In this document: positions 1-38,751 of the stretch, in pieces
How the letters are laid out: every line of letters begins with the position of its first letter
Numbering within the stretch: the stretch's first letter is position 1
From: Deltaproteobacteria bacterium
Lineage (GTDB): Bacteria; Desulfobacterota; Binatia; DP-6
Direction of reading: 5' to 3'
DNA: 38,751 nt
Assembly: GCA_005879205.1 (NCBI GenBank)
Contig: VBLD01000111.1
Span: 1 to 38,751 of the forward strand
Notes under the pieces: model-generated
What the model was told of the DNA's origin: nothing
Databases searched by the model: none
What the model saw: only the letters and a program-made list of their open reading frames with translations
Translations under genes and position numbers: made by a program

Positions 1-727
1 CCTCGTAGTTCTCCTGCTCGAGCGCGAGCTTCGCGCCGGCGTAGCCCTTCGGCTCCTGCTGGTCGGCGATGTCGGCCTCGCCGTGTCCCTCGGTGAAGTA
101 GACCACCTTCTTGGTCGTGCCGGCCACCCGGATGAGCCCGTTGGTGATGTTCTCCTCGGTCGGCTGCGTGACCACGAACGATTCCTTGCCGTATTGGAGG
201 TGCACGCTGCGCGCCGTCGTGATCTTCATCTGCTCGACCAGCGCCGGCTCCTTGTCCGGGTCGACGAGCCGGGACTTGACGCGCCCGGGGTTCACGTACT
301 TGTAGCTGTCGAGCAGGCTCTGGAGCTGGGGGTCCTGTCCGGCCTCGACGAAGGCCGTCATCTCGAGGTCCTCCCCGAGCGCGCCGACCACCTTCTTCGA
401 CTGCGGCGAGAGCGTGTAGACGCCCGCCTCGGTCAGGTCCCACCGATGATGATGGCGGTAGAGGAGGTAGTTGGCGCCCGCGGCGAGCGCGAGGAAGAGC
501 ACCGTGTAGAGCGCGGCACTCGCCCCGTAGCGCGTCGAGCGCGCACCGAGCGCGGCGCGGAAGCCTTCGAAGCCGAAGGCCAGGTACCCGAGCACGAGCG
601 CCGAGCCGGCAACCAGGTTGAGCAGCACGTACGGGTCGGCGAGGCTCCGGAGAAGCGCGGCGGCGACGAAGCCGAAGGCGAGGAAGACGAGGCCGAGGAG
701 CCCGAAGAGCGACGCCGAACGTCCCAC
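1..727 (-). CDS. GldG-like auxiliary component of an ABC-2 transporter (N-terminal part only; the gene runs off the left edge)
   Basis: Not in the ORF track because it leaves the window. Manual minus-strand translation from GTG at 727 gives VGRSASLFGLLGLVFLAFGF...YRHHHRWDLTEAGVYTLSPQSKKVVGALGEDLEMTAFV...KKVVYFTEGHGE. That is an N-terminal TM region followed by the typical GldG / 'ABC-type uncharacterized transport system' opening. It starts 7 nt after the permease stop. GC3 is high. Confidence 0.55.
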   Translation of the reverse strand, partial: MGRSASLFGLLGLVFLAFGFVAAALLRSLADPYVLLNLVAGSALVLGYLAFGFEGFRAALGARSTRYGASAALYTVLFLALAAGANYLLYRHHHRWDLTEAGVYTLSPQSKKVVGALGEDLEMTAFVEAGQDPQLQSLLDSYKYVNPGRVKSRLVDPDKEPALVEQMKITTARSVHLQYGKESFVVTQPTEENITNGLIRVAGTTKKVVYFTEGHGEADIADQQEPKGYAGAKLALEQENYE

Positions 728-734
728 CGCTACC

Positions 735-1507
735 TCACCTCCAGCGGACCGACTCGACCGAGCGCTGGGTCAGGAAGATGCCGATCACCAGGACGGTGAC
801 GAAGTAGGCCAGGTCGCGGGTGTCGATGATGCCCTTCAGCAGGGTCTGGAAGTGCTCGGTGATCGAAGCGTACTTGATGACCGCCGCCCCGGCGCCCTGG
901 ATCGTCTCGCCGAGCCACCCGATCGTGTACAGCACGAGGAGCGCGAAGAGCGCGCCGACGTACGCGATGACCACGTTGTCGGTGAACGACGAGATCAGCG
1001 TGCCGATGGCGAGGAACGCCATCGCCATCAGCGCGAGGCCGAGGTAGCCCGCGACCATGAGCGGCACCTCGGGGTTGCCGTAGAGCAGCAGCAGCACGCC
1101 GAAGAAGCTCGAGAGCCCGACCATCAACAGCACCAGGACGAGGCCGCCCGCGAACTTGCCGAGCACGATCTCCCCCACCCGCACCGGCGACGTGAGCAGG
1201 AGCTCGTAGGTGCCCGAGCGCTTCTCCTCGGGGAACATCCGCATGGTGATCGCCGGCACGATGAAGATGAGCAGCACCGCCATGTTGTGGAGCAGCGGGA
1301 CGATCACCATCTCGTTCAGGTTGAAGCGGGAGAGCATCTCCGGGTTCCGCATCATGCTGTAGATCTGGAGGCTCGTGTTGAACGCGGTGATGAGCGCGTA
1401 GAAGAAGTAGCCCGCGAGCGCGAGGTAGGCCGCGATCAGCACGTAGGCGACGGGCGACGCGAAGTAGGAGCGGATCTCCCGGCCGGCGATCGTGAGGACG
1501 TTCCGCA

Positions 1508-1508
<1 letters not shown>
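735..1508 (-). CDS. ABC-2 type transporter permease (GldF-like)
   Basis: Internal start MRNVLTIAGREIRSYFASPVAYVLIAAYLALAGYFFY within ORF 735..1670; polytopic membrane protein. Its ATG at 1508 overlaps the stop of the upstream ATPase (TGATG). The 54 residues upstream in the track ORF are Arg/Gly-rich junk. Confidence 0.85.
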
Positions 1509-2260
<752 letters not shown>

Positions 2261-2335
2261 GGGTAAGTTAAGACGTTGGGATCGCGGCGGAAATTCGGGG
2301 AGCGTATCTAGCGACCCCCTCCGGGGAAGTCAAGT

Positions 2336-4927
2336 TTGGGCACGACCAAGGCGGAGCCGGCGGCCGCGCCGCGACTGTACCTCATCGACGGCAGCGGCTA
2401 TGTCTACCGGGCCTTCCACGCGCTGCCGCGGCTCAACACCTCGCGCGGGCTGCCGACCAACGCCATCCTCGGCTTCGCTAACATGCTTGCGAAGCTGCTC
2501 CGCGAGGAGCGGCCGCGCTACACGGCGGTCGTCTTCGACGCCCCGGGTGAGACATTTCGCGACAGCATGTACGCCGACTACAAGCAAAACCGTCCCACCA
2601 CCCCGGACGAGCTGCGGCCCCAGATCGGCTACATCCGCCGGATCGTCGATGCCTTCCGGCTGCCCGTGCTCCAGATCGCCGGCGTCGAGGCGGACGACGT
2701 GATCGGCACGCTCGCCGCGCAGGCGAGCGCGGCCGGCCTCGAGACCGTGATCGTGACCGGTGACAAGGACATGATGCAGCTGGTCGACGAGCGGACGACG
2801 CTCCTCGACAACATGCGCGACCGCCGCTTCGGTCCCGCCGAGGTGCGGGCGCGCTTCGGGGTCGAGCCGTCGCTCGTGCCCGACGTCATGGGCCTCATGG
2901 GGGACGCGATCGACAACATCCCGGGGATCGAGGGCGTCGGCGAGAAGACGGCGAGCGCGCTGGTCGCGCGCCTGGGGCCGGTCGAGCGCATCCTCGAGCG
3001 CCTCGACGAGGTGGAGCGGATCGGGCTCCGCGGCGCGAAGAAGATCCGCGAGACGCTCGCTCGCGAGGCCGACACCGCCCGCCTCTCGAAGGCCCTGGCC
3101 GTCGAGACGTTGCGCTGCGACGGCCCCGACCCGACCGCGCTCCGGCCGCTCTTCGTCGAGCTCGAGTTCCACTCCCTGCTGCGCGAGCTGGTGCCCGCCG
3201 GCGAGCTCCCCGAGGTGGAGCGCTGCGTCGCCGGCACGCCCGAGGAGGTCGCCGCGGCGCTGCCGGCGCTCTCGGGCGCCGGAGCGCTCGCGGTTGCTTG
3301 GGGACTCGACTCCGGGCGTGCCACGGCCGCGCAGCTGACCGCGCTCGCCCTCGCCGGACCTACCGGGCCGGTGCAGGTCGTGGCGGCCCCCGAGACGCCG
3401 GCCGTGCTCGCTGCCCTCGCGCCGGCGCTCGGCGACCTTGCCGTCGCCAAGCTCGGCGGCGATCTGAAGGCGCTTCGCGTGGCGCTCGCGCGCCGCGGCG
3501 TGGCGCTGGCCGGCCCCGCCTTCGACGTCACGCTCGCCTCCTACTGTCTGAACCCCACCCGTCCCGACCATGCGGTGCCGGCGCTCGCCGAGGAGCTGCT
3601 CGGAGAGGCGTGGCCGCGCGGCGCGGACCCCGCCGAGACCGCGTGCCGTGCCGCGCGGGCCGTCCATCGCCTGAAGCCGGTGCTCGAGGACCTGCTCCGA
3701 GCCCACCAGATGGAGCGGCTCTTTCGCGACCTCGAGATGCCGCTTGCCGCGGTGCTCGCGGAGATGGAGCTGGTCGGCGTCGGGCTGGACGTGGCGGCCC
3801 TCGGCAAGCTCTCGGTCGAGATGGGAGCCCAGCTCGAGCGCCTCGTCGGGGAGATCTACTCGCTCGCCGGCGGCGAGTTCAACATCCACTCCCCGCCGCA
3901 GCTCCGCGTGGTCCTGTTCGAGAAGCTCAAGATCTCCAGCCGCGGGGTGCGGCGCGGGAAGACCGGACTCTCGACCGACGTCGACGTGCTCACGCGGCTC
4001 GCGCGCGAGCACCCGCTGCCGGCCAAGATCCTCGAGTACCGGATGCTGTCGAAGCTCAAGTCGACGTACGTCGACGCGCTCCCCGCGCTCGTCGACCCGC
4101 GCACCGGGCGGCTCCACACCTCCTTCAACCAGACCGTCGCCGCGACGGGACGCCTCTCGAGCTCGGAGCCGAACCTGCAGAACATCCCGGTGCGGACCGA
4201 GGAGGGGCGGCGCATCCGGGCAGCGTTTGTCGCGCCTCCCGGCCACCGGCTGATCTCCGCCGACTACTCCCAGATCGAGCTTCGCCTGCTCGCGCACCTC
4301 TCGGGGGACCCGGTGCTGGTCGAGGCCTTCACCCGCGGCGAGGACGTGCACGCCCGGACCGCGGCCGAGGTCTTCGGAACCCTGCCCCCGGCCGAGGGAC
4401 GACGCCTCGCCAAGGTCATCAACTACGGGATCGCCTACGGGATGGGCGCCGCACGGGCGGCCCGCGAGCTCGACCTGCCGCTCGCCGAGGCCCAGGCCTA
4501 CATCGAGGGCTACTTCGCACGTCACGCCGGGGTGCGGGCGTTCATCGACGCCACCATCACCGAGGCACGAGCCCGCGGCTACGTGACGACCGTGCTCGGA
4601 CGCCGGCGGTACCTCCCCGAGCTGGGGGCGAGGGATCCTGCGGTGCGGCAGTTCGCCGAGCGGGCCGCCACCAACACCCCGATCCAGGGTTCGGCCGCGG
4701 ATCTCATCAAGCTCGCCATGCTGGAGGTGCCGCGCCGGCTTGCCGCAGCGGGCCTGGCCGCCCGCCTGCTGCTCCAGGTGCACGACGAGCTGGTGCTCGA
4801 GGTCGCCGAGGCGGGGCTCGAGCAGGCGGTGGCATGCGTGCGGTCAGCCATGGAGAACGTCTGGCCGCTCCGCGTCCCCCTGCGGGTTGACGTCCGGCAC
4901 GGAGCCAACTGGGCGGAGGCGCACTGA
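2336..4927 (+). CDS. polA: DNA polymerase I
   Basis: 863 aa. 5' nuclease N-terminus LYLIDGSGYVYRAFHA; polymerase motif A ISADYSQIELRLLAH, motif B RRLAKVINYGIAYGM, motif C LLQVHDELVLE. The TTG start at 2336 is the only start close to the conserved N-terminus, with GGGGAAG 7-13 nt upstream. Confidence 0.95.
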   Translation: MGTTKAEPAAAPRLYLIDGSGYVYRAFHALPRLNTSRGLPTNAILGFANMLAKLLREERPRYTAVVFDAPGETFRDSMYADYKQNRPTTPDELRPQIGYIRRIVDAFRLPVLQIAGVEADDVIGTLAAQASAAGLETVIVTGDKDMMQLVDERTTLLDNMRDRRFGPAEVRARFGVEPSLVPDVMGLMGDAIDNIPGIEGVGEKTASALVARLGPVERILERLDEVERIGLRGAKKIRETLAREADTARLSKALAVETLRCDGPDPTALRPLFVELEFHSLLRELVPAGELPEVERCVAGTPEEVAAALPALSGAGALAVAWGLDSGRATAAQLTALALAGPTGPVQVVAAPETPAVLAALAPALGDLAVAKLGGDLKALRVALARRGVALAGPAFDVTLASYCLNPTRPDHAVPALAEELLGEAWPRGADPAETACRAARAVHRLKPVLEDLLRAHQMERLFRDLEMPLAAVLAEMELVGVGLDVAALGKLSVEMGAQLERLVGEIYSLAGGEFNIHSPPQLRVVLFEKLKISSRGVRRGKTGLSTDVDVLTRLAREHPLPAKILEYRMLSKLKSTYVDALPALVDPRTGRLHTSFNQTVAATGRLSSSEPNLQNIPVRTEEGRRIRAAFVAPPGHRLISADYSQIELRLLAHLSGDPVLVEAFTRGEDVHARTAAEVFGTLPPAEGRRLAKVINYGIAYGMGAARAARELDLPLAEAQAYIEGYFARHAGVRAFIDATITEARARGYVTTVLGRRRYLPELGARDPAVRQFAERAATNTPIQGSAADLIKLAMLEVPRRLAAAGLAARLLLQVHDELVLEVAEAGLEQAVACVRSAMENVWPLRVPLRVDVRHGANWAEAH

Positions 4928-4959
4928 CGCGATGGCGTTCCCGCGTCCGGTGAATACCA

Positions 4960-5562
4960 GTGCCTCCGGTGCCGTCTGAGGGTTTGCGGGCCGTGCCGTC
5001 TAGCGACTGGGAGCTCGTCCGGCGCGCCCGTGAAGGTGATCGTGACGCGTTCCGCGAGCTGGTCGAGCGCTACCAACGCCGGGTGGCCTCGCTCGCATTG
5101 GGCATGCTCCGGAGCCGGGAAGACGCGCTCGACGTCGTGCAGGAGACTTTCGCCAAGGCCTATCAGCACCTCGACCGCTTCAAGGGCGACTCGGGCTTCT
5201 ACACCTGGCTCTACCGCATCGCGTTCAACCTCTGCATCGATCAGCAACGCCGCGAAGGCAAGCTCGCCGACCTCCGCCCCCCGCACGACGAGACCGGTTC
5301 GATGGAGCCGCCGCCCACGGTCGACGGTCCACCCCCGGACGAACCCTTCCAGCGCGTCCGGAGCGCCGAGATCGGCCAGCGGCTCGAGCAGGCGATGCGC
5401 GAGTTGACCCCCGATCACCGCGCGGTCATACTCCTCCGCGAAGTGCAGGGCCTCTCCTACGAGGAGATCAGCCGAGTCCTGGAATGTCCGAAGGGCACGG
5501 TGATGAGCCGGCTCCACTACGCCCGCCGCCAGCTCCAGTCGCGCCTGCGGGAGCTCCTGTGA
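4960..5562 (+). CDS. ECF-type RNA polymerase sigma-70 factor
   Basis: Region 2 DALDVVQETFAKAYQHLDRF...YTWLYRIAFNLCIDQQRR and region 4 HTH LSYEEISRVLECPKGTVMSRLHYARRQL. GTG start at 4960; an in-frame GTG at 4993 is an alternative. Confidence 0.9.
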   Translation: MPPVPSEGLRAVPSSDWELVRRAREGDRDAFRELVERYQRRVASLALGMLRSREDALDVVQETFAKAYQHLDRFKGDSGFYTWLYRIAFNLCIDQQRREGKLADLRPPHDETGSMEPPPTVDGPPPDEPFQRVRSAEIGQRLEQAMRELTPDHRAVILLREVQGLSYEEISRVLECPKGTVMSRLHYARRQLQSRLRELL

Positions 5563-6056
5563 CGTGCGCGGACGTCGAGCGGCTGGCGGACGCGTTCGCG
5601 GACGCCGAGCTGCCGGCGCCGACGATGCTCGCGGTCGCACGTCATGCGGCCGGCTGCTCAACCTGCGACGAGTCGGTCCGCCGGCTGCAGGCCCTGCAAG
5701 AGTCGGTGGCACAGGCGGTGCGTGCCGAGACCGACGCGCTCGACCTCTCCGGGGTATGGCCGGCCGTCGCGGCCGCCGCGGACCGGGTCGACGCCCGCCG
5801 GAGCTGGAGCCGACGGGCGCGAGCCCTGCCGGCCGCGTTGGCCGGGGCGCTCGCGGTGGCGGCGGCCGCCGTCTTCTGGATGCAAGGCGTCCGTCCCGCC
5901 GTGGAGTCGGGCCCCGCGGTCGTCGTCTCCCGGACCCTTCCCAACCAGGCGTACATCGACCGCCTGGCAGGCAAGGACCTGCGGCTCCGGCGCGAGCCGC
6001 GGAGCGGGACGACGATCATCTGGGTCAATGCCACCGCCGGAGACCTCGGGCGGTGA
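5559..6056 (+). CDS. Anti-sigma factor (zf-HC2 type), membrane-anchored
   Basis: GTG at 5559 overlaps the sigma stop (GTGA). N-terminus VTCADVERLADAFADAEL...RHAAGCSTC carries the H-x3-C-x2-C motif of ZAS-like anti-sigma domains. One TM segment (LPAALAGALAVAAAAVFW). Confidence 0.7.
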   Translation: MTCADVERLADAFADAELPAPTMLAVARHAAGCSTCDESVRRLQALQESVAQAVRAETDALDLSGVWPAVAAAADRVDARRSWSRRARALPAALAGALAVAAAAVFWMQGVRPAVESGPAVVVSRTLPNQAYIDRLAGKDLRLRREPRSGTTIIWVNATAGDLGR

Positions 6057-6502
6057 ACCGCGCTGCGGCCGTGGCGCTCGGCATGCTCGGTGCGGCCCTG
6101 CCGATCGCCGCCGCCGTGGCCCTGGGGATGGAGGTGCAGGTGGTGAGCGTACGCGCCGCCGAGCGCGGCTCTTCGGACGCCGAGCTCCAGCCGGTGCGCG
6201 CCCGCCTGCGGCGGCTCGTCGGCTACCGGTCCTTTCGGGTCGTCCACGAGGAACGCCGGCAATGCAGCTGGCGCAACACCGAGGAGTTTGCGATCCCCGG
6301 CGGCCGCTCGCTCCGCGTCATGCCGAAGGGGATGCAGGACGAGGCCGTCGTGATGCAGGTCCGCTTGCTCGACGGGCGGCGCCGGCTCGTCGACACCGAC
6401 GTCCGGCTGCGCAATCGGGGCACGATGCTGCTCGGCGTCGGCCACCGGGCGGGCCGCGCGGACGGAGCCTTGATCATCATGCTGAAGGCGGAGGCGCAAT
6501 GA
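6053..6502 (+). CDS. Hypothetical secreted protein, co-operonic with the ECF sigma/anti-sigma pair
   Basis: GTG at 6053 overlaps the anti-sigma stop (GTGA). Signal-peptide-like N-terminus VNRAAAVALGMLGAALPIAAAVALG, then a beta-rich domain (...FAIPGGRSLRVMPKGMQDEAVVMQVRLLDG...GALIIMLKAEA). I recognise no family. Confidence 0.55.
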   Translation: MNRAAAVALGMLGAALPIAAAVALGMEVQVVSVRAAERGSSDAELQPVRARLRRLVGYRSFRVVHEERRQCSWRNTEEFAIPGGRSLRVMPKGMQDEAVVMQVRLLDGRRRLVDTDVRLRNRGTMLLGVGHRAGRADGALIIMLKAEAQ

Positions 6503-6807
6503 TTGGCTGGCCAACGGAGTGGCTGGACGAGGTAGGCAATCAGCTGTGGGCGGTGCTCGGAGCGTTCCGGGGCGAGGTCAGCCGTCAAGGGGTGATGACG
6601 CTCTTCCGGCCCGTCGCTCCTTTCAACCGGCCCGACTTCCTGGCGCCGGCCGTGACCATCGCCGCGTTGCTGTCGGTGCTCCTCCTCTCGGGTGTGGCGG
6701 TCGCCGCGCTCGGCGCCTTCGTGACCGCCCTGATCGCGCTCTACCTCTTGCTCGTGCAGGTGTTCGGCGTGACCATCGAGGTGCACCCCTTCGGTACCGG
6801 CGCGTGA
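6499..6807 (+). CDS. Hypothetical small membrane protein
   Basis: ATG at 6499 overlaps the upstream stop (ATGA). The C-terminal half has two hydrophobic helices (APAVTIAALLSVLLLSGVAVAALGAFVTALIALYLLLVQVF). Confidence 0.55.
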   Translation: MIGWPTEWLDEVGNQLWAVLGAFRGEVSRQGVMTLFRPVAPFNRPDFLAPAVTIAALLSVLLLSGVAVAALGAFVTALIALYLLLVQVFGVTIEVHPFGTGA

Positions 6808-6811
6808 CGGC

Positions 6812-7186
6812 GTGAGCGCGCGTCCCGTGGTGCGACGAAGCACGCCGGTCGGCCTGCTCCTCGTCGTCGCGGGTGTGACGCTCGCCGTCGCCCAGGAGCG
6901 GCCAACCCACGAGCTCTCGCACCCACCGACGCGGGACCAGGCGAGTCCATCCGGGGAGCGGACCGAAACCCGGGAATTCCTCGACAACGCCCGCCGGCTG
7001 TATGACCGGGCGTACAAGCTGCGAGAGAACGCCGAGGCCTTGCGCGAGGGCAACCGCTACGAGGAGGCCGAGGCGTTCGATGAACGCGCGCTGAACCTCG
7101 AGGACCAGGCCCGCCAGTACGAGCACCGCGCCGAGGAATCGCGGCTACCCGCGACGAGCCACCGCCCCGCCCCGATCGAGGAGTGA
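6812..7186 (+). CDS. Hypothetical secreted coiled-coil protein
   Basis: GTG start 5 nt after the previous stop. Signal peptide RRSTPVGLLLVVAGVTLAVAQE, then a charged helical region (RRLYDRAYKLRENAEALREGNRYEEAEAFDERALNLEDQARQYEHRAEE). Strong G/C third-position bias supports coding. Confidence 0.5.
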   Translation: MSARPVVRRSTPVGLLLVVAGVTLAVAQERPTHELSHPPTRDQASPSGERTETREFLDNARRLYDRAYKLRENAEALREGNRYEEAEAFDERALNLEDQARQYEHRAEESRLPATSHRPAPIEE

Positions 7187-7190
7187 ACCC

Positions 7191-7250
7191 GCGGCCGATC
7201 AGGCCGCGCGCATCGCCCACAGCGCGGCCGATCAGGCCGCGCGCATCGCC
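7191..7250. repeat. Tandem direct duplication of the sat 3' terminus (27-nt unit, two copies, 6-nt spacer)
   Basis: gcggccgatcaggccgcgcgcatcgcc occurs at 7191-7217 and again at 7224-7250. The second copy encodes the last residues and the stop codon of sat on the minus strand. Confidence 0.85.
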
Positions 7251-8407
7251 TTGATCAGCACGTCGGCCACCTCCGGCCTGCTGAACTCCTTCGGCGGCCG
7301 CTCGCCCCGCGACAGCATCTCCCGCACCTTCGTGCCCGACAGCGCCACGTGCTGGCTCGCATCGTGGGGACACGTCTTGGTGGACGCCATGCTGTCGCAC
7401 GTCCGGCAAAAGAACGTGTGGTCGAAGCGGAGCGGCATGATGCCGATCTCCTCCGGCGCGAACTGATCGAAGATCTTCTGCGCGTCGTACGTGCCGTAGT
7501 AGTTGCCCACGCCCGCGTGGTCGCGCCCGACGATGAAGTGGGTGCAGCCGTAGTTCTTCCGCATGATGGCGTGGAAGATCGCCTCCTTGGGGCCGGCATA
7601 GCGCATGTTGGCGGGCAGCACCGAAAGGAGCGTCCGGTCGGCGGGGTAGTACCGCTCGAGCAGCACGCGGTAGCACTCCATGCGCACGTCGGCCGGGATG
7701 TCGTCGCCCTTCGTTTCACCGACCAGCGGATGGAGAAGCAGCCCGTCGACGATCTCGAGCGCGCATTTCTGGATGTACTCGTGTGCGCGGTGCACGGGGT
7801 TGCGCGTCTGGAAGGCGACGATGCCCTTCCAGCCGCGCTCCCGGAACGCGGCGCGCGTCTGGCGCGGCGTGAGACGGTGCTCGGGGAAGGGCAGGTCGGC
7901 GGGATGGCGGAGCAGCGTCACGCGGCCGCCGAGGTAGACCTCGCCCTGCGCCAGGACCGCGGCAACGCCCGGATGCTTCGGATCATCGGTCCCATAGACC
8001 GAAGTGACCTCCCGACGTTTGTCGGGCCGGTAGATCTCCCGCAGGTGAAGGACCGCGAGCGTCGCGCCCGCCTCGTCCTGGAGCGCGACGTCGGCGCCCA
8101 CGGCGAGCCGCCGCGCCTCGTCGGCGCCGACGCCGAGGGTCACCGGGATCGTCCACACGACTCCGCTCGCGAGACGCATCCGGTCGACGACGCTCCGGTG
8201 GTCGGCCTCGCCCATGAACCCGTCGAGCGGGCTGAAGCCGCCGATCACGATCATCTCGAGATCGGAGAGCGCCCGGCGGTCGAGCCGGAGTGCCGGCAGA
8301 CGTCCGGCTTCGCGCTCCCAGCGAGCGCGCTCGGCCTGCGTGGCCTCGCGCTCGACGAGCACGCCGCCGTGCGGCGCGATGGCATCCTCGAGTCTGTCGT
8401 TCGTCAT
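7232..8407 (-). CDS. sat: Sulfate adenylyltransferase (ATP sulfurylase, homo-oligomeric Sat type)
   Basis: 391 aa with the hallmark [12 protein letters not shown] and GRDHAGVG motifs and a PUA-like N-terminal domain. Last gene of the riboswitch-controlled operon. Confidence 0.95.
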
Positions 8408-8447
8408 CCGGTCACCCTACGAGCACGTTCCGAGAGATGCAAACGAA

Positions 8448-9905
8448 TCAGCGGCCCACGCCGAGGCCGATCAGCGGCCAGTACCACGTGGCGGTCGCCA
8501 TGAAGGCGAGCCACGCGGCGGCGACCAGCACGAAGCCGGGAACGAGCATGTCGCGCAGACGCAGGTAGCCGGACGAGTACGCGATGGCGTTCCCCGGTGT
8601 GCCGACCGGCAGCGTGAAGGCGAGGCCCGCGGGAAGCGCCACCGCCGGCGCCATCACCCGCGGGTCGATCCCGAACTGCTGCGCGATGCCGATCGCCACC
8701 GGCATGAGCAGCGCCACCACGGCCGAGTGGCTCATCGCCTCGGTCAGGAGGATGCCGATGGCCGAGATGACGGCGAGCACCTGGAGCGGGGTCTGGGCCC
8801 AGCGGCTCACGGTGACGCTCGCGACCCAGCCCGAGGCGCCCGAGCGCGTCATCGCCGCACCCAGCGCGATCGCCCCGCCGTACATGAGAAGGATGCCCCA
8901 GTTCACGTACTGCTCGAGGTCGGGCCAGGTGAGGAGGCGGAGGAGGAAGATCACGACCACGCCGGCGAGCGCGATGTTGGCGAGGCCGAACTCCTCGCCG
9001 CCCACGATCCAGGCGACGAGCGTCGCCAGCATGACCAGGCCGATCGACTTCTCGCGTACCGAGGGCCGCCCCATGCGCAACAGCTTCTGCGCGATCACCG
9101 CGTCGGCATCGCGCACCGAGTCGATGTCGATCGGGAAGAACCGCACGATCACCTGCCACCCCACCACGAGCAGGATGGCGACGATCGGCCAGGCGGCGAG
9201 CGTCCACTCGGCGAAGCTGTAGCTCTGCCCGCTGGTCTCGCGCAGCATGCCGATCGCGAGCGGCGCCCGCCCGCCGCCGAGCAAGGTCGCGATGCCGCCG
9301 ATCTGCGTGCCCCAGGCCATGGCGAGGAAGAGCGCGCGCGCATAGTTGCTGCCCTCCCGCGGCAGGCGGAGCACGCGCGCGATCTCGAGCGTGATCGGGA
9401 AGGTCATCGCGGCGACGGCGTGCTCCGACATGAAGAACGACATGAACGCGTTCATGAGGAAGAGCGAGAGGAGGAGCGTCCGCGGCGTGTGACCGAAGCG
9501 GCGCAGGATCGTGATCGCGATGCGCGACGAGAGCCCGCATTTGATGAGCGCGGCGGCGAGGATGAAGGCCCCGAGGATGAAGAACACCGCCTCGTTGCCG
9601 AACAGCGCGTAGGTCTCCTTGGCCGAGATGACCCCGGTCGTGGGCAGCAGCACGATGGCGAGCAGGCTCGTCACCATGAGCGGCAGGACGCTCGTCACCC
9701 AGTAGACGAGACAGAGCGCGAAGATGGCGAGCGCGTTCTGGCCCGCGGGCGAGAGACCTTCGGGCTGCGGCATGGTGCGGACCATCAGGTACACGACCAG
9801 CCCGGTGCTCAGCAGGATCGGCCGGTACGTCCGCTCGGCGAGGATGCGCCACAGCGGCCGGGTGTCGATCAGGATCTCGGCGCGCGATGGCTGCGGGACG
9901 GCCAC
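8448..9905 (-). CDS. SLC13/DASS-family anion permease (probable sulfate or thiosulfate uptake)
   Basis: C-terminal 485 codons of track ORF 8448..11171; polytopic membrane protein (LPLMVTSLLAIVLLPTTGV..., ...AFTLPVGTPGNAIAYSSGY). GTG at 9905 overlaps the stop of the upstream gene by 1 nt. An internal ATG (MVRTMPQPEG) is an alternative start. Confidence 0.85.
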   Translation of the reverse strand: MAVPQPSRAEILIDTRPLWRILAERTYRPILLSTGLVVYLMVRTMPQPEGLSPAGQNALAIFALCLVYWVTSVLPLMVTSLLAIVLLPTTGVISAKETYALFGNEAVFFILGAFILAAALIKCGLSSRIAITILRRFGHTPRTLLLSLFLMNAFMSFFMSEHAVAAMTFPITLEIARVLRLPREGSNYARALFLAMAWGTQIGGIATLLGGGRAPLAIGMLRETSGQSYSFAEWTLAAWPIVAILLVVGWQVIVRFFPIDIDSVRDADAVIAQKLLRMGRPSVREKSIGLVMLATLVAWIVGGEEFGLANIALAGVVVIFLLRLLTWPDLEQYVNWGILLMYGGAIALGAAMTRSGASGWVASVTVSRWAQTPLQVLAVISAIGILLTEAMSHSAVVALLMPVAIGIAQQFGIDPRVMAPAVALPAGLAFTLPVGTPGNAIAYSSGYLRLRDMLVPGFVLVAAAWLAFMATATWYWPLIGLGVGR

Positions 9906-11149
9906 TAGACGTGCGAGGCGTCGAAGGACTCGCCCACCGTCCGGACCCGCAGGCGGCGGCGGAAGCGGGCGAGACTGCGGGCGGCGAGCGCACCCAGGCG
10001 GAAGCGCGTGAGCCGCTGGACGGCCACCGCCAGCCGCGCCCCGTCGCCGGCGAAGTGACGGGCCTCGAGCGGAGTGATGCCGAGCGACAGGTCGCGCATC
10101 CATCCCATGTTGATGCGGCGCTCCTTCACGGCGCGGTAGAGGCGGGCGAGGACCGGCGCCACCTCCGCCCCGTCGAGCGACGCGCGCGGCCCGACCGCCT
10201 CGGGCGTGCGGAACACGGACACGACGGGGACGACGGCCATGGCGGCGAGCGCGTCGATGCCGCGCATGGTCGACTGCGGCGGCTCGAGGCCGACCACCAG
10301 ATCGGTCCACACGGTGCCGCTCGGAAACACCTCGGCCGCACGGGCGAGCGCCTCGAGGTACCGCTCCCGCCCGATGTAGCGTGCGCGCCCGACGCAGTGC
10401 CGTTTGAGGGCGTCCTCGTCGAACATCTCGAGGTTGTAGCTGAGCGCATCGACGCCCATGGCGTAGGTCCGGTCGATCCACCGGTTGTCGCGCGGTGGGT
10501 GGACCTGGGTGGCGATCAGCGTGTCGAAGTGGCGTCGGACGGCCTCGACGTAGGGCGCGAGAAAGCCCATGCCGCCGTCCTCGGCGTCGAAGAACCCGCT
10601 GTTGAAGTAGACGAACTCGGCCGCGCCCTCGTCGAAGGCGGCACGGACCACCTCGAGGACCTCCTCGACCGGTGCCGCGGCATCGCGCTCCGCCGTCGCC
10701 GGCGCACCTTCGACGCAGAAGCGGCACGGCGTCCCGCGCAGGCTGAAACCGCAGGCGCCGGCGGGGTTGATCAGGAGGTGGCTCCCATGTACGGCCGCGA
10801 CGCGCCACATCGGCGTGCCACGCGTCGTGTGCCGCTCGTAGAAGCGCGGCTGCGGGACGGCCCGGACCTCGACGCGGAGGGTCTCGACCCCGTCGGGGTC
10901 GCGGCGCACGAGGACGACGCGGTCGCCGTCCACGAGCAGGCGGAAGGGCGAGCCGGCCGTCGCGCGCTCCTCGACCGGCGCGCTCACCCACACCCCCTGC
11001 GGCAGCACGAGATCGAGCGAGCGCGCCACGGCGTCGGCCCCCGTGCTCGACCGGAAAGGAGCCGAGTGGATGCGCACCGAGGGATCGAGGACGAGGCCCC
11101 GCTCGGCGAGCTCGAGCTTCAGATAGGCGGGGTGGGTTGCGGGTCTCAC
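9905..11149 (-). CDS. Radical-SAM-like TIM-barrel protein with atypical Cys motif and a unique N-terminal domain
   Basis: 414 aa. The cysteine triad is CGFSLRGTPCRFC (C-x8-C-x2-C), not the canonical C-x3-C-x2-C. Downstream segments resemble the radical SAM barrel (GVDALSYNLEMFDEDALKRHC..., TDLVVGLEPPQS). The first ~110 aa are a beta-rich domain I do not recognise. The GTG start overlaps the upstream stop (GTGA). Confidence 0.7.
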   Translation of the reverse strand: MRPATHPAYLKLELAERGLVLDPSVRIHSAPFRSSTGADAVARSLDLVLPQGVWVSAPVEERATAGSPFRLLVDGDRVVLVRRDPDGVETLRVEVRAVPQPRFYERHTTRGTPMWRVAAVHGSHLLINPAGACGFSLRGTPCRFCVEGAPATAERDAAAPVEEVLEVVRAAFDEGAAEFVYFNSGFFDAEDGGMGFLAPYVEAVRRHFDTLIATQVHPPRDNRWIDRTYAMGVDALSYNLEMFDEDALKRHCVGRARYIGRERYLEALARAAEVFPSGTVWTDLVVGLEPPQSTMRGIDALAAMAVVPVVSVFRTPEAVGPRASLDGAEVAPVLARLYRAVKERRINMGWMRDLSLGITPLEARHFAGDGARLAVAVQRLTRFRLGALAARSLARFRRRLRVRTVGESFDASHV

Positions 11150-11796
11150 GCCGTGCCCCCGCAGAGCTCACACCCCGCGCCCTGCGGAACCGGGAGGGCG
11201 ACGCACGCGCCGGTGGCGACGTCGAGATGCCTGGCGCGGCCGGCGTTCGGTGCGCCGAGGAGCAGACCGAGCGTTTCGGCGGCGGCGAGCGCGCCGACGG
11301 CGAGAGCGAGCGAGGCGGCGAGGGCGGGCGTGGCCGGTGCGGCGTCGCCGGTGGCGAGCGTCGCGGCGGGGCAGCAGGCGCCGCACGGCCGCCGCACGGC
11401 GCTCGCGACCACGCCGCGTGCGCCGCGCCACACGCCGACCACGAACGGCCGGCCGGTCGCGCCCGCGTGCCGGCCGAGGGTGACCGCCGACGCCGGCCTG
11501 CCGGTGAGGTCGACGATGACCGCGGCGTCGGGCGGCGGCGCGCCCTCGGCGTGGCGGGTCAGGCGGCAATCGGGGGACAGTTCGGGGAGGGTCGCCGGAC
11601 CGCAGAGGAGATCGAGGGCGCCGACGCCGGCGCGTCCGATCAGGGTCGCGGCCGATCGCGCCGCCTCGCCGTCGCCGGCCACCACGACGCGGGCGGCGAG
11701 CAGCCGCTGCTGGCCGCGACCGCCCACCTCGGGAAGGATGATCTGGCGGCTGTAGCGGTCGATCCGTGCGTCCGTGAGCACGCCGGTGGAGATCAT
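11146..11796 (-). CDS. Degenerate ThiF/MoeB-family (E1-like) paralog, probably non-catalytic
   Basis: 216 aa. ThiF-type N-terminus RIDRYSRQIILPEVGGRGQQRL. The nucleotide loop is VVVAGDGEAA instead of GxGxxG, and the D-x-D...NLxRQ segment is absent. Both CxxC pairs are kept (CGAC, CELC). The ATG at 11796 overlaps the NIL gene stop (ATGA). Confidence 0.75.
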   Translation of the reverse strand: MISTGVLTDARIDRYSRQIILPEVGGRGQQRLLAARVVVAGDGEAARSAATLIGRAGVGALDLLCGPATLPELSPDCRLTRHAEGAPPPDAAVIVDLTGRPASAVTLGRHAGATGRPFVVGVWRGARGVVASAVRRPCGACCPAATLATGDAAPATPALAASLALAVGALAAAETLGLLLGAPNAGRARHLDVATGACVALPVPQGAGCELCGGTA

Positions 11797-12065
11797 TCGA
11801 TCACGTTCTTCTCGATCGGCTCGACGGTGATGCCCTGCTCGCGAAACCATGCGACGGCGGCGTCGATCGCCTCGCGCGTGCCGTCGAGCTCGAGCGCGAT
11901 GATCCCGATGTCCTCGCCGACGCTCGCGCTGCGGATGTTCGTCACCACGTCGAACTTGCGACTGCACCAGTAGATGAGCGGCTCGCGAACGAGGCGCTTG
12001 GGATAGGTGAGGTAGAACTTGTCGCGGATCTTCCCGCCCTTGGCCGACGCCGTGCCGCGCTTCAT
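11793..12065 (-). CDS. Stand-alone NIL domain protein
   Basis: MKRGTASAKGGKIRDKFYLTYPKRLVREPLIYWCSRKFDVVTNIRSASVGEDIGIIALELDGTREAIDAAVAWFREQGITVEPI matches the NIL fold seen at the MetN C-terminus and in NIL-ferredoxins. The ATG at 12065 forms an ATGA overlap with the stop of the alternative-frame cysM tail. The track's upstream ATG at 12098 is possible. Confidence 0.75.
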   Translation of the reverse strand: MKRGTASAKGGKIRDKFYLTYPKRLVREPLIYWCSRKFDVVTNIRSASVGEDIGIIALELDGTREAIDAAVAWFREQGITVEPIEKNVIE

Positions 12066-12987
12066 CCGGGCTCCTCGATAGCGCGCCAGCCGAGCCATAG
12101 GTTGGTCGAGAGGGTGCCACCTGGAGCCCGGCCACGTGCGCCGCCCCGCACGACTGGCCGACGAGCAAGCCCTCCTCCCGGCCGAGGCGGTAGACCATGG
12201 CGTAGGCGTCCTCGGTGGAGATACCGAGCTTCAGGTCGAGCTCCTGCTCGTGGTAGATGCCGGGAACGATCGAGGACGCCATGTGCTTGAGCCCCTCGAG
12301 CCCGTGGAAGGCGTCCTCCGGCTCGGCGGCGATCACCTGCACGGCGGGGTTCTGCCCCTTGAGGTAGCGTCCCGTCCCCATGATCGTGCCACCCGTCCCG
12401 ATGCCGGCGATGAAGTGGGTCACGGTGCCGCCCGTCTGCCGCCATATCTCCGGGCCGGTCGTCTCGTAGTGGGCCTGGGAGTTGGCCGGATTGTTGTACT
12501 GGTCCGGCTTGAAGTAGCGCTCGGGATCCTCGGCGAGAAGCTTGCGGCAGAGGCGGATCGCGCCGTCGGAACCCTCGAGCGGGTCGCTGTAGACGACCTC
12601 CGCGCCGAAGGCCGCCACCACCCGCTTGCGCTCGAGACTGACGTTGCCGGGCATCACGAGCTTCACCGGGTAGCCGAGCGCGGCGCCCACCATGGCGAGC
12701 GCGATGCCGGTGTTGCCCGAGGTGGAATCGAGGATCGTCTTGCCCGGGACGAGCCGGCCGCCGGCCAGGCCGTCGTCGATCATCTTGAGCGCCGGGCGGT
12801 CCTTCACCGAGCCGCCCGGGTTGAAGCCCTCGAGCTTGGCCCACATCCGCACCCCGGCGGCGACGCCGTCCCGCACGTGGCGGATCTCCAGGAGCGGGGT
12901 GTTGCCGACCAGGCTCGCGACGGAGAGGGCGGCGAGCGGCCCCTCCGTCGGAGCCGTCGGCCGGGCCAGGGCGGCGACGGACGTCAT
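12062..12987 (-). CDS. cysM: CysM-like PLP-dependent cysteine synthase (fold type II), with a frame break near the 3' end
   Basis: Start MTSVAALARP at 12987. PLP-Lys motif GGSVKDRPAL, TSGNTG, GIGTGGT, LLVGQSCGAAHVAGLQVA. After about residue 290 the frame has no stop until 11146 and becomes Arg-rich junk across the NIL gene. The expected C-terminal LST motif (GGTLSTNLWLGW...EEPG*) lies in another frame and ends at 12062-12064. Gene callers may instead report a 613-aa ORF 11146..12987. Confidence 0.65.
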
Positions 12988-12998
12988 GTCGCGCGCCG

Positions 12999-13274
12999 CT
13001 AGGCGCCTCCGGCGATCGCCGGCACGATCGACACCTCGTCGCCCGCTTTGATCGGCGTGTCGAGCTGCTTCAGAAAGCGGATGTCCTCGCCGTTCACGAA
13101 GAGGTTCACGAAGCGTCGCACTTCGCCCTTCTCGTCGCATATCCGCTCCCGGATGCCGGGGTAGCGCCGGTCGAGGTCGCTCACCAGCGCGGCGACGGTT
13201 CCGCCCTCCGCCTCGACCGCCTCGGCGCCCGCGGTGTACTTCCGCAGCGGCGTCGGGATCCTCACCTGAGCCAT
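12999..13274 (-). CDS. ThiS/MoaD-family sulfur carrier protein ending in GG-Ala
   Basis: 91 aa with beta-grasp carrier features (VRIPTPLRKYTAG...VNLFVNGEDIR...GDEVSIVPAIAGGA). The C-terminus is Gly-Gly followed by one extra Ala. AGGAGG lies 7-12 nt upstream of the ATG. Confidence 0.9.
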   Translation of the reverse strand: MAQVRIPTPLRKYTAGAEAVEAEGGTVAALVSDLDRRYPGIRERICDEKGEVRRFVNLFVNGEDIRFLKQLDTPIKAGDEVSIVPAIAGGA

Positions 13275-13316
13275 GATGACGGTTCCTCCTTTCGGTTGCC
13301 AGACGGACGAAGGCCG

Positions 13317-14566
<1,250 letters not shown>

Positions 14567-14570
<4 letters not shown>

Positions 14571-15307
14571 GGGACGTCACTCCTTCCGGCATTGGCGGAT
14601 TCGTGCTCGGCGATGGCCGTGCACGCGGTGCAGCGGGGGTTCGGGGCGAGCGGTACGGTCCGCCAGCTCCCCGTCCAGGCGTCGATCCGGAGCAGGCGGT
14701 TCGTCCAGGCCGGCGTCGTGCCGACAAGGAGCCGGACGGCTTCGGCCGCCTGGAACGCGCCGGCGAGGGCGACCACGGGTCCGAGGACGCCCGCCTCCTG
14801 GCAGCTCGGCGTCTCCTCGGGTGGCGGCGGCTCCTCGAAGACGCAGCGATAGCAGGCGCTCGCTCCCGGGACGACGGTCATGAGCTGCGCCACGAAGCCG
14901 AGGACCCCGGCGTGCACGAGCGGCACCCGAGCCGCCAGCGCCGCATCGTTGAGGACGAACTTGGCGGCGACCGTGTCGGTGCCGTCGACGAGGCAGTCGA
15001 AGCCGCGGAGGAGGGCCACGTGGCCCGGGCCGAACCGCTCGCACCAGGTCTCGACGCGGAGCCCGGGCGCGAGCCGTCGGAGCCGCTCGGCTGCGACCGC
15101 GACCTTCGGCCGGCCGACATCGGCGGACTCGTAGAGCAGCTGCCGATGGAGATTGGAGATCTCGATCGGGTCGGGATCGACGAGCCCGAGCGTTCCGATG
15201 CCCGCCTGGGCGAGCGCGAGAGCCGCGGGCGACCCGAGCCCACCGACGCCGACCACGAGGACGCGGCGGGTGGCGAGGGCAGGTTCGCAGGCATGGCGCA
15301 CGAGCAT
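14567..15307 (-). CDS. MoeB/ThiF-family adenylyltransferase (E1-like), canonical
   Basis: 246 aa. VLVVGVGGLGSPAALALAQAGIGTLGLVDPDPIEISNLHRQ, CYRC and CTAC zinc pairs. No rhodanese domain. First gene after the riboswitch. Confidence 0.9.
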
Positions 15308-15310
15308 GGC

Positions 15311-15340
15311 AACAAAAAACCCCTTCCCAGAGGAAAGGGG
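15311..15340 (-). terminator. Intrinsic terminator / expression platform of the SAM riboswitch
   Basis: The minus-strand RNA reads CCCCUUUCC-UCUG-GGAAGGGG followed by UUUUUUGUU. It ends 3 nt before the ATG of the E1 gene, so the stem may also occlude any ribosome-binding purines (GGAAGGGG). Confidence 0.7.
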
Positions 15341-15356
15341 TTCACCAGCGTGCGAA

Positions 15357-15467
15357 CCTTATCTTCCGCAGGCTCTTGCGAGCGCCGCGTCGGAATTAGC
15401 ACCAGCGTCCCTCGGGACCGGTTGCTGTGGCTTCGCCGGGCCGGGCCCTCCGCCACTCTGGATAAGG
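15357..15467 (-). promoter_or_regulatory. SAM-I (S-box) riboswitch aptamer
   Basis: Minus-strand RNA: CCUUAUCCAGAGUGGCGGAGGGCCCGGCCCGGCGAAGCCACAGCAACCGGUCCCGAGGGACGCUGGUGCUAAUUCCGACGCGGCGCUCGCAAGAGCCUGCGGAAGAUAAGG. It contains the conserved S-box blocks CUUAUC.AGAG, GGAGGG, GCAACC, GGUGCUAAUUCC and AGAUAAG. P1 (CCUUAUC/GAUAAGG), P2 (UGGC/GCCA), P3, and P4 closed by a GCAA tetraloop can all be drawn. Confidence 0.9.
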
Positions 15468-15495
15468 CTATGTTTTTTCGTCTCTCCCGGGCCGG

Positions 15496-15524
15496 AACTA
15501 ACCCGAAAGGTTCGATTGTGTCAA
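15496..15524 (-). promoter_or_regulatory. Candidate sigma-70 promoter for the riboswitch operon
   Basis: On the minus strand: TTGACA (perfect -35), a 17-nt spacer, then TTAGTT (weak -10), about 30 nt upstream of riboswitch P1. Confidence 0.35.
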
Positions 15525-15682
15525 TGCGCGCGGCGCGGCGGGGCACATCGGCTGGCGACCCGCCGCGGCGGCACGGTCCCGACGCGCGCGCTCACGCTCG
15601 GCAAGGTTTGCCGCGCCGGCTTCGCCGGCCGCGGCACGCCGTCGGTCGTTGTCCACCAGGTGGCATGCTCGCTGTCGGGCGA

Positions 15683-16552
15683 CTAGTAGGGGGAGGGGGT
15701 GGCCGGGCCGTTGTCGGGATATGCGGACACCGCGCGCGGGAGCTGCTGGCGGTCGGCCCTGCCCTGAAGCTCGTCGAGTCGCTGCACGAGTCGCGGGAGC
15801 GGGTCGTCGCCGTCGAGGGCAGCGACCTCCGTGCCGAGCCGGCGCCGGGCCTCGGCAGCCAGTGGACCCTCCGGGTGGTGATGGGCCAGGGTGGCGAGCG
15901 CGAGGGTGGCGTCCTCGGGCTCCTGGCTTCTGGCGTAGGTCTCCGCGAACACGTACAGCGCCTGCGCGGTGGCATCCGTGTCGGGGTAGTCGGACAGCAG
16001 GCTGCGCAGGCGTGCCTCGGCGGCCTTCATGTTGCGGTGCCTCAGGTAGTACTGCGCGATGCCCGACTCGTGCATCGCCATCGCCTCGCGGCACTCGCGA
16101 ATCCGCAGGCGTGCCTTCTCCGCCCACGGGCTCGACGGGAAGCGGTCGACGAGGTTCTGGAAGTAGGTATTCGCATTGGCCGCTGCCTGCTGGTCGCGGT
16201 CGCTGGTGCTCGCCTGCGCCAGATAGGCCATGCCGAGGTGATACTCGACGACCGGCAGGTTCGAGCTGGTCGGGTGCATGCGCTCGAAGTCACCGAAGGA
16301 GGCGATCGCCTCGGCGTAGTGCGCGGCGAAGTAGTGCGCCTGCCCGATCTTCAGCTCCGCCTCCTCGGCGTTGGCGTCGAACGGGTGCTGGTCGAGGAGC
16401 GCCTTGTAGCGCTCGATGGCGACTTCCCAGGCCTCGTCGTGGTACGCCGAGTTGCCTTCGCTCCAGAGCTTGTCGGAGGGGATCAGCCGCTTCTTGCCCG
16501 CGCAGCCGACCGCCAGGATCCCGATGGCCAGCATGGCCAGGACACGGCGCAC
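15683..16552 (-). CDS. bamD: Outer membrane protein assembly factor BamD (TPR lipoprotein)
   Basis: Lipobox ILAVGCAG after a basic n-region (VRRVLAMLAIG). TPR-like repeats with the BamD pattern (YHDEAWEVAIERYKALLDQHPF..., AEKARLRIRECREAMAMHESGIAQYYLRHRNMKAA). Start is GTG 16552 or ATG 16534. The upstream part of the 451-aa track ORF is junk. Confidence 0.85.
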   Translation of the reverse strand: MRRVLAMLAIGILAVGCAGKKRLIPSDKLWSEGNSAYHDEAWEVAIERYKALLDQHPFDANAEEAELKIGQAHYFAAHYAEAIASFGDFERMHPTSSNLPVVEYHLGMAYLAQASTSDRDQQAAANANTYFQNLVDRFPSSPWAEKARLRIRECREAMAMHESGIAQYYLRHRNMKAAEARLRSLLSDYPDTDATAQALYVFAETYARSQEPEDATLALATLAHHHPEGPLAAEARRRLGTEVAALDGDDPLPRLVQRLDELQGRADRQQLPRAVSAYPDNGPATPSPY

Positions 16553-16564
16553 CAACACGCGGGG

Positions 16565-16593
16565 ACGGTAGTGGAAGCCGTATTTGCAGTCAA
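16565..16593 (-). promoter_or_regulatory. Candidate promoter upstream of bamD
   Basis: On the minus strand: TTGACT, a 17-nt spacer, TACCGT, located between the CPBP stop and the bamD start. Confidence 0.3.
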
Positions 16594-16605
16594 ACCGCGA
16601 CGCGA

Positions 16606-17172
16606 TCAGGAACGCGTGTCCGGCCGGACGGAACGCCGGCGGAGGTACGCGAGCGCCAGCAGGTTGTACGTGCCGTGCGCCGCGATGGGGGCGACGAGAC
16701 CGCCGCTCGCGATGGCGAGCGCTCCGAGTCCCGCCCCGACGACCGTCGCCCACACGATGTAGGCCGCGCCGAGCGGATGGAGCAACCCGAAGAGCACGCT
16801 CGCCGCGGCCACGCCGAACTCGCGCTGGACCGCGCCGCGGAAGAACGCTTCCTCCGATACCGCCGAGCCGAGCGCGAGCACGAGGATCTCGACGACGCCG
16901 AGGCCGGGTCCGATGCCCGACTCGAGGGAGTCCCAGGCCCGTCTGAGACCCCGCAGGAGAAAGAGCCGCCGCGCCCAGGGCGCGGTGACGAGCGGCAACG
17001 TCGCCGCGAGCGCGACCCCCGCGCCGACGCCGGCGCACACGGTTCCGACGGACGGCTCGGCCGCGGACGCGAGGCCGAGCACGCGGACGCTGCTCCAGGC
17101 TGCGGCGGCGGCAACCAGCAGCGCGCTTGCCGCGAGCTCCACGCGAAGAGGGGTCCAGTGTATGTGCGCCAT
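16606..17172 (-). CDS. CPBP-family intramembrane glutamic endopeptidase (CAAX protease-like)
   Basis: Start MAHIHWTPL at 17172. Motifs SEEAFFRG (EExxxR), FGLLH and HGTYN in a polytopic membrane protein. Confidence 0.85.
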   Translation of the reverse strand: MAHIHWTPLRVELAASALLVAAAAAWSSVRVLGLASAAEPSVGTVCAGVGAGVALAATLPLVTAPWARRLFLLRGLRRAWDSLESGIGPGLGVVEILVLALGSAVSEEAFFRGAVQREFGVAAASVLFGLLHPLGAAYIVWATVVGAGLGALAIASGGLVAPIAAHGTYNLLALAYLRRRSVRPDTRS

Positions 17173-17227
17173 GCTTGACCGGTCCTGGGGGCGAGTATAA
17201 CGCAGCGGCGACCGCAAGGCAGGTACC

Positions 17228-18004
17228 TTGAGCGAACTCTTTCGCATGTGGAGCAACACGCGGATGGTGGTCCTTACGGCCATCTGTGCGGCCCTCTATG
17301 CGGCCATCCTCATTCCCTTCAAGGTCGTGCCCCTGATCCCCGGAATCACCGAGTTCAGGCCCGCCAACGCGATTCCGGTCGTATGCTCGTTCCTCTTCGG
17401 TCCGGCCGCTGCCTGGGGATCGGCGCTGGGGAACCTGATCGGCGACTTCTTCGGCGGTCTCGGGCCGGGAGACCTCTTCGGCTTCCTGGCGAACCTGCTC
17501 TATGGCCTCGTCCCCTATGCGGTCTGGGAAGCCGTGACCGACGCGCCGCCCGTGCCGGAGGGCCCCCTCGCCTCGCTCGGCCTGCTACTCGTCATGGGGG
17601 TGGCCGCCATGCTCTGTGCCACGGTGGTGGGCTGGGGGCTGCACCTCCTCGGGTTCCACCCGTTCACGGTCCTCGGCACCGTCGTGCTGATGAACAACCT
17701 CGTGGTGGCCGTCGTGCTCGCCCCCTTCCTGCTCGCGGTGCTCTACCCCCGGGTGCGGCGCGCGCGGCTCCTCTACCGGGACCTCCTCGGCCCCCGCCGC
17801 CCGCTCCCGCGCTGGCGGGCCGCGCTCGGCGCCACGCTCGTCCTGGTCGGAACGTGCACGGCGTTCGCGGCCGGGGAGCTGATCGCGGGCGGGCGCTGGG
17901 TGGCGCCGTGGGCAGCGTATGAGACGGCGAGCCGGCGCCTCGAGGTCGGCCTCGGGCTCCTGCCCCTCCTGGGCCTTGCCATCGTCGGCCTGGCGCTCCT
18001 GTGA
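17228..18004 (+). CDS. ECF transporter S component, QueT-like, with extra C-terminal TM segments
   Basis: FRPANAIPVVCSFLFGPAAAWGSALGNLIGDFFGG resembles the QueT family core. Followed directly by EcfA and EcfT genes. TTG start at 17228; ATG at 17246 is an alternative. Confidence 0.7.
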   Translation: MSELFRMWSNTRMVVLTAICAALYAAILIPFKVVPLIPGITEFRPANAIPVVCSFLFGPAAAWGSALGNLIGDFFGGLGPGDLFGFLANLLYGLVPYAVWEAVTDAPPVPEGPLASLGLLLVMGVAAMLCATVVGWGLHLLGFHPFTVLGTVVLMNNLVVAVVLAPFLLAVLYPRVRRARLLYRDLLGPRRPLPRWRAALGATLVLVGTCTAFAAGELIAGGRWVAPWAAYETASRRLEVGLGLLPLLGLAIVGLALL

Positions 18005-19689
18005 CGCGCGCGACCGCCGGCGTCGCCTCTGCCGTCACGGTCCGCGACCTCGGCTGCACCTATGCGGGGGCGACGCGCCCGGCGCTCGACGGCCTGACGT
18101 GCGAGCTGCCGGCCGGTGGCCTGGCCGTCGTCATGGGCGCGACGGGGGCGGGCAAGTCGACGCTCGCCCGCTGTCTCACCCGCCTCGTGCCCTGCTTCCT
18201 GCCTGCCGACCTCCGCGGCGAGATCCGGCTGCTCGGGCAGCCGATCGACGGCGCCCGCGTCGGCGCGCTCGCCGGCACGATAGGGATGGTCTTCCAGGAC
18301 TTCGAGGCCCAGCTCTTCTCGACCGACGTGACCCAGGAGATCGTCTTCGGCCTCGAGCACACCGGTGTCGCGCCCGACCAGATACCGGAGCGGGTGACCC
18401 GCGCGCTCGCCGCCGTCGGGCTCGCCGGCTTCGAGGGACGCGATCCGACCACGCTCTCGGGCGGGGAGAAGCAGCGGCTCGCGATCGCCGGGCTGCTCGC
18501 GCTCCGCCCGCCCATCATGGTGCTCGACGAGCCCACCACCGACCTCGACCCCACCGGGCGCGCCGAGGTGTTCGACGTGCTCGGCAGGCTCCGCGCCGAG
18601 GGCCTCTCGCTGGTCCTCATCGAGCACGACACGGCGGCGGCCGCCGCCGCCGACCTGCTCGTCCTGCTGCGCGACGGCCGGATCGCGGCGAGCGGCGCAC
18701 CGGCGCGCCTCCTGGCGGACGTCGATGCGTGTCTCGCCGCGGGCGTACGGCCGCCCGACGTCTGCCGCGTCTTCGCCATGCTCGGTCTCGTCGAGCCGCC
18801 GCTCGACGTGACGGCGGCCGCCGAACGGCTGCGGGCGCGCGGGCTCGTGCCTCGGGTCTCCGACGAGCCCGTGAGCAGGCCAGCTGCGGGATCGGCGATC
18901 ATCGAGATGCGCGGACTCGGCCACCGCTACCCCGACGGCCGGCGCGCTCTCGCCGACGTGAGCCTGAGCATCGGGCGCGGCGAGTTCATCGCCCTCGTCG
19001 GTCCCAACGGCTCGGGTAAGACGACGCTCGCCAAGCACCTGAACGGGCTCCTCGCGCCGACCGAGGGGCGGGTGACGCTCGAGGGACGCGACGTGGCCGG
19101 CCTGCCGCTCGAGACGCTCGCCCAGCGGGTCGGCTACGTCTTCCAGGACCCGGATCATCAGCTCTTCGCGGCGACGGTCGCCGAGGAGGTGGCCTTCGGG
19201 CCCCAGAACGTCGGCCTTCCCGCCGCCGAGGTCGAGGCGCGCGTCGCGGAGGCGCTGGCCGCCGTCGAGCTCCGCGAGCGCGACGCCGACCCGTTCCTTC
19301 TCGACAAGGGCGCCCGGCAGCGCCTCGCCGTCGCCGCGATCCTCGCGCTCCGCCCCGACGTCCTGGTGCTCGACGAGCCGACGACGGGCCTCGATTTCCG
19401 CGAGCAGGAGCGCATGCTCGACCTGCTCGACCGGCTCCATGCAGCGGGACGCACGGTCATCATCATCACGCACACGCCGTGGGTGATTGCCGAGCATGCC
19501 CGGCGCGTGGTGCTGCTGAAGGGCGGACGGATCCGCTACGACGGGCCGCTGCGCCCGTTCTTCGCCGACGAGGGGCTGGCGGCGGAGGCCGCCTTCCGGC
19601 CGCCCGAGGTGACGCGCCTCGGACGCCTCCTCGGCTGCACGCCCCTCTCCGTCGCGGAGCTGGTCGCCTGGATCGGGCGGGGCGCCTGA
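18001..19689 (+). CDS. Fused tandem ECF transporter ATPase (EcfA1-EcfA2-like)
   Basis: Two ABC cassettes: Walker A GATGAGKST and GPNGSGKTT, signature LSGGEKQRLAIA (the second is degenerate, LDKGARQRLAVA), Walker B MVLDEPT and LVLDEPT. The GTG start overlaps the S-component stop (GTGA). Confidence 0.9.
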   Translation: MTRATAGVASAVTVRDLGCTYAGATRPALDGLTCELPAGGLAVVMGATGAGKSTLARCLTRLVPCFLPADLRGEIRLLGQPIDGARVGALAGTIGMVFQDFEAQLFSTDVTQEIVFGLEHTGVAPDQIPERVTRALAAVGLAGFEGRDPTTLSGGEKQRLAIAGLLALRPPIMVLDEPTTDLDPTGRAEVFDVLGRLRAEGLSLVLIEHDTAAAAAADLLVLLRDGRIAASGAPARLLADVDACLAAGVRPPDVCRVFAMLGLVEPPLDVTAAAERLRARGLVPRVSDEPVSRPAAGSAIIEMRGLGHRYPDGRRALADVSLSIGRGEFIALVGPNGSGKTTLAKHLNGLLAPTEGRVTLEGRDVAGLPLETLAQRVGYVFQDPDHQLFAATVAEEVAFGPQNVGLPAAEVEARVAEALAAVELRERDADPFLLDKGARQRLAVAAILALRPDVLVLDEPTTGLDFREQERMLDLLDRLHAAGRTVIIITHTPWVIAEHARRVVLLKGGRIRYDGPLRPFFADEGLAAEAAFRPPEVTRLGRLLGCTPLSVAELVAWIGRGA

Positions 19690-19693
19690 CGCC

Positions 19694-20458
19694 GTGGCGC
19701 TCACCCTGTACGTCGCGGCGCCGACTCCGCTGCACCGCCTGCACCCGGTCACCAAGCTCGGGCTCCTCGCCGCCTTCGTGGTCGCGGCCTTCATGGTCGA
19801 CCGTCCGCTCCTCCTCGTGCCGCTCGCGGCGGTGATCGCCGTCCTGATGGTGCTCGCCCGCGCCCTGCCGAACGTGCGCCGGCTCCGGGTGATGTTCCTC
19901 CTCGTCTTCTTCTTCACGCTCGTCGTCTGGACGTTCTTCTACCAGTCGGTCCTCGTGCCGACGTATGGCGGCTTTCTCTACGGCCTCTCGACGGCGATCC
20001 GGCTCGACACCTTCCTCGCCACCGGCATCCTCTTCCTGAGCACCACGCGCGTCGAGGAGGTGGCGTATGCGCTCGGCCGGCTCGGCCTGCCCTACACGAT
20101 GGGTTTCACGCTGACGCTCGCCTTTCGCCTCGTGCCGGTGTTCTTCGACGCGGCGCTGAGCGTCGTCCAGGCGCAGCGCTGCCGCGGCCTCGAATTCGGG
20201 CGCGGCGGCGTGGTCGCCCGGCTCCGCCGCTTCGTGCCGGTCATCGTGCCGGTGCTGATCGGCGCTCTCCGGCGCGCCGATCGCATGGCGATGGCGCTCG
20301 AGCTGCGCGGCTTCAACTCCGGCCGGCCGCGCACGACGTACCTGCGCGCGCGCGCCGGCGCCGCCGACGTGCTTGCCGGCACGCTCGCGGTCGCGACGGT
20401 GGCGACATACGTCGTGCTGTGGGCCGCCGGCATCGGCACGCTCGCGGCGCATCCTTGA
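19694..20458 (+). CDS. ecfT: ECF transporter transmembrane component EcfT (CbiQ family)
   Basis: 254 aa, polytopic, with N-terminal LHRLHPVTKL and conserved ARxxR-type coupling helices (AQRCRGLEF, ALRRADRMAMALELRGF). Confidence 0.85.
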   Translation: MALTLYVAAPTPLHRLHPVTKLGLLAAFVVAAFMVDRPLLLVPLAAVIAVLMVLARALPNVRRLRVMFLLVFFFTLVVWTFFYQSVLVPTYGGFLYGLSTAIRLDTFLATGILFLSTTRVEEVAYALGRLGLPYTMGFTLTLAFRLVPVFFDAALSVVQAQRCRGLEFGRGGVVARLRRFVPVIVPVLIGALRRADRMAMALELRGFNSGRPRTTYLRARAGAADVLAGTLAVATVATYVVLWAAGIGTLAAHP

Positions 20459-20494
20459 CACCCCTGCCCCCCCTTCCTATCGTGCCGTCCTTGA

Positions 20495-21724
20495 GCGCGA
20501 CGAACCACGCTCGGCCTCGTCACCCCGCTCGGCTGCGGGATCGAGGCGAACTGGGCGAAGCTCGTCGCCGGCCGCTCCGGCATCGGACCGATCACGCGCT
20601 TCAACGCGTCGGGGCTGCCGGCGCGCGTCGCGGGTGAAGTGCGGGGCTTCGAGCCCGAGCGCTACATGGAACGCAAAGACTTGAAGAAGATGGACATCTT
20701 CATCCAGTACGCGCTCGCGGCGGCGCAGATGGCGGTCGAGGACGCCGGGTTGCCGTCGCCGGTCCCGGGGCCCGAGCGCACCGGGGTGATCGTGGGCGTC
20801 GGTATGGGAGGGATCGCGAGCCTCGAGGAAGCCTATCTGCTCTTCGCGGCCGGCAACCTCCGCCGCGTCTCACCCTTCTTCATCCCGAAGCTCATCCCGA
20901 ACATGGCGTCGGGACAGATCGCGCTCCGCATCGGCGCGCGCGGCCCGAACTACGCGACGACGAGCGCCTGCGCCTCGGGCGCGCACGCCATCGGCGAATC
21001 CCTGGTGCTCATACGTGACGGCCGCCAGGACGTCATGGTCGCGGGCGGCGCCGAGGCCCCCGTGTGCCTGCTCGGCGTCGGGGGCTTCAGCGCGATGCGC
21101 GCGCTCACCACGAGCTTCAACGACGAGCCCGAACGCGCGAGCCGGCCGTTCGACGCCCGCCGCGACGGCTTCGTCATCGCGGAGGGTTCGGGCGTCCTGG
21201 TCCTCGAGGAGCTCGAGCATGCGCGGCGGCGTGGCGCGCGCATCTACGCCGAGGTGGCCGGCTACGGCGCCAACTGCGACGCGTACCACATGACGCAGCC
21301 CGCGCCGGAAGGAGAGGGGGCCGCGCAGTGCATGGCGCTGGCGCTGGCCGACGCGGGCGTGGCCGTGGAGGAGATCGGCTACGTGAACGCCCACGGGACG
21401 GGCACACCGTACAACGACGCGGCGGAGACCCGGGCGCTCCACAGGGTGTTCGGGCGGCATGCCGCGCGCGTCGCCGTGAGTTCGACGAAGTCGATGACGG
21501 GCCACCTGCTCGGCGCAGCCGGCACCGTCGAGGCGGCCTACACGGTGCTGGCGCTCGGCCACGGCATCGTGCCGCCCACCATCAACCTCGACGAGCCCGA
21601 TCCCGCCTGCGACCTCGACTACGTGCCGCACGAGGCGCGGCGCGCGCCGGTGGACGTCGCGATGTCCAACTCCTTCGGGTTCGGCGGCACGAACGTCTCG
21701 CTCGTCTTCCGGCGCGCCGACTAG
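20495..21724 (+). CDS. fabF: Beta-ketoacyl-ACP synthase II; homology begins upstream of the first canonical start (GTG 20639)
   Basis: Active-site Cys [13 protein letters not shown], His motifs [10 protein letters not shown] and [13 protein letters not shown]-terminal NSFGFGGTN. Codons 20495-20638 translate to [48 protein letters not shown], which is clearly the KAS N-terminus. That stretch has no ATG/GTG/TTG and is bounded by an in-frame TGA at 20492. Confidence 0.85.
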
Positions 21725-21730
21725 CTAGCC

Positions 21731-22705
21731 ATGCTCGGCGCCATGCTCGACCGCCGGCTCCACTTCGTCGTCGGCAAGGGCGGCGTCGGCAAGACGACGG
21801 TGGCCGCGGCCCTCGCCCGGCTGCTCGCACGCCGCGGCCGGCGCACCCTCGCGATCGAGGTCGACGACGCCCGGCGGTTGTCGGCGCTGCTCGGCGCGAG
21901 CGGTACGACCGGGACGCCGACGGTGGTCGCGCCCGGCCTCTCGGTGGTCGCGATCGAGGGCCGCGCCGCGCTCGAGGAGTACCTCGGGCTCATCATCCCG
22001 GTGAAGCGGCTGCTCGCCACGATCTTCTCGAGCCGCATCTACCAGTACTTCGTGGCGGCGGCGCCGGGGCTGAAGGAGCTCATGACGGTCGGCAAGATCT
22101 GGTACGAGACCACGCGCCAGGAACGCGGGCGACCGCTGTGGGACGCGGTCGTGGTCGACGCGCCGGCCACCGGCCACAGCGTGCAGTATCTCCGCATGCC
22201 GCAGGCCGCGCGCGACACCTTCGGCGCCGGCCTCGTGCAGCGCGAGGCCGCGAAGGTGGTCGAGCTCCTGCGCGACCCGCGCACCACGGCCGTGCACCTC
22301 GTGACCCTTGCCGAGGAGATGCCGGTCGCCGAGACGCTCGAGACGCACGCGGAGCTCGTGGGTTCGCTCGCCATGCCGGTCGGCTCCGTGATCGTGAACC
22401 GGGTCCACCACCGCCGCTTTTCTCCCGCCGCCCTGGCCGCGCTGCGTGAGGCCGCCAGGCGGGTCGGGGCCGAGGAGCGCGCGCTGGTGCGCGCGGTGTG
22501 CGAGCGCGCCGCCGAGGAGAGCGGCTGGTCCGAGATCAACGCCGCGTACCTCACACGCCTGCGCGCCGCCATTCGCGACGTGCCGATCGTCGAGCTGCCC
22601 TTCCTCTTCGTCGAGGAGTTCGATCGCGGCGAGGTCGACCGCCTGTCGGGCGAGCTAGAGACGGCGAGTCCCGGACGGGCGGCGGTGTCCGCGCTCCGAC
22701 CATGA
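21731..22705 (+). CDS. ArsA/Get3-family P-loop ATPase (first of a pair)
   Basis: Deviant Walker A VVGKGGVGKTTVAAALA; 324 aa. Confidence 0.85.
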   Translation: MLGAMLDRRLHFVVGKGGVGKTTVAAALARLLARRGRRTLAIEVDDARRLSALLGASGTTGTPTVVAPGLSVVAIEGRAALEEYLGLIIPVKRLLATIFSSRIYQYFVAAAPGLKELMTVGKIWYETTRQERGRPLWDAVVVDAPATGHSVQYLRMPQAARDTFGAGLVQREAAKVVELLRDPRTTAVHLVTLAEEMPVAETLETHAELVGSLAMPVGSVIVNRVHHRRFSPAALAALREAARRVGAEERALVRAVCERAAEESGWSEINAAYLTRLRAAIRDVPIVELPFLFVEEFDRGEVDRLSGELETASPGRAAVSALRP

Positions 22706-23865
22706 CGCTCGGCGACCTCGTCGCGCGCCATCAGATCGTCATCTCCGCCGGCAGCGGTGGCGTCGGCAAGACGACGGTGGCCGCGTCGCTGGCGCTCTGG
22801 GGGGCGCTCGAAGGGCGGCGTGCCGTCGTGCTGACCATCGACCCGGCCCGCCGGCTCGCCAGCTCGCTCGGCCTCGCGTCGCTCGGCAGCGGGGAACGCG
22901 ACATCCCGGCCGAGCACTTCCGCGCCCAGGGCCTCGCGCCGAAGGGCACGCTCGCCGCGATGATGCTCGACCAGAAGGGGGCGTGGGATGCCCTCGTCGA
23001 GCGGCACGCGCCGCCCGAGGCGCGCGACCGCATCCTCACCAACCGGTTCTACCAGCACCTCTCGCAGAGCTTCGCGGGCTCGTACGAGTACATGGCGATC
23101 GAGCAGCTCTGCGCGCTGGCCGAGAGCGGCCGCTACGACCTGATCGTGGTCGACACCCCGCCGACGCGCCACGCGCTCGACTTCCTCGAGGCCCCGCGCC
23201 GGATCGCCGACTTCCTCGACCGCAAGATCATCAAATGGTTCGTGCGCCCGTACTTCTCGGCGGGCTGGTCGGCGCTGCGCGCCATGAACCGCACCGCCGG
23301 CTTTCTGCTTCGCCGCCTCGAGCAGGCCACCGGCATCGCGGCGCTGGCCGAGATCTCGGACTTCTTCTCGAACATGAGCGGGCTCTTCGAGAACTTCCAG
23401 ACGCGCATCGACCGCGCCCACGAGATCCTGCGCGCGCCGGGGACCGCGTTCGTCCTCGTCTCGAGTCCCGAGGAGCAGGTGCTGGGCGACGCGGAGTACC
23501 TCTCGAGCAAGATGGCCGCGCTGCGCATGCCGCTCAAGGGCGTGGTGCTGAACCGCGTCCACGCCGAGTTCCGTCCCGCCCGCCGCGGGCGCGGCCGGGA
23601 CGAGATCGGCCCCGAGGAGGTGGAGCAGGTCGCGGATCTGGTCGCGCAGATCGTCGGCGCTCCGGAGGCGCGAGAGCTGGCCGCCAACTTCGTCGACTAT
23701 CAGGCGCTCGCACGCGGCGAGTCGCTGCGCATCGAGCAGTTCCGCGCCGGCCTTCCACGCGGCGTGCCGGTCGTGCACGTGCCGAACTTCGCCCGCGACG
23801 TGCACGATCTCGCGAGCCTCGCCGGCATGCATGCTCATCTGTTCGGGGTGCGCGCGGCAGCCTGA
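22702..23865 (+). CDS. ArsA/Get3-family P-loop ATPase (second of a pair)
   Basis: ATG at 22702 overlaps the upstream stop (ATGA). ISAGSGGVGKTTVAASLA, DTPPTRHALDFL; 387 aa. Confidence 0.85.
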   Translation: MTLGDLVARHQIVISAGSGGVGKTTVAASLALWGALEGRRAVVLTIDPARRLASSLGLASLGSGERDIPAEHFRAQGLAPKGTLAAMMLDQKGAWDALVERHAPPEARDRILTNRFYQHLSQSFAGSYEYMAIEQLCALAESGRYDLIVVDTPPTRHALDFLEAPRRIADFLDRKIIKWFVRPYFSAGWSALRAMNRTAGFLLRRLEQATGIAALAEISDFFSNMSGLFENFQTRIDRAHEILRAPGTAFVLVSSPEEQVLGDAEYLSSKMAALRMPLKGVVLNRVHAEFRPARRGRGRDEIGPEEVEQVADLVAQIVGAPEARELAANFVDYQALARGESLRIEQFRAGLPRGVPVVHVPNFARDVHDLASLAGMHAHLFGVRAAA

Positions 23866-23950
23866 GCTCGCCCGGGTTGACGGACCGACGCAGGAATGGC
23901 TTAACGCACCCGGCCCCTCGAACGTCATTCGGAGCAGAGGAGGAGTGAAA

Positions 23951-24388
23951 ATGAACGGACGCTGTGTGAGAGCTTTTCTTGCGGCGATGCTAGTGGGCGG
24001 GTTCTACGCCGCCCCGGTGCGTGCGGCCACCAAGACCTTCTTTGCGGTGCTCAACGGTGGCCAGGAGACTCCGGCCACCGACACCGACGCCTTCGGGGTG
24101 GCCTACTTCACCTTCGACGACAAGTCGCTGTCGCTCTGCTACTCGGTCACCTTCATCCGTCTCAGCACCACCGAGACGGCGGCGCACATTCACGGGCCGG
24201 GCGCCCCGGGGACTGCGGCGCCGGTTCTCGTCGCGCTCGCCCCGGTGCCCGGCAACCCGAAGAACGGCTGCGTCACGCTGCCGAAGGCAAACAAGAAGGA
24301 CCTCAAGCGCGGCCTGACGTACGTCAACGTTCACAGCTCGAGGTTCCCGAGCGGGGAGATCCGCGGTCAGCTCATCCCGGTGAAGTAG
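23951..24388 (+). CDS. Secreted CHRD domain protein
   Basis: GGAGGAG lies 6 nt upstream of the ATG at 23951. Signal peptide MNGRCVRAFLAAMLVGGFYAAPVRA. CHRD hallmarks LNGGQETP, AAHIHGPGAPG, YVNVHSSRFPSGEIRGQL. Confidence 0.8.
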   Translation: MNGRCVRAFLAAMLVGGFYAAPVRAATKTFFAVLNGGQETPATDTDAFGVAYFTFDDKSLSLCYSVTFIRLSTTETAAHIHGPGAPGTAAPVLVALAPVPGNPKNGCVTLPKANKKDLKRGLTYVNVHSSRFPSGEIRGQLIPVK

Positions 24389-25694
24389 CGATCGAGGCGC
24401 GCGGCGCGGCCGGCTCGACCGCCAACTCGGCGTCCGCGCGCAGCGTGTCCCACCGCCGGCACGCGGGACAGTAGCCCTCCCAGGCCGGGGCGAGCTGCAG
24501 GCAGGACGCGCAGCGGAACGACGACGCTCCCGCCAGCTGGGGGCCGGCCGCCTGTGCGAAGGCGGCCGAGGCCTGGTCGTGATGCCCCTGCCGGCGGTGG
24601 AGCTCGCCCCAGACGAGGTGGGCGAAGGCGTTTCCGGCCGTGGGCTCGCGCAGCCCGCGCAGCACCTCGCAGGCCTCGTCGAAGCGGTCGTGGAGGACCA
24701 GGAAGCGAGCGAAGAGGAGGGGCAGGGCGCCCGCCCGCGGATGGCGGCGGACGAGCCGCCGATAGACGCGCGCCGTCCGCTCGGGGCGCCGCTCGGCGGC
24801 GTTGGCGCGCTCGATGCGCTCGAGCAGCACCGCGGCCGGGCGATGGCGCGCGCCGCGCTCCCAGACGCGGCGCGCGGCGAGCGTCCGCCCCGCACGGGCG
24901 AGGAGATCCCCGGCCCCGACCCACGCGGGTACGAAGGTCGGATCCTCCCGCGCGAGCGCAACCAGGAGTCGCGCCGCGTGCCGCGGATCGGACTCGGCGA
25001 ACGCCGCCTGGTAGCGGAGGCCGCGCATCATCTGTTGCTCGCGCGCGAGCCCCGACGGCTCGCGCACGCGCAGCAGGAGCTGGCCTTGGATGGAGACCGC
25101 CTCCGGCCAGCGGCCCGCCGCGGCGTAGACGTCACGCAGCCGGCGCGCGAGACGCGGGCTCTCCGGCTGCGCGAGCCGCGCCCGCTCGAGCGCCTCGGCG
25201 GCGGCACGCAGGTCACCGGTGCGCTCGCAGGCCTCGGCCAGGAAGTCGAGGAGTCGCGGATCGAAACCCACGCGCACGAGCCCGTCGTCCGGATCACCCT
25301 CCTGGAGGTAGGTCTCCGCGAGGAGCGCCAGGGCCGGCACATCGGCAGGTACGCCCCCCTCGCCCCGCAGCAGCTCCGTTCGTGCCTGCCCCGAATCCCC
25401 ATGCCAGAGGAGATCGCGCGCGCGGGTCGTCGCCTCCGCGCGCCGCGCATCGCGGCGCAACCGCCGTCGCGCGCGCCACTCCCGCCACCCGCGGAGCCCC
25501 GCGCTCCCCGCCGCGAGGAGCCCCACCGCCGTCCCGCCCGCCGCGAACGCCGCCAGCAGCGCCCCCGCCAGCGGCGCCTGCATCGACCGCCCCGGCGTCA
25601 GCCGCACCACCGTCGGCTCGCCATTCAAGAACACGACGTACCCCGAACCGATCACGAGCAACGCCGCCGCAATCGCCACCACCCACCGCGTCAC
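24372..25694 (-). CDS. lapB: LapB (YciM)-like TPR protein with LapA-like N-terminal membrane domain and C-terminal rubredoxin-type zinc ribbon
   Basis: N-terminal two-TM segment (WVVAIAAALLVIGSGYVVF...PLAGALLAAFAAGG), TPR repeats, C-terminal FRCASCLQLAPAWEGYCPACRRWDT as in LapB. GTG start. Confidence 0.75.
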   Translation of the reverse strand: MTRWVVAIAAALLVIGSGYVVFLNGEPTVVRLTPGRSMQAPLAGALLAAFAAGGTAVGLLAAGSAGLRGWREWRARRRLRRDARRAEATTRARDLLWHGDSGQARTELLRGEGGVPADVPALALLAETYLQEGDPDDGLVRVGFDPRLLDFLAEACERTGDLRAAAEALERARLAQPESPRLARRLRDVYAAAGRWPEAVSIQGQLLLRVREPSGLAREQQMMRGLRYQAAFAESDPRHAARLLVALAREDPTFVPAWVGAGDLLARAGRTLAARRVWERGARHRPAAVLLERIERANAAERRPERTARVYRRLVRRHPRAGALPLLFARFLVLHDRFDEACEVLRGLREPTAGNAFAHLVWGELHRRQGHHDQASAAFAQAAGPQLAGASSFRCASCLQLAPAWEGYCPACRRWDTLRADAELAVEPAAPRASIATSPG

Positions 25695-25765
25695 GACTCA
25701 AACCCAACCGAGCTCAAGCGAAGCGAGGCGAAGCCGAGCGAGCACCGCACGGGCCCCCAGATGAG

Positions 25766-26158
25766 TTAAGTCCCGGTTTTTTGTGCGCGGGCCTGACTCT
25801 GGAACGGCTCGGGCAGCTCGACGCGCGGGGCACGGATCCACAGCCGTTCGAGGTCGTAGAACTCTCGCACCGGCACGTAGAAGATATGGACCACGACGTC
25901 GCCGTAGTCCATCAGCGCCCACTGACCGCGGGGCAATCCCTCGACGGCGAGCGGCCGCACGCCGTCGCGCCCGAGATCCTCTTCGATCGCCTCGGCGATC
26001 GCCTGGACCTGCGTGTCGGACCGTCCGCTGCAGATGACGAAGTAGTCCGCAATCGAGGATTTCCGGCCGACCTCGAGCACGACGAGGTCGTAGGCCTTGC
26101 GGTCGAGGGCCGCGCGGGTACAGGCGAGCGTCCGCTCCCAGCCGGGCAACGGCGTCAA
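25766..26158 (-). CDS. rsfS: Ribosome silencing factor RsfS
   Basis: KAYDLVVLEVGRKSSIADYFVICSGRSDTQVQAIAEAI...DYGDVVVHIF. The TTG start overlaps the nadD stop. Confidence 0.9.
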   Translation of the reverse strand: MTPLPGWERTLACTRAALDRKAYDLVVLEVGRKSSIADYFVICSGRSDTQVQAIAEAIEEDLGRDGVRPLAVEGLPRGQWALMDYGDVVVHIFYVPVREFYDLERLWIRAPRVELPEPFQSQARAQKTGT

Positions 26159-26823
26159 CGCGCGGCGTCCTCCTGCCGGTAGAGGCGATGCTCGGCGATG
26201 TAGCGCTCTACCGTGCCGGAAACGAGGAAGCGGATCGATCGGTTGGCTGCGACGCGAGCGCGGATGGCGGTGGCCGAGATATCGAGGCTGGTGATGCGCT
26301 GAAGGTTCAGCACGTGCCCCGACTCGTGAAGAAACACTTCACTGGAAGAATCGTACCGGAAGGCCTCGCGAGCCGCAAGCGGAATTTCTTCGGCCCCCAG
26401 CCGTTGCGGCCATGGCGGACGCGTCATGACGACGACGTCGCACAGCGTGAAGAGCGTGGCGTGCTCCTTCCAGGTCTCGAATTCGCGGAAGGCGTCGAAT
26501 CCGATGACGAACGCGATGCGCACCGCCGGGCCGACCTCCGCCCGGAGCGCGCGCATCGTGTCGACCGAGTAGGACGGGCCCGGGCGCTGGAGCTCGACGT
26601 CCCAGCTGCGGAAGCCGGGCACGTCGGCGACGGCGAGCTCCACCATCCGGTGGCGATCCGTGGCCGCCGCCAGCGCCACGCCGCGCCGGTGTGGTGGCGC
26701 GGCGGCCGGCACGAAGCGGACCTCGTCGAGCGCCAGTGCCTCCCGCACCTCCTCCGCGCCGCGCAGGTGCCCCAGGTGGATCGGATTGAAGGTCCCGCCG
26801 AAGATCCCGATCCCGCCTGCCAT
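26155..26823 (-). CDS. nadD: Nicotinate-nucleotide adenylyltransferase
   Basis: GIFGGTFNPIHLGHL (HxGH motif); 222 aa. Confidence 0.9.
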   Translation of the reverse strand: MAGGIGIFGGTFNPIHLGHLRGAEEVREALALDEVRFVPAAAPPHRRGVALAAATDRHRMVELAVADVPGFRSWDVELQRPGPSYSVDTMRALRAEVGPAVRIAFVIGFDAFREFETWKEHATLFTLCDVVVMTRPPWPQRLGAEEIPLAAREAFRYDSSSEVFLHESGHVLNLQRITSLDISATAIRARVAANRSIRFLVSGTVERYIAEHRLYRQEDAAR

Positions 26824-26836
26824 CCGCGGTTCCGGA

Positions 26837-28108
26837 CTAGTCGCGGACCTGACCGCTGCCGAGCACCTGATACTTGTAGGTCGTGAGCTCGCGCAGCCCC
26901 ATGGGGCCGCGCGCGTGCAGCCGGTTCGTGCTGATGCCGACCTCGGCCCCGAAGCCGAACTCGCACCCGTCGGTGAAGCGGGTGGAGGCGTTGACGAAGA
27001 CGGCCGCGGAGTCCACCTCGGCGAGGAACCGCCGCGCGGCGCCCAGGTCCTCGGTGACGATCGCCTCCGCGAGACCGGTCGAGTGGCGCGCGATGAAGGC
27101 GAGCGCGGCGTCCATCGACGGGACCACGGCCACGCTCAGGACGAGGTCGAGGTATTCCGTGTCCCAGTCGGCGTCGCTCGCCGGCGCGACGTCGGGCACG
27201 AGCGCGCGGGTCGCCGGATCGCCGCGGACCTCGCAGCGGTTGGTGCGCAGCGCGGCCACCATGGCGGGGAGGAAGCCCGGCGCGACCCGCTCGTGCACCA
27301 GCAGGTTCTCGATCGCGTTGCAGACGCTCGGACGCTGCACCTTCGCGTTGAGGCAGATGCGCTCCGCCATCGCGAGGTCGGCGCTCGCGTCGACGTAGAG
27401 GTGGCAGATGCCCTCGAAGTGCTTGATCACCGGGATGCGACTCTCCTCGAGGATCGTGCGCTTCAGCTGCTCGCCGCCGCGCGCGATGACCACGTCGATG
27501 CGATCGTCGCGGCCGAGCAGCCCGCGCACCACCTCACGCCCGCCGTCGACGAGCTGGACGGCCGCCGCCGGCAGGCCCGACGCCTCCACCGCGCCGCGCA
27601 GCGCGTCTGCGATCGCCGCGTTCGTCGCCTGCGCCTCGGAGCCGCCCTTCAAGAGGACCGCGTTGGCGGTCTTCAGGCAGAGCGCGGCCGAGTCGGCGGT
27701 GACGTTCGGGCGCGACTCGTAGATCGTCAGCACCACGCCGATCGGAACGCGGACCTGGGCGATCTCGAGGCCGTTCGGACGTCGCCACGCGGCGATCGTC
27801 TCGCCCACGGGATCGGGGAGCGCGGCAATCTCCTCGAGGCCGCGCGCCATGGCATCGATCCGGGCGGGCGTGAGGGTCAGACGATCGACGAAGGCCGCGC
27901 TCTCGCCGGCGGCGCGGGCGCGCTCGACGTCGCCGCGATTCGCGTCGAGGATGCCACCCTCCGTCCGGCGCAGTCGGGCGGCGGCCTCGACCAGCGCCGC
28001 GTCCTTGGCCCGCGCCGGCGCCGTGGCCAGCGCTCGCGCCGCCGCGCGGGCCGCGGACGTCAGGGCGTCGACGCGTGCTCCCACGTCCGGTGACGGCCGG
28101 GCGTTCAT
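26837..28108 (-). CDS. proA: Gamma-glutamyl phosphate reductase
   Basis: 423 aa aldehyde dehydrogenase-fold protein with typical ProA blocks (VIKHFEGICHLYVD, CNAIENLLVH, VNASTRFTDG). Confidence 0.95.
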   Translation of the reverse strand: MNARPSPDVGARVDALTSAARAAARALATAPARAKDAALVEAAARLRRTEGGILDANRGDVERARAAGESAAFVDRLTLTPARIDAMARGLEEIAALPDPVGETIAAWRRPNGLEIAQVRVPIGVVLTIYESRPNVTADSAALCLKTANAVLLKGGSEAQATNAAIADALRGAVEASGLPAAAVQLVDGGREVVRGLLGRDDRIDVVIARGGEQLKRTILEESRIPVIKHFEGICHLYVDASADLAMAERICLNAKVQRPSVCNAIENLLVHERVAPGFLPAMVAALRTNRCEVRGDPATRALVPDVAPASDADWDTEYLDLVLSVAVVPSMDAALAFIARHSTGLAEAIVTEDLGAARRFLAEVDSAAVFVNASTRFTDGCEFGFGAEVGISTNRLHARGPMGLRELTTYKYQVLGSGQVRD

Positions 28109-28120
28109 CGACGACCGAGT

Positions 28121-29272
28121 CTAGCCGACGGTCTCCGGCGGCGCTACCAGGACGAGGTCGTCGCGGTGGATCACCTCGTCGCTGCCCTTGTAGCCGAGCA
28201 ACCGCTCGATGTCGCGCGAGTGCGCGCCCTTCAGCCGCTCGACCTCGGCCGCGCTGTAGTTCACGAGACCGCGCGCGAACTCTCGTCCGTCGGGACCGAC
28301 GCAGCTGACGCAGTCGCCGACGCCGAAGCCCCCCACGACGGCGCGCACGCCCGAGGGCAGCAGGCTGCGGCCGCCCTTGCGGACGGCGCGCTCCGCGCCC
28401 TCGTCGACGTGCACCGCACCCGCGGGCTTGAGGGCGTAGGCGATCCAGTGCTTGCGGCGGGCGAGGGGATCGCCCTCGGCGAGGATGAGCGTGCCCGTCT
28501 CCGCCTCCGGGTCGAAAACCGCGGCCAGCGCTCCGTCGCGGCTGCCGTCGGTGATGATCGTCGGAATCCCGGCGGCGGCCGCCTTGCGGGCGGCCTCGAG
28601 CTTGGATGCCATGCCGCCGGTTCCGACCTCGGTCCGTGCCGGCCCGGCGGCGCGCGCGACGAGCGCGTCGTCGGCGCTGGCGAGGGGGACGAGGACGGCG
28701 GCGGGGTCGAGCGCGGGGTCGGCGGTGTACACGCCGCCGACGTCGCTCAGGATCACCAGGAGGTCGGCCTCGACGAGCGAGGCGGTCAGCGCCGAGAGAT
28801 GGTCGTTGTCGCCGAAGCGAAGCTCCTCCACCGCCACCGTGTCGTTCTCGTTGACGATCGGCACGATGCCGAGGTCGAGGAGCGTGCGCAGCGTGTGCCG
28901 CGCGTTGAGGTAGCGCCGGCGGTCGGCGAGGTCGGCGTGCGTGAGCAGCACCTGGGCGACGTGGCGGCCGTGCGTCTCGAAGGCCCCTTCGTACGCCGCC
29001 ATGAGACCGATCTGACCGACGGCAGCCGCCGCCTGGCGCCACTCGATGCGGCCCCGGCGCGGGCCGAGACGGGGGGCGCCGGCGGCCACGGCTCCCGAGC
29101 TGACGACGACGATCTGCCGGCCGCCGGCGGCCAGACCTGCGATCCCGGCGGCGATCGTCCGCACCCGGTCGCGGCGGAGCCCGTTCGGGCCGGCGAGGAC
29201 GTTGCTGCCGACCTTGATCACGGCCCGCCGCACGCGCCGGAGAAGCCGTGCCTTCGGGACGAGCTGGCTCAT
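28121..29272 (-). CDS. proB: Glutamate 5-kinase with C-terminal PUA domain
   Basis: VIKVGSNVL, VVVSSGAVAAG, GTGGMASKLEAA; PUA-like tail. Confidence 0.95.
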   Translation of the reverse strand: MSQLVPKARLLRRVRRAVIKVGSNVLAGPNGLRRDRVRTIAAGIAGLAAGGRQIVVVSSGAVAAGAPRLGPRRGRIEWRQAAAAVGQIGLMAAYEGAFETHGRHVAQVLLTHADLADRRRYLNARHTLRTLLDLGIVPIVNENDTVAVEELRFGDNDHLSALTASLVEADLLVILSDVGGVYTADPALDPAAVLVPLASADDALVARAAGPARTEVGTGGMASKLEAARKAAAAGIPTIITDGSRDGALAAVFDPEAETGTLILAEGDPLARRKHWIAYALKPAGAVHVDEGAERAVRKGGRSLLPSGVRAVVGGFGVGDCVSCVGPDGREFARGLVNYSAAEVERLKGAHSRDIERLLGYKGSDEVIHRDDLVLVAPPETVG

Positions 29273-30312
29273 GGCGCCATCGCCGCGGATGCGGCGGCCT
29301 CTCCGCCGGCGCGGGCGCGCCGGACGGCCTCGGCGACGACGCCCATCAGCGCCGCCGCCCCCTCGCCGGTGGCGCCCGACACCGCGTGCAGGGTGATCCC
29401 GCGCGCGGCGAACACGGCGCGCACGGCGGGAAGGCGGTCACGCGTCTCGGCGAGGTCGAGCTTGCCGGCGACCACGATCTGCGGCTTCGCCGCGAGGTGG
29501 GGATCGGCGAGCGCGAGCTCGCGGTTGATCGCGTCGTAGTCGGCAACGGGGTCGCGGCCGGCGAGCCCCGACGCGTCGAGCAGGTGCACCAGGACGGCGG
29601 TGCGCGCGAGGTGGCGGAGGAAGCGCGTGCCGAGCCCCTGTCCCGCGTGCGCGCCGGCGATCAGCCCGGGCACGTCGGCGAGGACGAAGCTCGTCTCGTC
29701 GTCGATCCGCACGACGCCGAGATGCGGCACGAGGGTGGTGAACGGGAAGTCCGCCACCCGGGGCCGCGCGGCGGAGACCGCACGGATCAGGGTCGACTTG
29801 CCGACGTTCGGAAAGCCGAGGAGTCCCGCGTCCGCCAGCACGCGCAGCTCGAGGCGCAGGTCCCGCTTCTCGCCCGGCGTGCCGGGCTCGGCGCGCCGGG
29901 GCGCGCGGTTGGTCGGCGTCGCGAAGTGCGCGTTGCCGCGCCCGCCGCGGCCGCCGCGGGCCACCGCCACCTCCTCGCCCGCCGCCCGCAGGTCACCGAG
30001 CAGATCGCCGTCGTCCGCGTCGTAGACGAGCGTTCCGGCGGGCACGCGCAGCACCAGATCGGCGCCGCTCTTGCCGTTCTGCTCCTTGCCGCGGCCGTGC
30101 TCGCCGCGTCCCGCCCGCAGCGTCCGCGGGTAGGCGAGGTCGAGCAAGGTGGAGAGTCCGGGGTCGACGGTCAACATGACGGAGCCGCCGTCGCCGCCGT
30201 CGCCGCCGCTCGGGCCGCCGCGCGGCACGTACTTCTCCCGCCGGAAGCTCATGCAACCGTTGCCCCCGTCGCCGGCCTCGACCCGGATCAGGACCTCGTC
30301 GACGAACTTCAT
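29269..30312 (-). CDS. obg: GTPase Obg/CgtA
   Basis: Canonical N-terminus MKFVDEVLIRVEAGDGGNGC (ATG at 30312; the track ORF starts 5 codons upstream). G1 GFPNVGKST, G3 DVPGLI. The stop overlaps the proB start. Confidence 0.95.
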   Translation of the reverse strand: MKFVDEVLIRVEAGDGGNGCMSFRREKYVPRGGPSGGDGGDGGSVMLTVDPGLSTLLDLAYPRTLRAGRGEHGRGKEQNGKSGADLVLRVPAGTLVYDADDGDLLGDLRAAGEEVAVARGGRGGRGNAHFATPTNRAPRRAEPGTPGEKRDLRLELRVLADAGLLGFPNVGKSTLIRAVSAARPRVADFPFTTLVPHLGVVRIDDETSFVLADVPGLIAGAHAGQGLGTRFLRHLARTAVLVHLLDASGLAGRDPVADYDAINRELALADPHLAAKPQIVVAGKLDLAETRDRLPAVRAVFAARGITLHAVSGATGEGAAALMGVVAEAVRRARAGGEAAASAAMAP

Positions 30313-30426
30313 CTCGGTGGGCGGCATGCTAGCCGATGCCCCTCGCCCCCTCCACAGGCGCGGCCGTGACCGCGGCGAGGTTGCGGGTGGCGCGACGAGC
30401 GTGCTTCAAGCTGTGGCCTGGCACGC

Positions 30427-31164
30427 ATGCGGTCGACATCTCGCGTCGTGGCGGCCGCGTCGATCCCCGGCCGGATCGCACGCCTCGACTGGCGGGCGAT
30501 CGAGGCTGCCCTCGACGAACAGGGCTACGCCACCACGGCGCCGCTGCTCGAGGCCGACGAGTGCGTGGCGCTCGGCCGCCTATTCACCGATGAGCGCCGA
30601 TTCCGGAGCCGCATCGACATGGCGCGCTATCGCTTCGGCGTCGGCGAATACAAGTACTTCGCGGCCCCGCTTCCCGGGCCGGTGGCGGCATTGCGCACGG
30701 AGCTCTATCGCCGCCTGGCGCCGGTGGCCAATCGCTGGATGGAGACCCTCGGCTCGGCCGAGCGCTATCCATCGGATCTCGGCACCTACCTCGCGCGCTG
30801 CGCGGCGCACGGGCAGACACGCCCGACACCGCTTCTCCTCCGCTACACCGCGGGCGGCTACAACTGCCTCCACCAGGACCTCTACGGCGCGCTCGCCTTC
30901 CCCTTCCAGGTGACGTGCGTGCTGAGCCGGGTCGACGCCGACTATACGGGCGGCGAGATCCTGCTCGTCGAGCAGCGGCCACGCGCGCAGTCGCGGGGAG
31001 AGGCGATCGTCCTCGCACGCGGCGAGGCGATCGTCTTTCCCAACCGCGTGCGACCCGTTCGAGGCGCGCGGGGCTGGTTTCGCGCCACGGTCCGCCACGG
31101 CGTGAGCCGTATCCGATCGGGCGAGCGTCTGAGCCTCGGTATCATCTTTCACGATGCCGAGTGA
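30427..31164 (+). CDS. 2OG-Fe(II) oxygenase superfamily protein
   Basis: 245 aa. H-x-D facial triad CLHQDLYG plus distal His (ATVRHGVSRIRSGERLSLGIIFHDA); N-terminal FGVGEYKYF block. Opposite strand to the flanking ribosomal and obg genes. Confidence 0.8.
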   Translation: MRSTSRVVAAASIPGRIARLDWRAIEAALDEQGYATTAPLLEADECVALGRLFTDERRFRSRIDMARYRFGVGEYKYFAAPLPGPVAALRTELYRRLAPVANRWMETLGSAERYPSDLGTYLARCAAHGQTRPTPLLLRYTAGGYNCLHQDLYGALAFPFQVTCVLSRVDADYTGGEILLVEQRPRAQSRGEAIVLARGEAIVFPNRVRPVRGARGWFRATVRHGVSRIRSGERLSLGIIFHDAE

Positions 31165-31174
31165 CGCGCGAATG

Positions 31175-31393
31175 CTATGCCGCCCTGGGAGTCTCGGTCT
31201 CCTTGCTCCACGAGGTGGCACGCAGCGACGACATGCGTCTCCACGTCCCGCTCGCCACGCCGACCAGCGTGCGTCCGGCCAGAACGGTGGCGCTCAGCGC
31301 CACGTACCCGGCGATCACGGACATCGAGACCGCCGTGCCAACGACCCACGAGAGCAGTCGCAGGCCCTCACCTCCCGCATCACGTGCGTTCAT
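31175..31393 (-). CDS. Possible small membrane protein (72 aa)
   Basis: C-terminal part of track ORF 31175..31612. ATG preceded by GAGGG at -5 to -9. Hydrophobic core LLSWVVGTAVSMSVIAGYVALSATVLAG. Mostly G/C third positions. No family recognised. Confidence 0.35.
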   Translation of the reverse strand: MNARDAGGEGLRLLSWVVGTAVSMSVIAGYVALSATVLAGRTLVGVASGTWRRMSSLRATSWSKETETPRAA

Positions 31394-31538
31394 TCGACCC
31401 TCGGAGAAGTATTGACGGGTGACGCTTCGACACGTGAACCTCTGGTTGCGACGTGGAGAACCCGGCACTCCGGCGCCGTGACGTCGGCGTTTCGCCGGCC
31501 CGGCGTCGGCGTGGCCGAGCCGTCTTCCCGCCGTGCGG

Positions 31539-31805
31539 CTACGCTTGGGGCGGTGCCGGGACGATCCGGGCGCGGCGGCGATCCTTGCCCAACCGCTCGT
31601 ACTGCACGACACCGTCGACGAGCGCGAAGAGCGTGTAATCGCGCCCCATGCCGACGTTCGGACCCGGGTGCACGCGCGTGCCGCACTGCCGGACGAGGAT
31701 GTTCCCGGCCCGCACGGTCTCGCCCGCGAACATCTTGATGCCGCGGCGCTGTCCCCCGCTGTCGCGACCGTTGCGAGTGCTGCCCTGTCCCTTCTTGTGT
31801 GCCAT
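31539..31805 (-). CDS. rpmA: 50S ribosomal protein L27
   Basis: [24 protein letters not shown]... Confidence 0.97.
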
Positions 31806-32116
31806 CAGCCGATCTCCGTCACCCGTACCGTCGTGATCGCCTGCCGATGGCCCCGGCGACGCCGGTAGTTCTTCCGCCGCTTCTTCTTGAAGACGAGGAT
31901 CTTGCGGGCGCGTCCGTGGCCGACGATCTCGGCCCGGACCCGGGCGCCCTCGACGAGCGGCGTACCGATGCGGATGGCCTCGTCGGCCGCTGCGAGCAGT
32001 ACCTCCTCGAACTCGACGCTCGCGCCGACTTCACCCGGGAGCTTCTCGACGCGTAGCACGTCGCCGGGGGCCACCCGGTATTGCTTTCCCCCGGTGCGAA
32101 TGACGGCGTAGGCCAT
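31805..32116 (-). CDS. rplU: 50S ribosomal protein L21
   Basis: [26 protein letters not shown]... The internal ATG at 32116 matches the conserved L21 N-terminus. The stop overlaps the rpmA start (TGATG). Confidence 0.95.
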
Positions 32117-32207
32117 GAAGAAAAAGCGGCGGCCAAAGGTCTTGCCGCGCCGAGCCATCGTCTGTACTTGAGGGTCCTTCGGGAGTCAACCGCTTCCGCC
32201 AGAGCCG

Positions 32208-32453
32208 ATGGTCCGGATCACTCTCTACAGCCGGCACGGCTGCCACCTCTGCGACGCGATGCGTGCGGTCGTCGCCGCGGTGGGGCGCGATCTGCCGCTC
32301 CAGGCCGACGAGATCGACGTGGACGCCGATCCGGCGCTCGTCGCGGCGTATGGTGACCAGGTGCCGGTGCTCTTCGTGAACGGCCGCAAGGCGTTCAAGT
32401 ACCGGGTCGACGCGGCCACGCTCCGCGCGCGCGTGCGGCGGGAGATCGGCTAG
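32208..32453 (+). CDS. Glutaredoxin-like small thioredoxin-fold protein (DUF836-like)
   Basis: 81 aa; ITLYSRHGCHLCDAM with a CxxC motif; VPVLFVNG. Confidence 0.8.
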   Translation: MVRITLYSRHGCHLCDAMRAVVAAVGRDLPLQADEIDVDADPALVAAYGDQVPVLFVNGRKAFKYRVDAATLRARVRREIG

Positions 32454-32456
32454 CGC

Positions 32457-33473
32457 ATGCCGACGATCGCGATCGACGCCATGGGGGGCGACCACGCGCC
32501 GGGAGAGATCGTGAAGGGAGTGGCGCGGGCCTCGCTCGAGACCGACATCGAATGTCTGCTCGTCGGCGACGAGCGCCGCATCCAGGAAGTCCTGGAGACC
32601 GTCCCGTACAATCCGGAGCACATCTCGATCGTCGACTGCCGGGACGCGATCGGCATGGACGAGGATCCGCACGAGGCCGTGAAGAACCGGCGCGACACCT
32701 CCCTGCTCGTCGCGGCGCGGGCCGTCGCCGAGGGACGGGCGGCCGCCATGGTGTCGGCGGGCAACACCGGTGCCTGTGTGCTCACCGCCGCCCGGCACTT
32801 CCGGTTGATCAAGGGCATCCGCCGGGCGGCGCTCGCCAGCGTCTATCCCCGGCACACCGAGTACACCGGTCAGGACCCGCTCGCCCTTCTGCTCGACGTC
32901 GGGGCGACCATCCGCTGCGAATCGGAGGAGCTCGTGCAGTTCGCGCTCATGGGCAGCGCCTACGCCCGTCGCATCTCCAAGGTGCCGAGTCCGCGCGTGG
33001 CGCTGCTGAACATGGGCGTCGAGGGCACCAAGGGCGGCGAGACCCTGGTCGCGGTGTACCAGCGCCTGCGAAAGATGCCGGCGCTCAACTTCGTGGGCAA
33101 CGTCGAGGGCAACGACCTGGCGCGCGGTCGGGCCGACGTCATCGTGTGCGAAGGCCTCCTCGGCAACGTCGTCCTGAAGCTCGTCGAGGGCATCGCCGAG
33201 GTGTTCACCGACGTGGCGAGCGCGGCGGCGAGGCGGCGGCTCAGCTGGCGCATCGGCCTCGCGCTCCTCTCGCGCGGCATCGAGCGGCTGCGCCAGCTCA
33301 CCGACTACACGCAATACGGAGGGGCGCCGATCCTCGGCTTCGAGAACCTCTTCATCAAGTGCCACGGGCGCTCGAACGCGCGCGCCGTGACCAACGCCGT
33401 CAAGGTCACCGCCAAGGCGGTGCGCGACCGCGTGCCGGCCGAGATCGCCGAGGCGGTCGCCGCGTTGCGATGA
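32457..33473 (+). CDS. plsX: Phosphate:acyl-ACP acyltransferase PlsX
   Basis: MPTIAIDAMGGDHAP..., SAGNTGA, VCEGLLGNVVLK; 338 aa. Confidence 0.95.
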   Translation: MPTIAIDAMGGDHAPGEIVKGVARASLETDIECLLVGDERRIQEVLETVPYNPEHISIVDCRDAIGMDEDPHEAVKNRRDTSLLVAARAVAEGRAAAMVSAGNTGACVLTAARHFRLIKGIRRAALASVYPRHTEYTGQDPLALLLDVGATIRCESEELVQFALMGSAYARRISKVPSPRVALLNMGVEGTKGGETLVAVYQRLRKMPALNFVGNVEGNDLARGRADVIVCEGLLGNVVLKLVEGIAEVFTDVASAAARRRLSWRIGLALLSRGIERLRQLTDYTQYGGAPILGFENLFIKCHGRSNARAVTNAVKVTAKAVRDRVPAEIAEAVAALR

Positions 33474-34555
33474 GCCCGCTCCGCACGCGCTCGGCCGAGC
33501 GGCCGGCGCTCGCGCCCGTCGTCTGCCGCTGGGACCTCGACAAGACGTATCTCCGCAGCGACTTCGACTCGTTCCGCCAGCTGCTGCGCACGGCGTTCGA
33601 GCGCGCCGAGGACAAGGTGGACGTGCCGGGGGTGGCCGAGCTGATCAAGGCGATCAAGAAGGCGGCCGCGCGCCATGGCCGGCCGGCGCTCGTCTACTTC
33701 ATCTCGGCGAGCCCGCCGCAGATCGGGAAGGCGATCCGCGACAAGCTCGCCCTCGACGGCATTGCCTACGACGGCATCGTGTTCAAGGACCAGCTCGCCC
33801 ATCTGAAGCGCGGGAAGCTCCGGAACCTGCGCGAGCACGTCGGCTTCAAGCTGGTCGAGCTGCTGCGCGGGCGGCTCGACGCCCCCGCCGAGGCGCGCGA
33901 GCTGCTCTTCGGCGACGACTGGGAATCGGACTCCCTCATCTATTCCCTCTATGCCGACGTCCTCGCGCGGCGGCTCGACGTCGACCGCCTGCTCCCGATC
34001 CTGCGCCGGATCGGGGTCGACGCCCGTCTCGTCGACCAGGTGGTCGCGCTCGCCGGCAAGGCGGCGGGGCCGGACGCCGTCGATCGCATCTTCATCAACC
34101 TCGAGCGGCGCACGCCCACTGCCACGTTCCGGCTCTTCGGCCCGCGCGTCGTTCCGACCTTCAACTACTTCCAGACCGCGGTCGCGCTCGGCGTGGACGG
34201 CCATCTCGACGTCGAGGACGTCGCGGCGGTCGGCCGCACCCTCGTCGAGCGTTCGGGATACACCGCCCGCCGGCTCGAGAACTCGCTCGGCGACCTCGTC
34301 CGTCGCGGCGTCGTGTCGGTCGCCGCCGCCGCCGGCATGGGCGCGGCGTTGCGTGCCGCAGGCGTGCTGTCCGCCGGCGCGCCAGCGCGGTCACGCTGGC
34401 GCCGCATGCGCGACGCCTTCCGGCGGCTCCGCCGCCGCAAGAAGACGCGCCCCGCCCCCGTTCCGCTGGCCGGCGGTGCGCTGGATTACGAGGCGATTCT
34501 CGACCGGCTCCGTTCGCCGGGCCGGGAGGCATCGGCCGAAGGGAGGCCCGCATGA
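33470..34555 (+). CDS. HAD-superfamily-like phosphatase of unknown specificity with a basic C-terminal tail
   Basis: ATG at 33470 overlaps the plsX stop (ATGA). Motif I WDLDKTY (DxDxT), motif II FISASP, motif IV FGDDWESD. The tail is RSRWRRMRDAFRRLRRRKKTRP. Confidence 0.7.
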   Translation: MSPLRTRSAERPALAPVVCRWDLDKTYLRSDFDSFRQLLRTAFERAEDKVDVPGVAELIKAIKKAAARHGRPALVYFISASPPQIGKAIRDKLALDGIAYDGIVFKDQLAHLKRGKLRNLREHVGFKLVELLRGRLDAPAEARELLFGDDWESDSLIYSLYADVLARRLDVDRLLPILRRIGVDARLVDQVVALAGKAAGPDAVDRIFINLERRTPTATFRLFGPRVVPTFNYFQTAVALGVDGHLDVEDVAAVGRTLVERSGYTARRLENSLGDLVRRGVVSVAAAAGMGAALRAAGVLSAGAPARSRWRRMRDAFRRLRRRKKTRPAPVPLAGGALDYEAILDRLRSPGREASAEGRPA

Positions 34556-34890
34556 CGGCGGCAGAGTTCGTCGTGGTTCTCGTCACCACCGCCACTGCCG
34601 ACGAGGCCGCAGACATGGCGCGCGCGCTCGTCGAGGAGCGGCTCGCCGCCTGCGCGAACGTGATCGGACCGATCCGGTCGCTCTTCCGGTGGGAAGGCAA
34701 GGTCGACGACGCGACGGAGCACCTGTTGCTGGTCAAGGCGCGCGCCGCGGACTTCGCACTCCTCGAGGGGCGCGTCCGGGCGCTCCATTCCTACGAGGTG
34801 CCCGAGGTGATCGCCCTCCCGATCGGCGCGGGCTCGGCGCCCTATCTCGCCTGGCTGGCGAACGCGACGGAGCGCGGCAGCCGAGATTGA
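34552..34890 (+). CDS. cutA: Divalent-cation tolerance protein CutA
   Basis: VVLVTTATADEAADMARALVEERLAACANV...FRWEGKV...YEVPEVIALPI. ATGA overlap with the upstream gene. Confidence 0.9.
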   Translation: MTAAEFVVVLVTTATADEAADMARALVEERLAACANVIGPIRSLFRWEGKVDDATEHLLLVKARAADFALLEGRVRALHSYEVPEVIALPIGAGSAPYLAWLANATERGSRD

Positions 34891-35079
34891 CGGCCCTCGC
34901 GCCGCGGACGCCGTGCGCTCCGCTCGCGACTCCCACCGACCGGGGGGTGTGGGACCGCGCCGTCGGCGAGTGGCGGCGGCGCCATCCCGACGTCCGCCGC
35001 TGAACCCGCTGTAGCGTCTGCGGTGCACGCAACCGGCCCCGGCATCGCGTGTTCCGAGGCCGCAGGAGGTTCGGAAGAG

Positions 35080-35340
35080 ATGAAGAAGCTGATCGTCGCT
35101 GCCGCCGCGCTCGCCGCCGGGGCGCTCGCGGTGCCCTCGCCCGCCGCCGCACACGTGTCGATCGCCATCGGGCTCCCCGGCTTCGCGGTGGTCGCGGAAG
35201 CACCTCCGCCACCGCCGGTGTTCTACGGCCCGACGTACTTCTACCCGGGCTACTACCCGCCGGCTCCCGCCGTCTTCTTCGCGCGGTCGCACCGCGGCCG
35301 GTGCCACGGGAGACACCGCGGCTGGAGGCACGACGACTGA
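35080..35340 (+). CDS. Small secreted Pro/Tyr-rich protein with His/Arg-rich tail
   Basis: AGGAGG lies upstream of the ATG at 35080. Signal peptide MKKLIVAAAALAAGALAVPSPAAA; PPPPPVFYGPTYFYPGYYPPAP; C-terminal RSHRGRCHGRHRGWRHDD. Confidence 0.55.
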   Translation: MKKLIVAAAALAAGALAVPSPAAAHVSIAIGLPGFAVVAEAPPPPPVFYGPTYFYPGYYPPAPAVFFARSHRGRCHGRHRGWRHDD

Positions 35341-35364
35341 TCGGGCGCTCGCCGCCGGGGGCCC

Positions 35365-35910
35365 TCACCCCGGCGGCGGGCGGAAATCGCCGGCCAGCAA
35401 TCCCAGCAACACCTCGTCCACCCAGCGTCCCTCGACGAACACCTGCTCGCGGCGCCGGCCCTCCACCTGGAAGCCGACCCGCGCGTAGGTTCGAAGCCCT
35501 CGCTCGTTGGTCGCGTAGCTCGAGAGGCAGACCTTGTGGAGGTTGAGGGTCTCGAAGGCGTGACGGCACAAGAGCGCGACCGCCTCCGTGCCGAAGCCCC
35601 GTCCCCAGAAGCCCGTCCGACCGATGACGATGCCGAGCGTGGCGTGCCGGTCGATGGGATCGATCGCGTGCAGACCGCAATTGCCGACGTACTGCTCGCC
35701 CTCACGGAGCACGATCGCGAAGACCTGGTCGCGGTTCGGGTCGAGCCCCCGGATGTACGCACGCGAGCGCGCCTCGGTGTTCGGTTGGCCACGCATGGCG
35801 AGCGTTCGCCACACCTCGCGGTCGTTCAGCCAGGCGTGGCAGACCGCCGCATCCTCTTCCTCGAGCGGGCGGAGATAGACCTTGGTGCCGACCAGGTAGG
35901 GGTTTCGCAT
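35365..35910 (-). CDS. GNAT-family N-acetyltransferase (RimJ/RimL-like)
   Basis: 181 aa. YLRPLEEEDAAVCHAWLND..., acetyl-CoA loop IGRTGFWGRGFGTEA, NERGLRTYARVGFQVEG. Confidence 0.9.
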   Translation of the reverse strand: MRNPYLVGTKVYLRPLEEEDAAVCHAWLNDREVWRTLAMRGQPNTEARSRAYIRGLDPNRDQVFAIVLREGEQYVGNCGLHAIDPIDRHATLGIVIGRTGFWGRGFGTEAVALLCRHAFETLNLHKVCLSSYATNERGLRTYARVGFQVEGRRREQVFVEGRWVDEVLLGLLAGDFRPPPG

Positions 35911-36006
35911 GACCCTCGCAGCTTAGCCGCCGCACGCGCGAGGTTCGACCGCCGTCGCATCGACGCTCGTTGACAACGGCCGGCGGGCACGTTTTCCTGC
36001 GCGCCC

Positions 36007-38238
36007 ATGCCCGAGGCGCCGCCGCTCGCCGGCCTGCGCGTGCTGGAACGCGCGAGCTCGCTCGCCGCGACGTACGCCGGCTTCCTCCTGAGCGAGGTTG
36101 GTGCCGAGGTGGTGAAGGTCGAGACGGCGGGCCTCGCCCGCCCGACACCCGGTGACCACGTCCTCGCTCGCGGCAAGCGATCGGTCGCGCTCGGCGCCTC
36201 CGGTTGGCGAGAGCTGCTCGGCCGCGTCGACGCCGTCCTGCTCGACGACTCCGCCCCGCCGCCGGAGCCGGATCCCGGCCTCGTCCACTGTCACGTCTCC
36301 ACCTGGGGGCGCACCGGCTCCCGCCTGCCGCCCGACGAGGCGCTCGTCGCGGCGGCCACCGGCGTCCAGGCGCTCCAGTGGTCGTGGTCGCGGCGTCCCG
36401 TCTGGCTGGTGACGCCGATGATCGGGTACATGACCGGGATCCTCGCGGCGCTCGGCGTGAGCGCGGCGCTGTTCGCGCGCCATCGCGGCGCCTCCGGGCA
36501 GGCCGTCGAGGTGAGCGGAGTGGGCGCGGCGCTCGCGCTCAACAGCGGGACCTTCGTGTCGGGGGCCGGCCACCGGGGCTCCCTCTCGCTCGGCGGCGAC
36601 CCGCGCGGCGTCTACCCCACCTACGGATTCTACCCGACGGCCGATGGCTGGCTCTTCGTCGGCGCGCTCACGCAGGCCTTCTGGACGAAGCTGCTGACGG
36701 CGCTCGACCGCCTGGACCTGCTCGCCCATCCGCGCCTGCAGGGCGACCCGATGACGTTCTTCGAGGCCGACGTGCGCGGGCTCGTCCGCGCCGAGCTCGA
36801 GCCGATCTTCGCCACGCGCTCGACCGCGGCCTGGGTCGAGGCGCTGCGCGCGGCTGACGTACCCTGCGGCGCGGTCGGCACCCGGCCCGACTTCCTGCGC
36901 GATCCCGAGGCGCGCGCGCTGGGCCTCAGCGTGCCGGTCGAGGATCCCGTGCTCGGGACGACGTGGCAGCCGGCGGCGCCTGCGGCGTTCTCGGACACGC
37001 CTGCGCCGCCGCCCCGCGCGGCAGTCCTGCCAGGCGCCGACACCGCGGCGGTCCTCGCCGAGGCGCCGGGCTGGAGCCGTCGCTTCGGTGGCACGCCCGG
37101 CCACGGCCCGCGCGCGTGCCTCGAGGGCATCCGCGTGCTCGATCTGACGAGCTTCATCGCCGGCCCCTTCTGCCCGCTCCTGCTCGCCGAGCTCGGGGCC
37201 GACGTCGTCAAGATCGAGTCGCCGGCGGGAGACCCGTTCCGCTTCCAGCTCTTCGGCTTCGTCGGCTGGAATCGCGGCAAGCGCTCCCTCGTGCTCGACC
37301 TGAAGCGTGCGGCGGGCCGCGAGGTCTTTCTCGACCTCGCGCGGGAGGCCGACGTCGTGGTCGACAACTTTCGCCCTGGCGTCATGGAGCGCCTCGACAT
37401 CGGCGGAGATCGGCTGGCGGCGCTCAATCCGCGGCTCGTCCACACCTCGATCACGGGCTACGGCTCCGCGGGAGCGCTCGCCGCGCTCCCGGGCTTCGAC
37501 CCGATCTTCCAGGCACGCTCGGGCCTCGCGGCCGCCCAGGGCGGCGACGACGCGCCCGTGCTGCACATGATCGCCTACAACGACTACTGCGCGGGCGCGC
37601 TCGGCGCGTTCACCACCGTCGCGGCGCTCGTCGCTCGCGAGCGGACCGGGCGCGGCCAGCGCGTCGACGTGAGCCTCTTCCGCACCGCCTTCGTCGACCA
37701 GGCGGCGCTGATGATCCTCTTTCCCGGGCGGCCGCCGGACCCCCGCGGCGGGCGCGATCATCTCGGCCCGGCCGCGAGCCGACGGCTCTACGCCTGTCGG
37801 GACGGGTGGCTCTGCGTCGCGGCTGGGTCGGAGACGGAAGCCGCGGCGCTCGGCCGGCTCGCCGGCATCACGCTCGCGCTCGACGATCCGCCCGGCGGCG
37901 CCGCCGCCGCCCGGGTGGCGCAGGTGCTGGCCGCCTGGTCCCGCGCCGAGGCGATCGCGCGGCTGGCCGACCAGGGGGTGCCCGCGGCGCCGGCGCTGGA
38001 AGTCGCCGACATCTTCACGGACGCCGGGCTCCGCGGGAGTGGATGTCTCGGCGCGCTGTCGCATCCCGCGCTCGGACCGCTCCAGGTGGTCGGCCCCTTC
38101 GTCCACCTCGATGCCACGCCGGCCACCCTCGGGCGTCCCGCCCCGCTCCTCGGCGCCGACCGGGCGAGCGTCCTCGGCGAGCTCGGCTACGACGCGGCGC
38201 GGATCGCCACACTCGTCGAGGCGGGTGCGGTCGGCTAG
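36007..38238 (+). CDS. Tandem-fused family III (CaiB/BaiF) CoA-transferase
   Basis: 743 aa with two complete family III modules (about residues 1-360 and 375-743): LAGLRVLERASSLAATYAGFLLSEVGAEVVKVE and LEGIRVLDLTSFIAGPFCPLLLAELGADVVKIE. The second module has the catalytic-Asp motif AYNDYCAG. The first has MIGYMTG at the aligned position. Confidence 0.85.
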   Translation: MPEAPPLAGLRVLERASSLAATYAGFLLSEVGAEVVKVETAGLARPTPGDHVLARGKRSVALGASGWRELLGRVDAVLLDDSAPPPEPDPGLVHCHVSTWGRTGSRLPPDEALVAAATGVQALQWSWSRRPVWLVTPMIGYMTGILAALGVSAALFARHRGASGQAVEVSGVGAALALNSGTFVSGAGHRGSLSLGGDPRGVYPTYGFYPTADGWLFVGALTQAFWTKLLTALDRLDLLAHPRLQGDPMTFFEADVRGLVRAELEPIFATRSTAAWVEALRAADVPCGAVGTRPDFLRDPEARALGLSVPVEDPVLGTTWQPAAPAAFSDTPAPPPRAAVLPGADTAAVLAEAPGWSRRFGGTPGHGPRACLEGIRVLDLTSFIAGPFCPLLLAELGADVVKIESPAGDPFRFQLFGFVGWNRGKRSLVLDLKRAAGREVFLDLAREADVVVDNFRPGVMERLDIGGDRLAALNPRLVHTSITGYGSAGALAALPGFDPIFQARSGLAAAQGGDDAPVLHMIAYNDYCAGALGAFTTVAALVARERTGRGQRVDVSLFRTAFVDQAALMILFPGRPPDPRGGRDHLGPAASRRLYACRDGWLCVAAGSETEAAALGRLAGITLALDDPPGGAAAARVAQVLAAWSRAEAIARLADQGVPAAPALEVADIFTDAGLRGSGCLGALSHPALGPLQVVGPFVHLDATPATLGRPAPLLGADRASVLGELGYDAARIATLVEAGAVG

Positions 38239-38540
38239 GAGCGCGACCCAAGACATCTTGGGTCGCGAACCGGACGCGAGGGTGTTCCGTCGGGATCACG
38301 CCCGACTGTCCTGCCGCGGCTGGCAAAGCCAGCGCGGCAGACGAACACGCCCGGTTCAGCCGCCGTCGCCGACAGGCCCAATTGCCAACGGATCAACATG
38401 AGAGTCGCGAGGCCTTTTGAACGGCGCGTGTCCGTCCCGCCGCGCTGGCTTTGCCAGCCGCGGCACGGCGGTGGCGCGTGACGGGAGCGCCACACGCTCG
38501 CGTCTGTGTCCGCGACCCAAGAAGTCTTGGGTCGCGCTCC
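38238..38540. repeat. MITE-like palindromic element (303 bp) with ~120-bp imperfect inverted arms, flanked by TA
   Basis: The left end ggagcgcgacccaagacatcttgggtcgcg matches the reverse complement of the right end (ggagcgcgacccaagacttcttgggtcgcg) with 1 mismatch in 30 nt. An internal 27-nt block tgccgcggctggcaaagccagcgcggc is identical in both arms. Each arm holds two hairpins. TA lies at 38236-38237 and 38541-38542. Confidence 0.75.
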
Positions 38541-38751
38541 TAGCCTGCCTCCTCGAGCGCGTGCTCGAGGAGCGCCGCGTTGGGCAGCATGCCGTGCATG
38601 TTCCGGCGCAACGCGTCGAGAGCCGGCCGGAGGTTCCGGAAGGCGAGACGGCCGCGGAGCGCTTCCAGGTGTGCGGCGTGCTCGGTGAGGAAGCGCGTCA
38701 GCACGGTCGACGAGATGCGCTCGAGCCCGCCGAGGTCGATGACGATGCGCT
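38540..38751 (-). CDS. STAS-domain protein (anti-sigma-factor antagonist-like), C-terminal part only
   Basis: Not in the ORF track (no start in the window). Manual minus-strand translation gives ...RIVIDLGGLERISSTVLTRFLTEHAAHLEALRGRLAFRNLRPALDALRRNMHGMLPNAALLEHALEEAG*, with the stop TAG at 38540-38542. Confidence 0.55.
   Translation of the reverse strand, partial: RIVIDLGGLERISSTVLTRFLTEHAAHLEALRGRLAFRNLRPALDALRRNMHGMLPNAALLEHALEEAG

What the first reader, a model, noticed from the sequence alone, without database searches (positions are those of the whole stretch)
7232..15524. SAM-riboswitch-controlled nine-gene operon joining sulfate uptake and activation to a sulfur-carrier-protein (thiocarboxylate) pathway with three uncharacterised components
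Seen in sequence: one minus-strand array with mostly overlapping or near-abutting start/stop codons. Gene order is E1 (MoeB/ThiF), ThrC homolog, ThiS/MoaD carrier, CysM-like enzyme, NIL protein, degenerate ThiF paralog, radical-SAM-like protein, DASS permease, sat. A SAM-I aptamer plus terminator precedes it. Established knowledge: protein-thiocarboxylate sulfur donors feed cysteine synthesis in M. tuberculosis (CysO/MoeZ/CysM/Mec) and homocysteine synthesis in Wolinella (HcyS/HcyF/HcyD/MetY). As I recall, Streptomyces uses a ThrC homolog with a carrier (MetM/MetO) in the same way. SAM riboswitches mark methionine/SAM supply genes. Inference: this is a composite, SAM-repressed sulfur assimilation module in which one carrier may serve both a ThrC-like and a CysM-like enzyme. 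It recruits a NIL protein, a pseudo-E1 and an atypical radical-SAM-like enzyme in place of the usual JAMM protease or rhodanese. No APS reductase or sulfite reductase is in the window. I know of no described system with this combination.
Basis: partly seen in the sequence, partly recalled or inferred. Interest (0 to 1): 0.8.

Follow-up and report, generated by a model that had tools for sequence, protein, structure and literature searches.

The report
Riboswitch-controlled sulfur-carrier operon with unknown enzyme
This is a real, widely conserved operon, shut off by the methionine product SAM, that takes up sulfate and most likely passes sulfur through a small carrier protein into homocysteine and cysteine; it matters because three conserved parts (a variant radical-SAM enzyme, a half-dead activating-enzyme partner and a small methionine-sensor-like protein) have no described role.

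Summary
A SAM-I riboswitch (77 bits) with a 12-bp terminator precedes nine tightly packed minus-strand genes: E1, ThrC-like, CysO-like carrier, CysM-like, NIL, degenerate E1, variant radical-SAM (CX8CX2C), DASS permease and sat. One correction is needed. In this window the cysM-like gene carries a 55-nt frameshifting deletion that three 99.8%-identical contigs lack.

Eighty species-level loci anchored on the radical-SAM gene show a modular system.
- **Core.** The carrier is present in 51 of 52 informative loci and the permease in 42 of 52, alongside E1 and the radical-SAM gene.
- **Cysteine branch.** CysM is optional.
- **Homocysteine branch.** The ThrC-like gene, NIL and the SAM riboswitch appear and disappear together (30 all present, 18 all absent, 4 exceptions).
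- **E1 pair.** In 37 of 37 loci with both genes, the active E1 lacks the arginine-finger motif. The degenerate paralog keeps it in 34 of 37 but has lost the adenylation motifs, which suggests a heterodimeric E1.

The radical-SAM protein co-occurs with JAMM, CysH, Sir and TusA in relatives. It is fused to the permease on five contigs. It therefore replaces none of those proteins, and its role is unresolved; my best guess is sulfur loading of the carrier. This is a new variant of the known MetM/MetO and CysO/CysM systems.

The parts
15519..15524 (-). Candidate -35 box (TTGACA) of the operon promoter; the -10 is weak (TTAGTT after 17 nt)
   Evidence: Read directly from the sequence. The consensus scan did not call a promoter, so this is only a lead.
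15356..15468 (-). SAM-I (S-box) riboswitch aptamer
   Evidence: Rfam RF00162, 77.3 bits, full-length model match 1-108. The MFE fold gives the four-way junction. The same element lies at the 5' end of 36 related loci.
15311..15343 (-). Intrinsic terminator of the riboswitch expression platform: 12-bp GC-rich hairpin plus U6. An overlapping hairpin at 15358-15339 is a candidate antiterminator.
   Evidence: Terminator scan; folds. The antiterminator assignment is inference.
14567..15307 (-). Active E1 (MoeB/ThiF-type adenylyltransferase, 246 aa). It has no rhodanese domain and no N-terminal arginine-finger segment.
   Evidence: PF00899, 235 bits, profile positions 18-237 only. GVGGLG, SNLHRQ, two CxxC pairs and the SCQEAG cysteine are present, but no R[YFW]xR[QH] motif.
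13317..14570 (-). ThrC-homologous PLP enzyme with an N-terminal Cys4 ribbon (417 aa); inferred MetM-type carrier-thiocarboxylate-dependent homocysteine synthase
   Evidence: PALP 243 bits; NF006050 'threonine synthase' 315 bits. Its presence tracks the SAM riboswitch and NIL across loci.
12999..13274 (-). Sulfur-carrier protein (ThiS/MoaD/CysO family, 91 aa) ending AIAGG-A
   Evidence: PF02597. Best PDB relative is M. tuberculosis CysO, 3dwg_C, E 1.5e-22. Present in 51 of 52 informative loci.
12062..12987 (-). CysM-like cysteine synthase gene, disrupted by a 55-nt deletion between 12114 and 12113. The C-terminal ...LSTNLWLGWRAIEEPG* is now in another frame.
   Evidence: TIGR01138 cysM, 341 bits over residues 23-292. 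Alignment to L001, L002 and L004. Intact 326-aa gene in the 99.8%-identical contigs L081-L083.
11793..12065 (-). Stand-alone NIL-domain protein (90 aa by the gene call in L081; 101 aa from the first ATG at 12098)
   Evidence: PF09383, 55.7 bits. Its only PDB relatives are the methionine-binding C2 domain of MetN, 3dhx, E 1.5e-5, with the N-I motif aligned. It co-occurs with the ThrC-like gene. It is fused to the carrier in L032, L035 and L042.
11146..11796 (-). Degenerate ThiF paralog (pseudo-E1, 216 aa). It keeps RYSRQ and two CxxC pairs but has lost the GxGxxG and SNLxRQ adenylation motifs.
   Evidence: PF00899, 34.8 bits, residues 15-63 against profile positions 1-49 only. Motif survey over the loci.
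9905..11149 (-). Variant radical-SAM-fold Fe-S protein (414 aa): C133-x8-C142-x2-C145, F144, C252, and a conserved basic C-terminal tail RRRLRVR
   Evidence: NF045502, 160 bits. Alignments A1 and A2. AlphaFold model with pLDDT 84; Foldseek top hits are LipA/LIAS, RlmN, ThiH, BioB and MiaB. Residue conservation across the loci.
8448..9905 (-). DASS-family anion:Na+ symporter (485 aa), inferred sulfate permease
   Evidence: PF00939, 222 bits; TIGR00785, 281 bits. It lies immediately downstream of the rSAM gene in 42 of 52 loci. It is fused to the rSAM protein in an 881-aa protein seen on 5 contigs.
7232..8407 (-). Sulfate adenylyltransferase (sat, 391 aa)
   Evidence: PF01747 plus PUA_2; NF003166, 576 bits. 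The same position holds a different sat lineage (34-37% identity) or CysD/CysN in other loci.

Best explanation
The region is one SAM-repressed operon for carrier-protein-dependent sulfur assimilation. It is built from separable modules.

1. Control (shown). A SAM-I riboswitch with an intrinsic terminator sits at the 5' end. When SAM is plentiful, transcription should stop before the first gene.
2. Sulfate entry (inferred from family and context). The DASS permease imports sulfate and sat converts it to APS. Reduction to the sulfide level needs genes that are not in this window.
3. Carrier activation (inferred). The CysO-like carrier must first lose its terminal Ala after Gly-Gly. It is then adenylated by an E1 that appears to work as a heterodimer. 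The 246-aa subunit has every adenylation motif but no arginine finger. The degenerate paralog supplies the arginine finger and a Zn site but cannot bind ATP. This matches the NAE1-UBA3, SAE1-SAE2 and Tcd1-Tcd2 pairs.
4. Sulfur loading (least certain). The variant radical-SAM Fe-S protein is the component most faithfully linked to the carrier. It is also coupled to the permease, physically in some lineages. I propose that it delivers sulfur to the E1-bound carrier adenylate, or reductively resolves that intermediate. In that role it would do the job of the rhodanese domain of MoeZ, which this E1 lacks.
5. Use of the thiocarboxylate (inferred by analogy). The ThrC homologue would make homocysteine from O-phosphohomoserine, as MetM/MetO does. 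The CysM-like enzyme would make cysteine, as CysO/CysM does.
6. NIL (inferred). The NIL protein belongs to the homocysteine branch. It is most likely a methionine or homocysteine-binding regulatory or handling subunit.

In this assembly the cysM-like gene is frameshifted, either as a strain lesion or as an assembly error.
For: Riboswitch and terminator.

Domain identities. The carrier's best solved relative is CysO.

Conservation. Eighty loci from distinct species-level genomes keep the order E1-ThrC-ThiS-CysM-NIL-psE1-rSAM-DASS-sat or modular variants of it.

Module logic. Among 52 loci with at least 5 kb upstream of the rSAM gene, the ThrC-like gene, NIL and the riboswitch are all present in 30 and all absent in 18, with 4 exceptions. 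S. albulus metM is also reported to lie behind a SAM riboswitch (PMC12172450). MetM/MetO/MoeZ/Mec is an accepted pathway (GapMind preprint).

Split E1. In 37 of 37 loci with both genes, the active E1 lacks R[YFW]xR[QH]. In 34 of 37 the pseudo-E1 has it. All 13 E1s in psE1-free loci carry both sets of motifs. ThiF Arg11 and MoeB Arg14 act in trans, and Tcd1-Tcd2 is a heterodimeric precedent (PMC13139853).

Sulfate side. Sat is replaced by a second sat lineage or by CysDN at the same position. CysH, a small Sir, TusA and CysQ join the cluster in other lineages.

Radical-SAM protein. It has the rSAM fold and conserved cluster cysteines with the aromatic residue before the third Cys. The carrier is present in 51 of 52 loci. 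No E1 in any locus carries a rhodanese domain; the E1 genes are 241-313 aa, and some are fused to TusA instead. The rSAM::DASS fusion is found on 5 contigs and there is a single JAMM::rSAM fusion.

NIL. It resembles only the methionine-binding C2 domain of MetN. ThiS-NIL fusions exist.
Against: - No biochemistry or transcript data exist for any of these proteins.
- The ThrC homologue scores above NCBI's cutoff for ordinary threonine synthase. I could not compare it with the S. albulus MetM sequence.
- No JAMM protease is in the window, although the carrier ends GG-Ala.
- No APS reductase or sulfite reductase is in the window, so the path from APS to carrier-bound sulfur is incomplete here.
- The arginine finger is reported to be non-essential in MoeB and ThiF. 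The heterodimer is therefore plausible but not compelled.
- The radical-SAM protein has no auxiliary-cluster cysteines. Its one extra conserved Cys (C252) is lost in L068, L072, L073 and L075.
- In the most complete clusters TusA could already do the sulfur relay, which leaves the rSAM role open.
- Co-occurrence counts are not corrected for phylogeny. All loci were found by anchoring on the rSAM gene, so the reverse frequency is unknown.
Confidence: 0.6

Rival explanations
1. The radical-SAM protein is a new reductive enzyme. In Binatia-type genomes it would replace APS reductase and/or sulfite reductase, taking APS-derived sulfur directly to the carrier without free sulfite or sulfide.
For: The window and about 40 Binatia or Myxococcota loci have permease, sat and rSAM but no cysH or sir within 10 kb. 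L089 has CysDN, Sir::TusA and rSAM::DASS but no CysH was called. The protein is fused or adjacent to the sulfate permease. It has many conserved Arg residues.
Against: It co-occurs with CysH, Sir and TusA in L044, L048 and L056, and with CysH in L039, L046, L073, L074 and L075. CysH and Sir may simply lie elsewhere in Binatia genomes; this was not testable here. The SAM-binding features are conserved, which a plain reductase would not need.
Confidence: 0.08
2. The radical-SAM protein uses the carrier thiocarboxylate rather than producing it. It would be a LipA/BioB/MiaB-like thiolating enzyme that makes a different sulfur compound, with the carrier as sulfur donor.
For: The closest folds are sulfur-inserting radical-SAM enzymes. 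Mini-clusters ThiS-JAMM-rSAM exist without CysM or ThrC nearby in L066, L069 and L070. There is a JAMM::rSAM fusion.
Against: Foldseek similarity is generic (TM 0.4-0.55). There are no auxiliary-cluster cysteines. Its constant neighbours are sulfate uptake and activation genes, and no candidate substrate pathway appears in the clusters.
Confidence: 0.12
3. The radical-SAM-like protein is a cytoplasmic regulatory or gating subunit of the DASS permease. It would sense SAM or redox state, as the NIL/C2 domain of MetN does for methionine import.
For: It is translationally coupled to the permease (TAGTG). The two genes are adjacent in 42 of 52 loci. A true N-terminal fusion to the permease exists. 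The conserved basic tail lies just before the first transmembrane segment in that fusion.
Against: The gene persists where no DASS gene follows (L003, L004, L014, L015, L019, L066, L069, L070) and its most constant partner is the carrier. Many polar residues inside the barrel are conserved.
Confidence: 0.1
4. The degenerate ThiF paralog is a decaying duplicate or a scaffold for another partner, not the second subunit of the E1.
For: In Myxococcota-type loci it shrinks to 120-170 aa without CxxC pairs. The arginine finger is dispensable in MoeB and ThiF. It always lies next to the rSAM gene rather than next to E1.
Against: Motif loss is strictly complementary in 37 of 37 and 34 of 37 loci across several phyla. 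E1s without a paralog keep every motif, 13 of 13. The gene remains an open frame with a coupled start and stop.
Confidence: 0.2
5. The ThrC homologue is an ordinary threonine synthase and the carrier/E1 pair serves thiamin or molybdenum-cofactor synthesis. On this view the gene order is incidental.
For: The NCBIfam threonine-synthase model is passed. The carrier also matches MoaD and SAMP models.
Against: No thiG, thiH, moaE, moaA or moaC gene is in the window or the loci. The leader is a SAM riboswitch, and it appears only when the ThrC-like gene is present. The carrier's best solved relative is CysO. Cysteine synthase, sat, CysH and Sir are neighbours.
Confidence: 0.03

Closest known systems
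MetM/MetO thiocarboxylate route to homocysteine in Streptomyces albulus (Hasebe et al. 2024, with MoeZ and Mec; as summarised in bioRxiv 10.1101/2024.10.14.618325 and PMC12172450)
   Same: A ThrC-homologous PLP enzyme lies next to a small ThiS/MoaD-type carrier, behind a SAM riboswitch, and is expected to use O-phosphohomoserine.
   Different: Here the E1 has no rhodanese domain and is split into an active and an inactive subunit. No Mec/JAMM gene is in the window. The operon also carries CysM, NIL, a variant radical-SAM protein, a sulfate permease and sat. Sequence orthology to S. albulus MetM was not tested.
CysO-CysM-Mec-MoeZ cysteine pathway of Mycobacterium tuberculosis (own knowledge; structures 3dwg and 3dki)
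   Same: The carrier is most similar to CysO. A CysM-type enzyme is encoded directly after it. Related loci carry a JAMM hydrolase.
   Different: There is no rhodanese-bearing E1. The cysM copy in this window is frameshifted. The cluster is linked to sulfate uptake and a radical-SAM protein, and it is under SAM control when the ThrC-like gene is present.
HcyS-HcyF-HcyD-MetY of Wolinella succinogenes (Krishnamoorthy and Begley 2011; own knowledge, paper not held)
   Same: The carrier has an extra residue after Gly-Gly. It is clustered with sulfate assimilation genes. The E1 has no rhodanese domain.
   Different: The homocysteine synthase here is ThrC-like (fold type II), not MetY. The window has no JAMM gene. 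It adds NIL, a pseudo-E1 and a radical-SAM protein.
Heterodimeric E1-type enzymes: NAE1-UBA3, SAE1-SAE2 and yeast Tcd1-Tcd2 (PMC13139853)
   Same: One subunit keeps the adenylation site. The other is catalytically dead but supplies the N-terminal arginine finger.
   Different: This is a bacterial sulfur-carrier E1 rather than a protein-conjugation or tRNA-modifying enzyme. The subunits are encoded five genes apart. The interaction is inferred from motifs only.
DUF39 (MA1821) plus NIL-ferredoxin (MA1822) homocysteine synthesis in methanogens and Desulfovibrio (PMC5764234)
   Same: A NIL-domain protein is specifically tied to homocysteine formation.
   Different: There is no DUF39 and no ferredoxin domain. 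The carbon substrate and enzyme are different (ThrC-like). NIL is fused to the carrier in some relatives.
Sulfur-handling radical-SAM and Fe-S enzymes (LipA, BioB, MiaB; TtuA-TtuB)
   Same: It has a radical-SAM partial-barrel fold with a three-Cys [4Fe-4S] site and works alongside a ubiquitin-like sulfur carrier.
   Different: The motif is CX8CX2C. There are no auxiliary-cluster cysteines. No sequence relative exists in the PDB. It has an extra N-terminal beta domain and a conserved basic C-terminal tail.

Membership tests
SAM-I riboswitch (RF00162) | Covariance-model score above the gathering threshold over the full four-way-junction model | tested here: met
   77.3 bits against 44.4, model positions 1-108; the MFE fold reproduces the junction.
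SAM-I riboswitch (RF00162) | Expression platform able to terminate transcription | tested here: met
   12-bp hairpin plus U6 between the aptamer and the start codon. Function was not tested.
MetM/MetO homocysteine pathway | ThrC-homologous PLP enzyme encoded next to a ThiS/MoaD-family carrier | tested here: met
   13317-14570 and 12999-13274, 42 nt apart. Adjacent in more than 30 loci.
MetM/MetO homocysteine pathway | SAM riboswitch upstream (reported for S. albulus metM) | tested here: met
   The riboswitch is present in all 32 informative loci scored as having the ThrC-like gene (L065, counted ThrC-negative only because its copy is frameshifted, also has it) and in 1 of the 19 loci that lack it.
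MetM/MetO homocysteine pathway | Rhodanese-bearing E1 (MoeZ) and Mec-type JAMM hydrolase | tested here: not met
   The E1 is 246 aa with a ThiF domain only. No JAMM homologue is in the window. JAMM is present in 16 related loci.
MetM/MetO homocysteine pathway | Homocysteine formation from O-phosphohomoserine plus carrier thiocarboxylate; orthology to S. albulus MetM | not testable with these tools
   The Hasebe et al. paper and the MetM sequence are not held. No assay is possible.
CysO/CysM/Mec system | CysO-like carrier with C-terminal Gly-Gly | tested here: met
   3dwg_C (CysO), E 1.5e-22. The C-terminus is AIAGG-A.
CysO/CysM/Mec system | Intact CysM-type enzyme | tested here: inconclusive
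   Frameshifted by a 55-nt deletion in the window. Intact at 326 aa in contigs that are 99.8% identical.
Radical SAM superfamily | Canonical CX3CX2C motif | tested here: not met
   The motif is C133-x8-C142-x2-C145, conserved in 74-75 of 80 loci. CX8CX2C clusters are catalogued as uncharacterised variants (PMC9477430).
Radical SAM superfamily | Partial (beta/alpha) barrel fold, an aromatic residue before the third Cys, and a profile score above threshold | tested here: met
   PF04055, 33.8 against 29.5; NF045502, 160 against 125. Foldseek to LipA, RlmN, ThiH and BioB at probability 1.0. Position 144 is aromatic (F, Y or W) in 74 of 80 loci (F 64, Y 9, W 1).
Radical SAM superfamily | [4Fe-4S] binding and reductive SAM cleavage | not testable with these tools
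   Needs purified protein.
Heterodimeric E1 (inactive plus active adenylation subunits) | One subunit with complete ATP and adenylation motifs, and a partner lacking them but carrying the arginine finger | tested here: met
   Window sequences. Complementary pattern in 37 of 37 and 34 of 37 loci; 13 of 13 unsplit E1s keep both motif sets.
Heterodimeric E1 (inactive plus active adenylation subunits) | Physical heterodimer with one active site | not testable with these tools
   No complex prediction or experiment was available.
NIL domain (PF09383; MetN C2 type) | Profile match above threshold and conservation of the N-I motif | tested here: met
   55.7 bits against 24. Aligns to MetN residues 273-339, with the Asn of N-I-(I/R) aligned to MetN N295. 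The role of N295 in methionine binding is from my own recollection.
Assimilatory sulfate reduction cluster | APS/PAPS reductase and sulfite reductase present | tested here: not met
   None in the window. Present in some related loci: CysH in 8, Sir in 7 plus L089.

The most novel reading that the evidence does not exclude
In Binatia-type genomes the variant radical-SAM protein, docked on the sulfate permease and on the split E1/carrier complex, is a new kind of sulfur-assimilating enzyme. It would carry sulfate-derived sulfur (from APS) onto the carrier protein without the classical APS reductase and siroheme sulfite reductase. That would be a carrier-bound route from sulfate to cysteine and methionine.
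Probability: 0.07. Interest if true: 0.95.

Novelty: new variant of a known kind. Interest (0 to 1): 0.66.

Why it matters
Protein-thiocarboxylate routes to cysteine and methionine are known from only a few cultured bacteria. How the carrier acquires its sulfur in vivo is poorly understood, particularly when the E1 lacks a rhodanese domain.

This operon family spans many uncultured soil, groundwater and marine lineages: Binatia, Myxococcota, Desulfobacterota-like groups, Nitrospirota and others. It supplies three concrete, testable leads:
- An uncharacterised CX8CX2C radical-SAM clade tied to the carrier and fused to a sulfate permease in some lineages.
- A bacterial example of an E1 split into active and arginine-finger-donating subunits. 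This parallels eukaryotic ubiquitin-like E1s.
- A second, independent link between NIL domains and homocysteine synthesis.

It also has a practical use for annotation. ThrC homologues in this context are probably homocysteine synthases, not threonine synthases. That changes predictions of auxotrophy for these MAGs.

Tried and rejected
- **rSAM against solved structures.** A profile search of the rSAM alignment against PDB sequences found nothing. Only fold comparison gave hits, and they were generic.
- **Papers not held.** The Hasebe et al. 2024 and Krishnamoorthy and Begley 2011 papers are not in the library. Comparisons with MetM and HcyS therefore rest on secondary sources and my own knowledge.
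- **Exact look-up of NIL.** The 101-aa NIL ORF was not on record. The gene callers use the later start, giving 90 aa.
- **'rSAM replaces JAMM' rejected.** The two are neighbours in 16 loci and are fused once.
- **'rSAM replaces CysH/Sir in general' rejected.** They co-occur in L044, L048 and L056.
- **'rSAM is only a permease accessory' rejected.** It persists without DASS.
- **Moco or thiamin reading rejected.** No partner genes are present, and the SAM riboswitch correlates with the ThrC-like gene.
- **C252 as a universal persulfide site not upheld.** It is replaced in L068, L072, L073 and L075.
- **Literature searches.** Searches on Binatia sulfur assimilation, CX8CX2C and MSMEG_0568 gave no description of this system.
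- **Promoter.** The consensus scan found none. Only a lone TTGACA at 15524-15519 is visible.

Full report
**Observation**

The window is about 70% G+C. Its closest relatives are MAGs labelled Candidatus Binatia or 'Deltaproteobacteria'.

Rfam finds exactly one family above threshold in 38.7 kb. It is a full-length SAM-I aptamer at 15356-15468 on the minus strand (77.3 bits). Thirteen nucleotides downstream lies a 12-bp GC-rich hairpin (15343-15317) followed by U6. The hairpin ends 10 nt before the first ATG. The whole leader folds into the four-way junction plus the terminator.

Nine coding regions follow on the same strand.
- E1/ThiF, 14567-15307
- ThrC-like, 13317-14570
- ThiS/MoaD carrier, 12999-13274
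- CysM-like, from 12987
- NIL, 11793-12065
- Degenerate ThiF, 11146-11796
- Variant radical SAM, 9905-11149
- DASS permease, 8448-9905
- sat, 7232-8407

Three junctions overlap by 4 nt (E1/ThrC, NIL/psE1, psE1/rSAM). The rSAM and DASS genes share TAGTG. The other gaps are 42, 11 and 40 nt. No strong internal terminator or promoter is detectable.

The flanks are housekeeping genes. BamD/YfiO lies upstream. An ECF sigma/anti-sigma pair and polA lie downstream. These flanks are syntenic in related Binatia loci.

The cysM-like frame has no stop codon until 11146. Homologues end ...GQSxGAAxVAALxVARxLxxGTxVVLFxDFGDRYLSTNLWLGW.... A DNA alignment shows that the window lacks 55 nt there.

Three independent contigs are 99.8-99.9% identical to the window across the whole operon: L081 (JGI soil metagenome), L082 (ENA) and L083 (NCBI GCA_005879425.1). 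They differ from the window at this point only. They carry an intact 326-aa gene whose stop overlaps the NIL start.

The natural operon therefore has nine intact genes. This assembly carries either a strain-specific lesion or an assembly error.

**Conservation and modularity**

I scanned one genome per GTDB species with an alignment of the radical-SAM protein. This returned 80 loci. I then ran tblastn with the nine window proteins, clustered ORFs from the loci, and annotated representatives with Pfam. The result is a modular system.

- The window's order, E1-ThrC-ThiS-CysM-NIL-psE1-rSAM-DASS-sat, recurs in many Binatia and Myxococcota MAGs.
- A second type lacks the ThrC-like gene and NIL (L005, L007, L016, L024, L030, L031, L037, L064).
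- A minimal type is E1(::TusA)-ThiS-psE1-(JAMM)-rSAM-DASS-ferredoxin (L050, L052, L054, L060, L062).
- A rich type adds a small sulfite reductase, TusA, JAMM, USP, CysH and CysQ (L044, L048, L056).

Among 52 loci with at least 5 kb upstream of the rSAM gene, the carrier is present in 51, DASS in 42, CysM in 40 and sat in 27.

Sulfate activation is supplied in three ways at the same position: the window's sat lineage, a second sat lineage (34-37% identity, still PF01747), or CysD/CysN. This is good evidence that sulfate assimilation is the selected function.

**The riboswitch belongs to the homocysteine branch**

Rfam found one SAM-I element at the 5' end of each of seven ThrC-containing loci. 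It found none in seven loci without the ThrC-like gene. I built a covariance model from these elements and searched all loci, which gave 36 hits.

In the 52 informative loci, the ThrC-like gene, NIL and the riboswitch are all present in 30 and all absent in 18. The four exceptions are L034 and L053 (no NIL), L043 (riboswitch only) and L065 (ThrC-like gene fragmented).

MetM, a ThrC homologue in Streptomyces albulus, uses the carrier MetO to make homocysteine from O-phosphohomoserine. It lies behind a SAM riboswitch (Hasebe et al. 2024, as reported). The ThrC-like gene here is therefore best read as a MetM-type homocysteine synthase, even though it passes NCBI's 'threonine synthase' model. This is inference from context. 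I could not obtain the MetM sequence.

**NIL**

The 90-aa protein matches only the NIL profile. Among solved structures it matches only the C2 regulatory domain of the methionine importer MetN, with the N-I motif aligned to MetN N295-I296. From my recollection, that domain binds methionine for trans-inhibition and N295 is needed for it.

NIL co-occurs with the ThrC-like gene. In L032, L035 and L042 it is fused in frame to the carrier directly after Gly-Gly. A NIL-ferredoxin protein is also needed for the unrelated DUF39 route to homocysteine (PMC5764234).

I infer a methionine or homocysteine-binding regulatory or handling role in the homocysteine branch.

**A split E1**

The first gene has every adenylation feature: GVGGLG, SNLHRQ, DGTD, two CxxC pairs and the SCQEAG cysteine. 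However, it begins only 17 residues before the P-loop, so it lacks the N-terminal R-Y-x-R-Q segment. Pfam aligns it to profile positions 18-237.

The 'degenerate' paralog is the mirror image. It has RYSRQ and two CxxC pairs. Its P-loop is AGDGEA and it has no SNLxRQ. Pfam aligns only profile positions 1-49.

Across loci the pattern is strict:
- In 37 of 37 loci with both genes, the active E1 lacks the finger motif.
- In 34 of 37, the paralog carries it.
- All 13 E1s in loci without a paralog have both motif sets.
- In three loci (L007, L022, L063) the tblastn survey detected only an active E1, and that E1 also lacks the finger. In L007 the ORF directly upstream of the rSAM gene does carry RFSRQ; in L022 and L063 no paralog was found.

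ThiF Arg11 and MoeB Arg14 act on the ATP of the neighbouring subunit. Yeast Tcd1-Tcd2 is a heterodimer built in the same way, although the finger is reported to be non-essential (PMC13139853).

The most economical reading is an obligate heterodimer with one active site. This would be a bacterial parallel to NAE1-UBA3 and SAE1-SAE2.

No E1 in any locus carries a rhodanese domain. Some are fused to TusA instead.

**The radical-SAM protein**

The family has invariant C133-x8-C142-x2-C145 with an aromatic residue before the last Cys. It also has a GxIxGxxE-like VVGLEP strand, a nearly invariant C252 in RHCxGR, and a highly conserved basic C-terminal tail (RRRLRVR).

NCBIfam calls it 'variant_rSAM'. 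RadicalSAM.org lists CX8CX2C clusters as uncharacterised.

The AlphaFold model (pLDDT 84) has a radical-SAM partial barrel preceded by a beta-rich domain of about 110 aa. Foldseek's best PDB matches are lipoyl synthase, RlmN, ThiH, biotin synthase and MiaB, at modest TM-scores. A sequence profile finds no PDB relative. At 50% clustering the family has 224 representatives below E 1e-30.

Two fusions exist:
- rSAM::DASS, 881 aa, with four sequences on five contigs. In L089 it sits in the cluster ThiS-NIL-CysM-E1-Sir::TusA-rSAM::DASS-CysD-CysN.
- JAMM::rSAM, a single sequence.

The gene persists without DASS (L003, L004, L014, L015, L019). It also occurs in ThiS-JAMM-rSAM mini-clusters (L066, L069, L070). 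It co-occurs with CysH, Sir, TusA and JAMM (L044, L048, L056), so it replaces none of them.

Its most constant partner is the carrier. My best guess is that it loads sulfur onto the E1-bound carrier adenylate, or reductively resolves that intermediate, in these rhodanese-free systems. I put this at about 0.35 for that specific step. The alternatives are a separate thiolation product, a reductive step, and permease regulation. They are listed as rivals.

**What is shown and what is inferred**

- Shown: the elements and their coordinates, the lesion, the conservation, the three-way co-occurrence, the complementary motif loss, the fusions, the radical-SAM fold, and the absence of cysH, sir, JAMM and rhodanese from the window.
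- Inferred: single-transcript control by SAM; sulfate as the permease substrate; thiocarboxylate chemistry; the substrates of the two PLP enzymes; the E1 heterodimer; and the roles of NIL and the radical-SAM protein.
- Caveats: every locus was found through the radical-SAM gene. Counts are not corrected for phylogeny. MAG taxon labels are uneven; for example L067 is labelled 'Nitrosopumilus' and L030 'Margulisiibacteriota'.

**Verdict**

This is a real and conserved system. Its core belongs to the known carrier-thiocarboxylate pathways (MetM/MetO and CysO/CysM). Its combination of parts has not been described in anything I could find, and three components have no assigned role. I classify it as a new variant of a known kind, with moderately high interest.

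Noticed in passing
window 12113/12114 (cysM-like gene): A 55-nt frameshifting deletion relative to three 99.8%-identical contigs. As a result the cysM frame reads through NIL into the pseudo-E1 frame and stops only at 11146. The junction has only about 2 nt of microhomology.
   Followed up: yes
L089:3576-5927 and L050, L060, L062 (E1 genes): Sulfite reductase fused to TusA (783 aa), and E1 fused to TusA (295-301 aa). TusA seems to take the place of the rhodanese domain as the sulfur relay in some lineages.
   Followed up: partly
L032:8433-8948, also L035 and L042: The carrier and NIL form one 171-aa ORF (...AIAGG-APIKKK...). This is a ubiquitin-style precursor that would need cleavage after Gly-Gly. 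Carrier C-termini across loci vary: GG, GGA, GGR, GGIS, GGMC, GGCFK and others.
   Followed up: partly
L076, L078, L079, L080 (Nitrospinales/Nitrospinota): Distant paralogs of the radical-SAM family (28-29% identity) lack the Fe-S cysteines and the carrier/permease context. They still keep the C-terminal RRxLR(V/I)R...SFxS tail, so the tail is the family's most universal feature.
   Followed up: no
22 related loci, e.g. L007:12742-13224: A universal-stress-protein (USP) gene follows the DASS permease in many loci. It is absent from the window, where sat follows the permease after 40 nt.
   Followed up: no
L043:5078-5202: This is the one locus with a SAM riboswitch but no ThrC-like gene. It has two CysM paralogs (42% and 64% identity to the window's), so one of them may serve the methionine branch.
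   Followed up: no
L050 and L052, upstream of E1: By its sequence, an S-adenosylhomocysteine hydrolase gene directly precedes the E1::TusA gene in Myxococcota-type loci. This is another link to the methionine cycle. It was not checked with Pfam.
   Followed up: no
window 15686-16600 and 4960-7186: The operon sits between BamD/YfiO upstream and two small conserved ORFs, an anti-sigma/ECF sigma pair and polA downstream. The same flanks occur in many Binatia loci, which suggests vertical inheritance rather than a mobile island.
   Followed up: partly
window 17228-20458: An ECF-type transporter: a QueT-like S component, a duplicated ABC ATPase and a CbiQ-type T component. No riboswitch was detected upstream by Rfam.
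   Followed up: no
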